This document shows positions 1 to 64,000 of a stretch of DNA of 64,000 nucleotides, one piece after another. Origin of the DNA: Deltaproteobacteria bacterium (GTDB taxonomy: Bacteria; Desulfobacterota; Binatia; Bin18); contig SHZE01000003.1 of NCBI GenBank assembly GCA_009692435.1, positions 797-64,796 of the forward strand. The letters run 5' to 3'. Below the pieces are notes generated by a model. It searched no databases. It saw only the letters and a program-made list of their open reading frames with translations, and was not told the DNA's origin. A program made the translations under genes and the position numbers. Positions within the stretch are counted from its first letter, which is position 1. The number at the start of each line of letters is the position of its first letter.

Positions 1-178
1 CCAATCTTTATGGCAACTGCTGACCGGGAATGCCATTCGGCTGACACTCCCAAGCCGAGATGCGGGAGCCGGGCTTGTCCAGGCTCCTCTGTAACCCCAA
101 TGAAATCCGGGCTGGCGCTAGCCTAGCGAGAACCAGCTCGGTATAGTGACGCCATCGGGGCATCATGGAGGTTACGTC

Positions 179-412
179 ATGGCGAAGATGAAATCGCTCA
201 ATATTACTGTCCTTGTAGACGACATGCACAAGGATCATCTGCTCGACGTCGCGAAAAACTTGAAGGATCAAGGGTTTGTCGTGAATGCGTTGCTAGAGGA
301 AATCGGAGTGATCACCGGCAGTGTTCCATCCGCCGCGCTCGCGAAGCTGTCAACCGTTCCCGGAGTCTCAGCGGTGGAGCAAGAACGGACCGATTACCGA
401 ACCCAGCACTAA
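179..412 (+). CDS. small hypothetical protein (77 aa)
   Basis: ATG at 179 is preceded by GGAGG with a 7-nt spacer, so the track ORF (146..412) was trimmed to this start. No motif recognised. Confidence 0.45.
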   Translation: MAKMKSLNITVLVDDMHKDHLLDVAKNLKDQGFVVNALLEEIGVITGSVPSAALAKLSTVPGVSAVEQERTDYRTQH

Positions 413-472
413 TCCTCATTGAAACCGAATATGCCAAGGACGAGACCGCTTCGGGCCCCGTCCTCCTCGTCG

Positions 473-1657
473 TTAGGCCACCTCGAACAAGCCCGCCGCG
501 CCCATGCCGCCACCCACACACATAGTGATGACCACGTAACGCGCGCCGCGGCGTTTGCCTTCGATCAACGCATGGCCGACCATGCGTGTCCCGCTCATGC
601 CATACGGATGGCCAATGGAGATCGCACCACCGTTGACATTCATCCGTTCATTCGGAATGCCCAGCCGGTCGCGGCAATAGACCACCTGACACGCGAACGC
701 TTCGTTGAACTCCCAGAGATCAATATCTTCCATACGCAAGCCGTTACGTTGCAGCAGTTTCGGAACCGCGAAGACTGGTCCAATCCCCATCTCGTCCGGC
801 TCACACCCGGCCACCGCCATCCCGCGATAAATGCCGAGCGGTTGCAGGCCCCGTTGTTCAGCCTGCTTGCGTTCCATCAACACACAGGCCGCCACACCAT
901 CGGACAATTGGCTGGCATTGCCCGCGGTAATGAATCCGCCTGGTCCCATCACCGGAGGCAGTGAGGCCAGCCCGGATAAGGTCGTGCTAGGCCGGTTACA
1001 TTCATCGCGATCAAGCGTGAGTTCTTGTCGGGTGATCTTGCCACTGTCTTTGTCGGTAAACACTTTGATGACCGTGGTCGGAATGACCTCGGCATCGAAC
1101 CATCCGGCCCGCTGAGCTTCAGCGGTGCGCTGTTGACTCTGCAATGAATACTCGTCTTGAGCTTCGCGTGAGACCTTGTAGCGTTTGGAGACGGTTTCCG
1201 CCGTGTCGAGCATCGCCATGTAGAGCGCTGGGGCATGCTTGAGGGCAACCGCGTCTTCCTTACGAAACACGTTCTGATGGTCATTCTGCACAAGGCTAAT
1301 CGACTCGATCCCACTCGCGACCACAGTCTGCATCCCGTCAACAATAATCTGCTTCGCCGCCATGGACACGCTCATCAGTCCTGACGAGCATTGACGGTCG
1401 ATGGTCTGACCAGACACGCTCATGGGCAACCCGGCGGCAATGGCGCACTGCCGAGCGACATTATATCCCTGCGTCCCTTCTTGCAGCGCGGCGCCCATGA
1501 CGAGATCATCAATTTCACCGGGCTCTACTTTCGCCCGTTTCAGCACTTCCTGGATCACCGGGGCAGCCATGGTGGGTGCGGTGGTGTCGTTAAAAGCGCC
1601 ACGATACGCCTTCCCAATGGGTGTCCGGGCAGTGGAAACAATAACCGCTTCTCGCAT
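473..1657 (-). CDS. acetyl-CoA C-acetyltransferase (thiolase II)
   Basis: 394 aa. N-terminus is [22 protein letters not shown]. The catalytic Cys context (QCSSG) and the C-terminal GGGMG/CxG thiolase signatures are present. RBS GAGGAG lies upstream. Confidence 0.95.
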
Positions 1658-1798
1658 ACAGAACTCCTCTCTGTGGAATCTTGGAATTTCGCCTCGGTGA
1701 GTACCGTTCTCACAATGAGGTCGAATAGAACGAATGGCCAGTACGATTTGGACAGGGTTGAGATCGTCATACCAGCGACGGCTGGCATCCAGGCGCGG

Positions 1799-1925
1799 TG
1801 TCCCGTGTCGTGCGGGACTGTTGGATTCCCACCTTCGCGGGAATGACGACTCTGCCCTTCTTTCGGTAAAAACCGACCCCTGAAAGCCCTTCTCCCCTCC
1901 GGGAGAGGGCCTTGCAGGACTGGGG
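1799..1925. repeat. cluster of three REP-like hairpins
   Basis: The three hairpins are gtcccg-N7-cgggac (1799..1817), attccc..gggaat (1825..1844, the widespread GGATTCCC...GGGAATGAC type) and cccttctccc-ctcc-gggagaggg (about 1889..1912). Confidence 0.6.
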
Positions 1926-1927
1926 TA

Positions 1928-3118
1928 TTACGCCGCAGTGGCGGCTGCGAGTTTTGCCTCGTCCGCTGCCGTGGGACCTGTGACCTTGTAGAGCTTCTGC
2001 GCGTTGCTCCACAGAATTTTGTGCTCGACTCCGGCCTCACAATCAGAGAGGCCACCTTTGATGCGTTCCGCCACATCCTTGCCATAGATTGACGTCGGAT
2101 GCGGGAAATCGGTCTCGAAGAGGATGTTATCGACCCCGACCTTATCAATCAGGCGACGAGGAGCGGTCTGCTCGAACCAATAACAGGCGTACACATTCCG
2201 CGCGAAGTATTCGGACGGCAGCATGGTGAATTCCGGTCGCTCTTCCGTTACCCGATTATCCTTGAACTGGTAATCCAGCGCTTCGAGCACGAACGGCACC
2301 CAGCCGATTCCACTCTCGACCGAGACGAACTTAATTTTGGGATAGCGGGCCAACACACCCGACATGATGAGGTCGTTCAATTGCATACCGTTACGCAGGA
2401 AGACATTGACCGAGATCTCGGTGAAGGTCGCCATGCGCCCATATTCCTTCATCTTTTCGCGCTGCATGCCGTCTTCCATATTACCCGAGCCAATGTGAAA
2501 GCTAATCGGCAGATCCAGCTCGACGGCGACTTCCCACAGTGGATTCCAATGCGGGTTCCCCAATAAGGGCTGCCCGAGCGATTGGGGATCGCCGGTAAAA
2601 AGAATCCCCTTGTGACCCATAGCCGCGCAGCGCCGCACTTCACGCACGGTCTCCTGCACGTCCCAAAACGGCGTCGAGACGATGGGCAACAAGCGACGCG
2701 AGTCCGCCGAGGCCCACTCGGTTTGCCAATCGTTGTAGGCTTGCACGCAGGCCAGTTTCAGTGCCGGGTCCGGTAACTTCAAGAACTGCTGATTGCCGAA
2801 ACCGCCGACGTTCGGGTACATCACCATGGCCCAGATGCCTAGCTCGTCCATGTACTTGAGACGCGCTTTGGCGTCATACGCCCCTGGGTGCATTTCCGCG
2901 TAGCTCTTGGGACGATTTTTCAGATCGCCCACGCCAGCGGTGGCCGTGAGTCCTGGATCGGCAATGCGCTTATCGCCCAAGTACCACCACAGGTTGCCAC
3001 GGGCATCGGTATCGACACGGGGGACCGCATCGCGCATGTGGGCAGGGACCCGACTCGTCCACACATCGGGCATTTCGGTCACATGGGTATCAACGTCAAT
3101 GATTTTGTAGCCACTCAT
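1928..3118 (-). CDS. amidohydrolase-2 (ACMSD-like) family metal-dependent hydrolase
   Basis: MSGYKIIDVDTHVTE is a typical amidohydrolase_2 N-terminus, and a FETDFPH motif lies near the C-terminus. ATG at 3118 follows AGGAGGAAGG. The 156-codon upstream extension in the track runs through the repeat region. Confidence 0.85.
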   Translation of the reverse strand: MSGYKIIDVDTHVTEMPDVWTSRVPAHMRDAVPRVDTDARGNLWWYLGDKRIADPGLTATAGVGDLKNRPKSYAEMHPGAYDAKARLKYMDELGIWAMVMYPNVGGFGNQQFLKLPDPALKLACVQAYNDWQTEWASADSRRLLPIVSTPFWDVQETVREVRRCAAMGHKGILFTGDPQSLGQPLLGNPHWNPLWEVAVELDLPISFHIGSGNMEDGMQREKMKEYGRMATFTEISVNVFLRNGMQLNDLIMSGVLARYPKIKFVSVESGIGWVPFVLEALDYQFKDNRVTEERPEFTMLPSEYFARNVYACYWFEQTAPRRLIDKVGVDNILFETDFPHPTSIYGKDVAERIKGGLSDCEAGVEHKILWSNAQKLYKVTGPTAADEAKLAAATAA

Positions 3119-3214
3119 AGCCTTCCTCCTTTGGCTGCTGTCCGAGTTGACTCGACCTCTATTCTCCGAAGGCATAGACGGGCTGGGCGGGGAAGTCAAG
3201 GTAAACGGAAGGAC

Positions 3215-3340
3215 GGGGAACAGGGGACAGGGGTCGGGGGACAGGGGCCGGTTCAGAAACTGGAAATTAATTTTACCCGTCCCAAGTCTCCAGTCTCTAA
3301 TCACAAGCCTCCTGCCCCCTGTTCCCCGTCCCCCGTCCCC
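3215..3340. repeat. inverted G-tract / C-tract arms (GGGGACA words) in a divergent promoter region
   Basis: Five G4-5 tracts lie at 3215..3247 and four C4-5 tracts at 3315..3340. There is a 14-bp perfect complement acggggaacagggg/cccctgttccccgt. Confidence 0.7.
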
Positions 3341-3421
3341 TGTCTTCTTCCAGGCCCCTGCCTTGCACGACGAATCATGGTACTTGTCAGCCAACAATTG
3401 GCCATTCAGTAAGGAGGTTTT

Positions 3422-4297
3422 ATGGATATTGGCAAAGTCGGCATTTGGTTTTTCCTCGACGCCATGACGGCACCGGACAGCGCGAAGTTCGCGCAAGCAG
3501 TGGAAAAGGCGGGCTACAAAGCTCTGTGGATTCCAGAGGCGGTCGGACGCGAACCGTTCGCGCATGCGACCTATCTTTTGGATCACACTGAGCGACTCTT
3601 CATCGCCACGGGGATCGCGAATATCTGGGCTCGCGATGCGATTACAATGGCCGCAGCATCAAAAACCGTGGCGGAACTCTCAGGGGGACGGTTCGTCCTG
3701 GGAATTGGTGTGAGTCACAAGCCATTAGTGTTGAACTTGCGCGGCCATAGCTATGAAAAGCCGTACAGCTATATGAAAGACTATCTCCCCAAGATGAAGA
3801 GTGCCCTCTATCGCGCTCCAGAGCCCAAAGAAGAAGTCCCGATTGTCCTGGCCGCGCTGCATCCCAAAATGCTCGCCCTCTGCGCGGAACAAACCCAAGG
3901 GACACATACCTATTTCGTCCCGCCAGAGCATACCGCCAAGGTCCGTGCCCAAATCGGTCCCAAACCTTGGATCTGCGCCGCGCAGGCGGTGATTCTGGAA
4001 AAGGACGCGACCAAGGCACGCACGATGGCGCGGCAATATATGAAGACGTATGTCCCACGGCTGCCAAACTATACGAACAACCTGAAAGCGCTGGGTTATG
4101 GCGACGCGGAATTCGCCAATGGCTGTAGCGACCGCTTGGTCGATGACATCGTCGCGTGGGGCAGTGAAGAAAAGATTCAAGACCGCATCGACGCGCACTT
4201 GAAAGCGGGCGCCACGCACGTCTGTATTTTACCGATCCGCGCGGACAATGAGACACTGCCGGACATGCGGGTCGTGGAGACCTTCGCGCCCAAATAA
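3422..4297 (+). CDS. LLM-class (luciferase-like) F420-dependent oxidoreductase
   Basis: 291 aa. N-terminus MDIGKVGIWFF..AGYKALWIPEAVGREPF is typical of the TIGR03620-type LLM family. RBS AAGGAGG. Confidence 0.85.
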   Translation: MDIGKVGIWFFLDAMTAPDSAKFAQAVEKAGYKALWIPEAVGREPFAHATYLLDHTERLFIATGIANIWARDAITMAAASKTVAELSGGRFVLGIGVSHKPLVLNLRGHSYEKPYSYMKDYLPKMKSALYRAPEPKEEVPIVLAALHPKMLALCAEQTQGTHTYFVPPEHTAKVRAQIGPKPWICAAQAVILEKDATKARTMARQYMKTYVPRLPNYTNNLKALGYGDAEFANGCSDRLVDDIVAWGSEEKIQDRIDAHLKAGATHVCILPIRADNETLPDMRVVETFAPK

Positions 4298-4320
4298 GCG
4301 CGTCTGACACGAGGATACCG

Positions 4321-4435
4321 GCGGATGGCTCGCTCCGCAGGGGCTTCATGGCTTATGGCTCATGGCCTATGGCCTATGGCCAGAAACACGGGACATGAAA
4401 TCAGCGCGGTGAACAAGCCATCCGCCATGAGTCTA
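4321..4435. repeat. composite palindromic element, TATGGC-word family, copy A
   Basis: The terminal inverted repeat gcggatggct...agccatccgc flanks (C/T)ATGGC(C/T) tandem words. It is alignable with 62029..62163. Confidence 0.7.
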
Positions 4436-4516
4436 AGAACTGATGCGCCAAGCGCATCTTATGGTTTCCCCATTTTTGCCTTTTGCCTTTTGATTTTTGC
4501 TTGAGGAACATCCCCT

Positions 4517-6076
4517 ATGACATCTCCACTCCCCAGCGACCTGCCTCCTTCCGAACAGAGTAGTCGCGTCGAAACTGTCGATAACATCGACTTACTCCTC
4601 GAAGTGCTGCCCCCTGTCGTCCGTGAGGCCCTTGGGCACGGTCCGCAACTCCAGTCCCTCTTGGAGATCGTCATCGACTTGGGCCGTCCGCCGGAAGCTC
4701 GCTATACAAACCGCACCGTCTATCTGCGCGAGGGCCCGATCAACCGCGAGGACTTGCAGTTCATCGTCTCTCGGGTCGGCACCTTCACGCATGATAACCG
4801 CGCGGGCATTCCTAGCACGTTGCACCGCATTTCGGCGCTCCGTAATCGCACCGGAGACATCATTGGCCTCACGTGCCGTGTGGGGCGCGCGGTGTTTGGC
4901 ACCGTCAATATCGTCAAGGACATCATCATCACGCAAGACGAGAAGAGCGTGCTGCTGCTGGGTCCGCCTGGCGTGGGGAAGACCACGCTGTTACGTGAAG
5001 CCGCTCGTGTTCTTGCTGATGAAGCGGAAAAACGAGTGATCGTCGTGGATACGTCCAACGAAATCGCCGGGGATGGAGATATTCCCCACCCCGCCATCGG
5101 TCGCGCGCGCCGCATGCAAGTGCCGTCCCCTGAATTACAACACAAAGTCATGATCGAAGCGGTCGAGAATCACATGCCCGAAGTGATCGTCGTCGATGAG
5201 ATTGGCACGGAAGCGGAAGCGACCGCGGCCCGCACGATTGCTGAACGTGGAGTGCGCCTGATCGCCACGGCGCACGGTAGTGCGTTGGAAAATCTGATTC
5301 AGAATCCCACATTGGCTGACTTGATCGGCGGTATTCAGTCAGTCACCCTTGGTGATGACGAAGCGCGACGACGCGGTACGCAGAAGACCGTGCTTGAACG
5401 CAAAGCCCCGCCCACATTCGACGTGCTCATTGAGATTCATGATCGCACCCATTTCGCGGTGCATCACGATGTCGCCGAAGCGGTGGACGCCTTTCTGCGT
5501 GGGCGGCCACCACGGATGGAAATGCGCGCGCATCAACACGATGGACATATCGAGATCACGCAGGTCACTCCACCGCCAACCCTATCGTCGGTACCCACCC
5601 CGGAGTCACAATCGGACCGGCGCAAAGTGCTGCGCATCTTTCCTTACGGCATTAACCGCCATCGCCTCGAAGAGGTGGTGCGTGATCTGGATGCACCCGC
5701 ACGCCTGGTGTCACATCCGTCTCAAGCCGATATCGTCGTGACCGTCAAAGGCCAACTCAAACGTCAGCCACGAGAATTGCGTGTCCTCATCGAACAAGGA
5801 CTCTCTCTCTACACGCTCCGCAGTGACACGATGATGCAGATGGGGAAGTTTCTCCGCGAACGGCTCGCGGAATCGTTTCCTGAAGACCAATCGGCCGTCG
5901 CGGACACCGAGGCCGCCGTCGAACAGGTGATCGAACACAACGAGCCCGTGGAACTCGCCCCCCGGAAGCCACGCCTGCGTCGCTTGCAACATGAGGTCGT
6001 GAAGCGTCACGGGTTGCTCTCCAAAAGTGAGGGAGAGGAACCGTTTCGTCGGCTGGTGGTGTATCCAGCGCCGTAG
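4517..6076 (+). CDS. AAA ATPase with C-terminal R3H domain (Ycf45/SpoIIIAA-like)
   Basis: Walker [10 protein letters not shown] and Walker B VIVVDEIG are present. The C-terminus has an R3H-like [31 protein letters not shown]. Confidence 0.85.
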
Positions 6077-6079
6077 TCG

Positions 6080-6622
6080 CTACGGCTGCTCGTCTTCACC
6101 AGCGGCCACGGCCATCGACATCATCGGAGGGGAGAGGGTCGGCACGTAGGCGACCTTGAATTGATACTGCTCCACCAATTGCGACTCGAGATAAAGACTG
6201 CTGCGCGCTTCGGACAGTGCGCGCTTCAGAACTTGATCCACCCACAGCACAATCTGTTCATGCTCACGCACGAAGTTGTCCACAACGGCTTCCAGATACG
6301 CGCGCGCTTTCGTGCCGACCAGGTTGCCCTTGTCGTCCACCGGAAGCCAGAGCACAACAGTCGTGAGGTTCTCCTTGTCACCGCCAGCTTGCACGAGACC
6401 GGCATTATCCGGGAGGCGCGCCTCTTGGGTTCCTTGCGTACTTCCTGAACGCGGAGCGAAGGTGACTGGACTTCCGACTTTTTCTAGCCCTTTGCGAAGA
6501 GTTTCTTGGGATACGTCGAGACGACGGGTCGCGGAGAAGTCCGCGGCGTGGACGGTTGGACAAAAAAGCGGAAGTGCGAGAGACAGAGCAAAAAGGGACG
6601 TGATGTCGAGTCTCTTTTTCAA
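6080..6622 (-). CDS. secreted hypothetical protein
   Basis: TTG start. The signal peptide is MKKRLDITSLFALSLALPLFCPTVHA-AD. No family recognised. Confidence 0.6.
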   Translation of the reverse strand: MKKRLDITSLFALSLALPLFCPTVHAADFSATRRLDVSQETLRKGLEKVGSPVTFAPRSGSTQGTQEARLPDNAGLVQAGGDKENLTTVVLWLPVDDKGNLVGTKARAYLEAVVDNFVREHEQIVLWVDQVLKRALSEARSSLYLESQLVEQYQFKVAYVPTLSPPMMSMAVAAGEDEQP

Positions 6623-6646
6623 TTCTCTGTCTCCCCGCTGTTGGCC

Positions 6647-7876
6647 TTACGCGCCAATCACCATCGCGACCGTCGTCGTCCCAGAGCCGCCGATGTTCAG
6701 CGTAGCGATCTTCTTCGCGCCTTCGATCTGGTACTCCCCAGCGGTGCCCATCACTTGATGGCACGCGTCAAGTGCCTGGCGCGTCCCGGTGGCGCCCACC
6801 GGATGGCCACCACCAATCAGCCCACCACTGGCATTGATCGGCAGTTTGCTCCCAAATTCAATGACGCCCTCTTCAATCGCTTTCCAGCCTTCACCAGGCT
6901 TGGTCAGCCCAAAATGGTCAATCGCCATGTATTCCGAGGTGGTGAAGCAATCATGGGTTTCAATCCCTTGCACGCCCCATACGTCCGCGACCCCGGCACG
7001 ACGGAACGCATCCACGATCGCCTGGCGCGTATGCGGCAACACATAGGGGCTGTTCTTGCTCTCAGCCACCTTGGAGTCAAACCGCATCGGTGCCGTACGA
7101 TGGCCCCAACCAAGAATGCGTGGCAATTGTTCGAGTTTCAAACCACGCCGCGCGGCGTATGTCCGAGCAAAAGATTCCGAGGCAAGAAAGAGAGACGCGG
7201 CACCATCGGTGACTTGTGAGCAGTCACGCACTTTCAAGCGCCCGGCGACCGGGTTCGCGTATTTGCCGGACGTGAGGTTCTGGGTCTCGTTGGTGAACCA
7301 TCCACGGGTTTGGGCTTTCGGGTTCCGGCGAGCATTGGAAAAGTTGATTTCGGCGATGCGCGCGAGGTGCTCGTCCTTGAGGCCAAATCGTTTCTCATAC
7401 TCGTCACCGAGCCGGCCAAAGAGTTTCGGGAAAGGAAACTCCACGCCTTTGGCTTCTTGGTCATACCAGGCAGCCGTGCCAAGGAAGTCCCCGCCAGTCG
7501 CGGGGTCCACGGTCTTCATCTGTTCGACACCCAGAATCAATGCCAGATTGTAACGACCCGCTTCAATTTCCGCCCCGGCCATCATCATCGACACACTGCC
7601 AGAGGCACACGCGGCCTCGTGGCGCGAGGTGGGAATTCCCGACATGGCGGGATCAATCTCCGCCAAGAAGCCACCTAAGTGCCCCTGCTTGCAATAAAGT
7701 TCAGCGGCGAAATTACCAACGTGCGCGACTTCGACTTCTTTCGGATCAATTCCTGTCGCCGCAAAGCCTTGCTCGACCGACTCTTTCATCATGGCGACCA
7801 CATCGCCGCCTTCCTTCATCCAATTACGCGCGAAATCAGTTTGATACCCACCTAGAATGTAGACCGGTGCAGCCAT
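6647..7876 (-). CDS. thiolase-like protein (SCP-x / non-specific thiolase type)
   Basis: MAAPVYILGGYQTDFARNW starts at ATG 7876 behind GGAGGAAGA. The thiolase C-terminal GGSGTT-type region is present. Confidence 0.9.
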   Translation of the reverse strand: MAAPVYILGGYQTDFARNWMKEGGDVVAMMKESVEQGFAATGIDPKEVEVAHVGNFAAELYCKQGHLGGFLAEIDPAMSGIPTSRHEAACASGSVSMMMAGAEIEAGRYNLALILGVEQMKTVDPATGGDFLGTAAWYDQEAKGVEFPFPKLFGRLGDEYEKRFGLKDEHLARIAEINFSNARRNPKAQTRGWFTNETQNLTSGKYANPVAGRLKVRDCSQVTDGAASLFLASESFARTYAARRGLKLEQLPRILGWGHRTAPMRFDSKVAESKNSPYVLPHTRQAIVDAFRRAGVADVWGVQGIETHDCFTTSEYMAIDHFGLTKPGEGWKAIEEGVIEFGSKLPINASGGLIGGGHPVGATGTRQALDACHQVMGTAGEYQIEGAKKIATLNIGGSGTTTVAMVIGA

Positions 7877-7949
7877 CTCTTCCTCCTTGAAACGGAATCC
7901 CTTTGTCCTAGCGGTTCGCTGCCGGGAGGTCAACAAACGGTGCTCCCGC

Positions 7950-8903
7950 TTACGAATTTCTCAATAGCACCTTGAGCACGCCGGACTCAGCCGCCCGATT
8001 CACCGCGGCGATACCGTCGCTCAGCGAATACGTTGCCGTAATTAGCGGAGTGACCGCGACTTGCGTGTGGGCCAGCGCGTGCAACGCAGGCGGGAACCGA
8101 CCACAACGCGAACCGATCATCGTCACTTCGTTAATCACCAACGGTGCCAGCGACAACGCATGTTCTTGAGCAACCGTACTTTTCAGCACGAGCGTGCCGC
8201 GTGGTCGCACGGTTGCCATCGCCAGAGTGAGCCCACTGGTCGAGCCGGTCGCTTCAACCACGACCTCAACCAGGCGCGGGGTCCACTCGGATAGCAGCAT
8301 CGTCACTATTCCACTGCGACGCGCAAGCGCAAGTTTTTTCGCATGTCTCCCAACCAGTGTGACCCGTGCGCCAACACTGTGCAGGACTTGCGCGCACAAC
8401 AGTCCTAGCTTTCCGTCGCCAAACACCACAACCTCGGTATCTGGCTTGAGGTCGAGTTGTTCGAGAATCTCGAACGCGGCGGCAAGCGGTTCAGTGAAAA
8501 CCGCTTCCTCGTCGCTCACGTTCGCGGGTACGAGATGTAAGTTCTCAACCGGAACGGCGAGATACTCAGCGAAACTTCCGTCCGCGTTGAGAATGCCCAT
8601 CACCTGACGAGTAGGACAATGACGCTGAAGGTTTTGCGCGCACAACGCACACCTGCCACACGCGAAGTTGATCTCCCCAACAACCCGTTGCCCTTGCAGG
8701 GTGCCCGGTCCATCGACAACCGTGCCCACGAATTCATGTCCGGGAATACCGGAAAACCCCATGTAGCCGCGCAGAATCTGCAAATCGGTCGAGCAGATCC
8801 CCGCAAGCGAGACTTTCACCACAGCGTTCCCCGCGGTTAGTTTCGGTTCAGGATGCGTCGGTCGCACCCGCAGGGAATGTCCATCCCAATGTAATGCCCG
8901 CAC
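7950..8903 (-). CDS. zinc-binding alcohol dehydrogenase (MDR) family protein
   Basis: GICSTDLQILRGY..GHEFVG is the zinc ligand pattern, and CGRCALC is the structural zinc motif. The start is GTG and the RBS is weak. Confidence 0.85.
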   Translation of the reverse strand: MRALHWDGHSLRVRPTHPEPKLTAGNAVVKVSLAGICSTDLQILRGYMGFSGIPGHEFVGTVVDGPGTLQGQRVVGEINFACGRCALCAQNLQRHCPTRQVMGILNADGSFAEYLAVPVENLHLVPANVSDEEAVFTEPLAAAFEILEQLDLKPDTEVVVFGDGKLGLLCAQVLHSVGARVTLVGRHAKKLALARRSGIVTMLLSEWTPRLVEVVVEATGSTSGLTLAMATVRPRGTLVLKSTVAQEHALSLAPLVINEVTMIGSRCGRFPPALHALAHTQVAVTPLITATYSLSDGIAAVNRAAESGVLKVLLRNS

Positions 8904-8917
8904 GGTACGTCGTTCTT

Positions 8918-9673
8918 TTACGTCGTCTTCTTCCCAGTAAAGAACGGCGCGAACAGATCAATCGGCACGGGAAAGATCGTGGTCGAATTATTCTCTGTCG
9001 CGATCTCCGCGAGTGTCTGCAAATAGCGCAATTGCAACGCGACGGGATGCTGTTCAATGATCACCGAGGCATCGGCAAGCCGCTGCGCGGCCTGAAATTC
9101 GCCTTCGGCATTGATTATTTTTGCTCGTCGTTCACGTTCGGCCTCGGCTTGTTTGGCGATGGCGCGTTGCATCTCTTGAGGCAAATCAATGTGTTTGATT
9201 TCCACCAACGACACCTTGATCCCCCACGCGTCGGTTTGGGTGTCGAGTATTTCCTGCAAGCGTGAGTTGATTTTGTCACGTTCCGCCAACAAATCGTCGA
9301 GTTCCGCTTGTCCACAAATGCTCCGTAACGTCGTCTGCGCGAGCTGCGAGGTGGCGAACAGATAATTCTCGATCTGCACAATCGCTCGGTTCGGATCAAC
9401 CACCCGAAAATAGAGCACGGCGTTGACTTTGACGGAGACGTTATCCCGCGTAATCACATCTTGTGGGGGAACATCCATCGTGATCGTCCGCATGTCGATT
9501 TTCATCATCTTCTCGACAAAAGGAATGACATACGTCACTCCCGGTCCACGAAACTCCTGGAGTCGGCCCAGGCGAAAGACAACCCCGCGTTCGTATTCCG
9601 GAACGACCTTGAGAAAACTGGCAATGAAAATCAGGACGAATACCCCAATGACAATCGGACTCAACTCGATCAT
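8918..9673 (-). CDS. SPFH/Band 7 (stomatin-like) membrane protein
   Basis: An N-terminal TM segment is followed by the SPFH core ([24 protein letters not shown]). It lies immediately downstream of an NfeD gene, which is the classic operon arrangement. Confidence 0.9.
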
Positions 9674-9688
9674 GACTCCCCCTTTCCT

Positions 9689-11008
9689 TTACCGCTCAAC
9701 TGCTTTGCGCACCTGCATCATTAAGCCGTGCAACGCCACGACTTCGATCTTCTGACCGACATTGATTTCCTCGTCACTCTCGGCGTTCCAATACTCGCCG
9801 TTGATCCACACCTTGCCACGCGGCGCGATACGAACCCGGACCTCGCCGATGGCCCCAACCAGCCCGCCCGTTCCAGACACTGGTTTTTGTCGCCATGCCC
9901 GTGCGGCCAACATGGTCAACCCAAACATGATGAGTCCGGCGCACAGCGCCACCGTCACGATCACACTGCGAGCAACCATCACTTCTTGCGCGGGCGTATC
10001 AAACAGAAACAACGAACCTAAGACGAAAGCAACAATACCACCGACACCGAGCAGCCCAAACGTTGGCAAAAATAACTCAGCGACCAATAGACCAATCCCT
10101 AGTAACAGTAACGACACACCCGCGTAACTGATAGGGAGCACCTGAAATGCGGTCAGCGCGAGCAGCAAACAAATACCGCCCCCAATACCGGCAAAGCCAA
10201 GGCCTGGATGGGAAAATTCCAGATATAATCCCAAGAGCCCAGCCATCATCAACAAATACGCAACCGTTGGATCCGCCACGATATTGAGCATTTTGTGCTT
10301 CAACCGCATTTCCAATTGCACGACCCGCACAGGAGCGTCCGCTGACTGAGCCAGCTTGGTTTTCACCACCACGGAAGCATTCCCCACCTCAACTTTACGG
10401 CCATCGGCTTTCCGCAAAAGGTCCTGAATGTCCACGGCGGTAAAATCGACGACTTTCTTTTGGAGCGCCTCGGTCTCCGTGATCACCACACTGTCACGGA
10501 CCGCTTTTTCGGCCCATTCCACATTGCGCCCTCGGCGTTGGGCAATGGACTCACTAAACGTGGCGGTGAAATTTTCGACCTTCTTCCGCATGTCGCCTTC
10601 GACATCCTGTCCACCACTCGCGACCGGATGAGCCGCGCCAATCGTGGTGCCAGGAGCCATCGCCGCCACATGACCAGCCATGGTGATAAACACACCCGCC
10701 GAGCCCGCACCGCCCCCACTGGGTGCCACGTAGACAATCACTGGCAGCCGCGCGGCGAAAATGTCTTGCACGATATCTTTGGTCGAAGTCAGTAACCCGC
10801 CCGGAGTATCGAGTTGGATCACCAGCGCCTGCGCGCCTTCGTCGGCGGACCGCGCGAGGCTTTCGTGAATAAAGTCCGCCGTCGCCGGGTTAATCATCGA
10901 ATCGATGACGATCAGGTTGACGTACGCGGTGGCGGGAACAGGAGGCACGGTTTGGGCCAAAAGCGGGAGCGCCCAACCTAGGAGAAGAAGGAGGACAATC
11001 ACCCACAC
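9689..11008 (-). CDS. NfeD-family membrane-bound serine protease
   Basis: It has a ClpP-like domain (LDTPGGL..GSAG), multiple TM segments and a C-terminal NfeD OB domain. The start is uncertain. GTG at 11008 gives a clean signal peptide, while ATG at 11083 would overlap the upstream UDG gene by 62 nt. Confidence 0.85.
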   Translation of the reverse strand: MWVIVLLLLLGWALPLLAQTVPPVPATAYVNLIVIDSMINPATADFIHESLARSADEGAQALVIQLDTPGGLLTSTKDIVQDIFAARLPVIVYVAPSGGGAGSAGVFITMAGHVAAMAPGTTIGAAHPVASGGQDVEGDMRKKVENFTATFSESIAQRRGRNVEWAEKAVRDSVVITETEALQKKVVDFTAVDIQDLLRKADGRKVEVGNASVVVKTKLAQSADAPVRVVQLEMRLKHKMLNIVADPTVAYLLMMAGLLGLYLEFSHPGLGFAGIGGGICLLLALTAFQVLPISYAGVSLLLLGIGLLVAELFLPTFGLLGVGGIVAFVLGSLFLFDTPAQEVMVARSVIVTVALCAGLIMFGLTMLAARAWRQKPVSGTGGLVGAIGEVRVRIAPRGKVWINGEYWNAESDEEINVGQKIEVVALHGLMMQVRKAVER

Positions 11009-11021
11009 CCGAAAGAAGGCG

Positions 11022-11831
11022 TTAGAGCCTTCCCATCTCTCGCAGCACTGCTTGAATATCAAGCCACACCAACCGTTTGTCATTGGGGTTCCGTAGGAGA
11101 TATGCCGGATGGAACGTCGGCATCAGTTTCACGCCGTGGTAACTATACCACACTCCACGGAGTCGCGAAATCGGTGTTTTGACCTGGAGTAAGGTTTGGG
11201 CCGCATACGTCCCCAAGGCAACAAGGACGCGCGGTTTGATAATATCAATTTGTTTGAGCAAAAAAGGCTGACAGGCGGCAACCTCGTCGGGTTCGGGGTT
11301 GCGATTCTCCGGCGGGCGGCACTTCACCACATTCGCGATGTAGATTTCCTCGCGCGTCATCTTCATGCCCTTGGTGATGATGTCGGTCAACAACTGTCCC
11401 GCACGACCAACGAACGGTTCGCCTTTCAGATCTTCATCGTGTCCAGGCCCCTCGCCCACGAACATCACTTCCGCTTGCGGACTCCCTACCCCAAAGACAA
11501 TGTTGGTGCGCCCTTGACACAATTTGCACCGACGACAATCGCCAATCCCAGCTCGCAAGGCTTCGAGTGTATTCACACTCTGTAACTGGGAAGCCACAAA
11601 CATATCTTGGGTTTGGGTGGGCATGGCCACAGCCTCCGCTTTCTTCATCATGGGCTCAGGGGCGAGAGCAACTGGAGCCGCTTGCTCTGGGAGAGGACGG
11701 ACGAGTACCAGTTGCTCGGCAACAGCGTGGCCTGGAAGGCTGCCGACGCCACTATCTTTGAGCGTCTCAAGATACGACCGCAGTGATTCGGCAATCTGGC
11801 GGAGGGTGTCTCGTGTGGCTTCGGCGGCCAT
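11022..11831 (-). CDS. uracil-DNA glycosylase, family 4
   Basis: It carries CRRCKLC..GxG....[12 protein letters not shown]..[11 protein letters not shown] and the C-terminal HPAYLLR motif. There is an N-terminal extension of about 90 aa. Confidence 0.9.
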
Positions 11832-11846
11832 CGTGGCCTCCTATCC

Positions 11847-12845
11847 TTAGCCAGTGCGCTCAATGAGTTGTTGGACGAAGCAGACTAGGCTGTCGTAGTA
11901 CGGCGAGGGTTCGAGGTGTTCCAACGCCGCCAGGGCTTGTTGCCCGTAGGAACGAGCGAGCCGCTGCGCTTCAGGCATAACCCCGGATTGGCGAATTCTT
12001 TTCAGTACGAATTGAATTTCTTCCGCCGTGGGATCGGTCTTCTCAAAGACACGACGAATCTCGGAGTCGCGCGGAATCGCCATGACCAAGGGGAGGGAAG
12101 GATTCCCGTCTTGCAAGTCAATCCCAATCATCTTTCCAGTCAGGTCTCCGTCTCCCTCGACATCAAGCAGATCATCAACAATCTGAAACGCCATCCCTGA
12201 GCAATAGCCGCAGGTCGCCAGACTCTCGACCACGAGGTCAGACGCTCCCGCCATGTAGGCCCCAAGTCGTGCGCACTGGGAAAAGAGCGATGCCGTCTTA
12301 CGAGAAATAATTTCCAGATAATCTTCGGTCGTCACCGCCGGATTGTGACGGAACCGCCCTTGCATGATTTCGCCTTCCGTCAGGCGGATACAGGCTTCGG
12401 TCGTCCACGAGATCACTTTCTCCTCAAAACGACCACACATGGCGAAGGCACGACCGAACAGAAAGTCGCCCGCTACTAACGTCTGGGCTAAACCGTAACG
12501 ACGATAAGCCGAGGGTTTTCCCCTGCGAGTTTCGCCTCCGTCAATGATATCGTCATGGAGCAAGGACGCCGAGTGGATGAGTTCAAGGGCCGTCGCAATG
12601 TCAATAATATCGCTAGGATCCCCGCCCCCACAAGCGCGGAAGACCAGGAGCGCCACAGCGGGACGAGCGCGTTTCCCACCAGCGCTGACGAGGTAGTCCG
12701 AAATCTCACGGAGGAGAGGCTCACGTGATTGAATCTGGTAGGTGAGGGTTTTCTCGACTCGTTCGAGCTCGTCCGCGACCAAGAGATGGGGAGTCGAAAC
12801 GTCTGGGGGGAAAAAATTCGCTGAAAGTGACACTCGAGCGCTCAA
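11847..12845 (-). CDS. polyprenyl diphosphate synthase (trans-IPPS, long-chain type)
   Basis: The first DDxxD motif (LLHDDIIDGGETRRG) and the second (FQIVDDLLD) are both present. The start codon is TTG and is uncertain. Confidence 0.9.
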   Translation of the reverse strand: MSARVSLSANFFPPDVSTPHLLVADELERVEKTLTYQIQSREPLLREISDYLVSAGGKRARPAVALLVFRACGGGDPSDIIDIATALELIHSASLLHDDIIDGGETRRGKPSAYRRYGLAQTLVAGDFLFGRAFAMCGRFEEKVISWTTEACIRLTEGEIMQGRFRHNPAVTTEDYLEIISRKTASLFSQCARLGAYMAGASDLVVESLATCGYCSGMAFQIVDDLLDVEGDGDLTGKMIGIDLQDGNPSLPLVMAIPRDSEIRRVFEKTDPTAEEIQFVLKRIRQSGVMPEAQRLARSYGQQALAALEHLEPSPYYDSLVCFVQQLIERTG

Positions 12846-13009
12846 ACTGTTGTACTCTTTATTCGCTAGTCCTAGCTTCTGTGGCGTTCATAATGCCAAA
12901 GGTGGGGAAAAGGTCAAGCCGAGCCCTCCATCGGGGACCTCTTACGGCTCATCAGGAATACGTGTAATAGGGTAGACCAATATCGCGTTCACTAACGGAA
13001 GAGACACCC

Positions 13010-14242
13010 ATGCTAGCAGGAAAAACAATTGTGGTCGGAGTCACAGGTGGGATTGCCGCTTACAAAGCGGCTGAGCTTGTTCGCCTCTTGGTCAAAGACG
13101 GAGCCTTCGTCCGTGTCATCATGACGAAGAATGCTCAGGAGTTTATTACTCCCCTCACCCTGCAAACGCTGTCTGGCAACCCGGTCGCCACCGAAACGTT
13201 TAACCTCACGCAGGAGTCCGAGATCGGCCATATCCGCTTAGCCGATACTGCCGATCTCATTCTGATCGCCCCGGCTTCAGCCGATGTCATCGGTAAACTC
13301 GCGCACGGTATCGCTGATGACTTATTGACCACGGTGTTGTTGGCAACAATGGCTCCGGTCCTCGTTGCTCCCGCCATGAACGTTCACATGTACGCGCATC
13401 CCGCCGTCCAAGAGAATATCCGCATCCTTGGGCAGCGCGGCTACCGGTTCGTTGAACCCGCTGAAGGATTCCTCGCCTGTGGCTATGAAGGCAAAGGGCG
13501 ACTCGCCGATCCTGAAGATATTGTCGAAGAAGCGCGCGCGACCCTCACGAAGAAAGACCTCACCACGGAACGGATTATTGTCACGGCTGGCCCCAATGCC
13601 GAGCCCATTGATCCCGTGCGGTTTATCACCAACCGTTCAACGGGCAAGATGGGATTCGCTATGGCACGAGTGGCATGGCGAAGGGGAGCTAACGTAACCT
13701 TAGTGAGCGGGCCAACCTCACGGACTCCACCACGCGGAGTCCGGTTCCGCTCGGTCCGCACAGCACTGGAAATGCAGCAGGCTGTGCTTTCCTCTTACGA
13801 CGACGCGACCATGGTCATCTCCGCCGCCGCGATCGCGGATTATCGTCCAGCGCACGTCGCACCACAAAAGATCAAAAAACAGGATGGTGCTTTCGTTATC
13901 GAAATGACGCGCAATCCGGACATTCTGGCCGGGCTCGGTCAACAGAAAGGCAATCGACTGTTGGTCGGCTTCGCCACGGAAACGGAAAACGTCCTACAAA
14001 ATGCGATGGGCAAACTGCAAAGGAAGAATCTCGACATGATCGTGGCGAACGATGTCACTCAGGAAGGGGCGGGCTTCGCTCACGACACCAACATCGTCAC
14101 CCTCATCGATCGTGGTAAACGAATGGAAACCTTACCGCTGATGAGCAAGGACGAAGTCGCGCATACCGTCTATGATCGCCTGCTCGCGCTGAGGAAAGGA
14201 ATCGGAGAATCGGAGAATCGGGGAATCGGCGACGATCATTAG
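13010..14242 (+). CDS. coaBC: bifunctional phosphopantothenoylcysteine decarboxylase / phosphopantothenate-cysteine ligase
   Basis: The N-terminal flavoprotein domain (GVTGGIAAYKA) and the C-terminal CoaB domain (NRSTGKMG) are present. The last ~14 codons are encoded by GGAGAATC word repeats. Confidence 0.95.
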   Translation: MLAGKTIVVGVTGGIAAYKAAELVRLLVKDGAFVRVIMTKNAQEFITPLTLQTLSGNPVATETFNLTQESEIGHIRLADTADLILIAPASADVIGKLAHGIADDLLTTVLLATMAPVLVAPAMNVHMYAHPAVQENIRILGQRGYRFVEPAEGFLACGYEGKGRLADPEDIVEEARATLTKKDLTTERIIVTAGPNAEPIDPVRFITNRSTGKMGFAMARVAWRRGANVTLVSGPTSRTPPRGVRFRSVRTALEMQQAVLSSYDDATMVISAAAIADYRPAHVAPQKIKKQDGAFVIEMTRNPDILAGLGQQKGNRLLVGFATETENVLQNAMGKLQRKNLDMIVANDVTQEGAGFAHDTNIVTLIDRGKRMETLPLMSKDEVAHTVYDRLLALRKGIGESENRGIGDDH

Positions 14243-14691
14243 GCTTCCTGGCGAAGGAACTGCTTCACGTCCGACGGTAAGCGCTTGATCTTCCCCTGAT
14301 GATCGACACACGCATGCAGCGTATGTCCTTCGGCGATTAGTGTCGCATCAGTTGTTCGCGTAATCCGATAAGCAAAGCGCGTACTCGCTCCGCCGACTTC
14401 CTCAATGGTGGTCGTGATGAGCAACTCGTCATCAAATCGCGCGGGCACCCAATACCGACAAAACGCCTCACGCACGGGAAAGTGGAATCCCTCGGCTTCA
14501 AACTCTTGGTAGGGTTTTCCGAGTGCACGCAAGAGTTCCACTCGGCCAACCTCGAACCAGGGGAGAAAGGCCGAGTGGTGCGCCATGCCCGCCTGGTCGG
14601 TCTCGGCATAGCGGACCCGCACGACAGAGGCGTGGGATTTAGGAGTGAGGATTTGGGAGTGAGAAGGACGGTTCTCAATTGTATTAGTCAT
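14239..14691 (-). CDS. acyl-CoA thioesterase (4HBT/YbgC hotdog family)
   Basis: VRVRYAETDQAGMAHHSAFLPWFE is the typical YbgC-type catalytic Asp context. Confidence 0.85.
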   Translation of the reverse strand: MTNTIENRPSHSQILTPKSHASVVRVRYAETDQAGMAHHSAFLPWFEVGRVELLRALGKPYQEFEAEGFHFPVREAFCRYWVPARFDDELLITTTIEEVGGASTRFAYRITRTTDATLIAEGHTLHACVDHQGKIKRLPSDVKQFLRQEA

Positions 14692-14756
14692 TCACTCGTC
14701 CATGCCCGACGCTTTTCCCTCTTTCTACCATCCCCCAATCCCTAAATACCGATCCC

Positions 14757-15536
14757 CTACTTCGCTTTCCAATTGGGTTTCCGTTTCTCGGCGAATGCCT
14801 TCGGTCCTTCTTTCACATCTTCCGAGCGCATCATCTCAGCAGTCGCCGGATAGGAACCAGCTAGGGCTTGATCGAGCGGAAGACCGAGTCCCATCATGGC
14901 GGCTTGTTTGGTGGCCCGGATCGACAGCGGAGCGCATTCGAGAATTTCATTGGCCCACCGTTCCGCTGTCGCCAGCAAATCCTTCAGCGGCACGACTTCA
15001 TTGACAATCCCCAATCGTAGAGCTTCTTGCGCGGTCATGTGTCGCCCAGTGAGCATATAACCCATCGCAATTTTCAAGGGGATTTGTCGAGGCAACCGAT
15101 GCACGCCACCGGCCATAGCTGCCAACCCTACACGCGGCTCCGGCAATCCCAAGCGGGCATGGTCAGCGGCAATAATGATGTCGCAAGCCAAGGCCATTTC
15201 AAATCCACCACCTAAAGCAAAACCATTGACCGCCGCGATCATTGGTTTCCACACCTCCGTGCGATCGGTAATCCCACCAAACCCACCCTTCGGGCGTGGG
15301 CCCATCGGCATTCCTTTTGAGGCGGTGTATTTGAGGTCATTTCCGGCGGAGAACGCACGTTCGCCAGCGCCAGTGAGAATAATCACCCACACGTTGTCAT
15401 CAGCAATGGCATCATCCCATATCGCCGACAGTTCCGCTGTCGCCGGGGGGTGGACCGCGTTCATGTTTTCCGGTCGGTTCATCGTAATGGTCGCGATACG
15501 TCCTTTCTTCTCATACCTGGCGAACTCGTAGGCCAT
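14757..15536 (-). CDS. enoyl-CoA hydratase/isomerase (crotonase) family protein
   Basis: The crotonase fold motifs (FSAGNDLK, AAVNGFALGGGFEMALACD) are present. RBS GAAGGAGG. Confidence 0.9.
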   Translation of the reverse strand: MAYEFARYEKKGRIATITMNRPENMNAVHPPATAELSAIWDDAIADDNVWVIILTGAGERAFSAGNDLKYTASKGMPMGPRPKGGFGGITDRTEVWKPMIAAVNGFALGGGFEMALACDIIIAADHARLGLPEPRVGLAAMAGGVHRLPRQIPLKIAMGYMLTGRHMTAQEALRLGIVNEVVPLKDLLATAERWANEILECAPLSIRATKQAAMMGLGLPLDQALAGSYPATAEMMRSEDVKEGPKAFAEKRKPNWKAK

Positions 15537-15617
15537 AATGGTTCCTCCTTCTGTGTCTTCAAGGCCGCGCCGTGGTTTTTCGTCCGGCCTAGCGCGGTTG
15601 GATAGTACCGTTCAAGC

Positions 15618-16373
15618 ATGGTAAAAGCAACAAAAATGGCGCTCGACTCCCAACCACTTCTCGGTCAGATCGCGATTATCACCGGTGCCAGCCGCGGCAT
15701 TGGTCGCGCCATCGCCTTACGTCTCGCTCAGGATGGGGCAACAACAGTGCTCGCCGCTCGTACTGAGCAAGCATTGCACGAAGTCGCCCAGAGGATTCAT
15801 ACCAGCGGAGGAACCTCACTCGTCGTTCCTATGGATGTCACTGAGGATCAGCAACTCACGGCGCTCATTGATCGGACACTCGCGCGGTACAATCGCATCG
15901 ATATGCTCGTGAATAACGCGGGTGGGGGACCCCCACGCACACCGATCACGAAGGCGCGACTCACGGATTGGGAATGGACGTTACGCGTCAATCTGTGGGC
16001 GACGATGGTGCTCAGCAAACTCGTGCTTCCAGGGATGATTGAACGTCGGCAGGGTGCGATCATCAACATCTGCTCGCTTGCTGGCATCACTGGCAAGGCT
16101 GGCGAAGCCGCATACGCCGCTGCGAAATTCGGGGTTCGGGGATTTACGCAGTCGTTATTCGACGAAGTGCATGAGTATGGTATCAAGGTGTCGGGCATTT
16201 TTCCTGGCTATGTCGATACTGCAATGATTCCGCCCAATCGCCGCGTTGAGCGCACCAAGATGCTCCGGCCAGAAGATGTGGCGGAGGCTGTCTACAACGT
16301 TGTCACCGCGTCGGCGCGCGCATGTCCAGTCGAAATCACCCTCCAGCCACAACATGACCCGGTGAGGACGTGA
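15618..16373 (+). CDS. SDR family oxidoreductase
   Basis: TGASRGIG, NNAG and YAAAK motifs are present. Confidence 0.9.
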   Translation: MVKATKMALDSQPLLGQIAIITGASRGIGRAIALRLAQDGATTVLAARTEQALHEVAQRIHTSGGTSLVVPMDVTEDQQLTALIDRTLARYNRIDMLVNNAGGGPPRTPITKARLTDWEWTLRVNLWATMVLSKLVLPGMIERRQGAIINICSLAGITGKAGEAAYAAAKFGVRGFTQSLFDEVHEYGIKVSGIFPGYVDTAMIPPNRRVERTKMLRPEDVAEAVYNVVTASARACPVEITLQPQHDPVRT

Positions 16374-16412
16374 AAAGTCAAAAGTCAAAAGTCAAAAGTC
16401 AAAAGTCAAAAG
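16373..16412. repeat. heptanucleotide tandem repeat (AAAGTCA) of about 5.5 units
   Basis: The sequence reads aaaagtcaaaagtcaaaagtcaaaagtcaaaagtcaaaag and begins at the stop codon of the SDR gene. Confidence 0.9.
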
Positions 16413-16482
16413 AGAGGCGACGAAAAGCGTAAGGGACGGCGAATAACCCAAGATTTTTTATGCTTTACGTTTTATCCCCTCC

Positions 16483-17214
16483 ATGAATCTCACAGGCAAA
16501 GTCATTCTCATCACTGGTGGTGCCAAACGTGTCGGCAAAGCTATTGTCCATGCTTTCGCGGCCCGCGACTGCAAGTTGATCGTCCACTATCATACCTCGC
16601 ATCACGAAGCGGAGCAGACCGTTCAGGAACTCCTTGCCGCTGGCCATGAAGCGGTGGCGGTTCAAGCGGATATCTCCCAAGAAGCAGATGTTGAGCGCAT
16701 GGTCGAGACTGCCGTCGCACGGTTTGGGCGCATTGACGTGCTCGTCAACAACGCCGCCGTCTTTTTCCGTACTCCCATCGATACGCTTTCCATTGAGGAA
16801 TGGGAGCAGGTGCTCGACGTGAATCTCACCGGGACGTTTCTGTGCACGCAGAAAATCGGCCTCCGCATGCGTGAATGGGGCTGGGGGCATATCATCAATA
16901 TCGCCGATGTCGCGGGTCAACGCCCGTGGGCGGATTATATCCCGTACTCCGTGTCAAAGGCATGTGTGATCACCCTGACGCAAGGGCTCGCCCTCGAACT
17001 CGCGCCAGAAGTGATGGTCAACGCTATTCTTCCTGGTCCCGTCCTCTTTCAAGACGAAACACCGGAGCCTGTCCGCCAACGAGAGATTGAGAAAACCCTG
17101 GCTAAACGCGCCGGAACGCCGGAAGAAGTTGCCAACCTGGTTGTCTTTGTCGCAGAATCCGACTACAGCACTGGGGGACTATTCCACGTAGACGGCGGAA
17201 GAGCGCTCGCTTAA
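16483..17214 (+). CDS. SDR family oxidoreductase (pteridine-reductase-like TGGAKRVG subtype)
   Basis: TGGAKRVG, NNAA and YSVSK motifs are present. Confidence 0.9.
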   Translation: MNLTGKVILITGGAKRVGKAIVHAFAARDCKLIVHYHTSHHEAEQTVQELLAAGHEAVAVQADISQEADVERMVETAVARFGRIDVLVNNAAVFFRTPIDTLSIEEWEQVLDVNLTGTFLCTQKIGLRMREWGWGHIINIADVAGQRPWADYIPYSVSKACVITLTQGLALELAPEVMVNAILPGPVLFQDETPEPVRQREIEKTLAKRAGTPEEVANLVVFVAESDYSTGGLFHVDGGRALA

Positions 17215-17215
17215 A

Positions 17216-17848
17216 GTGCGAAATAGACTTCCTTGCATGCCACACCCGCGTTTCGCACTTCCCACCCCGCCACCGACGTGGTCAGATATTTTCGGCAACA
17301 CCAACCCGGTTGAAGTCGAGATTGGCCCGGGAAAAGGTGGATTCCTCCTTGCCCTGGCGCGCAACACTCCAGGACGGAATTTCTTTGGGGTCGAAATATT
17401 GGGCCGTCGAGCCGCACGGTTAGCGTCGCTCATCGAACGCGACGGTCCAGGCAATGTTATCGCCATTCACGCCGACATCACCTGCTTGCTGCCGTTGATG
17501 GTTTGGCCAGCCTCGGTCACCGCATACCATCTCTATTTTCCCGACCCGTGGTGGAAGCGCCGCCACCACAATCGTCGCTTGTTTCGTGACGACTTCACAA
17601 CAGCGTTAGTGCGGACGCTCACTCCCGGTGGAACAATTTTTCTGGCTTCGGATGTAGAGCAATACTTTACGGAGATTGTCCGGCAGTTCACGGGCGTGGC
17701 GGAGTTGACGCCGTTCGCATGGGAACGAGATCAGGTCAATCGACGCGGGAAGCCGATTCTGACCGATTTTGAACGCAAGTATCGGTACGAGGGCCGCCCG
17801 CTGTTTTATACGGGATTTCGGAAGGGGGAAGAAAGAAAAATCACTTAA
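17216..17848 (+). CDS. trmB: tRNA (guanine46-N7)-methyltransferase
   Basis: VEIGPGKGGFL and FPDPWWKRRHHNRRL motifs are present. The start is GTG 17216 or ATG 17237. Confidence 0.9.
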   Translation: MRNRLPCMPHPRFALPTPPPTWSDIFGNTNPVEVEIGPGKGGFLLALARNTPGRNFFGVEILGRRAARLASLIERDGPGNVIAIHADITCLLPLMVWPASVTAYHLYFPDPWWKRRHHNRRLFRDDFTTALVRTLTPGGTIFLASDVEQYFTEIVRQFTGVAELTPFAWERDQVNRRGKPILTDFERKYRYEGRPLFYTGFRKGEERKIT

Positions 17849-17921
17849 TCCCCCTGACCCTCTCCCAGCCAGGAGAGGGAACCGGAAAGCAGCCTCGCTG
17901 CCCTCTCAGTCAGAACAAGAA

Positions 17922-19772
17922 CTAGGCCACGACTTTTTTGATGAATTCCACGATCCTACGCGCGCTGATCCCGTGCGCGTCCAGTAACTCTTCCGGTTTG
18001 CCAGATCGTGGCACTTCGGTCACGGCAACCTTATGGACCCGAACGCCGTGGAGTGCTACGGCATTCAACACTGCATCTCCAAGCCCCCCCTCAGCATAGT
18101 GGTCCTCGACAACCACAAGCGTGTTGCGGGTCTGCCCTGCCGCCTGCAAGAGGCCTTGGCTGTCAATCGGTTTCACGGAATAGGCGTCAATCACACGGAT
18201 ATTGATGCCAACGGCTTTAAGCGTGTCACACGCAGCCAGGGCTTCATGCAGCGTCACCCCCGCTGCCACTACAGTGAGGGAGTCATTCGCACTGGAGCGC
18301 ACGATTTTACTGCCGCCAACAGGAAATTTTTCCGTATTAGCATAGAGCACTGGGGTCGCTGGCCGTGAGGTGCGGATATAGGTTGCCCCTTTCAACCCTG
18401 CCGCTGCCGCCACCAAGCGTTCCGCCGCTACCGCATCGGATGGATAGAGTACCGTTGAGTTGGGAATCGCCCGCATCATCGCGAGGTCTTCAAGGCCCAT
18501 TTGCGATGGACCATCCTCACCAATCGAGACGCCGCAATGCGATCCCACATAAGTAATAGAAACTCCCGAAACCGCGGCCATACGAATGTTATCAAACGCA
18601 CGCGTCAAGAAGGCGGCAAACGTCGAGACGAAAGGAATTTTGCCGCAAGCGGCGAATCCAACCGCCGCACTCACCATATTCTGCTCGGCAATGAAGCTCT
18701 CGAAGTAGCGCGCTGGATGCGCCTCCTTGAATTTATCGGCAAAGGTCGAATTCTTGGTATCGCCATCAAGCGCCACCACGAGGGGATTCACGGCTCCCAG
18801 CTTCGCCAACGCCGTGCCGTAAGCCGCACGGGTCGCCACCTTCTCTCCGAGTTGATAATTCGGCGAAGGATACGGTGCCGGAGACCCAACCGCACGTCCC
18901 ATATCTGCCGGAGGAGTGGTCACGTGGGCAGTGGCACTACTTCCGTTCAGCGGAAGTTCCCGCAATGCCTTTTCGAGTTCCTCCCCCTTTTTCAGCGGCT
19001 TGCCATGCCACCCCTCTTTATCTTCTAAAAAAGAAACGCCCTTCCCTTTGATCGTGTTCGCGACGATCATCGTCGGACGACCCTTTTCTGTTTGTGCCTT
19101 ATCAAGCGCGGCGGTGATCTCTTGAAGATTGTGTCCATCGACGGATACGGCATGCCAGCCAAACGCGGCGAAGCGCGCGCGATACACTTCGACGTCGTGG
19201 TTGTACATCGTGCGTTGACTCTGCCCAAGCCCGTTGACATCAATAATGCCAACCAGATTGTCGAGTTGATAATGAGAAGCCAGCGCCGCTGCCTCCCAGA
19301 CACTGCCCTCGGCGATTTCGCCATCGCCGAGCAGCACGTAGACGCGGGCGCTTAGCTTGTCGAGATACTTGCCATTGAGGGCCATCCCCACACCAACCGA
19401 CAGCCCTTGCCCAAGTGACCCCGTCGCCGCTCCTACCCAAGGAATACGCGGGGTAGGATGTCCTTCGAGGTCACTGGTGATTTTTCGTAGGGTATCCAGT
19501 TGTGAGATCGGCAGCGCCCCGGCCTCGGCGAGTGCCGCATACAACACCGGAGCCGCATGTCCTTTCGAGAGCACGAAGCGGTCATTGTTGGGATGCGCTG
19601 GATTCCGAGGGTCAAAGCGCATCGCATGAAAGAAGAGCGCCGACATCAGTTCCGCGGCTGACAGACACGAAGTCGGATGGCCAGAGCCCGCTTCCGCGGT
19701 TGATCGCAAAGAGTGAATGCGCAGTTTTCGCGCGGCGGTTTGGAGGGCGGCAATATCTTGAGCTGAGGTCAC
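17922..19772 (-). CDS. tkt: transketolase
   Basis: 616 aa. The ThDP motif GDGEIAEGSVWEA and the SGHPTSCLS and pyrimidine-binding domain patterns are present. GTG start. Confidence 0.95.
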   Translation of the reverse strand: MTSAQDIAALQTAARKLRIHSLRSTAEAGSGHPTSCLSAAELMSALFFHAMRFDPRNPAHPNNDRFVLSKGHAAPVLYAALAEAGALPISQLDTLRKITSDLEGHPTPRIPWVGAATGSLGQGLSVGVGMALNGKYLDKLSARVYVLLGDGEIAEGSVWEAAALASHYQLDNLVGIIDVNGLGQSQRTMYNHDVEVYRARFAAFGWHAVSVDGHNLQEITAALDKAQTEKGRPTMIVANTIKGKGVSFLEDKEGWHGKPLKKGEELEKALRELPLNGSSATAHVTTPPADMGRAVGSPAPYPSPNYQLGEKVATRAAYGTALAKLGAVNPLVVALDGDTKNSTFADKFKEAHPARYFESFIAEQNMVSAAVGFAACGKIPFVSTFAAFLTRAFDNIRMAAVSGVSITYVGSHCGVSIGEDGPSQMGLEDLAMMRAIPNSTVLYPSDAVAAERLVAAAAGLKGATYIRTSRPATPVLYANTEKFPVGGSKIVRSSANDSLTVVAAGVTLHEALAACDTLKAVGINIRVIDAYSVKPIDSQGLLQAAGQTRNTLVVVEDHYAEGGLGDAVLNAVALHGVRVHKVAVTEVPRSGKPEELLDAHGISARRIVEFIKKVVA

Positions 19773-19807
19773 GGTTTGGTACTCCTACTTTTGCTTGGAC
19801 ACAAATA

Positions 19808-19835
19808 GCAAGGGCACGGCGGACCGTGCCCTTGC
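19808..19835 (-). terminator. hairpin terminator downstream of the MoaD-like gene
   Basis: Perfect 12-bp stem gcaagggcacgg/ccgtgcccttgc with a 4-nt loop. On the minus strand it is followed by TATTTGTGT. Confidence 0.55.
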
Positions 19836-19868
19836 ACTACTCAAATCGACACGTCTCGGCACGCACTG

Positions 19869-20123
19869 TCAGGCAATACCCCCGGCAAGCGGGGGAAAGA
19901 TGTTCAACTGCAGGCCGTCGGTGAGCGTCGCCCCTTTTTCTATATAGCTATCCCCGGCAACGAGCATGCCGGCTTGTTCTGGCGGAATGTGCAATGCCGT
20001 GATCGCATCCTGTACGGTTGCCCCACGTGGCAATGAGAGCGGGAACCCATCTTGGCTGCCCGCTGGCACATAGCGTTTCAAGGTGGCGAACAGTTTCACT
20101 GAGATCGTAACAGTATCTGACAT
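19869..20123 (-). CDS. MoaD/ThiS-family sulfur carrier protein (C-terminal GG followed by Ile-Ala)
   Basis: 84 aa with a beta-grasp-like pattern. It ends ..NIFPPLAGGIA. Confidence 0.8.
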   Translation of the reverse strand: MSDTVTISVKLFATLKRYVPAGSQDGFPLSLPRGATVQDAITALHIPPEQAGMLVAGDSYIEKGATLTDGLQLNIFPPLAGGIA

Positions 20124-20134
20124 AGCCTAACTTT

Positions 20135-20229
20135 CGGAAAAGCCTCGAACGGAGGAAAGAGGAATCGGTTCCTTCATTCCCCCCCTCCGCTTTTCCATTT
20201 TTGACTTTTGCCTTTTGATTTTTCTTCTT
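20135..20229. repeat. word-hairpin element plus TTTTGNC word run
   Basis: cggaaaagc..ggagg pairs imperfectly with cctccgcttttcc. This is followed by ttttgacttttgccttttgattttt. Confidence 0.6.
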
Positions 20230-21483
20230 TTAGTACCGAGGGACGCGGTGCATCACCGAGGCATAGGTAAAAACTGGTGGACGTCCGTCTTGGAAGCCCT
20301 GCCACTTTTCGCGACGCTTAATGGCGCTGTGAATCACGCCCATCTCAGCGGCCCCATTCTCGTTGCCTAAGTAGACCGCCCCTACCAACGTCCCGTTCTT
20401 ATCGACGACGACTTTGCGATAAAGACCATCACCACCTTGGTTGAGCATTTTGACATCATCGCCTGCCCCTTCGCGGAAGCGTCCGAGTTGGGCGAGGGTC
20501 ACATTGAAGAGTTCAACAACGTTCATACCCAGGCCGCCAGGGTACACTTGCTTCGCCCCGGCCATGTTCGCGCCAGCGGCCCGCCCTTGCTCAACGGCGG
20601 TCGGCCATATCGCATAGATTGAACGATCAGCGGAGAGAAAATCTTTCGTTTCCGCGACGTCTCCAGCCGCGTAGATGTCAGGATGGTTGCTCGCCAGGTA
20701 TTCGTTGACCACGATCCCTTTATTCACGGTCACCGCGCCGTTGCTCACGCATTGCACGTGTGGCTTCACACCGGTGGCGACCACCGCCATATCAACGGTG
20801 AAGGTAGTACCATCTTTCAGCGTGACTTCAATCGCGTCACCTTTCTTGGCAAGCGCGGACACGAGGGCATCGGTTCGTACCGTCACCCCTTCATCACGGA
20901 CCGCTTGCAAGAACAATTTCCCGGCTCCCTCATCCAGCAGTTGCGGCAGGAGGATCGGTGCCATCTCGACAATGGTCAACTTGATTTTCAGTTTGCGCAG
21001 CGCTTCGGCGGCAAGCATCCCGATAAATCCACCGCCGATCACCACGGCGGTCTGGGCTTTCTCCGCCGCCTTCTTCATGCCAATAGCATCGTCGAGCGTC
21101 CACAAATAGTGATGGGGTACTTGATCGAGTCCTTGGATCGGCGGCTTGATCGTCTCCGATCCGGTGCCGATCAGGAGTTTATCAAACTCGACCTTTTTCC
21201 CGCTGGCGAGCATGACTTTTTTTCCGGCGGCATCAATCGCCGTGACATTCTCTTTTTCCACTAAGCTCGCGCCCAAGCTCCCGTAGTCAGGGCGCTGACG
21301 AATGAGGAGGTCATTCAGCGTCATTTCTCCCGCGACGTAATACGGCAGGGCGACTCGGGAATAGGCGGGTCCTTCTTCACGATTGATGACGGTGATGGCC
21401 CCCTCGCGGTCGTGTTTGCGAATGCCACGAATCGCTTCGAGTGCGGCGGCACTATTACCAATTAACACATATCGCGTCGGCAT
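20230..21483 (-). CDS. FAD-dependent pyridine nucleotide-disulfide oxidoreductase family protein
   Basis: 417 aa. Two Rossmann GxGxxG motifs (VLIGNSAAAL, VVIGGGFIG) and GD(V)A are present. RBS GAGGAGGAGG. Confidence 0.9.
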   Translation of the reverse strand: MPTRYVLIGNSAAALEAIRGIRKHDREGAITVINREEGPAYSRVALPYYVAGEMTLNDLLIRQRPDYGSLGASLVEKENVTAIDAAGKKVMLASGKKVEFDKLLIGTGSETIKPPIQGLDQVPHHYLWTLDDAIGMKKAAEKAQTAVVIGGGFIGMLAAEALRKLKIKLTIVEMAPILLPQLLDEGAGKLFLQAVRDEGVTVRTDALVSALAKKGDAIEVTLKDGTTFTVDMAVVATGVKPHVQCVSNGAVTVNKGIVVNEYLASNHPDIYAAGDVAETKDFLSADRSIYAIWPTAVEQGRAAGANMAGAKQVYPGGLGMNVVELFNVTLAQLGRFREGAGDDVKMLNQGGDGLYRKVVVDKNGTLVGAVYLGNENGAAEMGVIHSAIKRREKWQGFQDGRPPVFTYASVMHRVPRY

Positions 21484-21502
21484 CGTTCCTCCTCCTCTGC
21501 AT

Positions 21503-21573
21503 AAAACGTGAGACGTAAAACGTAACCACTCTCCCGGGCTCCTTACGTTTTACGCTTGACGCTTGACGTTTTC
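21503..21573. repeat. ACGTAAA-word hairpin between the ferredoxin and FAD-oxidoreductase genes
   Basis: cgtaaaacgtaa (21514..21525) pairs with ttacgttttacg (21543..21554) as a perfect 12-bp stem, with extended imperfect arms. Confidence 0.7.
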
Positions 21574-21576
21574 TGC

Positions 21577-22041
21577 TTACGCCTTTGGCAGCCCAAGGGC
21601 GGCGGCGGCCTTTTGCTTCGCGAGCGCTTCAATCGCCACCACATCCTTAAACTCAAGCGCTCCGGGAGTGCAGAACTGGACGCACTGGGGATCGCCGTCA
21701 CAGAAATCACAATTGTGGGCGACACCTTTTTCCGGTGAGAAGCCCATCACGCCAAACGGACACGCGAGGAGACACATCTTGCAGCCAATGCAACGATCAT
21801 CCAGGACTTTGATCTGTCCATCGGTCTGCCGCTGAATGGCGACGGTCGGACACACGGCCGCACATGGAGCGTCAGCGCAATGGACGCAGACCATCGGTTG
21901 ATAGAATTGTTCTTCGTAGAAGTCAGCGATGCGAATCCGCGACAGCGTCGGCGAGAAGATGTTTTCATGAGAAAACGAACATGCCAGTTCGCATTCACGG
22001 CACGCCGTGCACTTCTCCTGGTGGACTACAATCTGTTTCAT
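21577..22041 (-). CDS. poly-[4Fe-4S] ferredoxin-like protein (four cluster motifs)
   Basis: Four Cys clusters are present: CTACRECELAC, CVHCADAPCAAVCP, CIGCKMCLLACP and CDFCDGDPQCVQFCP. Confidence 0.9.
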   Translation of the reverse strand: MKQIVVHQEKCTACRECELACSFSHENIFSPTLSRIRIADFYEEQFYQPMVCVHCADAPCAAVCPTVAIQRQTDGQIKVLDDRCIGCKMCLLACPFGVMGFSPEKGVAHNCDFCDGDPQCVQFCTPGALEFKDVVAIEALAKQKAAAALGLPKA

Positions 22042-22111
22042 ACACCCTCCTGCTCCACAATCTCTGCTGTTATGTCCAAATGGGCGCTACCGACCACGCG
22101 TCCCGCGGAGA

Positions 22112-23290
22112 TCACGCTGAGTGCGCCGTCCGTAACCCACAGAATTCCTCGTAATCAATGAGCTCGGTAATTTTCGGATGGTCACCACATACCAAGCAGT
22201 TCGGATCGCGTCGCAACTTGAGCACGCGTACTTCACTGCTCAGAGTGTCAAAGTGCATCATGCGACCAATGAGCGGTTTGCCAGCGCCCAGGATCAACTT
22301 CATCGCTTCCAACGCTTGCATGCAACCAACAAGTCCGGGCAATACGCCAAGCACGCCAGCTTCCGCGCAACTCGGAGCTGCTCCCGGAGGCGGCGGCTCT
22401 GGAAACAGGCAGCGATAGCACGGACCTCGGTCTGGATAGAAAACGGTTGCCTGTCCTTCAAATTGGAAGATGGAGCCATCAACCAGCGGTTTCTTGGCCA
22501 TCACACAAGCATCGTTAATCAGATAACGCGTGGGAAAGTTATCGCAGCCATTAATCACGATGTCGTAGTCTTTGATGATCCGCATCACGTTTTCCGACGA
22601 GAGCCGTTCGTTCAACGGGATCACTTTGACATCAGGATTCAGGGCATTCAGTGTTTTTTGCGCGGATTCAACTTTGGGCATCCCGACACGATCATTGGTG
22701 TGAAGAATCTGCCGTTGCAGATTGCTCATATCGACAGTGTCGTTATCGATAATCCCGATGGTGCCAACCCCCGCGGCGGCGAGATAAAACGCTACCGGAG
22801 AACCAAGGCCACCGGCCCCAATGCACAGCACCTTGGCGTCCATCAACTTCGCTTGCCCTTTTTCACCAACTTCCGGCAGCGTAAAGTGCCGCGCATAGCG
22901 GGTAATTTGCTCTTGGGTGAACTGTCGGTCCGCGACCCATTTATATCCGGCATTCTTCCACGAGGTGTACCCACCAGACATGGAGGTCACCTTCTCGTAG
23001 CCCAGTTCTTTCAAAGTGCGGGCCGCGATCAGCGAACGGATCCCACCAGCGCAGTAGGCGATAATCGGGGTGCTCTTATCGGGCACCGCTTCCTCGACAC
23101 GCATTTCGAGAAACCCGCGGGGCAACGAGAGAGCCCCGTCGAGATGTCCTTCGCGGTATTCTTCACGTTCGCGGACATCAAGCAGCGTCCAGTTCTCGCC
23201 CCGTTCGATGCGGTTCTTCACCTCGTCAATCGCCACTTCAGGAACGATTTGACGCGCTTCTTCCATCAGTTCTTTATAGGTTTTCGCCAT
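22112..23290 (-). CDS. rhodanese-MoeB/ThiF fusion adenylyltransferase/sulfurtransferase (rhodanese N-terminal)
   Basis: The N-terminal rhodanese domain has the active-site loop YCAGGIRS. The ThiF domain has GAGGLGS and two CxxC zinc motifs (CYRC, CLVC). Confidence 0.9.
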   Translation of the reverse strand: MAKTYKELMEEARQIVPEVAIDEVKNRIERGENWTLLDVREREEYREGHLDGALSLPRGFLEMRVEEAVPDKSTPIIAYCAGGIRSLIAARTLKELGYEKVTSMSGGYTSWKNAGYKWVADRQFTQEQITRYARHFTLPEVGEKGQAKLMDAKVLCIGAGGLGSPVAFYLAAAGVGTIGIIDNDTVDMSNLQRQILHTNDRVGMPKVESAQKTLNALNPDVKVIPLNERLSSENVMRIIKDYDIVINGCDNFPTRYLINDACVMAKKPLVDGSIFQFEGQATVFYPDRGPCYRCLFPEPPPPGAAPSCAEAGVLGVLPGLVGCMQALEAMKLILGAGKPLIGRMMHFDTLSSEVRVLKLRRDPNCLVCGDHPKITELIDYEEFCGLRTAHSA

Positions 23291-23329
23291 ACAATCCTCT
23301 TTTTTGGCTTGCGGAGCCCAGCCGAAGGC

Positions 23330-23920
23330 TTACGAAATCAACGCCCTTTGGTCCGTATCCTTGTAGCTTTCCAACATTTGTACCATCAACGAATCGCGCC
23401 CACCTTCCGCAAGGGCATGCGAGCGATTCATCAACACCTCTTTCGGTTCGATGAAATCGGCCCGGGTGTAGCCCCAGATGCGGGGGTGCACATACGTGTC
23501 CATGCGAATGGCGTCACACGGACACGCTTCCACGCACATGCCACAATAGATACAGCGGAGCGTGTCGATCTCGTAGCGCACCGGAAACTTCTCGACCGCG
23601 GGATCGGGATGCTCTCCAGCTTCGATGAAAATACAGTTGGCGGGACAGGCGGTCGCGCACAGGTAACACGCGGTGCAACGCACGGAATTGTCTTCCTTGA
23701 GCGTCAGACGATGGCTGCCACGATAGGTATCGGGATACCGTTTCCGCTCTTCAGGATATTGCGTGGTGTAGGCCGCCCTGGTCTTCTCAGCGAATCCCAA
23801 GGAATGGAGGGTATGCAGCGACATATTGCGAAAGAAATGGAGCGTCGTCACGCTTAATCCCCGGATGACTTCCGGGACGTACAGGCGCTCCCACAGCGTC
23901 ATATCATTTTTTCGTTTCAT
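23330..23920 (-). CDS. NuoI-like 2x[4Fe-4S] ferredoxin (NADH-quinone oxidoreductase subunit I family), orphan
   Basis: The TTQYPEE..RG.H.L motif is present, along with CTACYLCATACP and CIYCGMCVEACP. No other nuo genes are in the window. Confidence 0.85.
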   Translation of the reverse strand: MKRKNDMTLWERLYVPEVIRGLSVTTLHFFRNMSLHTLHSLGFAEKTRAAYTTQYPEERKRYPDTYRGSHRLTLKEDNSVRCTACYLCATACPANCIFIEAGEHPDPAVEKFPVRYEIDTLRCIYCGMCVEACPCDAIRMDTYVHPRIWGYTRADFIEPKEVLMNRSHALAEGGRDSLMVQMLESYKDTDQRALIS

Positions 23921-23993
23921 TGGTTCTATCGAGTAAGGTCGGTTGAAATTTCGCAGGCCACTATATGGAGCAAGCGCGCTTTGTCAAGGCAGT

Positions 23994-24647
23994 TCAGTGA
24001 ACTCTGGGCTTGCCCGTGTCACGAGAATGACTTTCTGGCAGAGCGGTTTCCGTCAATTTGAAATCAAGCATCTCCCGGAGACGGTCGGCCCGCTCCACGA
24101 GTGGCTGCACTTCAAGCAAGCTCTGTTTCTCAATTGGTGAAAAATCAAGATGAAAGGCAAAAAAATTAACGAGGAAATCATCATCGAGATTCGGATCGGA
24201 GAGAATTTTCCGTACTTGTTCGTTCTTCTTCAGATATTGGTCGAGCATTTGGCGCAACCCTTGCCGGCGTCCCGCATCAAGCTCTTCCTTAAGCGGCGGA
24301 TCCCATTCGACACGCGCTTGACGGTACCCTTCGGTGAAAACTTCCTCGCGAATGTGGTAGCGTCGCAGCCCTTGTAACAGAAGGTTAAACCGGCCATCCG
24401 GTAGCGGCGATACCCGCACCATTTCCCCCGCGCACCCAATGGAGAAAACTTCGGGATTGCCCTCGTATTGGTCCTGCCAATTGCCACGCAGAAGCGCCAT
24501 CCCAATAAGCGGTGGGCTCTGGGATTCCGTGTCCCGCACCATTTTTCGGTAGCGCGGTTCAAAAATATGCAAGGGCAACATCACCTGGGGAAACAAGACC
24601 ACATTCGGCAACGGGAAGATAGGAATCAAGGACGGCAGTTCCACCAT
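23994..24647 (-). CDS. LON substrate-binding (Lon N-terminal) domain protein
   Basis: IFPLPNVVLFPQVMLPLHIFEPRYRKM is typical of the LON N-domain. I prefer ATG 24647, which has GAGG 5 nt upstream, over the track start at 24689. Confidence 0.8.
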   Translation of the reverse strand: MVELPSLIPIFPLPNVVLFPQVMLPLHIFEPRYRKMVRDTESQSPPLIGMALLRGNWQDQYEGNPEVFSIGCAGEMVRVSPLPDGRFNLLLQGLRRYHIREEVFTEGYRQARVEWDPPLKEELDAGRRQGLRQMLDQYLKKNEQVRKILSDPNLDDDFLVNFFAFHLDFSPIEKQSLLEVQPLVERADRLREMLDFKLTETALPESHSRDTGKPRVH

Positions 24648-24705
24648 AATCGCCTCGCTTCTGTGTCTATAATTGAGTGGAGGAAGCAAGCTGCTGTTGG
24701 CAATG

Positions 24706-25329
24706 TCAGACTAATCCCAAGTCTTGCTGTAACTGTTTGACCGAGGGTCGTCGCTTCACACGTTCGCTCCATGCCAACACGTTGATCAATCGGGAGGGAA
24801 TCTCCACTCCCAGTTTGGGGAATTGCAACAACCGTGGCACCAACGCCAAGTCGGCCAGGGAAAACGTGCCGCTCATATACTCCTTCCCCTCCAGGTTTCG
24901 CTCTAAGAATTCCAGCACGCGCCCTAAATCCGCACGGTAGCGTTGCACGCGCTCTTGATCGACTTGCTCTGGGGGTTTGCGCAGCTCAGCCGTCAGCAGC
25001 CCCCCCTGCGCGGTAAACGAATTGTCGGCGAAATCTTCCAGCGTGCGCACCCGTGCCCGCGCGCCGGAGTCCTCTGGTGGCAACAGCGGCGGGTGCGGAT
25101 ATTCATCGTTGAGATATTCATTGATGATCGTTGAATCATAAATGACTTCATCTTCATCGACGAGCACTGGCACTTTGCCGTAGGGATTCAGACGCAGGAA
25201 TTCGGGAGCTTTTTGTTCGTTCTCCATCAAGTCAACAAAGATTTTTTCATACGAAAGGTCTTTTTCCGCCAGGACCAGACGCACTTTCTGGCAATAAGGG
25301 CTTTGCGGAAAGTCGTACAGCTTAATCAT
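24706..25329 (-). CDS. glutathione S-transferase
   Basis: The N-terminus has a thioredoxin-like SPYCQKVR context and a GKVPVL motif, followed by a C-terminal helical domain. RBS AGAGGAG. Confidence 0.9.
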   Translation of the reverse strand: MIKLYDFPQSPYCQKVRLVLAEKDLSYEKIFVDLMENEQKAPEFLRLNPYGKVPVLVDEDEVIYDSTIINEYLNDEYPHPPLLPPEDSGARARVRTLEDFADNSFTAQGGLLTAELRKPPEQVDQERVQRYRADLGRVLEFLERNLEGKEYMSGTFSLADLALVPRLLQFPKLGVEIPSRLINVLAWSERVKRRPSVKQLQQDLGLV

Positions 25330-25434
25330 GAGTAGTCTCCTCTATAAACGCGCGGGCAGTGTAAAAGAAAAGCACCACCCTGGCAATGCAAAAACACTTC
25401 GGGGCGAGGGTCCCGTATCCACTTCTCAAAAAAT

Positions 25435-26331
25435 TTGTCACACTCCGCCTCCATGAATCATCATCTTTCACCAACACTGTCACAACTTGCTGGCCTGGAG
25501 GTCGGCGATGAAGTTCCGGTCCGTATCATGGGCGTATTGAACGTCAGCCCGGAGTCATTCTATCAAGGCTCAGTACACGACGACCCCGCGCAACTTATCA
25601 AGGCGGCCTGCGCGATGGTTGATGCAGGAGCCCATATCATTGACATCGGGGCGATGTCCACTGCTCCATACCTCAAAACGTTGATTTCCGAAGATGAAGA
25701 AACTGTTCGTCTGTCGTCGGCAGTCCGCGTCGTCGCGGCCCAGGTGCACGTGCCGGTTTCCGCCGATACTAAGCGAGCCAACGTCGCTCGATCCGCACTC
25801 GATTGCGGCGCGCGGATCATCAACGATGTCAGCGGCTTAAAGCACGATCCGGCGATGGCGCCGCTCATTGCCTCGTATCGCGCGGGGGCGATCCTCATGG
25901 CCAGCGAGCCCGTCCCACGACCTGGCCTCCCGCTGCAACGTACCCTCCGCGCCTTGCAAGAAAGTGTCGAGGTCGCCACCCAAGCGGGCCTTCCACGCAC
26001 CCAGATTGTTCTCGACCCCGGCATTGGCTTTTTCCGTCAGCCGGGAATCCCGTGGGATGAATGGGACTGTCTGATGTTACGCGAGCTGGGACAGTTACGG
26101 CAACTGGGGTTGCCGCTGCTCGTTGGGGCGTCACGGAAATCATTTATCGGAAAAATTCTCGACCAAGCCAATCCCACGGATCGTCTGATTGGCTCGGTCA
26201 CCTGTGCCGCGATTGCCGTCTATAATGGCGCCCACATTATTCGCGCACACGATGTGAAAGAAACAGTGGAAGCCGTTCGTATGGCCGAACGGTTACGTCC
26301 AGTGTTCCCGTTATCGGCCGCAACCCGGTGA
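25435..26331 (+). CDS. folP: dihydropteroate synthase
   Basis: MGVLNVSPESF, DIGAMST, INDVSG and RAHDV motifs are present. The start could be TTG 25435 or ATG 25453. Confidence 0.9.
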   Translation: MSHSASMNHHLSPTLSQLAGLEVGDEVPVRIMGVLNVSPESFYQGSVHDDPAQLIKAACAMVDAGAHIIDIGAMSTAPYLKTLISEDEETVRLSSAVRVVAAQVHVPVSADTKRANVARSALDCGARIINDVSGLKHDPAMAPLIASYRAGAILMASEPVPRPGLPLQRTLRALQESVEVATQAGLPRTQIVLDPGIGFFRQPGIPWDEWDCLMLRELGQLRQLGLPLLVGASRKSFIGKILDQANPTDRLIGSVTCAAIAVYNGAHIIRAHDVKETVEAVRMAERLRPVFPLSAATR

Positions 26332-26976
26332 CAACACAAGGGTCGCCAGTTGTGGCACGGAGTCCACGACAAATCGCGGCGCGCCAGTCCGCACCCCTTC
26401 CACATCAAAGCCCCACGTGACCCCACAGGTTGAGACACCTGCCGCGCGACCGGTTTCCATATCAATGCGCGAGTCACCAATCAGTAGCGTCGCGGCCAGG
26501 TCGATCCCAGTCCTTCGTTGCAAGTCATGCACGCCCTGCGGATCAGGTTTCCGTACTGGCAACGTATCGCCACCGACGAGGGCACCAAAGAAGTCGGCTA
26601 ATCCAAGACCAGTGAGAATAGCCCGACTTGGCACTTCCGGCTTGTTCGTGAGGACTGATAGCCTCAGTCCTTGCGCATGGGCAGCAGCAAGCAGTTCGCG
26701 CATGCCTGGGTACGGCTCGGTGTGGTCGAGCACGTGGGCGAGGTAATACTCCATGAACAGTGTGAACCCCCGCGGCACGAGGTCCGCTCGCTGTGAACCA
26801 AGGGCACGCGCAACGAGCACGCGCGCCCCTTCGCCAACGAAACGTTCGACTTGCGTCAGCGTCAAGGTTGGCAGTGCCAACGCCGCCAGCATGAAGTTGG
26901 TCGCCGCCGCCAAGTCCGCTTTGGTATCGGCGAGGGTGCCATCAAGATCGAAAATGAGATGCGTAAAGCGTGGCAT
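26311..26976 (-). CDS. HAD-family hydrolase (phosphoglycolate phosphatase-like)
   Basis: The DLDGTLADT motif follows ATG 26976, and a GDS..D motif lies near the C-terminus. The 3' end overlaps folP convergently by 21 nt. Confidence 0.85.
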   Translation of the reverse strand: MPRFTHLIFDLDGTLADTKADLAAATNFMLAALALPTLTLTQVERFVGEGARVLVARALGSQRADLVPRGFTLFMEYYLAHVLDHTEPYPGMRELLAAAHAQGLRLSVLTNKPEVPSRAILTGLGLADFFGALVGGDTLPVRKPDPQGVHDLQRRTGIDLAATLLIGDSRIDMETGRAAGVSTCGVTWGFDVEGVRTGAPRFVVDSVPQLATLVLSPGCGR

Positions 26977-27041
26977 GGACAAAAGGGCATGGAGATTATC
27001 CATGCCCTCACAACCCATTATCGCAAAAGCAAAGAAGGGAA

Positions 27042-27422
27042 TTATGCGGAGAAGGACGATCCACAACCACACGTGCGGTTGGCATTGGGATTGACGAACT
27101 TGAAGCCAGCGCCGTGTAGCCCGTTGACGTAGTCAATCACCGTCCCGTACACATACTGCTGACTAATCGGATCAAGGAAGAGTTTCACCCCGCCTTGTTC
27201 AATAATCGTATCGTCTTCTCGTGCGCTCTCATCAAGGCTTAAATTGTATTGGAATCCAGAGCATCCGCCACCAACGATAGCGATCCGGAGACCACCATCT
27301 TTCACTCCGTCGCGAATCATGACCTCTTTCACCTTCTCAACGGCGACGTCGGTCAACATCAGCGCGGTCCCCTCTGGGGCGCGGAGTGTGATTTCTTCTT
27401 CGTGGTGCATTTCGTGATCCAT
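27042..27422 (-). CDS. iron-sulfur cluster insertion protein (IscA/ErpA/HesB family)
   Basis: GGGCSGFQY and the C-terminal CGCGSSF signature are present. RBS AGAGGAGG. Confidence 0.9.
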   Translation of the reverse strand: MDHEMHHEEEITLRAPEGTALMLTDVAVEKVKEVMIRDGVKDGGLRIAIVGGGCSGFQYNLSLDESAREDDTIIEQGGVKLFLDPISQQYVYGTVIDYVNGLHGAGFKFVNPNANRTCGCGSSFSA

Positions 27423-27532
27423 ATCCGGCAGACCTCCTCTATGGCGGTAACAGTGTTCGTTCAGAGATAAGGACTTCCCCTTATGGAGTCAATCCCTACA
27501 ATGTCTCGTGAAAGCAGGAGTCTTCATTCCTC

Positions 27533-28681
27533 ATGCACTCCCTAGAACAACAAATTCATACCCAAGCGACCACCCTGGGCTTCACCCTCTGCGGATTCAC
27601 CCGCCTTTCCTCGTTGCCGAGAGAGAAATTTCTCACCTCCTGGCTGGCACAAGGAAACGCGGGGGAAATGCACTACCTCGCACGGCATCCTGAGCATCGA
27701 CTCAATCCCACACTACGATTTCCCGAAGCGACAAGTGTGATCTGCTTAGGATATCCCTACGCTCCACCACGAATTCCGCGCATCAACTGGCAACAAGAGT
27801 TGCGCGGGCGTATCGCTGCCTACGCCGCGGGAAGTGACTATCACGAAGTCATCAAGGCAAAACTGCTGACGTTCATTGCGTTTCTCACAGAAATGATCCC
27901 TGGGGTATGGACACGTCCGTATGTCGATACCGGCCCAGTGCTGGAACGCGAATGGGCCTATCGGAGCGGGCTTGGCTGGTTTGGCAAAAACACCATGTTG
28001 CTGCATAAGCAGGCAGGCTCGTGGTTCTTCCTGGCGGAAATTCTCGTTGGTCTGGACCTAGAAGGAGAAGGCATCCCCCGTGCGCACTGTGGAACGTGCA
28101 CGCGTTGTCTAGCGGATTGTCCGACCAATGCACTTGAGGAAGGCTATGTCCTCAAAGCCCCTCTCTGTATTTCCTATCTCACCATCGAACATCAGGGACC
28201 GATCGCGCGCGAGTTACGTCCGAAGATGGGCAATTGGATTTTCGGGTGCGACGTGTGCCAGGACGTGTGCCCCTGGAACGAAAAACTTGGGCGCTCACGA
28301 AAGGACCACGTCCGAGAGGACCTCGTCCGAGAGGACCTCGTCGACGTATTGCTTCCCTCACTCCCTGAGTTATTGATGCTAGACGACGCGGGCTTTCGCG
28401 CCCGTTTCCGGCACAGCGCGATCTTGCGTCCCAAACGGCGCGGACTGTTGCGCAATGTTGCCATTGCATTGGGAAACAGTGGGAACCCGGAAGCGATTGC
28501 TCCACTGCGCTCCGCACTGTCCGACCCCGAACCGTTAGTCCGTGGGCACGCCGCTTGGGCATTAGGACGATTCACGGAAAGAGCGGCGCGTACGGCGCTT
28601 GAGCACCAGCTCACTCATGAAAAGGACATGTGGGTGCGGGAAGAGGTACTGAGCGCTGTGGAAACGAGCCCGGCTGTGTAG
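27533..28681 (+). CDS. queG: tRNA epoxyqueuosine(34) reductase
   Basis: The QueG core is present (GLGWFGKNTML, CGTCTRCLDACP-type and CDVCQDVCPWN motifs), followed by C-terminal HEAT repeats. Confidence 0.9.
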   Translation: MHSLEQQIHTQATTLGFTLCGFTRLSSLPREKFLTSWLAQGNAGEMHYLARHPEHRLNPTLRFPEATSVICLGYPYAPPRIPRINWQQELRGRIAAYAAGSDYHEVIKAKLLTFIAFLTEMIPGVWTRPYVDTGPVLEREWAYRSGLGWFGKNTMLLHKQAGSWFFLAEILVGLDLEGEGIPRAHCGTCTRCLADCPTNALEEGYVLKAPLCISYLTIEHQGPIARELRPKMGNWIFGCDVCQDVCPWNEKLGRSRKDHVREDLVREDLVDVLLPSLPELLMLDDAGFRARFRHSAILRPKRRGLLRNVAIALGNSGNPEAIAPLRSALSDPEPLVRGHAAWALGRFTERAARTALEHQLTHEKDMWVREEVLSAVETSPAV

Positions 28682-28778
28682 AATTCCCTTATGGTCAGTG
28701 CCACGCCCGCTCTGTCAGAGGCTGATCCCGTATGTCATAGTGCTCGGATAAGAGTCTCGAACTGAACAGGAAACTCCC

Positions 28779-30521
28779 ATGTCACCGCGTAAAACTGTTT
28801 CCGTCGAAAACACCGCCCAAGCGTACCTGGAACTGCTCCGCGCGATGGGCGTGAAATACTTTTTCGGGAACGCCGGGACCGACTTCGCCTCACTGATTGA
28901 CAGCTTCGCCAAATTCGCGACTGAAGGCAAGCGCACGCCGACGCCAATCCAGGTGCCTCACGAGTTCTGCGCGGTGAGCATGGCGCACGGCTATCATCTG
29001 GTCACAGGGGAGCCCCCACTCGTGATGGTGCATACCACGGTTGGAACGGCCAACGCCTTGTGTGGGTTGATTAACGCCGCTCGCGCGAACATCCCGCTCA
29101 TCCTCACCGCGGGGCGCACGCCGATCACGGAAGCGGGTCGGCTTGGGAGTCGCGATCTGCTCATTCATTGGGCGCAGGAATCGTTCGATCAAGCGTCGAT
29201 GGTCCGCGAGTATGTGAAATGGGACTATGAACTCCGCACGTTTGATCAGTTGGAAACCGTCGTGCGGCGGGCCTTCGCCATTGCCATGAGCGAACCGAAG
29301 GGGCCGGTGTATTTGACGCTTCCCCGTGAAGTCCTCGCCGAAACTCATACCGAGTTTTCCTTCCATGAAGCATCCACCTCCGCGCCAACCTCGCCTCCAT
29401 TCCCCGATCCCGCGCGAATCACCGAAACCGCGCGGCTGCTCGCGGAGGCGGCGTATCCACTGATTATTACCCGGACCTACGGACGCAATGTGGCCGCGGT
29501 CCCAGCGCTCGTCGCCCTTGCGGAGACGTTTGCCATACCAGTCATCGAATATCCGTTTCCCGCTCACGTCAACTTTCCCGCCAATCATCCCCTGCATCTG
29601 GGCTTTGATCCCGGTACGCTCCTGCCCAAAGCGGATATCATCGTTGTCCTTGATTGCGATGTGCCGTGGGCGCCATCGGTCCACAAGCTCAACGATCAGG
29701 TGCAAGTCATTCATATTGGTGTTGATCCGCTCCACAGTCGTTATCCGATCTGGGGATTCCCAACCACACTCGCCATCAGTGGAGATTCCGCCATTGCCGT
29801 CTCGCAACTCACAACCGCCTTGCGCAATTTACGATCAGGACGCGAACAGCCCATCGCGCATCGCTACGCGCGGCTCCACAAAGAGCATGATACCTTGCGG
29901 GTCGCGTGGCGGAACGACGCGGAAGAGAAAGGACGCTCACAACTGCTGACGTTTGAGTGGGTCTCGTATTGTCTCAACCAGCTCAAGGACGACGACATGA
30001 TCTTCGTCAACGAATACGACTTGAGCCTTCGTCACATCGAGTTTACCACGCCCGGCTCGTATTTCGGCTTCTCTCCGGCTGGCGGATTGGGATGGGGTGT
30101 GGGAGGAGCACTCGGGGTGAAACTTGGGGCTCCAGACAGAACAGTCATTTCGGTTGTTGGTGATGGCACCTACGTCTTTGGCGGTCCGAGCGCCTGTCAC
30201 ATGGTGTCAGCAATGTATAATCTTCCGGTCCTCACCATTGTCTGTAACAACGGCGGTTGGGGCGCAACACAAATGGCCACCCGAGGGGTGCATCCGCAGG
30301 GCTGGGCCGTGCGCACCGAAAACTTCCCATTTGGACGGTTTGGTGTCCAACCCGCTTATGAAATGTTCGCACAGGCCTGTGGTGGGTACGGTGAAGTGGT
30401 CCACACTCCACAAGAGCTGCCATCTGCTTTGCGCCGGGCGCTACGCGTCGTGCGGGAAGAAAAACGTCAGGCGCTCGTGAACGTTGATTGTGGCAATGTC
30501 CGGGGCTTTGGCGTCAGTTGA
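28779..30521 (+). CDS. thiamine diphosphate-dependent enzyme (acetolactate synthase-like family)
   Basis: 580 aa. It has an N-terminal ThDP pyrimidine domain and a C-terminal GDG..(N)NGGWG ThDP/Mg motif. Confidence 0.9.
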   Translation: MSPRKTVSVENTAQAYLELLRAMGVKYFFGNAGTDFASLIDSFAKFATEGKRTPTPIQVPHEFCAVSMAHGYHLVTGEPPLVMVHTTVGTANALCGLINAARANIPLILTAGRTPITEAGRLGSRDLLIHWAQESFDQASMVREYVKWDYELRTFDQLETVVRRAFAIAMSEPKGPVYLTLPREVLAETHTEFSFHEASTSAPTSPPFPDPARITETARLLAEAAYPLIITRTYGRNVAAVPALVALAETFAIPVIEYPFPAHVNFPANHPLHLGFDPGTLLPKADIIVVLDCDVPWAPSVHKLNDQVQVIHIGVDPLHSRYPIWGFPTTLAISGDSAIAVSQLTTALRNLRSGREQPIAHRYARLHKEHDTLRVAWRNDAEEKGRSQLLTFEWVSYCLNQLKDDDMIFVNEYDLSLRHIEFTTPGSYFGFSPAGGLGWGVGGALGVKLGAPDRTVISVVGDGTYVFGGPSACHMVSAMYNLPVLTIVCNNGGWGATQMATRGVHPQGWAVRTENFPFGRFGVQPAYEMFAQACGGYGEVVHTPQELPSALRRALRVVREEKRQALVNVDCGNVRGFGVS

Positions 30522-30759
30522 TCGCGGACAACCAACCGTGCTGCCACGGAGATTGATCGCTCCGCCGCGATACGATGAGCCCGCACCATAATCGTGGCGG
30601 GTAACAACCAAACCGCGCAAACCGCGATGCTCGACAATCATCGAATGCCCACCAAACGTATCCACCGGCAATGGTGGATCGGGTAGGAGATCATAGGCAC
30701 CGAGATCAGACAACACCTGGGGGGAAGAAAGTCATGCGAAAAGTGCCTATAACTCTCCC

Positions 30760-32256
30760 ATGTCTGATGTCATTGAATCATTACCATCATCATTAGTTCT
30801 TCGTCGTCTCCCAGTCGTCGCCATTGTCGGCCGTCCAAACGCAGGAAAGTCCACCCTTTTCAACCGTCTCCTTCGCCAGCAAAAAGCAGTCGTTGACAAC
30901 ACGCCAGGAGTCACACGGGACCGCAATTTTTCCGAAGCGCAGTGGGATGGCAATCCATTCATCTTGGTCGATACCGGCGGGATTGAGTTCCGCGAGACCG
31001 ACAACATCTCCGCCCAAGTGCAAGCGCAAACCCTCCTCGCCATCACCGAGGCTGATTTTGTCATCTTTCTGTTTGACGGGCGCGAAGGTCTCAATCCCGC
31101 CGATGCTGACGCGGTCGATCTGCTGCGCCGCAATAACAAGCCCACGTTCTTTGTCGTCAACAAAATTGATGGCGACAGACAAGAAGCGTCCGCCGCTGAT
31201 TTTTTGGTTCTCGGACTTGATCCACTCTTCACGATCTCCTCGGCGCATGGACGCGGGATCGGGGATCTCATGGAAGCGGTCACCGCCGCGTTTCCTTCGT
31301 CAGAGGAGCCAGCCCAAGACGCATCCGGTGCGGATACCGAATCGATCCCACCGGGACCACTGCGCATAGCGATCGTGGGTCGCCCAAACGTCGGTAAATC
31401 TTCGCTGCTGAATCGGTTAGTCGGAGACGAGCGGTCAATTGTCGATGCCACTCCCGGCACCACGCGCGATGCGGTTGATAGTCTCATTGAATGGAACGGC
31501 AAGCCCATTGTGTTAGTCGATACGGCTGGAGCACGACGCCGTGCCCGTGTCCACGAACGGATCGAACATGCGAGTGTCCTTATCGCCCTGAGAGCGCTGG
31601 AGCGCGCGGAGGTCGGGCTATTGGTGATTGATGCGGTGGAAGGAATGACCGACCAAGACGTGCGGTTAGCGCGGTATGCCTGGGATCGTGGGCGCGGTCT
31701 TATTCTCGTTGTCAATAAATGGGATGTGGTGCCGCCGGAGCGCAAGAACCAAGCACGTTACGTTGAAGAGTTGCGCCATTTCTTTCCGATCACCACCTCA
31801 CTTCCTGTCGTCTTTCTGTCCGCCCTCACTGGTGCGCGTATCAACAAATTGCTGCCGATGGTTGAGCAGGTCGCCCAGGCGCACGCACGCCAAATCCCGA
31901 CAGCGCAGTTGAATCGGTCCTTTCAGGAATGGACCACACGCACCCCACCACCGAGCTATCACGGGCGACAGCCGCGCATCTTCTACGTCACCCAAGTCGG
32001 CATCAAGCCTCCCTGCTTGGCCATCTTCACCAGCGCACCAGAAGGGATTCCCCCAGCTTACAACCGCTATCTAGAGAATCAGCTCCGTGAGCAGTTCGAC
32101 CTTGCGGGCACGCCGATCAAGCTGAGTTTTCGCTCGCGTCGCAAGGAAGACGCTGCGACGGGGCGAGAACCCGAAGGCAGAAAGCAGAAAGCAAAAAGCA
32201 AAGGGCAAAAATCAAAAATTGAAACCAAAAAATCAAAGGGCCGCGGACAAAAATAA
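30760..32256 (+). CDS. der: ribosome biogenesis GTPase Der (EngA) with Lys-rich C-terminal tail
   Basis: There are two GTPase domains (GRPNAGKST and GRPNVGKSS, each with a DTAG/DTGG motif) and a KH-like domain. The tail KQKAKSKGQKSKIETKKSKGRGQK is encoded by GCAAAAA/ATCAAAA word repeats. Confidence 0.95.
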   Translation: MSDVIESLPSSLVLRRLPVVAIVGRPNAGKSTLFNRLLRQQKAVVDNTPGVTRDRNFSEAQWDGNPFILVDTGGIEFRETDNISAQVQAQTLLAITEADFVIFLFDGREGLNPADADAVDLLRRNNKPTFFVVNKIDGDRQEASAADFLVLGLDPLFTISSAHGRGIGDLMEAVTAAFPSSEEPAQDASGADTESIPPGPLRIAIVGRPNVGKSSLLNRLVGDERSIVDATPGTTRDAVDSLIEWNGKPIVLVDTAGARRRARVHERIEHASVLIALRALERAEVGLLVIDAVEGMTDQDVRLARYAWDRGRGLILVVNKWDVVPPERKNQARYVEELRHFFPITTSLPVVFLSALTGARINKLLPMVEQVAQAHARQIPTAQLNRSFQEWTTRTPPPSYHGRQPRIFYVTQVGIKPPCLAIFTSAPEGIPPAYNRYLENQLREQFDLAGTPIKLSFRSRRKEDAATGREPEGRKQKAKSKGQKSKIETKKSKGRGQK

Positions 32257-32316
32257 TGAGGAAGCATCTACCGCTTTTTATTTTCTTATTTTTGCCTTTT
32301 GATTTTTGATTTTTCC
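32176..32316. repeat. GCAAAAA/ATCAAAA-word hairpin spanning the der 3' end
   Basis: The purine-rich arm (32176..32240) lies inside der. The pyrimidine-rich arm (32275..32316) lies in the spacer. Confidence 0.65.
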
Positions 32317-33704
32317 TACACTCCCGCCCGCCAATTCCCATGAAACCCATACGGGACACGGTGGGGGAGCTTCACCGTCGCCAGTGGTTTCGCTTCGATA
32401 TTCTCCGCATCAAGGATGACCAGGTCGCTACGGTTGGCCTCCTGTCGATAGACAACGGCGAGCAGGAACCCCTCCCCTTCCAGTGCGTGAGGAGTACGCG
32501 GCACAAAAACCGGTTCCGACGTAAAGCTCGTCGTACCCAAATGATGCTCTCGTCGCCGCCCAGTCTGGTGGTCGTATAAGAAGATCGCATTGAAGAGCCC
32601 AGTCTCCGAGGTCACCCCGACGCGACCTCCGGTGTAACCGTAGCGATACGGACGCCCGGCGAAGCGTTCATCAAGCCGTGGGAATTCGACCGGGCTTTCA
32701 TCGAGAGCCGTTTCTTTGACAGCGCCAGACCGGAGATCGAGAGTCCAGCGCGTCAGGCGGGCGGAGTCAATGTTGTCGCGATCGCGTTTTTCCACCCCGT
32801 CAAAGAGCGGCAGGCGATTGAAGCGACAGACATCGGCAATGACACAGTTCCTCTCCGTGTACGCGTTCATGGGGTGAAAGACAAAGCACGGATCGGTCTC
32901 AAACCAACGGACATCCGTGTTCCCCCCGTTGCGTGGCATAACGCCGATTTTCGTACCAAGCTCAGGCTCCCAGCGAATCGGCGCGGCTGAAGCAAAGTTT
33001 TCAGAGCGGAACGTCGCCGGGAACACCATGAAAATCACATGTTCACGTGTCGTGATGAAATCATGCATCATCGTGGGCACTGGGACCTCAATCTCTTCGC
33101 TCCGCGTGATCGTTCCCGTGGCATCTGCCACATAATAGTGGAGGTACGGTGGGAAGGGGCTGTAACCGAAGAACAGCAGCTCTCCCGTTTCCGGGTCAAT
33201 CTTCGGGTGCGCGGTCATCGGGCCGAGGAGCCGTCCATTAAAGTCGTAGGGCCCGATGGTCTCCAGCGTCTGGGGATCGAGCTCGTGGGGAGGTCCGGCT
33301 TCCCAAAGCGCAAGCAACTTGCCACCATGAACAACGATGTTGGTATTGGCCACATTGGGAAAAATTCCTTCCGCGCGGGGGTCTGTGTTGGTCCAATCGG
33401 TAAGCCCGCCGAAGAGCGCCTCCCCGATCTCACGCTCCATGGTAAATTTTTGGGTCCGCACCCAACGATTGCGATAATGCGCTTTTTCATCACGAAGCGT
33501 AAAGGCGTGCACCATGCCATCGCCGTCGAACCAATGATACTGACCGCGTGGGGCGAATTGGGGATTCGGTCCGTTCCGATACAAGGTCCCGTCGAGTTCG
33601 CGCGGAATCTCTCCGTCAACCACAAGATCGCAAATATCGCCCTCCATCGGCCAGGGACCATAGTTGCCGCGCAAGAATGGATCATCAGGGAATGGGTGGC
33701 TCAT
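32316..33704 (-). CDS. carotenoid oxygenase (RPE65/CCD/lignostilbene dioxygenase family)
   Basis: 462 aa. The conserved His contexts are present (HWFDGDGMVH, HPKIDP, MMHDFITT, FHPMNAY) and the C-terminus has GFHGNW. Confidence 0.9.
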   Translation of the reverse strand: MSHPFPDDPFLRGNYGPWPMEGDICDLVVDGEIPRELDGTLYRNGPNPQFAPRGQYHWFDGDGMVHAFTLRDEKAHYRNRWVRTQKFTMEREIGEALFGGLTDWTNTDPRAEGIFPNVANTNIVVHGGKLLALWEAGPPHELDPQTLETIGPYDFNGRLLGPMTAHPKIDPETGELLFFGYSPFPPYLHYYVADATGTITRSEEIEVPVPTMMHDFITTREHVIFMVFPATFRSENFASAAPIRWEPELGTKIGVMPRNGGNTDVRWFETDPCFVFHPMNAYTERNCVIADVCRFNRLPLFDGVEKRDRDNIDSARLTRWTLDLRSGAVKETALDESPVEFPRLDERFAGRPYRYGYTGGRVGVTSETGLFNAIFLYDHQTGRRREHHLGTTSFTSEPVFVPRTPHALEGEGFLLAVVYRQEANRSDLVILDAENIEAKPLATVKLPHRVPYGFHGNWRAGV

Positions 33705-33780
33705 CGCGCTTCTCCTTTTCGTGTTCTTCGGTTATGACCCAAGGGTATAATTCGTCTATCCCCTTGGGAAGGAGACCCGC

Positions 33781-34989
33781 ATGTTATTGAACAAAGACCG
33801 TGCCGTCGCGTTGATGCAAGAGCAACACTTGGATGCGCTCGTCGCCGTCGCCTCACCAAATGTGTACTATCTTAGCGATTATGACGCGGCCGAGCCGAAA
33901 GATGTCCCGTGGACGGCAGCCGCCATTCTGCCGCGCGATGCCGACACCGAGCCCGCGCTTCTACTCCCTGACTTAGAACTCTCGCTCTTCGCCGAACGTC
34001 CAAGCTGGATGCCGGCGCAGGCGTATCACTTTTCGTTTGATAACGAGTCCATCGCGGTCTTTGACACATCCGTTGATGAGCCACTAGATGACCTGGATAC
34101 GAAAATCAACGTGCTACTTTCCGACGCCGTTACCGCCAATGGTTCGGCAGGAAGCGTTCGCGCGGTCGCCCGTGCGTTGCGACGGATGGGATTAGCCAAC
34201 GCACGCATCGGCTTTGACGACATTCGTTTTGGTCAGCTCGTTCAAGAGACGCTCAAGAATCTCCAGCCAGTCGATGCCACGGACCTCCTGGTTCGTATTC
34301 GCTTGGTCAAGAGTGCTGAAGAACTCACGCTCATGCGCCGTGCCGCGACAATTAACCAAGGGGCAATCGAAGCGGCACTCGCGACCATGAAAATCGGCGT
34401 GTCCTGGCCGGAAGTGCCACGGGCGTGGCGGCAGCATCTGTTGTCACACAAAGCGCGCCCCTTCTCCATGCTCGGTGGCGCGGGCGCGAAAGCGGCTGGC
34501 CCTTTGCGCACCAGTGTCCCCTACCCTCTCGCCCCCGGAATCCCGATCGCATTTGATGCGATGCTCACCTACCGCGGCTACTTTGGTGATCTGCAACGCA
34601 CGTGTGTCATTGGCGACCCATCACCAAAATTGAAACGCTACTGGTCGGCCGTGCAGGCCGGTGCGCTTGCAACCTACGAAAAAATTGCTCCTCGCGTATC
34701 GACAGCGACCTTGCGTGCGCTCGCCGTCGATATCATTCGGCAAGCGGGGCATGGCCAATTTCGCGTTGCGATCGTGCACAGCCTTGGGCTTGAACACATT
34801 GAGATTCCTGGTGCGTGGGGTGGACGCTTACACTCCTTTACGCTGGAACCAGGGATGATCATCAACATTGACCTGGAAGTGCACGAACTCGGCTTTGGGG
34901 CCGTGGCGTTCGAAGAAAGTATGTTAGTAACAGAAACCGGAGCGGAACGGTTGGTGTCGCTTCCGCGAGAATTGCTTCAGGTGGGGTGA
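33781..34989 (+). CDS. M24-family metallopeptidase (Xaa-Pro peptidase/creatinase-like)
   Basis: It has a creatinase-like N-domain and a pita-bread C-domain (FDAML..GYFGDLQRT, HSLGLEH, E.ESMLV). Confidence 0.85.
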   Translation: MLLNKDRAVALMQEQHLDALVAVASPNVYYLSDYDAAEPKDVPWTAAAILPRDADTEPALLLPDLELSLFAERPSWMPAQAYHFSFDNESIAVFDTSVDEPLDDLDTKINVLLSDAVTANGSAGSVRAVARALRRMGLANARIGFDDIRFGQLVQETLKNLQPVDATDLLVRIRLVKSAEELTLMRRAATINQGAIEAALATMKIGVSWPEVPRAWRQHLLSHKARPFSMLGGAGAKAAGPLRTSVPYPLAPGIPIAFDAMLTYRGYFGDLQRTCVIGDPSPKLKRYWSAVQAGALATYEKIAPRVSTATLRALAVDIIRQAGHGQFRVAIVHSLGLEHIEIPGAWGGRLHSFTLEPGMIINIDLEVHELGFGAVAFEESMLVTETGAERLVSLPRELLQVG

Positions 34990-34993
34990 TCCA

Positions 34994-35024
34994 GAGAAGC
35001 GCGGGCCGGAACGCCCGCGCTCTC
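34994..35024. terminator. GC-rich hairpin between convergent genes (bidirectional terminator candidate)
   Basis: The arms gagaagcgcgggc and gcccgcgctctc pair with one bulge. The hairpin sits between the stop codons at 34989 (+) and 35044 (-). Confidence 0.5.
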
Positions 35025-35043
35025 AAGTGAGCTGTACTCGCTC

Positions 35044-36486
35044 CTATGGCTGGGCCGCGGTGGCTACGTGCGTCTTTTTCTTGTAGGTCTCCCAGGATTT
35101 GAGCACTTCAAGCGCGCGATCGAGCTGGGGGTCCTTCCCCAACTCGCCCTCTTTAATCTCATCTTTCTTCTCTTGCGAGGCGGCGTCCGCCTTCTCTCCC
35201 GCGCCTTCAGGTGCTCCGCTTTGCGGTTCAGACGCTGGGGCGGCAGGCGCAACCTCGGGCTCTTTCTTATCCCCTTTCTCCGGAGTTTTCTCCGCGGGTG
35301 CTCCAGCTCCTGGCCGATTAAAATGGCCACGGAGATTTTCTTCACGAATCTCGCGCTGTTCACGCGCGGCAATTTGCTCCGCCGTTAAATTCTCCACGAG
35401 AACGTCCGGGGTAATGCCCGTCACTTGAATGGACCGTCCACTGGGAGTGAAATACATCGCCGTCGTCAACCGTAGAGCGGCACCATTCTCCATCGGCAGA
35501 ATCGTTTGCACCGAGCCTTTTCCGAAAGTTTTCGTGCCCACGACTACCGCCCGCCCGTGATCTTGCAGAGCTCCCGCCACAATCTCCGAGGCACTGGCAC
35601 TCCCGCCGTTCACCAGCACTACCAGGGGGAGTTCCGTTTGTCCTCCCGGATGGGCGAAATACTTCTGTTTCTGATTATCCAGGCGGCCTTCGGTATAAAC
35701 AACAAGCCCTGTATCCAAAAAAAGGTCCGATACTCTGACGGCTTGACTGAGCAAGCCCCCTGGATCATTCCGCAAGTCCAACACAAGGCCCGTAAGCGCG
35801 CCATTGTCCTGGGTCAATTTCTGTAACGCGCTTTCCAGGTCGGCCCCAGAACGGTCTTGAAACTGCGTCAGACGAACATAGCCATACCCTTTTTCCAAGG
35901 ACTTGGCTTTGACGCTTTGCACTTTGATGACCTCGCGCATGAGGGTAAAGTCGAGCAAGCGTGGGACGCCTTCGCGGCGGACAGAGATGGTGATCTTGCT
36001 CCCTTTGGGCCCGCGCATTTTCTTCACGGCATCGACGAGCCCCATGTCCTTGGTGATCTCACTCTCAATCTTGAGGATTTGATCTCCAGCCTTCACGCCC
36101 GCTCGATACGCTGGAGTATCTTCAATGGGCACAACGACCGTCAGCAATCCATCACGAAGAGTGATCTCAATGCCTAGCCCGCCAAAGCTCCCTTCCGTGT
36201 CCACCTGGAGTTCCTTGTAGGACTCTGGCGTGAGGTAGGAACTATGCGGGTCAAGCGCATTCAACATCCCGTTGATCGCTCCGTCCACGAGCTTTTGCGT
36301 CGCGACCTCTTCGACATAGTTGCGCTGGACAACGGCAAGCACATCGGTGAATGCTTCCAGGCCCGCATACGGATCGCTACTGATTGCCCCCACTTTCGGC
36401 AATCCACTACCGCCAATGGAGATCACGCTCGCCACACCGAGTCCGATCAAAAACCCAAATATCACATTTCGTCGTTGCTGCCGCAT
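35044..36486 (-). CDS. S41-family carboxy-terminal processing peptidase
   Basis: It has an N-terminal TM segment, a PDZ domain, and the S41 core (LDLRNDPGGLL, GGSASASEI, GTKTFGKGSVQ). The C-terminal tail is low-complexity and Pro/Glu/Lys-rich. Confidence 0.9.
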   Translation of the reverse strand: MRQQRRNVIFGFLIGLGVASVISIGGSGLPKVGAISSDPYAGLEAFTDVLAVVQRNYVEEVATQKLVDGAINGMLNALDPHSSYLTPESYKELQVDTEGSFGGLGIEITLRDGLLTVVVPIEDTPAYRAGVKAGDQILKIESEITKDMGLVDAVKKMRGPKGSKITISVRREGVPRLLDFTLMREVIKVQSVKAKSLEKGYGYVRLTQFQDRSGADLESALQKLTQDNGALTGLVLDLRNDPGGLLSQAVRVSDLFLDTGLVVYTEGRLDNQKQKYFAHPGGQTELPLVVLVNGGSASASEIVAGALQDHGRAVVVGTKTFGKGSVQTILPMENGAALRLTTAMYFTPSGRSIQVTGITPDVLVENLTAEQIAAREQREIREENLRGHFNRPGAGAPAEKTPEKGDKKEPEVAPAAPASEPQSGAPEGAGEKADAASQEKKDEIKEGELGKDPQLDRALEVLKSWETYKKKTHVATAAQP

Positions 36487-36651
36487 ATTGTGCCTTCCTT
36501 AATAAATAATATGACTGCGGAGAAATTCTTGCGACTTCCACGTTCCTTGAGAACCGAGGCACCATAGCACATTTTTTGCGCTTTGCGGTATGGAGTTGCT
36601 CCAGACACTTGCCTTTTGTCGCCGTTCTAGTGGAAAGCCATGTAACATCAC

Positions 36652-36680
36652 TTGACGATGAAATTGAGAATCATTATCAT
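36652..36680 (+). promoter_or_regulatory. candidate sigma70-type promoter of feoA (TTGACG-17 nt-TATCAT) overlapped by a Fur box
   Basis: The -35 element is at 36652..36657 and the -10 at 36675..36680. The feoA ATG is at 36689 and has no SD sequence. Confidence 0.45.
36660..36678. promoter_or_regulatory. Fur box
   Basis: GAAATTGAGAATCATTATC matches the classical 19-bp consensus GATAATGATAATCATTATC at 16 of 19 positions. It lies directly upstream of feoAB. Confidence 0.55.
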
Positions 36681-36688
36681 CGCGAACC

Positions 36689-36916
36689 ATGAAGACACTT
36701 GCCGACCTTCTCCCAGCACAAGAAGGACAAATCAGTTCAATCACCGGAATCGATAGCATCGCGCAGCGACTGTCTGAAATGGGCTTCACTCCCGGACAAG
36801 CGGTGCGCGTGGTCCGCTTCGCGCCACTCGGTGACCCCATACAGATCCGTCTTCGCGGATTCAGCATCGCGCTACGGCGAAACGAAGCTCGACGAATTCT
36901 CCTCACCCCGGCCTAG
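36689..36916 (+). CDS. feoA: ferrous iron transport protein A
   Basis: 75 aa SH3-like FeoA pattern (G....I..I.....RL.EMGF.PG..V.V). It lies upstream of feoB. Confidence 0.9.
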   Translation: MKTLADLLPAQEGQISSITGIDSIAQRLSEMGFTPGQAVRVVRFAPLGDPIQIRLRGFSIALRRNEARRILLTPA

Positions 36917-36938
36917 TCGTTAATAAGAGGAGTGTACT

Positions 36939-39152
36939 ATGGCTGCTTCGGCTTTGCCGCGCTCTTCTGTGGCCACGGATTCCTTGCCCGCCCCGACCGT
37001 CGCTCGCCGACCTGTCATTGCGGTTATTGGTAATCCCAACACCGGCAAGACCACGCTCTTCAATGCTCTTACGGGGCTGACCCAGCATACCGGCAACTAT
37101 TCCGGGGTCACCGTCGAGAGTGCGCTTGGCGAACTCTCGATTGACGGCACCCGTTTTCTGGCGGTCGATCTCCCCGGCACCTATTCCCTCGCTCCGCGAG
37201 CGCCCGATGAGATGATCGCAGTCAGCGTGCTCTTGGGATATGGCAGAGGCGTTACAGCGCCCGATGTCATCCTCTATGTCCTGGATGCGAGTAACCTGGA
37301 CCGCAATCTTTACCTGCTCACGCAAGTGCTTGAAGTTGGCCGCCCAATGGTGGTCGCACTCACGATGGCGGACGTGGCGCAGCAGTTGGGTTTAGCGATC
37401 GACACCAAAGAATTGAGCACCCGCTTGGGGGTTCCAGTCATTCCGGTCCAAGCAACTCGGCGCGTGGGGCTCTCCGATTTACAACATGCGCTCGGTGAAG
37501 CAGCACGGTCCGGTGCGAGCCCCATTGCTCCGGTGCGCTTGCCAGACGCGCTGAGCGACGAAGTCACACATTTGTCCGGCTCGCTCTCATCAGCAAATAA
37601 TACCGCCACCCCTATTCCTCGCTTTCTGATAGAACGCTTGCTCCTTGATACTGGAGGCTCTGTTGAAAACGAGCTATCCCGGCACTATGGAGATTCCGTG
37701 CGTACCTTGGCGCTGGCGGCACGCAACCGTCTCGCCAGCGTCGGCATTCACGTACCACAAATAGAAATTGACACGCGCTATCACTGGATCGCCGAAGTCA
37801 CGCTTGCGAGCGTCCGCCAGCCCCTCACGACACAGCACACGTGGACTGAGAGGATCGATGCCATTGTCACGCATAAAATCTGGGGACTGTTGGTGTTCCT
37901 GCTCGCGATGGCCGTGACGTTTCAGTCGATTTTTTCCTGGGCGGCCCCCCTCATGGAAACTATCGACGCGATATTCAGCACCCTTGGAGAGCGTGTCGGC
38001 AGCTTGCTGACCGATGGCCCGCTCCGCAGTCTCGTGGTGGACGGCATTATCGGCGGTGTGGGCGCCGTGGTCATTTTCGTCCCACAGATCGCGATTCTTT
38101 TCGGCCTGATCGGTATTCTTGAAGACTCCGGCTATATGGCGCGCGCGGCCTTTCTCATGGATCGCGTGATGGCGAGTTTTGGCCTTTCCGGTCGAAGTTT
38201 TATTCCGCTCTTGTCGTCATTCGCATGCGCGGTACCGGGCATTATGTCGACCCGTTCGATTGATAATCATCACGACCGGATTGCCACCATCTTGATCGCC
38301 CCACTCATGAGTTGCAGCGCTCGACTCCCGGTGTATGTTCTATTTATTTCCGCCTTTATTCCCGCTCAGACGGTATGGGGGATCATCGGGCTCCAAGGAC
38401 TCACACTCTTCGCCATGTACATGGTGGGCCTGATCGTTGCCCCGCCGATAGCGTTTCTCTTGAAGCGCACGCTGTTACGTGGGGAATCCATGCCGTTTCT
38501 TCTCGAACTGCCTCCGTTCAAGATTCCAGCGTGGCGTGTGGTGCTCTTTCGTATGTACGACCGCAGTTGGGCTTTTCTACGGCGGGCTGGCACCATCATT
38601 CTCGCCACGACCATCCTCGTCTGGGCATTATCGTATTATCCCACCCAACCACACCTCACCACGGAATTCGACATCAAGCGCGCAACAGCGACGGCGGAAG
38701 AGCGCGCGCGACTTGACATTGCGGAGGCTGGCGCACGCTTACGTGGCAGCTATCTTGGACAGGCTGGACGTGCCATTGAGCCAGTGGTTCAACCACTCGG
38801 CTGGGATTGGAAGATTGGGATAGCGACGCTCGCCAGTTTCCCAGCACGAGAAGTGATCATTGCCGCGCTGGGAACGATCTACAATCTGGGGAACAAAGAG
38901 GACGAAGGCAGCATCGCCCTGCGCGAGACGATGCAGGCGGAACGCTGGCCAGACGGACGCCCGGTGTACACCCCGATCGTCGCGCTGTCGGTCATGGTGT
39001 TCTTTGCCCTCTGCTGTCAGTGTGGAGCAACGCTGGCCACGATTAAACGCGAAACCGGCTCCTGGGGATATGCGCTTTTTACTTTCACCTACATGACCGG
39101 TCTTGCGTATGTCGGTGCGTTGCTCGTGTATCAAATTGGCAGCCGGCTGTAG
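36939..39152 (+). CDS. feoB: ferrous iron transport protein B
   Basis: The N-terminal G-domain has GNPNTGKTTLFNALTG and DLPGTYSL. A polytopic membrane domain follows. RBS AAGAGGAG. Confidence 0.95.
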   Translation: MAASALPRSSVATDSLPAPTVARRPVIAVIGNPNTGKTTLFNALTGLTQHTGNYSGVTVESALGELSIDGTRFLAVDLPGTYSLAPRAPDEMIAVSVLLGYGRGVTAPDVILYVLDASNLDRNLYLLTQVLEVGRPMVVALTMADVAQQLGLAIDTKELSTRLGVPVIPVQATRRVGLSDLQHALGEAARSGASPIAPVRLPDALSDEVTHLSGSLSSANNTATPIPRFLIERLLLDTGGSVENELSRHYGDSVRTLALAARNRLASVGIHVPQIEIDTRYHWIAEVTLASVRQPLTTQHTWTERIDAIVTHKIWGLLVFLLAMAVTFQSIFSWAAPLMETIDAIFSTLGERVGSLLTDGPLRSLVVDGIIGGVGAVVIFVPQIAILFGLIGILEDSGYMARAAFLMDRVMASFGLSGRSFIPLLSSFACAVPGIMSTRSIDNHHDRIATILIAPLMSCSARLPVYVLFISAFIPAQTVWGIIGLQGLTLFAMYMVGLIVAPPIAFLLKRTLLRGESMPFLLELPPFKIPAWRVVLFRMYDRSWAFLRRAGTIILATTILVWALSYYPTQPHLTTEFDIKRATATAEERARLDIAEAGARLRGSYLGQAGRAIEPVVQPLGWDWKIGIATLASFPAREVIIAALGTIYNLGNKEDEGSIALRETMQAERWPDGRPVYTPIVALSVMVFFALCCQCGATLATIKRETGSWGYALFTFTYMTGLAYVGALLVYQIGSRL

Positions 39153-39224
39153 GAGATGAAGAATGAAAAATTGAGAATGCCTTCAATGACATTTAACGCG
39201 TTACGTTTTACGCTTTAGTTCCCC

Positions 39225-39368
39225 ATGGATACCCAAACACTCATCGTTCTGACATTGATCGTTGTCGCGGCCCTTTATGTAGCTCGTAGCCTGTGGCCTA
39301 GCCGCCGCTCGCGGACCGGATGTCGTTCCTGTCCGCAGAACCGCGATCGCGCGGATGATTACACGTGA
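39225..39368 (+). CDS. FeoB-associated Cys-rich small membrane protein (47 aa; below the ORF-track cutoff)
   Basis: My own translation is MDTQTLIVLTLIVVAALYVARSLWPSRRSRTGCRSCPQNRDRADDYT. It has one TM helix followed by CxxC and sits 72 nt after the feoB stop. Confidence 0.65.
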   Translation: MDTQTLIVLTLIVVAALYVARSLWPSRRSRTGCRSCPQNRDRADDYT

Positions 39369-39495
39369 AACAAGAGCCCACTTTTCTCTGCTCTCCCGAC
39401 TCTCCCTTTCCCCGATTCCCCGTTTCTCCGACTCTTCCCCACCTTGCCCCACTCTTGCGTTGCGCCCAAGTAGCTGGGTATTATCCCGCCCCACC

Positions 39496-40161
39496 ATGTC
39501 TCACTGGTTATTACTGCTCCTCACCTTCCTGCTGCTCCCGTCTTGGAGTTTAGCTGCTGATGACCTGATGGACCAATACACCTCCTTACCCGGGTCTTAT
39601 GTGTTTGTGCGCCGCGAACCCGACGGCGCGGTTGCCAATCGGGTACGAATGGAGGTCTTCGAGGATTTTCTGTGCCCCTCATGCTACCAATTCTCCACGG
39701 AAATCCTTCCGAAGTTGAAAGAAAAATATGGCGAACGACTCGACCTCCGACTCATCGGCTATCCACTCGTGCACGAGGAATCTCGCCTGCCCGCGCGTGC
39801 GTACGTGATCGCCCAGGAAATGGGGCTAGGGGAGCAGATGCAGAAGGAATTGTTCCACGCCCATTTCGAGCAACAGCTTGATACCACGAGTAAAGAGGGA
39901 CTCACGAAAGTCGCGTACAGTATTGGTCTTGACCCGGAACTCCTCCTGAATCGTCTCGATAAGAATGACGGCAGCGCCGAAGTCGACCGCAATCTCGCCC
40001 TCGGCAAAAGCTATCATATTGACGCAGTTCCTGGCGTGATTTTCGACGGTTGGATCTTGCTGAAAGAGATGACCCCACAGAACCTCGAAACAATTATCAC
40101 CGGCTTACTGGAGAAGAAAAAGACACTCCCCAAGGTCACAACCAAGAAACCCCGGAAATAG
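39496..40161 (+). CDS. DsbA-family thiol:disulfide oxidoreductase (secreted)
   Basis: The signal peptide MSHWLLLLLTFLLLPSWSLA starts at ATG 39496. The active site is FLCPSCYQF. The upstream part of the track ORF runs through a repeat arm. Confidence 0.8.
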   Translation: MSHWLLLLLTFLLLPSWSLAADDLMDQYTSLPGSYVFVRREPDGAVANRVRMEVFEDFLCPSCYQFSTEILPKLKEKYGERLDLRLIGYPLVHEESRLPARAYVIAQEMGLGEQMQKELFHAHFEQQLDTTSKEGLTKVAYSIGLDPELLLNRLDKNDGSAEVDRNLALGKSYHIDAVPGVIFDGWILLKEMTPQNLETIITGLLEKKKTLPKVTTKKPRK

Positions 40162-40237
40162 GAATCTTTGCCCCTTACCCCACTGCGGAGCACCGCTGTC
40201 TCTCAACTGTATTCAAGAACGTAGAAGGATTCTCCCC

Positions 40238-42589
40238 ATGAGCGAAGCAGAAAAAGGCTACCTCTATCAGCTCGGTCGCAGGCTCATTGACCAACGCAAA
40301 CCGGTCCTGATTGGCATCACCGCCGTCACGCTCCTTTTTGCCGCCTTCGCGTCACAGTTGCACCTGGAGACACGTTTCGATGAACTCCTCCCGCAAAAAC
40401 ATCCCTTCATCAAGGTTCATAGCCAGTACGCCGGGACATTTGGCGGGGCCAACACGCTCATGCTGATGTTGGAGGTCAAGGACGGGACGATTTTCACCAA
40501 AGAGACACTCACCAAAGTCTTCGAGATGACCCAACGTCTGGATAAGGTGTTTGGGGTCAATCATGATCTCGTGAACTCCCTCGCCCATCGCACCAATCGC
40601 CGTGTGCGGATGATGAGTGGCGGCATGCAGGTCGTCGAACCGGTCATGTCACGCCCACCCAAGAACGATCAAGAGGTGGAACTGATCCGTCAGATCGTCC
40701 ATTCCTCACGCAACCTCTATGGCATCGTGGTGTCGCTCGACGAGAAAGCGACCAAACTCGAAGCGACGTTCATTGAGGATCGCCTCAATCACCGCAAGAT
40801 GTTCGATGAAGTGAGTCGTTCGATCATTCAGGACTTTGAGGACGCAAACACAAAAATTTACGCCGCGGGAGAAGTGTGGCTATATGGCTGGGTCTACTAC
40901 TACGCACGGGAAGTCTTTCTCATCTTCCTGGTCACCGCCGTGCTGATGTGGGTCCTCCTCTATTGGTATTTCCACGACATCCGCGGTGCGCTGCGCCCCA
41001 CGATTACCGGCGCGATCTCCGCCATTTGGGGGTTGGGCTTCATTAAGATGATCGGCTTTAGCCTCGACCCACTGACCCTCGTTATTCCGTTTTTCGTCAC
41101 GGCGCGGGCCATCAGCCATTCCGTGCAGATGCACGACCGGTACTACGAAGAATACAAAAAATCCAATTGGCGGAAAGAGCCCGCGATCATTGCCTCCTTC
41201 GCGGAACTGTTCGTTCCCACGCTCTCCGGCATCGTCACGGATGCCCTCGGATTATTGGTCATTCTGCTGGTCCCCATCGTGCTTTTACAAAAGCTGGCCA
41301 TCAGCGCCGCCGTGTGGATTCTGGCAATCACCGTCAGCGAACTACTGCTGAACCCCATTGTGTACTACTATCTCCGCGAGCCGGATATTCGCGTCGTCGA
41401 GCAACGCGAGCACGGGCTGTTCACACGGGTGATCCATGCGGCGACCGACGCGATCCTCTCCCCGGTCGGGCAGACCGTGACGCTCGTCGGGTGGGTCGCG
41501 CTCGTGATCGTCAGTATCTTCTTCTGGCGGAATCTCACGGTTGGTGATCCGACCGCCGCCACCCCACTGCTACCACGGGACTCCGCGTACAACAGCGCGC
41601 ATACCCGGCTCCAGGAAACGTTTGGCGGGGTCGAAAGACTGATGGTCGTGGCGGAAGGGCAAAATAATCAGCCGGTCACGAGCCCGGATGTCCTCAAAGT
41701 CGTGGAGCAGTTCCAGCGCCACATGGAACGAGACCCTTCGGTCGGAGCAAGCTTTTCGTTCGTCGATATCCTCGTCACCGTCAACGCCGTGCTCAATTAC
41801 TCGGAACCCAAGTGGGAAGTGCTCCCCCGCACCCCAGGCCAGGTGAGCCTCTTGCTGGCTTCATATTTCGCCGGCAACTCGTATCAGGATACCAACCGGT
41901 TCATCGACTCAAAATTACGGTCAGCGCCTATTCACTTCTTGTGTACCGATCATAAGGGGGAAAACATCCGTCGTGTCATCAACTGGGCCAAGACATTCAT
42001 CGACGCCAATCCAATGAAGTCGGCGACACTCCTGCTCGCTGGCGGCCCGATTGGCGTGCTGGCCGCCGCCAATGAGGAGTTATTGAAAAACGATATTCTC
42101 ATCAACGTTCTGGGATTCGCCACCATTTTCATCGTCCTCGTCATCACCTATCGCTCCGTGATGGCGGGCATCTATATGCTACTGCCCCTCCTGGTGGCCA
42201 ACGCCGTGGTCAATGCCTACATGGGCGCGCGCGACATCGGCATCAACATCAATACCCTCCCCGTGGTGACAGTCGGCGTGGGATTTGGCATTGATTACGG
42301 GCTCTATATCGTTAGCCGCATCGTCGAAGAGTTTCGCACTGGCATCAATTTACCCGCCGCGGTGCGTCTCGCCATCGCGACATCGGGGAAATCGGTCACC
42401 TTCACCGCCATCACCATGGTCATCGGCACCCTGCTCTGGACCTTCTCGAATATCCGCTTCAACTCAGAGATGGGCCTGCTCCTGGCGTTGTGGATGGGCA
42501 TCAGTTTTCTCGCCACCGTAACCTTGTTACCCGTGATGATTGTCATGCTGAAGCCACACTTCATTTTGCGGGAACACGCAACGCTTTAG
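40238..42589 (+). CDS. RND-superfamily exporter, COG1033/MMPL(HpnN)-like, paralog 1
   Basis: 783 aa with two 6-TM bundles and two periplasmic loops. It is highly similar by eye to 52970..55354, for example in the shared block HSVQMHDRYYEEY..ASFAELFVPT.SGI.TDALG. Confidence 0.9.
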   Translation: MSEAEKGYLYQLGRRLIDQRKPVLIGITAVTLLFAAFASQLHLETRFDELLPQKHPFIKVHSQYAGTFGGANTLMLMLEVKDGTIFTKETLTKVFEMTQRLDKVFGVNHDLVNSLAHRTNRRVRMMSGGMQVVEPVMSRPPKNDQEVELIRQIVHSSRNLYGIVVSLDEKATKLEATFIEDRLNHRKMFDEVSRSIIQDFEDANTKIYAAGEVWLYGWVYYYAREVFLIFLVTAVLMWVLLYWYFHDIRGALRPTITGAISAIWGLGFIKMIGFSLDPLTLVIPFFVTARAISHSVQMHDRYYEEYKKSNWRKEPAIIASFAELFVPTLSGIVTDALGLLVILLVPIVLLQKLAISAAVWILAITVSELLLNPIVYYYLREPDIRVVEQREHGLFTRVIHAATDAILSPVGQTVTLVGWVALVIVSIFFWRNLTVGDPTAATPLLPRDSAYNSAHTRLQETFGGVERLMVVAEGQNNQPVTSPDVLKVVEQFQRHMERDPSVGASFSFVDILVTVNAVLNYSEPKWEVLPRTPGQVSLLLASYFAGNSYQDTNRFIDSKLRSAPIHFLCTDHKGENIRRVINWAKTFIDANPMKSATLLLAGGPIGVLAAANEELLKNDILINVLGFATIFIVLVITYRSVMAGIYMLLPLLVANAVVNAYMGARDIGININTLPVVTVGVGFGIDYGLYIVSRIVEEFRTGINLPAAVRLAIATSGKSVTFTAITMVIGTLLWTFSNIRFNSEMGLLLALWMGISFLATVTLLPVMIVMLKPHFILREHATL

Positions 42590-42751
42590 CTTCTCCCCCC
42601 TCTGACGGAGGGGGAAAAAACCTCCCGCGAGGCTATTGCCAGGATGGTCATTCTCCTGGCACTGTGCGCGAGAGTTAGTAGAGATGTGGGAAAGTTGACG
42701 ATGTTCACCAAATTCGGACCTAAAAAACACTACGTGCAAAGGAGGCACAGT

Positions 42752-44074
42752 ATGCAACTATCTCGTTGGTTTAAGACCACCTGCGCGGTTGTCGCGACAG
42801 GGGGACTCGTTCTTGGAACAGCCGGAAGGACAATCGCTGATGTCAAAGCTGGTGACACCATCACCAAGGAAAACATGGCGAGTGCGGAAGAGTTCCTGAC
42901 CCCCGCCATGAAATGGTATGTCACGAACGGCATGCCGATGAAGATCGTCGACTACAAGAAGATCGAATGGCCCAAAGCCTTCAAGGAAGCCACGGAAAAA
43001 TACGCCGGACAGGTCAAGATTTCCGCCGATGGCCGTGACATCTTCAACTACGTCGCCGGAGCCCCCTTCCCACAAATCGACCCCAATGACCCACTGGTCG
43101 GCTTCAAGATCATGTGGAACCAAGAGCAGAAACCCGCCTACACGGACAACGTCGGAACTGAATGGATCGTCGAACTGATTAACAGCAAAGGTGAAATGGA
43201 ACGGCGGTATTCCTCTGGTTTCTGGCGCCGCATGATGTGGACAGGCCGTCTCTATTCTGATCCGAAGCCCGTTGTCCCGCACAACCCGGCAATGCGCTAC
43301 ACTGAACAGTTCGGCCCGCTCTTCGAGCCAAACGATCTGAAAGGCGCGGGAGTGCTGAGTAACCGCTACATGGCCGCCGATATGCCGGACGACTCCTACA
43401 TGTATCTGCCCGAATTGCGCCGTGTCCGTCGTATCAGCGTGTCGAACCGCAGTGACGCCTTCTGGGGGACGGATTATGACCTGGATGCGCTCTGGGGCTT
43501 CAACTCCAAAGTCGGATTCTGGACATTCCGCCTGTTGGCCGAGAAAGAGATTCTCGCTCCCATGCACGCTGGTGGGTACGGCAAGCGGATCGCGTGCAAA
43601 CCCTCTGATGGGACACATGGAACGCTAGCATTCATGCCGTGCGGTCTCAACTGGGAAAAACGCAAGGTGTGGGTGGTCGAAGGGCTCCCAACCGCGTTTA
43701 GCCAATACGCCTTCTCCAAACGGATCATGTATATCGACAAAGACACCATGGGCGTCATCTTCATGGAAGCCTACGACCAAGGTGGTGAGCTGTGGCGGGT
43801 CTTCTTCAACATGTTCGACTACAGCAAGAAGCCCTACGACGGGTATCCCGCACGCGGGATCGACGGTGCGAAATATAACTACGAAGACGAATGGGCCTTC
43901 GACCCACATGGGATGACCGCCGATCTCCAGACCTCTCATGGCAGCCCGTGGGACGCACCGTCGGGCTACGCCAAGCCTGCGGACTGGGTGAACGAGTGGT
44001 ACTTCAACGAATCAACGCCGATTAACACTGCCGAGGCCTTCTCGATCAACAACCTGATCCAGAGCGCTCGCTAG
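42752..44074 (+). CDS. DUF1329-family periplasmic protein (LolA-like outer-membrane lipoprotein-sorting fold family)
   Basis: ATG 42752 follows AAAGGAGG and a signal peptide is present. The motif AGAPFPQIDPNDPLVGFKIMWNQE matches the remembered DUF1329 G.PFP....G.....WN pattern. Confidence 0.85.
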   Translation: MQLSRWFKTTCAVVATGGLVLGTAGRTIADVKAGDTITKENMASAEEFLTPAMKWYVTNGMPMKIVDYKKIEWPKAFKEATEKYAGQVKISADGRDIFNYVAGAPFPQIDPNDPLVGFKIMWNQEQKPAYTDNVGTEWIVELINSKGEMERRYSSGFWRRMMWTGRLYSDPKPVVPHNPAMRYTEQFGPLFEPNDLKGAGVLSNRYMAADMPDDSYMYLPELRRVRRISVSNRSDAFWGTDYDLDALWGFNSKVGFWTFRLLAEKEILAPMHAGGYGKRIACKPSDGTHGTLAFMPCGLNWEKRKVWVVEGLPTAFSQYAFSKRIMYIDKDTMGVIFMEAYDQGGELWRVFFNMFDYSKKPYDGYPARGIDGAKYNYEDEWAFDPHGMTADLQTSHGSPWDAPSGYAKPADWVNEWYFNESTPINTAEAFSINNLIQSAR

Positions 44075-44083
44075 ACGGACTCG

Positions 44084-44110
44084 GAGCAGAGGGACAACAT
44101 CCCTCTGCTC
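44084..44110 (+). terminator. hairpin after the DUF1329 gene
   Basis: 10-bp stem gagcagaggg/ccctctgctc with a 7-nt loop, 10 nt after the stop. The U-tract is weak. Confidence 0.45.
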
Positions 44111-44250
44111 TCTCCCTCCATTCGCTTCCCCCATCCACATTATATTTTTTCTCCGTACCGCGTACCGCTTTCCCCTGAATTTTTTTTCTGCTAGTTAGAT
44201 GCCCACTTAATTTCACGGTCAGACAGATAAGGAAGAGAGGGGGGAAGATT

Positions 44251-44610
44251 ATGGCAGATTCAGTCAATAACGCACCGGAAGAGCAGTCCCTGGAGAAAGT
44301 GATCTGGGGGTACGTCGGCACGGGAGTCTTATGGATTTCTCTGCTGCTGACCGGACTCGCCTTTGAGCGGCTCGGAATCAGTTCGAACATTCTTTCCGGC
44401 GTCTTACCCGGGGAAATTGGCACCCTGCGCGAGCAATCCACAACATGTACGCGAGACCTCGGGATCGTCAAGAATGAGCGAGATTCCAATAAACTCACTG
44501 AAAACGCGCTCCGCGTCGAAATTGGGAAGCTCAAAAACCAACTCGCCTCGGCACAGCCATCGACACCATCGGCCACGGCTCCCACTCAGCCGACAACACC
44601 AACACCGTAA
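44251..44610 (+). CDS. hypothetical membrane-anchored coiled-coil protein with Pro/Thr-rich tail
   Basis: It has RBS GAGGGGGGA, one TM segment (VIWGYVGTGVLWISLLLTGLAF), a heptad-like region and a PSTPSATAPTQPTTPTP tail. The overlapping opposite-strand ORF has no such features. Confidence 0.5.
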   Translation: MADSVNNAPEEQSLEKVIWGYVGTGVLWISLLLTGLAFERLGISSNILSGVLPGEIGTLREQSTTCTRDLGIVKNERDSNKLTENALRVEIGKLKNQLASAQPSTPSATAPTQPTTPTP

Positions 44611-44638
44611 GTGCGCGCGCGCGTGAAAAGATCTCGTT

Positions 44639-45598
44639 ATGATTGAAGTACAGAATGTGACGAAATACTATGGTCAGGTCTGCGCCCTCAATCATGTCTC
44701 TTTCGACGTTCAGAAAGGCGAGATCGTTGGTCTCCTGGGACCTAATGGGTCTGGCAAAACAACACTCATGCGGATTCTCACGGGCTTCTTCCCTCCCACG
44801 GAGGGAAAAGTCCGCGTCGCGGGGCTTGACGTTGAGACCTCTTCGCTTGAGGCTCGTCAACGTCTCGGCTATCTGCCGGAGAGTGTTGTCCTCTACCCCG
44901 ACATGACCGTAACCTCGTTCCTGAACTTTTGTGTCCGGGTCAAAGGCAACGCCGCCGCCCAACGTCGCGGCCAAGTGGACCGGGTGCTTCACGAGTGCTC
45001 GCTCGAACACATGGCACAGCGTCACATTGGCACGCTGTCAAAAGGCTACCGCCAACGCGTCGGGCTCGCGCAAGCGCTGCTGTGTGAACCGGAAGTCCTC
45101 ATCCTTGATGAACCCACCGTCGGTCTCGACCCCAACCAAGTCATTGAAATGCGCGATCTCATCAAGAGTCTGGGAGGCAAGACAACGGTTCTGCTCTCAA
45201 GTCACATTTTGCATGAGGTTGGACTCACCTGTCATCGGGTCATCATCATCGACAAAGGGAATATTATCGCGGAGGACACCGCCGCCGGACTCAGTGAAAA
45301 GGTGCAGGGGGCAACGCGCATCCAACTGCGCGTCGTTGGACCGCAAGCGGAGATTCTCTCGGCATTGCGCGCGCTGCCGAACGTCAAGGACGTGCAGCCT
45401 CAAGAGACCTCCAACCTGGACGTGGGTGGACATCGCTTTGTCGTGCTTTCACCTGAAAAAACCATCGCTCGTGATGTTGCCCAAGTCATCGTCAATCGCG
45501 GCTGGGCCTTACATGAACTCACACCGACGACACTGGGCCTCGAAGAGCTCTTCGTGCGACTGACTGGCACCGGCGAGCAAGGCAAGGAAGCCGCGTGA
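44639..45598 (+). CDS. ABC transporter ATP-binding protein (ABC-2/GldA-like)
   Basis: Walker A GPNGSGKTT, signature LSKGYRQR and Walker B LILDEPTVGLD are present. Confidence 0.95.
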   Translation: MIEVQNVTKYYGQVCALNHVSFDVQKGEIVGLLGPNGSGKTTLMRILTGFFPPTEGKVRVAGLDVETSSLEARQRLGYLPESVVLYPDMTVTSFLNFCVRVKGNAAAQRRGQVDRVLHECSLEHMAQRHIGTLSKGYRQRVGLAQALLCEPEVLILDEPTVGLDPNQVIEMRDLIKSLGGKTTVLLSSHILHEVGLTCHRVIIIDKGNIIAEDTAAGLSEKVQGATRIQLRVVGPQAEILSALRALPNVKDVQPQETSNLDVGGHRFVVLSPEKTIARDVAQVIVNRGWALHELTPTTLGLEELFVRLTGTGEQGKEAA

Positions 45599-45603
45599 AA
45601 AGA

Positions 45604-45706
45604 ATTGAGTCATCGGGTGATTGAGTCACCGGGCCATTGCTCAAATCCCCAACCCAATCCCCCAATTTCCCAATTCTTCAATGACTCAATCACCCGATGA
45701 CTCAAT
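45604..45706. repeat. perfect 25-bp inverted repeat (ATTGAGTCA words) with a 53-nt CCAAT-rich loop
   Basis: attgagtcatcgggtgattgagtca (45604..45628) is the exact reverse complement of 45682..45706. Confidence 0.9.
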
Positions 45707-45731
45707 GTCTCAATAGCGTTCGAGGTAAATT

Positions 45732-46499
45732 GTGACAGCAAGTACGAAAGCTCTCACCAACTTCTGGGCGGTGGTCATCAAGGAACTCCGCTCCTATTTT
45801 CTCTCGCCATTTATTTATTTGATTTCCGCCGTCTTTCTGCTGCTCAGTGGCTATTACTTCTATACCGACCTCATCTTCTACGTCCAATACGGCTTCGGCA
45901 CCAATATCTTGGTCAACTTCTGGCAATTGTTCTTCACTGATCTTCGTCTCGTCGTCCTGTTGACCGTGCCTTTTCTCACGATCCGCTTATTCACCGAGGA
46001 GAAACGTCTCGGCACCATCGAACTGCTGCTCACCTACCCCATGCGCGATAGCGAACTCTATTGGGGGAAATTTGTCGCCTGTAGTATCGCCACGCTCTTC
46101 ATGCTGTCCTTCACGATCCTCTATCCGACCCTCCTCTACAGCGTGCAGCCGTTCGACTGGACCATCACCATCGCCGGCTATGTCGGTCTGATTTGCATCT
46201 CCCTCGCCTTTATCGCCTGTGGCCTCTTTATTTCCTCCTTGACGGATAACCTTGGGGTCGCGGGACTGTCCGCCCTGGGAATTTCGTTGCTGTTCTGGAT
46301 TCTCAGTTGGAACGACGGCGCGACCAATCAGGGCGTCCTCCGCTGGCTGGCCGAGGTCTCCATGGTCACGCATTTCCAAAGTTTCGCCCAAGGATTCATT
46401 GATTCGAAGGAAGTTTCTTTTTTCACCGTCTTTGTCCTGTTCTTTAGCTTCCTGACTCTGCGCTCGCTCGAAGCGCGGCAGTGGAGGGGACGGAAATGA
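45732..46499 (+). CDS. ABC-2 type transporter permease (GldF-like)
   Basis: 255 aa with 6 predicted TM segments. GTG start. Confidence 0.85.
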   Translation: MTASTKALTNFWAVVIKELRSYFLSPFIYLISAVFLLLSGYYFYTDLIFYVQYGFGTNILVNFWQLFFTDLRLVVLLTVPFLTIRLFTEEKRLGTIELLLTYPMRDSELYWGKFVACSIATLFMLSFTILYPTLLYSVQPFDWTITIAGYVGLICISLAFIACGLFISSLTDNLGVAGLSALGISLLFWILSWNDGATNQGVLRWLAEVSMVTHFQSFAQGFIDSKEVSFFTVFVLFFSFLTLRSLEARQWRGRK

Positions 46500-47857
46500 A
46501 CGCCAACCTCCGTAACGTTATTAAATTGGCCCTGGGCACGGTGGGCTGCTTTGCCCTGCTGCTAGCGATCCAAATGATCTTGGTCAGCAAGAATCATCGT
46601 ATTGATCTGACACCGGAAAAGAAGTTCACCCTCTCGCCCCGCACGGCACAGATTGTCAAGAATCTCCAGAAGGACGTGCAGGCGCTGGCGTTCATCAACA
46701 GTGATCGTCCAGAGAATTTTTTCGTCGAAGACATGATGGGGCGCATGGCCAGTCTGTCGAAGCACTTCCACTATTCCATTATCGACATGAATCGCAATCC
46801 CGCGCTCGCGCGCCAATACCACGCGTTCCAGTACGGGACGTTGGTGTTCGAATCGGATGGACAAAGCAAGGGCACGATGCTCTCAAGTGGCGAAAGCGCC
46901 GTGGCCTCCATCCTCCTGCAAGTCACGCGCAACAAGGAAAAAACCATCTATTTCCTCACAGGTCACGGCGAAGGCAGTCTTGGGGCGGATGTTCCACAAG
47001 GCGGCTATTCCAAATTACGCGGGGCCATCGCCGACGAGACCTATCATGAGAAAACCCTTGTCCTTTCCGTAAGTACCCAAGTGCCGGACGACGCGGATGT
47101 CCTGGTCATTCTCGGCCCCAAAGGTCCATTTCCCGCCAGCGAACTCGCCGCGCTTGACGCCTATATCCAACGGGGTGGCGCACTTTTTGTCTTGCTTGAC
47201 GTCAACGGTTCGCCCTCATTGGTGCCGTTCTTGGAGCGGTACAATATCCGTCTCCCGAACTTGGTCGCCGTGGACCCCACCAAGCGTTTGTACGCGGGCG
47301 AGATGATCACCTACCGTGTTTCGGCGACAGCCAAGACCCATCCCATGCTCCTCTCGGTCAATGCTCCGCCAATCTTCTCGCTCGCCCGCATGGTTGAAGT
47401 GCGGCAAGACCTGGACAAGGGCATCACCGCGCGCCCCATCCTCGCAACATCAGGAGAAGGGTTCGCTACCGCGATGAGCAACATCAACCAAGCAGGACTC
47501 GCGACGTTTAACGCCGAGACTGATACCCCAGGACCCGTGCCGATCGCCGGCGAAGTCGATATCAAGAGGGAGGAGAAGATCGGTCGCGTGGCTGTCTTCG
47601 GCGATGCCGACATGCTAAACAACAATTTGCTTGATCAGGGCGGCAATCGCGATCTTTTCATCAATGCAATCAATTGGTTAGCCGAGGATCAAGAGATTCT
47701 CGGCGAGCGCCCCTCGCGAGAACAGCCTTTTGTCACAACCTTTACTCCGACTGACGCGGATGGCCGGTGGCTCCTCACCATGAGCACCGTGGTGATTCCG
47801 GGACTATTCCTACTGACCGGAATCTCCGTTTTCTTATGGCGGAGGCAGCACGGATGA
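46496..47857 (+). CDS. GldG-like ABC-transporter auxiliary protein
   Basis: The start overlaps the permease stop as ATGA. It has N- and C-terminal TM anchors and a large periplasmic domain (DLTPEKKFTLSPRT..). Confidence 0.85.
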   Translation: MNANLRNVIKLALGTVGCFALLLAIQMILVSKNHRIDLTPEKKFTLSPRTAQIVKNLQKDVQALAFINSDRPENFFVEDMMGRMASLSKHFHYSIIDMNRNPALARQYHAFQYGTLVFESDGQSKGTMLSSGESAVASILLQVTRNKEKTIYFLTGHGEGSLGADVPQGGYSKLRGAIADETYHEKTLVLSVSTQVPDDADVLVILGPKGPFPASELAALDAYIQRGGALFVLLDVNGSPSLVPFLERYNIRLPNLVAVDPTKRLYAGEMITYRVSATAKTHPMLLSVNAPPIFSLARMVEVRQDLDKGITARPILATSGEGFATAMSNINQAGLATFNAETDTPGPVPIAGEVDIKREEKIGRVAVFGDADMLNNNLLDQGGNRDLFINAINWLAEDQEILGERPSREQPFVTTFTPTDADGRWLLTMSTVVIPGLFLLTGISVFLWRRQHG

Positions 47858-48405
47858 GCTGGAAGAAAGTCGGTCTCTATTATCTCCTCGCTACGGTCTT
47901 TGGGGCGTATTTCTTTCTCGTTGAATGGCGCCCGCCCAAGAAAATAGGACTCGCGGCGCCTGCTCCCACGGCGCAAGAGAGCCAATTCCTCGCTATCGCG
48001 CGCGACAACATCCATGGACTGATGCTGAAACGCCCCAACCTCACGCTGACATTTCGACGCGATGGACAACGGTGGACGGTCGTGGAACCAGCTGGGCTAG
48101 AGGTCCCCTCGGACCTGTTGACGAGTTTCGTCGAAAATCTCACACCGACAAAACAAATCATCATCATCGCGAAAGACCCCAAGGATTTCACTCCCTTTGG
48201 ACTGAATCCGCCCAATACTTCGGTTGTGATCCAGGACAAAACCGGCAAGGATGTGGCCACCGTTTCCCTTGGAGGGACAAATCCCACGTCCTCTTCCATT
48301 TACGCCCGGATCGAACCCTCTCCACAGGTCTATCTTTTAGGGCAGAGCGTTAGTTATTACGCACAACTGGTTTTCGAGAAGGTCAATGGGAAGCAGAACG
48401 AGTAA
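47854..48405 (+). CDS. DUF4340-like protein
   Basis: The start overlaps the GldG-like stop as ATGA. It has an N-terminal TM segment. The position after GldG is typical of DUF4340. Confidence 0.75.
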   Translation: MSWKKVGLYYLLATVFGAYFFLVEWRPPKKIGLAAPAPTAQESQFLAIARDNIHGLMLKRPNLTLTFRRDGQRWTVVEPAGLEVPSDLLTSFVENLTPTKQIIIIAKDPKDFTPFGLNPPNTSVVIQDKTGKDVATVSLGGTNPTSSSIYARIEPSPQVYLLGQSVSYYAQLVFEKVNGKQNE

Positions 48406-49051
48406 TCGGTCACCAGTTATTAGTGACCAGTTCTCTGTTATCAGTCGGCGGTCGGCAGTCAGCAGTCGCCACGCCTCAAGACAAAAACTCTGGAAGACAC
48501 CCAGGATTTTCTGTCTCTCCTTCTGCCTCTTGCTACTCTCCGCCTGTTCGCGACCTCAGGGCAACTCCACAAAAACGGACCTCACTCAGTACATTGACAC
48601 CGCCCGCTCATGGGCAGCCACGGAATTGCAAATTAACGCGGCTATCGCCAAAGTCCGCGAAGATCAATTTGTCCACGATGACCTGATTCTTGCCACCCTA
48701 CGACCTGTCGTTAGCGTTTCTCAGAAATACGTCCAGCAATTAGAAAACCATCATCCACGCACCCCGCCATTACGGAATGTCCATTTGGAATATATTGAAG
48801 CCTGGCGAGCTCATTACCTTGCGTTCGCCTCAATGATCGATTCCGTGGAAAAGAAAGACTATATCCAGCTTGCGAAAGCCAGTGACGACCTGCTCGAAGC
48901 GCAACGTTCGGTTGCCGACGCACTTACCGACCTCGCTCGACTGATGCAGGAAGCCGGACTCCGACCCGCTCCCCCTGGAAATCAACAATCGAGACCGCCA
49001 GCATCATCTTCCGCGGGCCCTGCTTCTCAAATGTCACCCAAAGGCATGTAA
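48386..49051 (+). CDS. hypothetical lipoprotein (all-helical)
   Basis: The lipobox is LLLSAC. The long N-terminal region is encoded by a repeat element (48405..48470), so the start is uncertain. Confidence 0.55.
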   Translation: MGSRTSNRSPVISDQFSVISRRSAVSSRHASRQKLWKTPRIFCLSFCLLLLSACSRPQGNSTKTDLTQYIDTARSWAATELQINAAIAKVREDQFVHDDLILATLRPVVSVSQKYVQQLENHHPRTPPLRNVHLEYIEAWRAHYLAFASMIDSVEKKDYIQLAKASDDLLEAQRSVADALTDLARLMQEAGLRPAPPGNQQSRPPASSSAGPASQMSPKGM

Positions 49052-49080
49052 ACTAACCCCTCCCCCAGGTATGACAAAAA

Positions 49081-49115
49081 AATCCCCAGTCTGAATCTAG
49101 ACTGGGGATTTTTTT
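49081..49115 (+). terminator. rho-independent terminator
   Basis: aatccccagtct-gaatc-tagactggggatt is flanked by an A7 run upstream and a T7 run downstream, 30 nt after the stop at 49051. An AT-rich region follows. Confidence 0.8.
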
Positions 49116-49315
49116 GTCAAAAATTTGCATTGCTTGTGTTTTTATTATATACGAGCCTCTGACCTCTACTCTTTATCCACATCTTCAGGAACGAAAGGAG
49201 GGCAGGTCAGACAAGCGGGATACAAGTGGTTTTACTGACGAACTACCGTCGCACCAACGTCATCGGTGCAGGGCACAATGAGGGACTTCTTAAGAAATTT
49301 TGGGCAGGAGGGATC

Positions 49316-51523
49316 ATGCAGATCAGGACAATTTGTAAGAAACTGTTTATCCTATTAGGGTTAGTTGGGACACTCATCACCACAGCTCACTCAACGTGGG
49401 CTTCAACCCGTATCGGTAACGCCGAAATGCAGATGTGGTATCGGATGCGCCATACGTTCCACACCGACGGCGGCAATAACGTCAACTGGGTGCAATGGCG
49501 AAACGAAGCCTTCTTTTGGTTCACCTACGACGATTTTGTGAAAAACGGAAAAATTCTCAACCAGGACAGCCTGGCGATCCCCTTTGTCAAAGGCGCCACA
49601 CTCAACGCCCGCTATCGCTTTCGCGCCGACCCGACGTGGGCCATTCGCGAAAGTTATCGCAACCAATACGACCGACACGAACGCAAGAGTTATCTCTTTC
49701 CCGAGAATGGATTCCGCGACCTCTTCTTGGACCTTGACTTTGGCCAAGTCGGGGTTGGTAAGCTCACCGCGCGTATCGGCAAACAACAGATCGTATGGGG
49801 CGAATCGGATTTGTACCGCTCGATTGACGTCATCAACCCCCTGCGCATTGACCAAAACCAGGGCGCGGGGGAAAAGTTCGATGAGTTTCGTACTCCTCTC
49901 TGGGCTCTTAAACTTAACTACTCCATCGGCAATGTGGGGTCGATGTTCTCGAACGTCTTCATTGAGCCTTTCTACACACCTGGATTTCGTGGGCCGAGTT
50001 CCGATCTGATTATGGACGGGCTGGCCTTCCGCGCGCCGGTCCATATCAAGGGCTGTCTGAACGACGACAATAAGCTCGTGGATTATCGAGCGGAGAATTG
50101 CTCATTCCGACGGGCGGATGGGTCGCGGGTGTTCGTGCCGTGGAACCCAACGTGGCGAGGCCGGCAACAGTCTCGCCATCCGTGGGCGTTCATAAGCCGG
50201 GGGACGAATCCACGGTCCGGCTCTCCCGATTTTGACAGTTCGTCAGATTCCCCAGACATCGCGAACTCGCGCGTCACATATTTGCCCCAGGTCTACAGGG
50301 GCAGTTGCAAAGGGCCGCTGAATGGCCTGTGGAATTTCTGTACCACCGCGATGGGATTCCGTATCTTCGGTACCAGTGTGGGCGGGTTCGATTTTTCGCT
50401 GAACTATGCCAATATCCCACAAGGGGTCCAGGGCACATTCAATTTTAGTGATGTCTTTGGCGCGAAGGTCTACGGCGACGCGGACACCTCGCAAAAACTC
50501 GGACTCGGCACCCCCACCGGCAGCTTTGAAGAAGGCTTACGGCGTTGTCTAGACGCCAAAGGGCGCGGCAACACTCCTAGGAATCACAAATCCCAAAACT
50601 CCGGCTCTGTGGCCACGATCTTGGTCGGAGCGGATCTTGCCGGCTACAACCATCCAGGCCGCTTCAGAAGCAACAATAAGAACGGCGTCCTCAATAACAA
50701 TGGCGAGCCGCTCCCAGGGAAACACAACGCCGTACGGCTTCCGCGGACGGACTGTTTTCCCGCGAATTACCATTGGACCAGAACCCATGTCACCGGCTTT
50801 ACCTCGACCTACAATGACTTCGAGTACACCGGGATGGTCTTCCGGTTAGAGGAAAGTTTCAGTAGCAAAGAGTATGTCCGGAAGCTGCCGATCGGCAGTG
50901 GACGCAACGCAAAGCTGACGGATCCTAGGACCCTTGACCGGCTGCTGAAATTCTCGGTCAACAAGGACTACCACACGTTTACGCCGGTGTGGCGGTCGAT
51001 GGTGGGGTTTGACTTGCTCAAATCGGTTCCATCGTTCAAGTACATTCCGTTCCTGCATCATTCCTTCTCCGACCAAGCCTGGTTCTTCACGGGGCAATGG
51101 TTGATGAAGAACCAATGGAGCAACGTCGCCAACCCACTGTGCTACGCGGTGGACAACGGCGGCAATGGGCTCACCAATGCGGATGCGAAGCGACTGTCGC
51201 GGGCGGATGGCAAACGCCACTACGCGAACGCGCAGTGTCGGAACTACCGCTGGAACCACCTCCTCACCTTGGCCGCCGTCAACCAAGGGTTATTCGCGAG
51301 CCGGGTGGAAACCCGCAACGCGGTTGTGTACGAGCCACGCGCGAAGGACTGGTTGTTGTTCTCGCAATGGTGGTGGCGCAACGTGCTGGGGATGGAAGCC
51401 GTCGAATTGTCGGCGGGCGTCTCCTGGTATCCCGGCAGCAGCATGAGTCAAGGCTGGACCGGCCTCTATGGCTTCGCCGACCGTGATCAGTTGTGGCTTG
51501 AGTTTACCTACTATCTGCTCTAA
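49316..51523 (+). CDS. DUF1302-family outer-membrane protein
   Basis: ATG 49316 follows GGAGG. The signal peptide ends HSTWA. The motif GKQQIVWGESDLYRSIDVINPLRID matches the remembered DUF1302 GRQ.V.WGES....IN..NP.D pattern, and the C-terminus is aromatic-rich (FTYYLL). Confidence 0.8.
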   Translation: MQIRTICKKLFILLGLVGTLITTAHSTWASTRIGNAEMQMWYRMRHTFHTDGGNNVNWVQWRNEAFFWFTYDDFVKNGKILNQDSLAIPFVKGATLNARYRFRADPTWAIRESYRNQYDRHERKSYLFPENGFRDLFLDLDFGQVGVGKLTARIGKQQIVWGESDLYRSIDVINPLRIDQNQGAGEKFDEFRTPLWALKLNYSIGNVGSMFSNVFIEPFYTPGFRGPSSDLIMDGLAFRAPVHIKGCLNDDNKLVDYRAENCSFRRADGSRVFVPWNPTWRGRQQSRHPWAFISRGTNPRSGSPDFDSSSDSPDIANSRVTYLPQVYRGSCKGPLNGLWNFCTTAMGFRIFGTSVGGFDFSLNYANIPQGVQGTFNFSDVFGAKVYGDADTSQKLGLGTPTGSFEEGLRRCLDAKGRGNTPRNHKSQNSGSVATILVGADLAGYNHPGRFRSNNKNGVLNNNGEPLPGKHNAVRLPRTDCFPANYHWTRTHVTGFTSTYNDFEYTGMVFRLEESFSSKEYVRKLPIGSGRNAKLTDPRTLDRLLKFSVNKDYHTFTPVWRSMVGFDLLKSVPSFKYIPFLHHSFSDQAWFFTGQWLMKNQWSNVANPLCYAVDNGGNGLTNADAKRLSRADGKRHYANAQCRNYRWNHLLTLAAVNQGLFASRVETRNAVVYEPRAKDWLLFSQWWWRNVLGMEAVELSAGVSWYPGSSMSQGWTGLYGFADRDQLWLEFTYYLL

Positions 51524-51575
51524 CTGGGAGTAATTTTCTTTCGACACGGGGGGAAATCACAACAGGTGAAAAACC

Positions 51576-51608
51576 AAAGGGTCGGGCTCCTCCCGACCCT
51601 TTTTGTTT
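51576..51608 (+). terminator. rho-independent terminator
   Basis: aaagggtcggg-ctcct-cccgacccttt is followed by TTTGTTTG. Confidence 0.8.
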
Positions 51609-51772
51609 GCGCGCGCCACTCCAGGCCCTCGTGGCTCCGGTGCCCCGGTCCGGTTCTCCCCCTCACCCTTGACATTTTCGCTAAAAAATAGGAAATGACT
51701 GGGCCGGAGAATCTTCCCACCAGGGAAGAAAGACATTCCACTTTCTCACTCATGCAAAGGGAGGTTAGTTAT

Positions 51773-52912
51773 ATGGTGTATCAGGAGGGGAGGCGTTTCC
51801 AACGCCACCTGAGCCTAGTTGTAGCGTCTCTTGCTGTTGCCGTGACGTTGGGACTCGTAGGTTGTCATGGCGAAGAACACGCAGTCAAGTTGAACGACGA
51901 TCTCGTTCGCCGCACTGACAAGTTTTTTGATGTCGCGCACGTCAGCGGCGGCACATTCGTCATAGTTGGGTATGATGGGCGCATTTTACGTAGCGAGGAC
52001 AATGGCGGCAGTTGGAAAGAAATTGCACGACCCACAAACTTTAGCTTAACCCAAGTTTCGTTCGTCGGAGAGAATGGATGGGCGGTCGGTCACCAAGGCA
52101 CGGTGGTCAGCACCCGTGACGGTGGCAAGACCTGGACTCTCCAAAAATCCAACACCACCAAAGCCCTCTTCTCTGTCTCCTTCGTTGATCAGAATCATGG
52201 CTGGGCCTGTGGCGACGAATCGACCTGGCTCTGGACCGATAATGGCGGCGAGACGTGGACAGCGGAACGCATGGAAGTGTCGCAAGTGGGCCTCTCTGAA
52301 CAAACCACCTTGGCGGTTCCCGACATCATCTACTACGGGGTCCAGTTCATCGATTCACAAAACGGCTGGATGATCGGTGAATACGGTAACATCCGCCATA
52401 CCGCCGACGGCGGGAAGACCTGGGACTCGCAACATGAATCCCTCCTCGACCAAATGGTCGCAAAAGGTGGCAACAAAGACGTGATGGCTCTGGGTGCGTT
52501 CTTCCGGGTCCAGTTCACTGACCCGCAAAACGGAATCATCGTTGGCGCCGCTGGTGCGATCGCGACCACCAACGATGGCGGCACCAAATGGCAATGGGTC
52601 TCTCGTGAAGGCGATAAACCAGATGTGCCGCCGCTACACATATACAACGCGGTGCTCCCTGGACAAAATGGGCATGTCGTCGCCACTGGAACGAACGGGC
52701 TCGTACTCCTTTCGGAAAATAAGGGAGCCGATTGGAAACCGGCGACCATTCCTGGTGGCGTGTTTACCTGGATCAACGGGATCGCCTTCTCTCCTGAAGG
52801 AAAAGGGGTTTTAGTGGGCGGCAAAGGGCTTATTCTGCTATCCGACGATGCAGGACAGTCGTGGCGGGCATTTGAAGAAAAAAAGGGCGCGGCCAAAGCA
52901 GCTCATAGCTAG
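51773..52912 (+). CDS. BNR/Ycf48-like beta-propeller lipoprotein
   Basis: The lipobox is LVGC. Sialidase-type D.GG.W repeats recur (DNGGSWK, DGGKTWT, DNGGETWT, DGGKTWD, DGGTKWQ, DAGQSWR). Confidence 0.85.
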   Translation: MVYQEGRRFQRHLSLVVASLAVAVTLGLVGCHGEEHAVKLNDDLVRRTDKFFDVAHVSGGTFVIVGYDGRILRSEDNGGSWKEIARPTNFSLTQVSFVGENGWAVGHQGTVVSTRDGGKTWTLQKSNTTKALFSVSFVDQNHGWACGDESTWLWTDNGGETWTAERMEVSQVGLSEQTTLAVPDIIYYGVQFIDSQNGWMIGEYGNIRHTADGGKTWDSQHESLLDQMVAKGGNKDVMALGAFFRVQFTDPQNGIIVGAAGAIATTNDGGTKWQWVSREGDKPDVPPLHIYNAVLPGQNGHVVATGTNGLVLLSENKGADWKPATIPGGVFTWINGIAFSPEGKGVLVGGKGLILLSDDAGQSWRAFEEKKGAAKAAHS

Positions 52913-52969
52913 GACAAGAACTGTTGGCGCAATTCCATTCCCTCTCGTAAGGAAAAAGGAGACACGACC

Positions 52970-55354
52970 GTGGCAGAAGAAACAAAGTTATCGACTCTCG
53001 AAGAAGCGATGCGGAGTAAAGCAGCGCTCTATCGTATTGGTGCTAGTCTCATCAAGCTGCGTATCCCCATCATACTCATTAGCGGGCTTTTCACCGCTTA
53101 CATGGGCTATAGGGCCGCGGGGTTGCAGATGCAGACGGCATTTAATGACCTCCTCCCGTACCGCCATCCCTTCGTCCAAGTCCACTTCAAGTTTGCCAAC
53201 CAATTTGGCGGCGCCAATAACATCAATGTTATGATCAAGGTCGACAAGGGCGATGTCTTCACCAAGGAGATGCTCAAGAAGATCTTCGATATGACCCTGG
53301 CTCTGGACAGGGTGGTTGGTGTCAATCATGACCAGGTCGCCTCAATTGGTCACCGCACCACCCGCTACCTGACGGTGCTGGGAGGAACCATCGCCACGCC
53401 CCCGGTCATGCGGCGGCCTCCCAAAACCGATGAAGAAGTCGAAGAGATCAAGAAGATTTGTTACAACACCGATTCGATTTACGGTCAGCTTGTTTCTCTG
53501 AACGGCCAGGCATTACTCATTAAAGCCAACTTTATTGAAGGGCGTCTCGACTACCGGCGGATCTTTGACGAGGTCAAACGGACGGTCATCGAACCCTTTG
53601 AGACTTCTGAACACACCATTTGGGTCGCTGGCGAACCGCAACTGTACGGCTGGATTTATTACTACGCGAACGAAGTCTTTTATATCTTCCTCGGCGCCAC
53701 GGTCTTCTGTTGGTTCCTGCTCTACGCCTACTTCCACGACTGGCGCGGTGCCCTCAGGCCAACCATCACTGGTGTGATTTCGGCAATGTGGGGTCTTGGG
53801 ATGCAGGCGATCATGGGGTACTCAATGGACCCCCTCGCGCTGGTCATCCCCTTCTTCGTCACTGCTCGCGCGGTCAGCCATTCGGTGCAGATGCATGATC
53901 GTTACTATGAAGAATATCGCAAGTGGAACTGGGATAAAGAAAAAGCCATCGTTGCCTCCTTCGCGGAACTCTTTGTCCCAACCATGAGTGGGATTATTAC
54001 TGACGCGCTGGGCATGCTCGTCATTGTCATCGTGCCAGTGGTTATCCTTCAACGCATCGCGATTTCCGCCTCCATCTGGGTCGCGTCGGTGGCGATCAGT
54101 GAATTGCTCCTGAACCCAATTGTCTACTACTACCTCAAAGCACCAGAGAAAGAAAAAGTCCTGAGACGAGAGGTTGGCATCTTCCAGCGCGTCATGGACG
54201 TCAGCGCGACCTGGATTGTCCAACCACGTAACGCGAAGGCCATTGTGGCCTTTTGGGTCATTGCCTTCTTGCTTTCCCTGACCCAAATCCAACATATCAC
54301 GATAGGTGATCCCACGGCGTCAACCCCGTTGTTAAATGAAAACTCCCCCTACAACCTGGCTCATCTCGAGATTCAGAAATACTTCGGTGGTATCGAACCA
54401 CTCGTCATCGTCGTTGAGGGTCGCGATAAAGATGTACTGAAGGATCCGAACCTCCTGCGCACAATGGAGAAATTCCAACGGGCGCTCGAACGCGATCCGG
54501 ACGTGGGTTACAGCTTCTCGCTAGCCGATATCGTATCGTCGATCAACATGACTTTTTATGACCTGCAGCCTCGCTGGTCGGTGATCCCGGCGGAAATCCC
54601 GAAGATCAGCTCCTTGTTCTTCTATTACTTCGCCGGTGCCCCTCCAGGCGAGACCTCTCGGTTCCTTGATCCGAGTTATCGGACCTCCCACGTCACGTTC
54701 TTCGCCAAAAACCACCAGGGAGACAACGTTGAACGCATTCTCAAAGAAGCGGAAACGTTCGTCAAGGAAAACCCAATGGAGAAGGCCGATTTCCGCTTGG
54801 CTGGAGGTCTCATCGGTATCACCGCCGCCGCCAACCGCGAAATTCTGAAGAACGACATTTTGATGCAGATCCTGGGCTTCGGCACCATCTTCATCATCGT
54901 CATGTTCACCTACCGTTCAGCGGTGGCCTCGCTGGTGATGATGATCGGTCTGTTCCTCGCGAATGGTGTCGTCAATGCGTATATGGGATACCGGAATATT
55001 GGCATCAACCTCCAGTCATTGCCGATTGTGACGGTGGGTGTCGGCTTCGGCATTGATTACGCCTTATATATCGTGAGTCGCGCGGTCGAAGAGTACAAAG
55101 GCGACGTCACGGAAGCGGTTCGCCGAGGACTCGCGACATCAGGAAAAGCGGTGACGTTCACCGCGATCACGCTCGTGATGGCCACAATGCTGTGGACATT
55201 CTCCAATATCCGTTTCTGTTCGGAAATGGGGCTCCTGCTCGCCCTGTGGATGGGCATCAGCTTCTTTGGGTCGTGCACCTTCGTGCCCGCCCTGCTGGTG
55301 TTGGTGAAACCGAAGTTCTTCCTCCGGGCCGCGGAAGAAGGCATTATCGGGTAG
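52970..55354 (+). CDS. RND-superfamily exporter, COG1033/MMPL(HpnN)-like, paralog 2
   Basis: 794 aa. The GTG start follows AAAGGAG. It is colinear with 40238..42589 along its full length. Confidence 0.9.
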   Translation: MAEETKLSTLEEAMRSKAALYRIGASLIKLRIPIILISGLFTAYMGYRAAGLQMQTAFNDLLPYRHPFVQVHFKFANQFGGANNINVMIKVDKGDVFTKEMLKKIFDMTLALDRVVGVNHDQVASIGHRTTRYLTVLGGTIATPPVMRRPPKTDEEVEEIKKICYNTDSIYGQLVSLNGQALLIKANFIEGRLDYRRIFDEVKRTVIEPFETSEHTIWVAGEPQLYGWIYYYANEVFYIFLGATVFCWFLLYAYFHDWRGALRPTITGVISAMWGLGMQAIMGYSMDPLALVIPFFVTARAVSHSVQMHDRYYEEYRKWNWDKEKAIVASFAELFVPTMSGIITDALGMLVIVIVPVVILQRIAISASIWVASVAISELLLNPIVYYYLKAPEKEKVLRREVGIFQRVMDVSATWIVQPRNAKAIVAFWVIAFLLSLTQIQHITIGDPTASTPLLNENSPYNLAHLEIQKYFGGIEPLVIVVEGRDKDVLKDPNLLRTMEKFQRALERDPDVGYSFSLADIVSSINMTFYDLQPRWSVIPAEIPKISSLFFYYFAGAPPGETSRFLDPSYRTSHVTFFAKNHQGDNVERILKEAETFVKENPMEKADFRLAGGLIGITAAANREILKNDILMQILGFGTIFIIVMFTYRSAVASLVMMIGLFLANGVVNAYMGYRNIGINLQSLPIVTVGVGFGIDYALYIVSRAVEEYKGDVTEAVRRGLATSGKAVTFTAITLVMATMLWTFSNIRFCSEMGLLLALWMGISFFGSCTFVPALLVLVKPKFFLRAAEEGIIG

Positions 55355-55413
55355 AACAGGACTAGCTCAGGCGCGGTGCGTGCACCGCGCCATCCGGCAC
55401 CGAACAAAACGTC

Positions 55414-55447
55414 AAAAGGCGGGTCACAAGCCCGCCTTTTCTATTTG
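55414..55447 (+). terminator. rho-independent terminator
   Basis: aaaaggcggg-tcacaag-cccgcctttt is followed by CTATTT. A second GC hairpin lies at 55368..55391. Confidence 0.75.
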
Positions 55448-55537
55448 CGAATGACCGTCTGTGTTTCTCTCGCCCTGGCGCGGCCATGAAAAATATGTGA
55501 AGATGCCCCGCCGAAACCCCAAAAGGAGGAGATGCCA

Positions 55538-57229
55538 ATGGCTAGTGTAGATGGTGGTGCGCTTATCGGGCGCATCCTGAAAGAACAAAAAGTGAAATAC
55601 ATGTTCGCCGTCAATGGCGGGCATACGTTTCCGATCCTCGCCAACCTTATGAACAACGATGTGGACCTCATCCACATGCGCCACGAACAAGCCTGCGCCT
55701 ACGCGGCGGACGGCTATGCGCGTGTCACCGGAACGACCGGCGTGTGCTGCGTTACCGCGGGCTGCGGACTCACCAACGCCGTGACCGGCCTCTGTGTGGC
55801 GGGACTCACCAACAGCTCCGTGGTGTGTCTCTCCGGCCAGCATCCCACCACCGAAGACTACATTGGGTCCTTCCAAGAAGCCTACGGCTCCGATGTCGTG
55901 CGGACGTTCACTAAGTTCGCCAAGCGGGTACTCGATTGGTCAACCATTGAGGTCGACCTGCGCCAGGCCTTCCGTGAAGCCATCAACCCACCGCAAGGCG
56001 TGTCGATGCTGGAAATTCCTCAGAACATTCTCTATCACGTGGACGACGAGAACAAACAGCGCAAAGGCGCGAAAGTGTATGGCTCGGACGAACTCCGTTC
56101 GCAAGGAGATCCCCGCTCAATCGAAAAGACCGCTGAACTCCTCTTCAAGGCGCAGAGACCGTTGATCGCTGGTGGTGATGGCATTTTCTGGTCCGGTGCC
56201 GCGGCGGAGTTGAAAGAACTTGCTGAACTCACGAGCACCCCGGTCTATTGCCGCCGCTCTGGACAAGGCGCGGTTGATGAGGCCCATCCGCTGGCGATTC
56301 GTGGAGCGTGGAAGAAACCGTTCACCGGTGAAGCGGATGTCGTCCTCGCCGTGGGTTTCAAATACTGGAGCGGTGAGAAATTCGGCGAGCCCCCGACGTG
56401 GAGTGACAAAGCCACCTACATTCAAGTGGACCCAACGCCACAGCGGGTCGGCTGGCACGTTCCCGCTGAAGTCGGTATCGTCGGCGACCCCAAACTCGTA
56501 CTGCGCCAGATTATCGATAAGATCAAAGAGATGAAGCTCGATTTCAGCTCGAAACGGGAAAGCCCGTGGATCAAGCAGATGGGCGACATTCGCGCGAATT
56601 ATGAGAAGCTCATCGGTGAACGCGCGGTGAAATACGCGAACAACACACCGATTCATCCTGACCGCCTCACCAGCGACCTGATGAAAGTGATTGATAAGAG
56701 CGCGTCGCTGATTATCGATAGCTTCACGCTCAGCGGCTACACCAGCCAATGGTTCACCGCCCATGAGATGGGACAAGTCGTGGATGCGGGACCGCTCGCC
56801 CCAGTGGGTCATGGCGTTGGCATGGGTATTGGCGTGCAGCTTGGTCGTCCAGGCAAGCAAGTCATCCTCATCAGCGGCGACGGCGGCCTGGGCATTGGCG
56901 GCATGGATATCGAAACCGCCGCGAAGTACAAAATTCCTCTCATCACGTTGTTGTGGAATAACAGCTCATGGGGTCCGAGTTTCGAGTCGATGCCGATCCT
57001 CAAAGGACGCACCAAACCGTTCGACATGGTCCCGAACATTCGCTACGACAAGGTGTTCGAGCCGATGGGCGTGTACACTGAACATGTCGAGAAAAACGAG
57101 GAGATCATTCCTGCTCTTGAGCGGGCATTGAAGTCCGGCAAGACGGCACTGATCAATGTCTTCGGTGACAAGCGTGTTGGTCATCCGACATTGGGCGGGA
57201 ATTTGTTGGGATCGACAAAGCAGGTGTAA
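55538..57229 (+). CDS. thiamine diphosphate-dependent enzyme (acetolactate synthase / oxalyl-CoA decarboxylase-like)
   Basis: It has an N-terminal ThDP domain (HEQACAYAADGYARVTG) and a C-terminal GDGGLG..NNSSWG motif. The start is ATG 55538, or 55532 as an alternative. Confidence 0.9.
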   Translation: MASVDGGALIGRILKEQKVKYMFAVNGGHTFPILANLMNNDVDLIHMRHEQACAYAADGYARVTGTTGVCCVTAGCGLTNAVTGLCVAGLTNSSVVCLSGQHPTTEDYIGSFQEAYGSDVVRTFTKFAKRVLDWSTIEVDLRQAFREAINPPQGVSMLEIPQNILYHVDDENKQRKGAKVYGSDELRSQGDPRSIEKTAELLFKAQRPLIAGGDGIFWSGAAAELKELAELTSTPVYCRRSGQGAVDEAHPLAIRGAWKKPFTGEADVVLAVGFKYWSGEKFGEPPTWSDKATYIQVDPTPQRVGWHVPAEVGIVGDPKLVLRQIIDKIKEMKLDFSSKRESPWIKQMGDIRANYEKLIGERAVKYANNTPIHPDRLTSDLMKVIDKSASLIIDSFTLSGYTSQWFTAHEMGQVVDAGPLAPVGHGVGMGIGVQLGRPGKQVILISGDGGLGIGGMDIETAAKYKIPLITLLWNNSSWGPSFESMPILKGRTKPFDMVPNIRYDKVFEPMGVYTEHVEKNEEIIPALERALKSGKTALINVFGDKRVGHPTLGGNLLGSTKQV

Positions 57230-57244
57230 GAGACAAAACGCACC

Positions 57245-57320
57245 GGAGAAACGGAGAGCGGGAGAATCGGGGAAAGGAAGAAAACTTTTTCTTTCCTCAC
57301 TCTCCGCTTCTCCGTTTCCG
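57245..57320. repeat. GGAGAAAC/GGAGAATC-word hairpin
   Basis: ggagaaacggagagcgggagaatcggggaaaggaagaaaa faces tttttctttcctcactctccgcttctccgtttccg. Confidence 0.65.
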
Positions 57321-57340
57321 TCTTCTTAGGGAGGAACCTC

Positions 57341-57553
57341 ATGGTTAAAGTCTATTGCGACCGTTGCAGCACTGAGGTTGAAAACCTCGACGCCTTATTA
57401 CAGTTCTCGATTGAAGTCACCGAACAGCCGAATCGCACCGCGTGGAGTTGGCACACGGAAGTGTGTCAGGATTGTTTTGTGCTTATGAAAGACGACATTT
57501 CCTCACGCGTCACACAGCCGCCAGAGGATAAAAAGAAAGGACCGAAGAAATAG
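57341..57553 (+). CDS. small zinc-ribbon-like protein (CxxC...CxxC) with Lys-rich tail
   Basis: It has RBS GGGAGG and contains CDRC and CQDC. No family recognised. Confidence 0.5.
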   Translation: MVKVYCDRCSTEVENLDALLQFSIEVTEQPNRTAWSWHTEVCQDCFVLMKDDISSRVTQPPEDKKKGPKK

Positions 57554-57580
57554 GGATCACGGTTGCCGTGCTCCCGCCCC

Positions 57581-58201
57581 TTACTTCACACCCAAGAATG
57601 CCAAATCCTGCAAATACTCCTCCATCGGTACCATGCCGATACGCAACCGTTTCCCACCGATAATCACCGTCGGCACCGCCGTCACATAGTACTGGTCACT
57701 CGCCTCTTCGCACTGCTGGCGTACCGAGTCTTGTAGTGCGGGATCGTCAATATCTCGCAGGAACGTCGGCATATCGAGACCAGCCGCGCGTGCCACCGCC
57801 ACGAGATTATCCTTGTCGATCAGACTTTGCCCTTCAATAAAAAATGAACGGTAGAGCGCGGGATGAAAGCGGTGAAATGCCTCCTCGCCTTGCCGTTGTG
57901 CCGCCACTCCAGCTTCGAGGCCCGGCATACTCCAGCGCGGGAATTCTTCTTTCTCCCACATGTTGTAGGTAATACCTTCAGGTTCCGCCATCGCCGAAAT
58001 ACGTTTCCAGGCTTTCTCGACATAGCTGTCCTGAAAGCGGAACGGACTCGGATCATATTGCGGACGAAGGGCGAAGGGATGCCAGCGGATGGAAACGCGG
58101 TCACCAAAGCGTTCTTTGATTTTCTGCAAGCGCACGGCCGCAGGATAACACCAGGGTCACAGGTAGTCGGAGAATTCAACGATTTCGACAGGGCCATCCA
58201 T
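57581..58201 (-). CDS. DsbA/FrnE-like thiol oxidoreductase, candidate selenoprotein (in-frame TGA at 58157..58159 gives a U-P-W-C active site)
   Basis: ATG 58199..58201 follows GGAGG with a 5-nt spacer. The in-frame read is MDGPVEIVEFSDYL-TGA-PWCYPAAVRLQKIKERF..., which continues into track ORF 57581..58135. The TGA replaces the first Cys of the family CPWC motif. Confidence 0.7.
58124..58143 (-). ncRNA. candidate bacterial SECIS hairpin (within the CDS)
   Basis: The mRNA segment CUGCGGCCGUGCGCUUGCAG starts 13 nt after the UGA. It has a 6-bp stem (4 Watson-Crick plus 2 G-U pairs) and a G/U-containing apical loop. It has not been scored with any model. Confidence 0.35.
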
Positions 58202-58225
58202 AAGAACCTCCAGCCCGTGGATCAT

Positions 58226-58987
58226 TTACGAGCCTTGTAAAATGTTCACCACCGCATCATGCACGCGACCATTCGAGATGATCGCATTCCCAGTATAAAT
58301 CGACGGCGAACCGGCAAAATCCGAAAAGCGGCCACCTGCCTCGGTGACAAGAATCTTCGTCGCCGCCACATCCCACGGCTTGATTTCGGGCTCTAGCGTC
58401 ACTTCCGCTTGTCCGCAAATCACGACACTGTGTCCCAGGGCATCGCCAAACCCTCGCTGACGCGCGGTGGCATCAATAAGACGGAGAAACGATCCCCAGC
58501 AGGGCCGCACCTTGAGATCCTTGAGGCCACCATGAATGAGCATCGACTTGGCCAAGTCGTCAACATCGGACACCCGCACCCGCTGGCCATTGGCGAAAGC
58601 CCCCTGCCCTTTCCGCGCAGAGAGCAAGTCGTTGATTGCCGGTGCGGACATCACACCAGCCGTAATCTCGCCCTCTTCTTCCAGTGCGATGAGGGTCGCG
58701 AAGAACGGAATGCCGCGAATGAAATTCTTAGTGCCATCAATAGGATCAATAATCCACCGAGTGTTGACCTGACCAGCACGCTCGCCCATCTCTTCCCCAA
58801 GAAAGCCGTACGCGGGGAAATGCTGGCTAAGAATTTCAATAATCGTCGCTTCGCATTCGCGATCGGCTTTGGTCACCGGGGTGCGGTCGGCTTTGGTCTC
58901 GACCTTGAGATTGGTACGAAAATAATGGAGCGCGATTTCGCCAGCGGCTTTGGCGGCTTCGAGAGCGGCATTCAGTACGTCATCCAT
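58226..58987 (-). CDS. inositol monophosphatase family protein (SuhB/HisN-like)
   Basis: FLGEE, WIIDPIDGTKNF and the C-terminal WD.AA motif are present. I prefer ATG 58987 over TTG 59014. Confidence 0.85.
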   Translation of the reverse strand: MDDVLNAALEAAKAAGEIALHYFRTNLKVETKADRTPVTKADRECEATIIEILSQHFPAYGFLGEEMGERAGQVNTRWIIDPIDGTKNFIRGIPFFATLIALEEEGEITAGVMSAPAINDLLSARKGQGAFANGQRVRVSDVDDLAKSMLIHGGLKDLKVRPCWGSFLRLIDATARQRGFGDALGHSVVICGQAEVTLEPEIKPWDVAATKILVTEAGGRFSDFAGSPSIYTGNAIISNGRVHDAVVNILQGS

Positions 58988-59008
58988 AGTCTGTTGATAG
59001 CAGCGGGT

Positions 59009-59103
59009 GGGCAAAAGGGAAAACGGGGAAAGGGGGAAACGGAAGACAAAAAATGGGTTCTTCCTTTGTCCTTTTACCCTTCGCCCCTTTTACCCGTTTC
59101 GCC
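59009..59103. repeat. GGGAAAAC/GGGGAAAG-word hairpin
   Basis: The purine-only arm (59009..59057) faces the pyrimidine-rich arm (59058..59103). Confidence 0.6.
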
Positions 59104-59114
59104 ATTCCCTTGCG

Positions 59115-59906
59115 TTACAGCAGTCCCCGCAACAATCCGCCGTCCACTTGAACAGCCACGCCGTTCACATAGCTTCCCGCTTCCGAACCGATGAAGACAA
59201 TGACGTTCGCCATTTCTTTCGGATCACCAACACGTCCGAGCGGCACATCGGCCCCACTATCTTCAAGGGTTTGCTCAATCGTTTTGCCGGTCCGCTGGGC
59301 TCGCGCGGCGAGGCCACTTCTGAGCCGATCCGTCAGAATACGGCCTGGCAGGATCGTATTTACAGTAATGTTGTCCTTACCGACTTCGCGCGAGAGGGTT
59401 TTCGCCATCCCGACCACAGCCGGGCGTACCCCATTCGAGAGAATTAGCCCGTCAATCGGCTCTTTCACCGACATCGACATCACGCTCAGTAAGCGTCCCC
59501 ATTTCTGTTTCTGCATGAAGGGAATCGCTTTGCGAAAAAGGCGCACGGTACTGAGGAAATTCAGCGAGAACGCGCTCTCCCAATCGGCATCCGACATATT
59601 ACCAAAGCCACCGAGCGGCGGTCCGCCAGTGTTGGCGACCACGACGTGGATGGTACCGAATTTCTTGATGGTCTCATCAAGAAACTGGTCTGTCGCTTCC
59701 AGTTTCGACAAATCGCCCGGCACGGCCAATATCTCTGCGCCGGTCTCCTTGCGGATTTCTTCGGCGGTCGCCTCAAGCTGCGCCGGATCACGTGCGCTAA
59801 TGGCCACTTTCGCGCCCTCGCGGGCAAATCCCAAGGCGGTCGCTTTGCCAATCCCTTTGCTCGCACCGCCAACCATCACGACTTTTCCTTTCAGTCCAAG
59901 GTCCAT
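59115..59906 (-). CDS. SDR family oxidoreductase (FabG-like)
   Basis: ATG 59906 follows GGAGG. The GGASKGIG motif is present. The upstream part of the track ORF lies in a repeat. Confidence 0.9.
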   Translation of the reverse strand: MDLGLKGKVVMVGGASKGIGKATALGFAREGAKVAISARDPAQLEATAEEIRKETGAEILAVPGDLSKLEATDQFLDETIKKFGTIHVVVANTGGPPLGGFGNMSDADWESAFSLNFLSTVRLFRKAIPFMQKQKWGRLLSVMSMSVKEPIDGLILSNGVRPAVVGMAKTLSREVGKDNITVNTILPGRILTDRLRSGLAARAQRTGKTIEQTLEDSGADVPLGRVGDPKEMANVIVFIGSEAGSYVNGVAVQVDGGLLRGLL

Positions 59907-59960
59907 TCCGCTCCTCCTTGTTAAATGAAACCGCCCGCTGTCGCCGGTGAAGAACTGAAC

Positions 59961-60044
59961 CGGGGAATCGGGGATGGGGGGAATCGGGGAAAGAAAAAAG
60001 GCCGTTTGTTGTCTTCTTCCCCGATTCTCCGTTTCTCCGTTTCG
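59961..60044. repeat. GGGGAATC-word hairpin
   Basis: The core gaatcggggaa/ttccccgattc is perfect and is flanked by related words. Confidence 0.65.
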
Positions 60045-60051
60045 TTTTCGA

Positions 60052-60906
60052 CTACGCCGCCAAGTATCCCTTCTTCTGGTAAAACTCGCGCACGGCGGCT
60101 TCAAACCCAGAGGGATTATCTCCCATCACCGAATGACCAGCTTTCGGCACCAACGAGAAATCGGCACCAGGAATGAGTTGCTGAAATTCTTTCACCCCGT
60201 CGAGCGAGAGCACGTCACTCTCACCACCTTTCACGAGCAGCGTCGGACATTTGATCTTCTGGACCTCCGCGGCCAATTCGTCGTGCATCTGTTTCATGTC
60301 CACGGAACGGTGACCTTCGCTGAAATAGGTATCGTACTTCCATGACCACTTGCCGCTCGGCAACTGTTTCAGGTTGTAGACACAGGTATATTTACGGATC
60401 ACTTCCAGCGGACGGCGAGGGTTGAATTTGTGAATGATCGCCGCGGCTTCATCCAGGTCGTTGAATTCGCGATAGTTACTCATGAAATCACGAATATGTT
60501 TGACCCCTTCTTTCTCGACACGAGGACCAACATCGACAACAACCAACGCCTCGACCTTATGGGAATGATTCGAGGTAAATGACAGTGAATTCGCACCGCC
60601 CATCGACATGCCGGTAAGAAAGAAGCGTTTCAGCCCAAGCGCATTGGTAAACGCATCAGCGTCTTTCACCATCGTCTTACGAGAGTAATCTTTATCGGCG
60701 GCCCAGTCGGTATCCCCGTGGCCACGTTGGTCGAACGCCATGACATGGAAGTGCGGCGACATGGCGGCGGAGAACAAGTCCCAAGTATGGCAGGTCTGCC
60801 CAACCCCATGAAGCAACACTAAGGGCGGCTTCTCGGGATTACCCCAGTCGAGATAATGAAACTTGAGTCCGTTGGCGTGAACGAAACGATCGGTGAACTG
60901 TGTCAT
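60052..60906 (-). CDS. alpha/beta hydrolase
   Basis: It has the HG oxyanion motif (LLHGVGQT), the nucleophile elbow GMSMGG and a C-terminal GH. ATG 60906 follows GAGGAGG. Confidence 0.9.
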   Translation of the reverse strand: MTQFTDRFVHANGLKFHYLDWGNPEKPPLVLLHGVGQTCHTWDLFSAAMSPHFHVMAFDQRGHGDTDWAADKDYSRKTMVKDADAFTNALGLKRFFLTGMSMGGANSLSFTSNHSHKVEALVVVDVGPRVEKEGVKHIRDFMSNYREFNDLDEAAAIIHKFNPRRPLEVIRKYTCVYNLKQLPSGKWSWKYDTYFSEGHRSVDMKQMHDELAAEVQKIKCPTLLVKGGESDVLSLDGVKEFQQLIPGADFSLVPKAGHSVMGDNPSGFEAAVREFYQKKGYLAA

Positions 60907-60992
60907 ACGAGTCCCCTCCTCTAGCATTGCAATAGCATTGCGAGCTATCGCGGACAGCGAGAGAATGCAAGAGGCACGGCGGCGGGCGAGGA

Positions 60993-61066
60993 GAAATCAA
61001 AAGGCAAAAGGCAAAAGTCCCCGCCCTCCCCTCTTCTTCTATTTTTGCCTTTTGCCTTTTGATTTC
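60993..61066. repeat. perfect 24-bp inverted repeat of GGCAAAA words
   Basis: gaaatcaaaaggcaaaaggcaaaa (60993..61016) is the exact reverse complement of 61043..61066, with a 26-nt loop. It lies between two minus-strand genes. Confidence 0.9.
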
Positions 61067-61068
61067 CC

Positions 61069-61728
61069 TTATTTCAGCAGTCCGTCCACCACTGCCGGCG
61101 TCAATTCCGCTAGACTCGCGAGAACAAGACTTGCCTGGCGAAAATCATTGCGAAGCGTGTACTCATTAGGCACCGCGACACAGCGTATGCCCGCATTCAC
61201 CGCAGCCATGACCCCTTTGTAGGTATCCTCAATCACCACGCATCGTTCTGGTGGCAACTCCAGTTTCCGCGCGGCGGTGAGAAACGCATCGGGCTGGGGT
61301 TTCGCCTCGCGATAATCTTGTCGTGCCACGGTCACGGGAAAGAACCGGTCGATGCCCATCCGTCGCAACACGAAGTCAAGATGTTCACGATTCGTGTTGG
61401 TGGCGACGGTCAATGCAAACCGCGACGAGAGTTGCATGAGCGTTTCTTCAACATGCGGCATCAAGGTCACTGCGGTTTCCAAGAGTTGGAGATAAATCGG
61501 GGACCGCAATTGGCGGAGTTCGTCAGGAGCAATAGGGAGGTTATATTTCGCCACGATATATTCCGGCCCGGTGCCTTGCGCTATCCAATGCTCCTCGTAC
61601 TCTTCGCGCGACACCGTCACACCATACGGTTTCAGCACTGCACTATACGCGCGATAATACAGCCCTTCGGAGTCAATCAGCACTCCATCCAGATCAAAGA
61701 TCACACCTTGCGAGAATTGCCCAGCCAT
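61069..61728 (-). CDS. HAD-family hydrolase (beta-phosphoglucomutase-like subfamily IA)
   Basis: The DLDGVLIDSE motif follows ATG 61728, and EDTYKG is present near the C-terminus. Confidence 0.85.
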   Translation of the reverse strand: MAGQFSQGVIFDLDGVLIDSEGLYYRAYSAVLKPYGVTVSREEYEEHWIAQGTGPEYIVAKYNLPIAPDELRQLRSPIYLQLLETAVTLMPHVEETLMQLSSRFALTVATNTNREHLDFVLRRMGIDRFFPVTVARQDYREAKPQPDAFLTAARKLELPPERCVVIEDTYKGVMAAVNAGIRCVAVPNEYTLRNDFRQASLVLASLAELTPAVVDGLLK

Positions 61729-61787
61729 AACTTTTACTTCCTCTCTGGGATTCAGCTTGCCAGACTTTTCCGTTACAGTCAGCAGCC

Positions 61788-62030
61788 ATGAAGCCAGACG
61801 CAGCGATATCCCCTGAGGGAGCAATCGACCCCTCAGACGCTTGGGTCGAGATTTTCCACTCACTCGGACTGCCCGCGTATCGGATCCGCGTTGAAGCCAA
61901 GGACAAGATGGTCTGTATCCAAGCGCCGCCAGAAGATTTCCCGCGTCTGCTTGCCCCGGCCATCCGTCCGGTTTTGGTGAAGCATGGGAAGGCGCTGGGG
62001 TATCGGTTTGTGACGCTGGATATGAGCTAG
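61788..62030 (+). CDS. small protein resembling the C-terminal domain of LarE/PP-loop ATPases (stand-alone or gene remnant)
   Basis: YRIRVEAKDKMVCIQAPPEDFPRLL...GKALGYRFVTLDM resembles the remembered LarE-type C-terminus (VR.HG..ARIEV..E....L......L.ELGF.YVTLDL). There is no SD sequence and no PP-loop domain upstream. Confidence 0.35.
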   Translation: MKPDAAISPEGAIDPSDAWVEIFHSLGLPAYRIRVEAKDKMVCIQAPPEDFPRLLAPAIRPVLVKHGKALGYRFVTLDMS

Positions 62031-62163
62031 CGGATAGCCCGCTCCCTACGGTCGCTTTATGGCGTATGGCTTATGGCAAAAATGCTCCGGCTATAGCGTG
62101 AGCGAAGTGAACGAACCATACGCCATAGAGTGGGCGGAGCGAACGAGCCATCCGCCATACGCC
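62029..62163. repeat. composite palindromic element, TATGGC-word family, copy B
   Basis: tatggcgtatgg pairs with ccatacgccata as a perfect 12-bp stem. The right module gcgRWgYgaacRaRccatMcgccat is duplicated. The element sits 58 nt upstream of tRNA-Pro. Confidence 0.7.
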
Positions 62164-62221
62164 TGCCCTTGACCCCTTCTCTTGAGAGACGCTAAGAGAG
62201 TGGGGCGAAGCTATCGCATGT

Positions 62222-62298
62222 CGGGGTGTAGCGCAGCCTGGTAGCGTACTCGCTTGGGGTGCGAGTGGTCGGCCGTTCAAATCGGCTCACCCCGACCA
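62222..62298 (+). tRNA. tRNA-Pro (anticodon GGG), CCA encoded
   Basis: I folded the cloverleaf by hand. The acceptor is CGGGGTG/CACCCCG, the anticodon stem is CTCGC/GCGAG with loop TTGGGGT, and the T-arm is GGCCG-TTCAAAT-CGGCT. Total length is 77 nt. Confidence 0.9.
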
Positions 62299-62320
62299 GT
62301 TCGTAGTAGTACCCCCACGG

Positions 62321-62356
62321 AAAGGCGACCGTATGAAAACGGTCGCCTTTCTTATT
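62321..62356 (+). terminator. rho-independent terminator after tRNA-Pro
   Basis: 11-bp stem aaaggcgaccg/cggtcgccttt with loop tatgaaaa, followed by CTTATT. Confidence 0.65.
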
Positions 62357-62382
62357 GCCTCACTTTCTGCTCAAATGCCGCC

Positions 62383-63135
62383 ATGATTATCCTCATCTCA
62401 AATGATGACGGGATCCATTCCGAAGGACTGCGCGCGTTGGAAGAAGCCCTTGCCACTATCGGCGAGATTTATACGGTTGCCCCGGATCGTGAACAAAGCG
62501 CGGTCAGCCATGCACTGACCCTCCATCATCCGCTTCGCATCGAAGAAATCGCGCCTCGTCGGTTTGCTGTCAGCGGCACCCCAACCGATTGTATCAACCT
62601 CGCCGTCAAAGGATTTCTCCCGGTCCGGCCACAGCTCGTGGTCTCAGGGATCAATAAAGGGGCCAATCTGGGAGATGATGTGACTTATTCAGGAACGGTC
62701 TCCGCCGCCATTGAGGGGTCGCTCTTGGGAATTCCCTCGATTGCGGTTTCGCTCGTGGCACGCAGTGCGCCATATCTGTTTGGTCCAGCGGCGGAGTTTG
62801 CCGCCGTGCTTGCGTCCGAAGTTATCTCCCAAGGAATGCCCTCCGACACTTTGCTCAACGTCAATGTCCCCCATTTGCCAAAAGACCAATTACGAGGCTA
62901 CCAAATGACCCGCCAAGGGAAACGTCATTACGCGGAAAAGCTCGAAGAACGCGTCGATCCCCGCGGACGGAAGTATTACTGGATTGGTGGGGATGATCTC
63001 GGGTTCGACCCAGTGGAAGGCACGGATTGTGTCGCCGTGCATGAAGGCTACATTTCCGTGACTCCCCTCCACGTTGACCTCACGAATTACCGTACCCTGC
63101 ACGAATTACGCGACCTACAATTGCCATGGCAGTAG
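62383..63135 (+). CDS. surE: 5'/3'-nucleotidase SurE
   Basis: MIILISNDDGIHSEG starts at ATG 62383. The track extension overlaps the tRNA. A GINKGAN motif is present. Confidence 0.9.
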   Translation: MIILISNDDGIHSEGLRALEEALATIGEIYTVAPDREQSAVSHALTLHHPLRIEEIAPRRFAVSGTPTDCINLAVKGFLPVRPQLVVSGINKGANLGDDVTYSGTVSAAIEGSLLGIPSIAVSLVARSAPYLFGPAAEFAAVLASEVISQGMPSDTLLNVNVPHLPKDQLRGYQMTRQGKRHYAEKLEERVDPRGRKYYWIGGDDLGFDPVEGTDCVAVHEGYISVTPLHVDLTNYRTLHELRDLQLPWQ

Positions 63136-63773
63136 ATTACACCACCTCTCGTCACCAGATGGTCGAAGAACAGATCGTCAGTCGTGGGATCAAGGATCCC
63201 CTCGTCCTGGCGGCCATGAAGCGCGTGCCACGACACTTGTTCGTTGACGAGGCTCTGCAAGCCCGCGCGTATGAAGATCACCCGCTGCCCATTGGAGAAG
63301 GCCAAACCATCTCGCAGCCCTACATGATCGCGCTCATGGCCGAAACCCTGAAACTTGCTGAAGGCGAACGCGTCCTGGAAGTCGGCACCGGATCAGGCTA
63401 TTTGACGGCAGTCCTGCCTGAGCAAGGCGTGCACGTCTGCACGATTGAACTCTCGTCTCATCTCGCCGCCCGTGCGCGTACAACGTTGCACGCGCTGGGA
63501 TACCAGAAAGTCAATGTGCATGTCGGAGATGGCACGCTCGGCTGGTCGCGCGAAGCTCCGTTTGATGCCATCGTCATTGGTGCCGCGGCCTCAAGCCTCC
63601 CACGTCCGCTCCTCTCACAGCTCCGCATGGGCGGACGCTTGGTACTTCCTATAGGTGAGGAAGACCTGCAAACACTCGTGCGCATCTGGAAAGAACCGAG
63701 CGGTCTGCGCGAAGAGTATTTTGACGAGTGTCGGTTTGTAAAACTCCGTGGCGAGTATGGCTGGGAAACGTAG
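63126..63773 (+). CDS. pcm: protein-L-isoaspartate O-methyltransferase
   Basis: TISQPYM and the SAM motif LEVGTGSGY are present. It is arranged as the classic surE-pcm pair with a 10-nt overlap. Confidence 0.9.
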   Translation: MAVDYTTSRHQMVEEQIVSRGIKDPLVLAAMKRVPRHLFVDEALQARAYEDHPLPIGEGQTISQPYMIALMAETLKLAEGERVLEVGTGSGYLTAVLPEQGVHVCTIELSSHLAARARTTLHALGYQKVNVHVGDGTLGWSREAPFDAIVIGAAASSLPRPLLSQLRMGGRLVLPIGEEDLQTLVRIWKEPSGLREEYFDECRFVKLRGEYGWET

Positions 63774-63827
63774 TCGCCGTTTCGCCGCACTCCCAACAAT
63801 CAACTTGCTCGCTGCCTTCCCATACCA

Positions 63828-64000
63828 ATGATCTACCTCGACTATAACGCCACGACGCCGTTACGAACGGAAGTGCTGGAGGCGATGCTGCCTTATTTCC
63901 AGATGCACTTTGGCAATCCGTCAAGCGTGCATTGGGCAGGGCGACAGGCCAAACACGGCGTGGAAGAGGCACGTGAGCGCATTGCCGAGTTTCTTCACTG
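63828..64000 (+). CDS. cysteine desulfurase (NifS/IscS family), 5' partial at the window edge
   Basis: My translation from ATG 63828 is MIYLDYNATTPLRTEVLEAMLPYFQMHFGNPSSVHWAGRQA..., a typical class V aminotransferase N-terminus. Confidence 0.85.
   Translation, partial: MIYLDYNATTPLRTEVLEAMLPYFQMHFGNPSSVHWAGRQAKHGVEEARERIAEFLH

Follow-up and report, generated by a model that had tools for sequence, protein, structure and literature searches.

Inverted pairs of tandem heptamer arrays at gene junctions in an uncultured Candidatus Binatia bacterium

Short repeats of the type considered here are already known from Xanthomonas and cyanobacteria, and the heptameric repeats of Xanthomonas form inverted pairs that are "always convergent" and lie near stop codons (PMC4692102). 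A first-pass annotation of a 64,000-nt window from an uncultured soil bacterium of the Candidatus Binatia (genome G000) reported intergenic hairpins whose arms are tandem words and did not recognise them as a described repeat family, a view that is correct only in part given the Xanthomonas precedent. Here we examine these elements in the window, across the genome and in related genomes.

Hairpins built from tandem words

Each element consists of two short tandem-repeat arrays in inverted orientation, with units mostly of 7 nt and sometimes of 8 nt rather than the 5-8 nt given at first; in effect, the elements are simple-sequence-repeat palindromes in short intergenic spacers. Genome-wide, 216 strong hairpin loci (score of at least 14) were identified as against 7 in a locally shuffled control genome. 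Tandem-word arms are present in 42 of the hairpins, with a period of 7 in 39, and any RNA stems formed from them are predicted to span 15-45 bp (median 24). The tandem repeats found with TRF show both an excess of period 7 (337 arrays, with 95 of period 14 and only 52 of period 6) and an intergenic enrichment: of 422 period-7/14 arrays that were classified, 314 fall between genes, although approximately 80% of the genome is coding. The commonest words are AAAAGGC, AAAACGT and AAGAATG, with 33, 24 and 16 arrays, respectively. Collectively, the evidence supports a real family that is defined by architecture and not by sequence. Its members are not assembly artefacts, because orthologous hairpins are present in the independently assembled genomes of sister organisms.

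All four hairpins reported within approximately 4 kb of the window (57245-61066) were recovered with 24-28 paired bases each (H1-H4, Table 1). In contrast, the sites at 4472-4500, 14196-14232, 16373-16412, 20197-20229 and 39385-39440, which had been listed alongside them as hairpins, are single arrays, and the TATGGC elements (4321-4435 and 62029-62163) lack a purine-rich arm and resemble a separate dispersed repeat. The plus-strand gene at 30760-32256 reads through the purine arm of the hairpin at 32173-32317, which gives it a Lys-rich tail.

Table 1. Repeat elements of the window, with genomic context and predicted folding (MFE in kcal/mol; z-score).
Position	Strand	Element	Context	Folding
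57245..57320	+	Word hairpin H1; 5' arm GGAGAAAC/GGAGAGC/GGGAGAATC/GGGGAAA, 3' arm its pyrimidine complement	Begins 15 nt past stop (57227-57229) of TPP-enzyme gene (Pfam assignment); ends 20 nt ahead of ATG 57341	-42.3; z -4.9
59009..59103	-	Word hairpin H2; 8-mers of GGGNAAAA/GGCGAAAC type, 28 pairs with bulges	Between SDR gene stop (59115) and IMPase gene start (58987); ends 21 nt short of the latter	Sense (-) strand -40.9; z -3.4
59957..60044	-	Word hairpin H3; GGAGAATC/GGGGAATC 8-mers	Begins 7 nt past alpha/beta-hydrolase gene stop (60052); ends ~50 nt before SDR start (59906)	59961-60044: sense -30.8, z -1.9; antisense -43.7, z -3.7
60989..61069	-	Word hairpin H4; ATCAAAA-GGCAAAA-GGCAAAA / TTTTGCC-TTTTGCC-TTTTGAT; perfect 24-bp stem extending to 27 bp; G-rich loop, GAGGGGAGGGCGGGGAC on sense strand	Foot touches HAD-hydrolase stop codon (61069-61071)	z -5.9 and -8.5 on its two strands
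45600..45710	+	Hairpin of ATTGAGTCA-type words; perfect 25-bp arms	Co-directional + genes either side; 6 nt after stop at 45598, ~22-26 nt ahead of start at 45732	
3211..3344	.	GGGGACA-word hairpin; 25-28 pairs, 68-nt loop	Spacer upstream of - strand gene	
21503..21573	-	ACGTAAA-word hairpin	4 nt after - gene stop (21577), 20 nt before next - start (21483)	
32173..32317	.	GCAAAAA/ATCAAAA-word hairpin	Between convergent genes; - gene stop at 32316	
16373..16412	+	Single purine-rich array (AAAAGTC) x5.7, no hairpin	Starts on stop codon of + gene 15618-16373	
20197..20229	-	Single array, purine-rich (GTCAAAA/GGCAAAA/ATCAAAA) on - strand	Flush with stop (20230) of - gene 20230-21483	
4472..4500	+	Single pyrimidine-rich array (TTTTGCC)	Start of + gene (4517) lies 16 nt downstream; purine-rich strand reads away from that gene	
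39385..39440	+	Single array of pyrimidine-rich 8-mers complementary to GGAGAATC-type words	At/upstream of + gene start	
14196..14232	+	Single GAATCGGA x3.9 array	3' end of + ORF 13010-14242	
49072..49119	.	For contrast, not a word hairpin: canonical design for a bidirectional terminator (perfect 21-nt arms and 6-nt loop, preceded by A7 and followed by T7)	After gene 48386-49051	

Placement and polarity of the arrays

Most word hairpins are flush with a stop codon and lie inside conserved strings of co-directional genes. With gene calls from a home-made ORF scorer, such that start positions and spacer classes carry error, the median distance from the stop codon is 3 nt and 32 of the 42 word hairpins are located between co-directional genes, 29 of these being closer to the stop than to the next start; adjacency to stop codons is thereby upheld. 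The gap to the next start codon is below 40 nt in 18 of the 32 and below 25 nt in 12, leaving no room for a promoter.

The order of the arrays is strict. Neighbouring arrays run from purine-rich to pyrimidine-rich (R-Y) in 35 cases and in the reverse order (Y-R) in none, in line with what the first-pass annotation had described for complete hairpins, and the reversed GKCAAAA pattern was absent from all 201 genomes searched. Consistent with this order, purine content from left to right falls in 61 of 80 adjacent arrays, rises in 8 and changes by no more than 0.1 in 11, while the purine fraction of the 5' arm is at least 0.7 in 55 hairpins and at most 0.3 in 4. Within the word hairpins, G exceeds C in 36 of 40 and A exceeds T in 36 of 40. 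Preservation of the polarity on both strands, to which the annotation also drew attention, is a mathematical identity since R-loop-Y remains R-loop-Y on reverse complementation; only the absence of Y-loop-R is informative. The 3' arm is pyrimidine-rich as described but need not be U-rich, as G-rich words yield C-rich 3' arms. Arrays lie closer to the gene on their own 5' side (176 versus 60), and the polarity holds both for single arrays and for the 9 of the 35 R-Y pairs that use different, non-matching words; it therefore governs how an array is oriented towards the closest gene boundary and is not a property of hairpins only. Thus, the R-Y order is unexplained by pairing. Our best guess is that it may arise from selection against purine-rich, Shine-Dalgarno-like runs ahead of start codons, acting jointly with weak pyrimidine-RNA:DNA pairing along the descending arm.

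Turnover among related genomes

The gene string around the hairpins is conserved across the family, and the hairpins are patchily distributed among its genera. The word class of a given locus persists from genus to genus: the HAD-ABH spacer has GKCAAAA, ABH-SDR has GGRGAAWC and SDR-IMP has GGGNAAAM, and in genera g1, g4 and g5 the words ahead of rnc are of the AAGAATG type. Copy number and word variant, on the other hand, turn over fast in both arms jointly. At the HAD-ABH junction occupied by H4, the loop is kept in sister genomes and the arms switch from three copies of GGCAAAA/TTTTGCC to five of GTCAAAA/TTTTGAC in genome G002. Sister genomes with 97-98% identical flanking proteins differ in hairpin presence or show complete word replacement; at the H3 site, for example, G003 has a 22-nt spacer without a hairpin and G002 a hairpin of a different word. 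Comparison of G002 with G003 suggests a clean insertion of approximately 130 nt directly after the stop codon. The same junctions in relatives without hairpins have spacers of 22, 18, 20, 6 and 2 nt, and those orthologous to the H2 spacer either carry the same word class or are just 2-20 nt long. As sisters lack a hairpin at the same junction with no visible damage, any function is dispensable.

Of 181 off-consensus positions, 127 have a mirror counterpart in the opposite arm and 32 face the consensus base there. Together with the joint change of both arms between sisters, this supports active maintenance of the long perfect stems, one of the two options (with recent spread) that the first-pass annotation had named. 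Transition mismatches on the sense strand show no G·U bias (15 G·U versus 30 A·C), and, of the two RNAs, the sense one has the more stable fold in just 10 of 32 hairpins, which argues against selection on a sense RNA stem and fits maintenance at the DNA level without an RNA role. No loop conservation between copies within G000 was found; a G-rich loop is common to distant families.

Possible origins and roles

We favour the reading, with a probability of about 0.45 on the sequence evidence, that these are slippage-driven repeat palindromes in operon junctions that probably serve as RNase III or decay-barrier punctuation, or as leaky attenuators, rather than as efficient terminators; they look more like inserted, fast-evolving intra-operon punctuation than transcription terminators. 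Replication slippage and DNA-level copying of one arm from the other would build the stems and keep them near-perfect, and adjacency to stop codons would stem largely from insertion into junctions of only 2-22 nt in which the ribosome-binding site has to stay beside the start. We infer that the hairpins are transcribed within polycistronic RNA, where they would most likely be cut by an RNase III-type enzyme and/or block 3' exonucleases, any termination being leaky at best. The plausibility of a role for RNase III is raised by the presence of rnc, upstream of which a word hairpin of 45 pairs leaves 10 nt to the start of the gene, and by the genes for PF05635, the 23S rRNA intervening-sequence protein, which lie between R...Y heptamer arrays of many different words in four of four cases in G000 and approximately 16 of 20 in relatives; RNase III cuts stems of this length bracketing PF05635 genes in 23S rRNA (PMC4990558). 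Strict polarity, however, is predicted neither by RNase III processing nor by decay barriers and counts against the punctuation reading, as do the missing G·U bias on the sense strand and the sisters that lack a hairpin without visible damage.

It is conceivable, if somewhat improbable, that the elements are functionless, with heptamer slippage unseen by mismatch repair and palindrome self-correction inflating structures that persist only where harmless; operon junctions would tolerate them because a hairpin holds the stop codon physically close to the ribosome-binding site that follows. The word swaps and losses among sisters, the patchy distribution, the unconserved loops within G000 and the missing G·U bias are all in keeping with such by-products, as is the excess of heptamers seen in bacteria generally, which work cited in PMC4692102 and PMC4679880 ascribes to slippage of the polymerase, but a neutral process should yield both polarities and leaves the persistence of locus word classes, the dominance of a few words and the G-rich loop of distant families unaccounted for. 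A mobile or once-mobile origin is unlikely: the arrays would be the terminal inverted repeats of MITE-like elements that correspond to the PF05635-gene cassettes but lack an ORF, with the polarity being that of element ends read from outside inwards. The bracketing of PF05635 genes and the apparent insertion past the stop in G002 point in this direction, along with the high PF05635 copy number of hairpin-rich genera, as against none in genus g3, five GGCAAAA hairpins of genome G165 whose near-identical loop also resembles that of H4, and, on a weak tree, similar words around closely related PF05635 proteins. Against this, the search of G000 brought up neither a transposase nor target-site duplications nor a conserved interior, the loops searched held no PF05635 remnants, genome G017 has hairpin-type matches without a PF05635 gene, and PF05635 is a small four-helix bundle and no known recombinase; inheritance of word class by locus better fits old insertions evolving in place than current mobility.

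The first-pass annotation had likened the hairpins to bidirectional intrinsic terminators. In such a terminator, an A/G-rich ascending and a U/C-rich descending arm would free RNA polymerase in either direction through a weak pyrimidine-RNA:purine-DNA hybrid, and such hybrids are indeed weaker than the reverse combination. A terminator read from either side would require the strict R-Y order, canonical A-tract/T-tract terminators of the genome, such as the design at 49072-49119, share this polarity, the hairpins are flush with stop codons, 24 of the 42 have 3' arms of at least 50% T, and in Xanthomonas such repeats coincide with the start or end of transcripts more frequently than control repeats do (PMC4692102). 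Nevertheless, efficient termination is quite unlikely, as word hairpins occupy 3.1% of co-directional but 1.9% of convergent spacers, whereas REP-like elements (8.1% of convergent spacers) and non-periodic purine-rich hairpins (3.8%), a class that takes in the canonical terminators, both favour convergent spacers (Fisher p = 0.001). Over half of the co-directional hairpins also have the next start less than 40 nt away, as does the one before rnc at 10 nt, the gene string into which they are inserted is conserved family-wide, just 12 of the 42 carry a T4 stretch at their 3' foot, the 3' arms of G-rich words are rich in C instead of U, and a consensus terminator scan did not single them out; moreover, the polarity extends to non-complementary pairs and single arrays, and the sense strand lacks a G·U bias. 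We give very little credence to G-quadruplex or i-motif elements in DNA or RNA, a proposal made for the repeats of Xanthomonas and Nostoc: G-rich words (GGGGACA, GGGGAATC, GGGGAAAC) provide at least four G-tracts, as at 59009-59042, and GGGAATC repeats form G-quadruplexes in vitro (PMC4692102), yet the commonest words cannot do so while following the same placement and polarity, and in paired elements the duplex with the complementary arm competes. The closest known case to these operon-junction palindromes is that of the GGGAATC inverted pairs of Xanthomonas, which show the same placement, inverted pairing and turnover (PMC4692102).

Heptamer-armed hairpins in the window and across the genome

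The interval 57000-61300 reads as four long hairpins that separate five unrelated metabolic genes, identified by Pfam as encoding a TPP enzyme, an inositol monophosphatase (IMP), a short-chain dehydrogenase (SDR), an alpha/beta hydrolase (ABH) and a HAD hydrolase (HAD), with a DsbA-like gene (DSB) in the same interval. All four hairpins listed in the first-pass annotation are present, with stems of 24-28 paired bases, one of them a perfect 24-mer, and with arms resolved by TRF into tandem 7- or 8-nt words (hereafter, word hairpins). Their folding energies range from -31 to -44 kcal/mol, with z-scores of -1.9 to -8.5 in seven of the eight strand and site combinations and of -1.1 for the antisense (+) strand at 59005-59108. 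The sole match to Rfam covariance models in the window is a tRNA; no word hairpin was matched. Directly after hairpin H1 lies an unannotated 70-aa open reading frame with two CxxC pairs, a GGAGG ribosome-binding site 7 nt upstream and no Pfam match.

Locations of hairpins, arrays and neighbouring features (window coordinates unless a contig is named; G000, source genome, in which the window is C11:797-64796; G165, a relative of family f12)
Feature	Location	Strand	Remark
H1	57245-57320	+	word hairpin
H2	59009-59103	-	word hairpin
H3	59957-60044	-	word hairpin
H4	60989-61069	-	word hairpin; perfect stem 60993-61016 / 61043-61066
L149	G000:C11:68310-68440		longest word hairpin of G000, 45 pairs, AAGAATG units; just past the window end
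Non-periodic purine-rich hairpin	49072-49119		canonical A-tract/T-tract terminator
tRNA	62222-62295		Rfam match
70-aa ORF	57341-57553		after H1
ORF with Lys-rich tail	30760-32256	+	contains array 32173-32256
TATGGC elements	4321-4435; 62029-62163; G000 C13:10392, C67:34412, C85:10872
REP-like elements (examples)	G000 C6:6306-6391, C15:1310-1397		about 85 nt
Composite array strings (examples)	G000 C25:12110, C39:5015, C95:17607, C27:10330, C4:10367		not hairpins
GGCAAAA/TTTTGCC hairpins	G165 C84:12189, C125:3934, C174:8337, C199:2659, C322:1957

An RNALfold-style contig scan proved too noisy, returning 4383 local structures below -25 kcal/mol at 56% G+C, and was replaced by a purpose-written seed-and-extend inverted-repeat finder with loci counted at a score of at least 14. 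In the source genome, an 83% complete metagenome bin of 2.14 Mb in 109 contigs (56% G+C), this finder returned 216 hairpin loci compared with 7 in the genome shuffled within 60-nt blocks, so that the hairpins exceed chance. Word hairpins with periodic arms make up 42 of the 216 (period 7 in 39, period 8 in 3), with stems of 15-45 pairs and loops of 4-83 nt. A REP-like family with the core CGTCATTCCCGCGNAGGCGGGAATCCAG accounts for another 43, purine-rich non-periodic hairpins, canonical terminators included, for 26, and other hairpins for 105. Whole-genome TRF found 337 period-7 arrays, 95 of period 14 and only 52 of period 6, numbers that are minimum estimates because arrays coincide with contig ends in this incomplete bin. 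Of the period-7/14 arrays, 422 were classified, and 314 of these are intergenic in a genome where coding sequence makes up about 80% of the DNA. The words are varied but a few recur often, the commonest in arrays being AAAAGGC (33), AAAACGT (24) and AAGAATG (16). Contigs of two sister genomes (G001:C129 and G002:C165, loci L150 and L151) stop within or next to heptamer arrays that precede rnc, the RNase III gene; arrays break metagenome assemblies, and array counts in bins are therefore too low.

Two further observations concern the window. The TATGGC elements, which had been listed among the word classes, probably do not belong there: they are not purine-rich, have a common core of their own (GCTCGCTCCC..CGGTCGC) and look like another dispersed repeat family. 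Elsewhere, a forward reading frame runs through a stop-free GCAAAAA/ATCAAAA array and acquires a Lys-rich C-terminal tail; it seems that the array has either captured the end of this gene or provides it.

Purine-first polarity of the arms

The earlier claim that the reverse arrangement is never seen is upheld among adjacent purine-rich and pyrimidine-rich arrays of the source genome, where the purine-rich array comes first in 35 pairs and second in none (p = 6e-11); samples from relatives gave four pairs and none, respectively. Purines make up 70% or more of the 5' arm in 55 hairpins and 30% or less in 4, and among word hairpins G exceeds C in 36 of 40 and A exceeds T in 36 of 40. Across the class, two GKCAAAA words followed by two TTTTGMC words were found in 3 of 201 genomes and the reversed pattern in 0 of 201, a search whose exact two-word pattern is rare and which tests polarity, not prevalence. 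The companion claim, that polarity is preserved on both strands, is a mathematical identity and uninformative, because the reverse complement of a purine-loop-pyrimidine hairpin is again purine-loop-pyrimidine; the informative fact is the absence of the mirror form, pyrimidine-loop-purine.

The polarity rule is independent of arm complementarity. Different words are combined in 9 of the 35 pairs, and of 80 adjacent arrays 61 show a left-to-right drop in purine content and 8 a rise. Arrays also lie closer to the gene on the 5' side of the purine strand (176 versus 60), at a median of 6 nt where that boundary is a stop codon, and a weak gradient of the same sign persists when the arrays are masked. 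Genome-wide, GGCAAAA arrays often open composite, non-hairpin strings of differing heptamer arrays in a recurring order, ATCAAAA/GGCAAAA, GGACTGA, GAAACYC and then TTGGACC, along which purine content declines. Stop codons within the words were considered as the cause of polarity and are not a general one, as only about half of the top words have one; GGCAAAA, GTCAAAA and GGAGAATC do not. Possible causes of the polarity are that Shine-Dalgarno-like runs of purines are avoided ahead of start codons, that the pyrimidine-RNA:DNA hybrid along the descending arm is weak, and that the order reflects the end identity of a once-mobile element.

Operon junctions and the evolution of the arms

By home-made gene calls, on which the spacer classes are based, 32 word hairpins lie in co-directional, 4 in convergent and 4 in divergent spacers, with at least one divergent call doubtful; of the other two, one is at a contig edge and one at an apparent coding site that is a miscall. 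Of the 32 co-directional hairpins, 29 are closer to the stop codon than to the next start, and over all 32 the gap between stop and hairpin has a median of 3 nt. The next start codon follows at a median of 32 nt, within less than 40 nt in 18 of 32 and less than 25 nt in 12 of 32.

The first-pass annotation likened these elements to bidirectional intrinsic terminators, and part of that case stands: like Rho-independent terminators, word hairpins are found 3' of a stop codon with an A-rich 5' side and a U-rich 3' side, so that stop adjacency and polarity both fit. Design and siting do not. Intrinsic terminators have a G+C-rich stem of about 5-12 bp, a short loop and a direct U-tract. Word hairpins have much longer stems and loops of up to 83 nt, lack a G+C-rich clamp with a free U-tract after it, and end in a T4 run in only 12 cases out of 42. 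Nor do they seem to mark the ends of transcription units, being apparently intra-operon and leaving no room for a downstream promoter. They occupy 1.9% of convergent and 3.1% of co-directional spacers, unlike the REP-like class (8.1% of convergent versus 1.7% of tandem spacers) and the non-periodic purine-rich class (3.8% versus 1.3%), which favour convergent spacers (Fisher p = 0.001). A consensus promoter/terminator scan of 55000-63000 was uninformative, with no more matches than in shuffles, and did not single out the word hairpins.

The gene order HAD-ABH-SDR-IMP-DSB is kept in at least 10 genera of the family. In orthologous spacers, either the hairpin retains its word class while differing in sequence and length, or it is absent and the spacer measures only 22, 18, 20, 6 or 2 nt. 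Because hairpin-less spacers measure 2-22 nt and gene order is conserved, we infer that the word hairpins lie inside a co-transcribed gene string, as judged by spacing and conservation. At such tight junctions any insert must be flush with the stop codon yet leave a ribosome-binding site beside the start, and stop adjacency would largely follow from the tightness of the ancestral junctions. Co-transcribed in this way, the word hairpins would act as processing sites, decay barriers or leaky attenuators and not as efficient terminators. These junctions accept several kinds of hairpin insert, since a dispersed palindrome (CTTCGACAGGCTCAG..GAACGG / ..CTGAGCTTGTCGAAG) occupies the IMP-DSB spacer of locus L002 and the ABH-SDR spacer of locus L012 in relatives. 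In the HAD-ABH spacer of the relative G021 (L008/L017), a 473-nt insert replaces the word hairpin; it includes a CCCCCCTTTTTCAAAGGGGGG palindrome and, by eye, what may be a short DUF559-type reading frame resembling an endonuclease.

Despite 97-98% identity of the flanking proteins within the genus, no two genomes have the same ABH-SDR spacer: it holds a GGAGAATC-word hairpin in G000, a different hairpin of GGGGAAA words in G002, a shorter hairpin with another inserted palindrome in G001, and nothing in G003. The HAD-ABH hairpins of G000 and G002 are clearly orthologous because the loop is conserved, and their arms have changed concordantly, with three GGCAAAA-type units in the former and five GTCAAAA units in the latter, which answers in the affirmative whether arms co-vary. 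Genome-wide, of 181 off-consensus arm positions, 127 have a mirrored counterpart in the opposite arm and 32 lack one (a ratio that the score cut-off biases upward), and the arms are therefore true inverted copies, not two independent arrays. A given locus keeps its word class even between genera, one instance being the AAGAATG-type hairpin upstream of rnc in three of them. Abundance is patchy: highest in this genus, moderate in genera g5, g9 and g10, and near zero in 100-kb samples of g3 and g8.

What maintains this pairing may be asked of the mismatches, since selection on a sense RNA stem predicts that transition mismatches favour G·U on the sense strand. The 32 co-directional hairpins instead show 15 G·U-type and 30 A·C-type mismatches on that strand, and in only 10 of the 32 does the sense RNA fold more stably than its antisense counterpart, so that the mismatch/folding test (p = 0.04) runs opposite to the hypothesis. 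Given no G·U bias and weaker sense folding, we consider the pairing more likely to be upheld in the DNA, through slippage and templated copying between arms, than by selection acting on the RNA, which may nevertheless have a role. Loss of mismatch repair was set aside as a cause because 7-nt loops are outside the MutS range. Mobility of the MITE type was weighed as well. Word hairpins have inverted ends, and G003 presents an empty site relative to G002, with no target-site duplication seen by eye at that single junction. Recent transposition within G000 was not supported, as an all-against-all loop comparison gave only array spill-over; its copies differ in loop and exact arms and have no conserved interior. 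Of the five GGCAAAA/TTTTGCC hairpins in G165, four, each following a stop codon, have almost the same G-rich loop, GGAGGGGGGCGGGGCAC, with a Shine-Dalgarno-like GGAGG; the copy on C174 differs, and the shared loop resembles that of H4.

PF05635 genes, RNase III and known repeat systems

An rnc gene is present in G000, and the genome's longest word hairpin finishes 10 nt ahead of its start codon; AAGAATG-type words also precede rnc in genera g1, g4 and g5. In E. coli, rnc is autoregulated via its leader, and by analogy the 45-pair hairpin may serve as a substrate in autoregulation. Heptamer arms of the same kind bracket genes of PF05635, the 23S rRNA intervening-sequence protein family. All four PF05635 genes of G000 lie between purine-rich and pyrimidine-rich heptamer arrays, the words differing each time, as do about 16 of 20 sampled in relatives, complete genomes included. 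Copies number 2-11 in hairpin-rich genera and 0 in four g3 genomes, a correspondence that is phylogenetically confounded and has an exception in the relative G017. Comparison of the PF05635 protein tree with word class gave weak hints of no evidential weight, given crude ORF extraction and many long branches. The shared arms might suggest that word hairpins are decayed PF05635 cassettes, an origin that we reject for G000 because searching every hairpin locus by tblastn with 24 PF05635 proteins returned no remnants. In 23S rRNA, the ORF-bearing intervening sequences of Coxiella and Leptospira have a long terminal stem with a PF05635 gene inside and are embedded in the transcript, and in Coxiella RNase III cuts in the middle of the 28-bp stem bracketing this gene (PMC4990558). 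The PF05635 genes described here lie between arms of the word-hairpin kind, whereas the word hairpins themselves are ORF-less, short-looped and located between protein genes, not in rRNA.

At a probability of roughly one in five, word hairpins make up the larger, ORF-less part of a widespread group of heptamer-armed palindromes that are embedded in transcripts and have a dedicated maintenance or recognition mechanism. The ORF-bearing members would carry the PF05635 four-helix-bundle gene, with the 23S rRNA intervening sequences as the first-noticed members, and the mechanism would underlie purine-first polarity, locus-specific words and concerted change in the two arms. It could work through binding or copying that is strand-specific, with the PF05635 protein as a possible agent, together with RNase III excision of the RNA. 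If true, the ORF-less-majority reading would also answer the long-standing question of STRR-like heptamer arrays. Few unexplained features of bacterial intergenic DNA are as abundant as tandem heptamer arrays, and neither STRR (described about 1990) nor the Xanthomonas GGGAATC repeats (2015) have a known function. The exceptionless purine-then-pyrimidine rule, locus inheritance and concerted arms are testable constraints on any mechanism, and G000 indicates that the architecture needs neither a particular word nor G-quadruplex potential. In practice, heptamer elements break metagenome assemblies, produce false ORF extensions and mimic terminators in operon prediction.

REP/BIME elements of enterobacteria and pseudomonads are likewise intergenic, co-transcribed hairpins, often at most 15 nt from a stop codon, which protect upstream mRNA from 3' exonucleases and attenuate transcription, and REPINs, as inverted doublets, fold into long hairpins. 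Each REP family has one conserved sequence mobilised by a RAYT transposase, whereas in G000 the arms consist of simple repeats, drawn from many words, and have neither a conserved core nor near-identical copies. The separate REP-like family of G000, a palindrome in 43 copies, resembles the neisserial dRS3-type ATTCCC-N8-GGGAAT repeat. Cyanobacterial STRR heptamers have been known since about 1990 as dispersed intergenic tandem repeats. These share with the present arrays their dispersed, intergenic tandem heptamers and strong orientation bias to neighbouring genes. So do the TAACTGA repeats of Beggiatoaceae, and forward arrays of this type yield stop codons in all three frames (PMC4679880). 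TAACTGA arrays are almost all direct and just upstream of start codons, with one inverted case in 170 sets (PMC4679880), whereas inverted pairing is common in G000.

The closest counterparts are the GGGAATC / GGGGA(C/T)T heptameric repeats of Xanthomonas and Nostoc PCC 7120 (Rehm et al. 2015, PMC4692102), which in part overturn the earlier statement that word hairpins are not recognisable as a described repeat family. There, inverted pairs are 'always' convergent, G-rich then C-rich, with 70-75 per genome, and repeats lie nearer the 5' neighbour in either gene orientation (PMC4692102). Both systems comprise strongly intergenic 7-nt tandem units that prefer co-directional spacers, with few in divergent ones, and change quickly in length and sequence between sister species while retaining the repeat type (PMC4692102); GGGGAATC/GGAGAATC words are present in G000 too. 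With their excess of 7-nt units, non-coding bias, 5'-side placement and convergent inverted pairs, the word hairpins are heptamer/octamer repeat palindromes of this known bacterial class, characterized by strict polarity, stop-flush placement in operon junctions, locus-inherited word class and concerted evolution of the two arms. The Xanthomonas-type G-quadruplex unit (GGGNATC), which tends there to occur in fours, does not extend to the commonest G000 words, which have no G3 tracts. Binatia are a new lineage for such repeats, and G000 differs further in building one architecture from many word classes, most of the commonest being unable to form G4, in using 8-nt units too, in a polarity that reaches non-matching pairs and multi-array gradients, in the inheritance of word class by locus, and in the bracketing of PF05635 genes by the same arms.

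Follow-up and report, generated by a model that had tools for sequence, protein, structure and literature searches.

A DsbA/FrnE-like gene with an in-frame TGA at its catalytic cysteine codon is very probably a selenoprotein gene that is annotated in truncated form

The locus described here lies on the minus strand of the window, by which we mean the whole 64-kb stretch of DNA that was analysed. Read through one TGA, the frame at 57581..58201 gives the proposed coding sequence of a DsbA/FrnE-like selenoprotein with 206 residues, including Sec15, followed by TAA; the delimitation is based on this read-through, on a match to PF01323 and on the architecture of the orthologs. A Shine-Dalgarno sequence GGAGG (58211..58207), which is kept in the clade, is separated by the 5-nt spacer TTCTT from the ATG start codon (58201..58199) of Met1, and the N-terminus is conserved from this point whereas the preceding sequence is not. 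From the ATG the frame reads MDGPVEIVEFSDYL, TGA (58159..58157), PWCYPAAVRLQKIKERF, and it ends at TAA 57583..57581. The TGA, the proposed Sec codon at residue 15, aligns with an invariant nucleophilic Cys, and the minus-strand translation that follows it begins PWCY, so that the redox motif becomes U15-P16-W17-C18 (58148..58159) and aligns to the CPWC of FrnE. Farther downstream, the codon of Pro177 (57671..57673) occupies an invariant alignment column and corresponds to the cis-proline loop (A-V-P-T) of the thioredoxin fold.

A SECIS-like hairpin with a 7-bp stem and one bulge is formed by the sequence CUGCGGCCGUGCGCUUGCAG (58143..58124), whose first base lies 13 nt 3' of the UGA; its apical loop CGUGC (58136..58132) starts 20 nt 3' of the UGA. 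The evidence for this element comes from folding, pairing, synonymous constraint and the enrichment of a 9-mer, all of which are considered below. Within the apical loop lies a GTG (58135..58133), the codon of Val23, which is misused as the start of a 184-aa ORF (57581..58135), the only one given here by the mechanical ORF list. The first-pass annotation had placed the GGAGG, the ATG, the TGA and the hairpin at these positions; on the minus strand each of them agrees to the base, and the ORF list bears out its further statement that the 184-aa ORF begins at an internal GTG and lacks the redox motif.

When U was read as C, Pfam DSBA (PF01323) matched residues 7-200 (E 7.1e-29; 101 bits against a cut-off of 25.6), and the domain therefore runs uninterrupted across the TGA. 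The Cys-containing homologs also align across it: the TGA stands opposite an invariant Cys in 16 full-length proteins, and both S11-D-Y-L-C-P-W-C18 and P177 are invariant in this alignment. The best sequence match in the PDB was FrnE (5cnw, E 4e-11), with its CPWC opposite U-P-W-C. To place the motif in a fold, we used an AlphaFold model built on P0031, a 53%-identical Cys homolog (pLDDT 88.6). In this model the motif is the loop between a strand (residues 5-11) and a helix (residues 18-31), and the top structural matches were FrnE (TM about 0.7), YjbH and other cytoplasmic DsbA-like proteins. Strand 1 already starts at residue 5, which leaves no space for a signal peptide, so that a cytoplasmic protein is expected. 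The product is thus very probably a small cytoplasmic thiol-disulfide oxidoreductase of the DsbA/FrnE-like type with Sec as its nucleophile.

Relatives of the gene were taken as DNA from genome and metagenome collections (JGI, ENA, NCBI, Logan), from which 100 loci were fetched; a metagenome scan contributed 6 loci and look-ups of exact proteins gave more. Codon 15 was TGA in 25/25 distinct Sec-type sequences and TAA or TAG in none, and the catalytic codon was TGC or TGT in 69 other homologs. The Sec-type set comprised 19 sequences from the window's clade and from Bryobacterales-like contigs and 6 from Rubrobacteraceae. Within the window's clade, which is probably Candidatus Binatia (an uncultured soil lineage), the TGA was present in 17 distinct sequences besides the window itself. 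It was also present in the Bryobacterales-like loci L096, L099 and L100, and in the six Rubrobacteraceae loci, which read DYL-U-PWCF. The carriers span about 60-96% protein identity in independent assemblies, and their reading frame was intact throughout, with no frame disruption at the TGA site.

Three records among the relatives deserve separate mention. The metagenome contig Ga0184640_10029486 (L081) has a second in-frame TGA at codon 82, a TGG to TGA change at a conserved Trp (T-Y-N-M-W); no other relative shares it, and its probable cause is a nonsense mutation or a read error. The ENA protein P0040 (204 aa) has an N-terminus out of another frame (…SPTTCD…) and a C-terminal part unrelated to the family, which suggests that its contig carries frameshifts. 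Lastly, the record L001 (CAMBFS010000034.1), titled 'MAG: Klebsiella pneumoniae', contains the locus with a protein 96% identical to that of the window, which points to a mislabelled or contaminated bin.

With regard to the hairpin, a published model of the bacterial SECIS (bSECIS) specifies a loop of 3-9 nt, a G in the first two loop positions, a spacing of 16-37 nt and an energy of <= -7.5 kcal/mol (PMC13188914, Fig. 2). The window hairpin has a free energy of -7.6 kcal/mol, a loop with G at position 2 followed by U, and a loop spacing of 20 nt, and it agrees with all four bSECIS criteria of PMC13188914, the energy lying just past the threshold. In our own implementation, the bSECIS model passed 21/24 Sec forms, 55/69 Cys forms (80%) and 103/300 random window positions (34%); orthologs failing its energy threshold include L004, L083 and L088. 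We consider the model too permissive, and a positional test for compact hairpins, together with codon statistics, was therefore used instead. The positional test asked for a compact hairpin of <= -5 kcal/mol whose loop starts 18-22 nt after the codon and has a G in its first two positions; it was passed by 22/25 Sec forms (88%), 30/69 Cys forms (43%) and 27/300 random window positions (9%).

Other measures of structure were less specific. Folding energy was rejected as a discriminating test, as that of the 71-nt region did not differ from shuffles (z = 0.2). Across 15 sequences, 92% of stem cells in the main register were paired and no two-sided compensatory changes were present there, the substitutions being one-sided (G·U/A-U and G-C/G·U); the covariation score of this register was no better than that of shuffles. 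This pairing pattern is consistent with a hairpin, and is not proof of one. A search of Rfam, which holds no general bacterial SECIS model, gave no SECIS-type match over the whole window at the gathering threshold or over 57950-58300 at E up to 10.

The codon statistics were more informative. When the gene was scanned in 7-codon windows, the ten lowest in synonymous diversity all began at codons 16-28, and the minimum falls at codons 20-28 (pS 0.44 vs 0.74 in the rest of the gene). Where residue 23 is Val, it is encoded by GTG in 23/23 Sec forms, compared with 32/54 Cys forms. The apical 9-mer GCCGUGCGC (as RNA GCCGTGCGC, that is, the loop plus the upper stem) occurs in 20/25 Sec forms vs 2/69 Cys forms. 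When only sequences encoding Ala-Val-Arg were compared, the 9-mer was present in 20/23 Sec forms and 2/35 Cys forms (Fisher p = 2e-10, uncorrected for phylogeny). One of the two Cys forms that carry it, L008, is sister to a Sec form, and the 9-mer is common to two independently arisen Sec lineages. Sub-lineages with other residues retain a hairpin because their codons change in concert: in L092 and L094 the codons are GCC GCG GAG CGG, which gives a 6-7-bp stem with a GGA loop, and the Rubrobacteraceae pair Gly GGG with Leu CUC in place of the Ala GCR and Leu YUG of the window clade. Part of the hairpin is explained by the conserved Ala-Ala-Val-Arg codons, whose complementarity is also found in many Cys forms. 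Taken at the level of codons, the comparison indicates that a selected RNA hairpin exists 3' of the UGA. The earlier suggestion of a SECIS after the UGA is upheld with qualifications: the element fits the bSECIS model and shows codon-level constraint, but its folding energy is no better than that of shuffles and the model itself is permissive.

We are highly confident, judging from the comparison of sequences, that UGA codon 15 encodes Sec at the catalytic nucleophile. The first-pass annotation, which had read the TGA as Sec at the first Cys of a CXXC motif, would thus be right, and this reading is supported by the conservation of the codon, the alignment with Cys and the selection upstream. 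Translation would start at the ATG at 58201 from the GGAGG 5 nt upstream, as the sequence and its conservation suggest, and the UGA at codon 15 would be decoded as Sec, presumably by a SelB-type factor that carries Sec-tRNASec and binds the hairpin at 58143..58124, with its G-containing apical loop 20 nt past the UGA. In the predicted product, a helical domain is inserted into a thioredoxin fold, and Sec lies at the N-terminus of helix 1, facing the cis-Pro177 loop. From what is known of the family, disulfide exchange or reduction would proceed through a selenenylsulfide between Sec15 and Cys18. The gene would then imply decoding of UGA as Sec in an uncultured soil lineage, probably Candidatus Binatia.

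The machinery and the genetic code bear on the alternative that the UGA is read through without selenium, either by a near-cognate or suppressor tRNA that inserts Trp, Cys or Gly or by a local reassignment. A Pfam scan found no selA, selB or selD among the 54 long ORFs of the window, and none was present in the 100 fetched loci; ARAGORN found no tRNA-Sec in the window or the fetched loci, the sole tRNA of the window being that for Pro. In the literature library searched, no paper was found that links Binatia/Binatota to selenium or selenocysteine. The lack of Sec machinery in these sequences and the thermodynamically unremarkable hairpin would both agree with selenium-free read-through. Against it, the TGA stands exactly opposite the catalytic Cys, which is the signature of Sec/Cys pairs, and the synonymous constraint right after the UGA fits a SECIS. 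The 54 long window ORFs end with TAA (27), TAG (17) and TGA (10), and the use of TGA as a terminator in 10 of them argues for the standard genetic code and against a genome-wide reassignment. In addition, the Rubrobacteraceae share this TGA and include a documented Sec user, Rubrobacter xylanophilus, with five selenoproteins (PMC1794560). Sec users also occur among Acidobacteria (PMC1794560), and the phyla of Rubrobacter and of Acidobacteria both hold lineages with the same TGA form. On balance we consider read-through without selenium improbable, and insertion of Sec remains the preferred reading. When all 54 long ORFs were extended through in-frame TGA codons, no other redox-type context was found in the window. 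As a separate observation, TGA is the least used stop codon in the window despite a G+C of 56%; TGA stops are usually common in genomes of such G+C.

The start site and the sequence upstream of the TGA speak to another possibility, namely that the TGA is a true stop, that the product is the 184-aa protein from the GTG at 58135, and that the 14-codon upstream frame is a leader peptide or untranslated. Every gene caller outputs the GTG-started form, and the GTG is conserved. However, the 184-aa product would be without strand 1 and the entire redox motif, and the GTG at 58135 is not preceded by a ribosome-binding site, whereas a GGAGG or GGAG-like motif lies 5' of the equivalent ATG in 18/18 clade members. 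The L005 sequence has a stop two codons upstream of the ATG, which fixes the start position. Across 17 sequences, the 14 codons 5' of the TGA gave a pN of 0.043 and a pS of 0.79, and codons 41-200 gave 0.163 and 0.74, respectively; dN/dS downstream of the TGA was about 0.06-0.09. These values indicate strong purifying selection on the 14 upstream codons, which are collinear with residues 1-14 of the Cys homologs. They encode the conserved peptide M-D-x-P-I-E-I-[VIL]-E-F-S-D-Y-L with freely varying codons, so that upstream of the TGA conservation is present at the protein level while synonymous sites vary. A plain stop would also be expected to drift among TGA, TAA and TAG, and TGA was observed in all 25 Sec-type sequences. 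Termination at codon 15 is accordingly very improbable.

Least credible is a pseudogene, or a TGA that arose from TGC or TGT (each one base away) by a sequencing or assembly error; it could draw on the extra nonsense codon in the L081 contig, but the comparative data effectively refute it, as the same TGA recurs in independent JGI, ENA, NCBI and Logan assemblies, pN/pS is low on both sides of it and the frame is intact throughout. Conservation of the TGA, upstream selection, start signals, synteny and the standard code together exclude a pseudogene or sequencing error and make the combination of a real stop with a 184-aa product untenable.

Selenoproteins of this general type have been described before. 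DsbA-like UxxC selenoproteins (COG2761/PF01323) were first reported in 2005 from the Sargasso Sea, with 9 sequences (PMC1088965), followed in 2006 by those of Anaeromyxobacter dehalogenans, Desulfovibrio desulfuricans and Desulfotomaculum reducens (PMC1794560), and by 2016 they were known from 41 organisms (PMC5029168). A 2026 review lists a 'DsbA-like protein form 1' (PMC13188914), and UxxC is given for the family in both PMC1088965 and PMC13188914. The window gene resembles this family in its PF01323 domain, in its widespread Cys homologs, in a UxxC motif with Sec first (U15-P-W-C18 is present in the translation) and in a hairpin just 3' of the UGA with G in a small apical loop. It differs from the published members in its lineages, which are that of the window (probably Binatia), a Bryobacterales-like group and Rubrobacteraceae, and its placement in the subfamily is by COG/Pfam assignment and motif. 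We therefore regard the gene as a mis-annotated addition, in lineages not noted before, to a selenoprotein family known since 2005, and it leaves the current understanding of selenoproteins unchanged.

The comparison with FrnE of Deinococcus radiodurans (5cnw, 5xwh) is similarly mixed. The window protein shares with it the absence of a signal peptide, a CPWC-aligned motif and a DsbA fold (the fold being taken from the Cys homolog). In contrast, FrnE has an identity of only about 25%, Cys instead of Sec, and 260 residues. It also has a C-terminal tail with a further Cys (C239S mutant entry 5cp1), whereas the window protein stops at residue 206 after the last helix and has no tail; the longer C-terminal tails of homologs were not conserved in the family alignment. 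The window protein is FrnE-like and not an ortholog of FrnE. For the candidate SECIS, the prototype is the fdhF element of E. coli. The window element is like the bacterial consensus in its location in the coding region right after the UGA, its 5-nt loop, its 7-bp stem and its 20-nt spacing, but it barely passes the energy threshold and its stem is largely complementarity between Ala and Arg codons.

To follow the Sec and Cys forms, we placed 94 distinct sequences of the family on a neighbour-joining tree, on which Fitch parsimony required at least three Sec/Cys changes. The first falls at the base of the Rubrobacteraceae group, the second at the base of the group formed by the window clade and the Bryobacterales-like sequences, and the third, within that second group, leads to the Cys form L008. 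The tree thus indicates that Sec arose at least twice among the sampled sequences. P0083 has TGA, as confirmed on its DNA in L099, and shows 97% identity to P0082, a full-length Cys form with which it has the hairpin in common; this pair represents a very recent single-base Sec/Cys switch. On the Bryobacterales-like contigs, the TGA lies at L099:1478-1480 (and in L100), as against a TGC in P0082 (L008:3034-3036). Sec and Cys versions of the enzyme that are up to 97% identical would make a clean natural pair for gauging the effect of selenium on a DsbA-type active site.

The presence of a correctly placed hairpin in 43% of Cys forms can be attributed to self-complementary Ala/Arg codons, and, as this share compares with 9% of random positions, the family may be predisposed to Cys/Sec switching. 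One could speculate that the Ala-Ala-Val-Arg stretch of FrnE-like genes (GCN GCN GUN CGN, which is self-complementary) acts as a latent SECIS; we hold this to be possible but rather doubtful. If it were true, the family would be a hotspot in which a one-nucleotide change between TGC and TGA swaps Cys and Sec in hosts that have Sec machinery.

In public databases the gene is truncated by gene callers, as had been anticipated: MSQ46957.1, the NCBI protein of identical sequence, has 184 aa and is entered as 'hypothetical protein EXR78_00990 [Deltaproteobacteria bacterium]', and its relatives tell the same story. About 30 close homologs (53-93% identity) are called at 169-188 aa with 82-90% query cover and the same truncation point, and the only full-length calls in this identity range are the Cys forms P0031 and P0036. 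The names given to the fragments are 'hypothetical protein', 'thioredoxin domain-containing protein' or DsbA-family isomerase. Consequently, dozens of database clusters are recorded as fragments of about 184 aa that are without the first strand and the catalytic motif. The NCBIfam selenoprotein models scored below their cut-offs on the window protein (Rcas_1661 family, 38.9 vs 190 bits; PDO_seleno_TRX, 19 vs 185), and the lack of an NCBIfam model for the DsbA-like family may be the reason that annotation pipelines miss the Sec codon.

The gene belongs to a conserved co-directional row, in which a gene of the inositol-monophosphatase family lies 24 nt upstream. The conserved synteny comprises an α/β-hydrolase, a short-chain dehydrogenase, the inositol-monophosphatase-family gene, the DsbA gene and a convergent gene for a TPP enzyme. 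At 57341-57553 (+), a 70-aa ORF convergent to the selenoprotein gene encodes two CxxC pairs (C6-x2-C9 and C42-x2-C45) and no Pfam hit is recorded for it; most relatives have a called small ORF of 70-78 aa at this position. Elsewhere in the window, a second DSBA-domain protein is encoded at 39355-40161 (+) (Pfam E 3e-14), with a C-P-S-C motif and a hydrophobic, signal-like N-terminus, and its gene adjoins MMPL and DUF1329 genes; the product is probably a DsbA that is exported and has no relation to the Sec form. Purine-rich inverted repeats were also observed in intergenic gaps near the locus (the gaps and a 24-nt repeat lie at 57235-57318, 59957-60048, 59021-59048 and 60993-61066). In one type, arms such as GAAACGGAGAGCGGGAGAATCGGGGAA pair with their complement, and the 24-nt inverted repeat at 60993-61066 is perfect and separate from these; the intergenic repeats look like REP-type hairpins or terminators.
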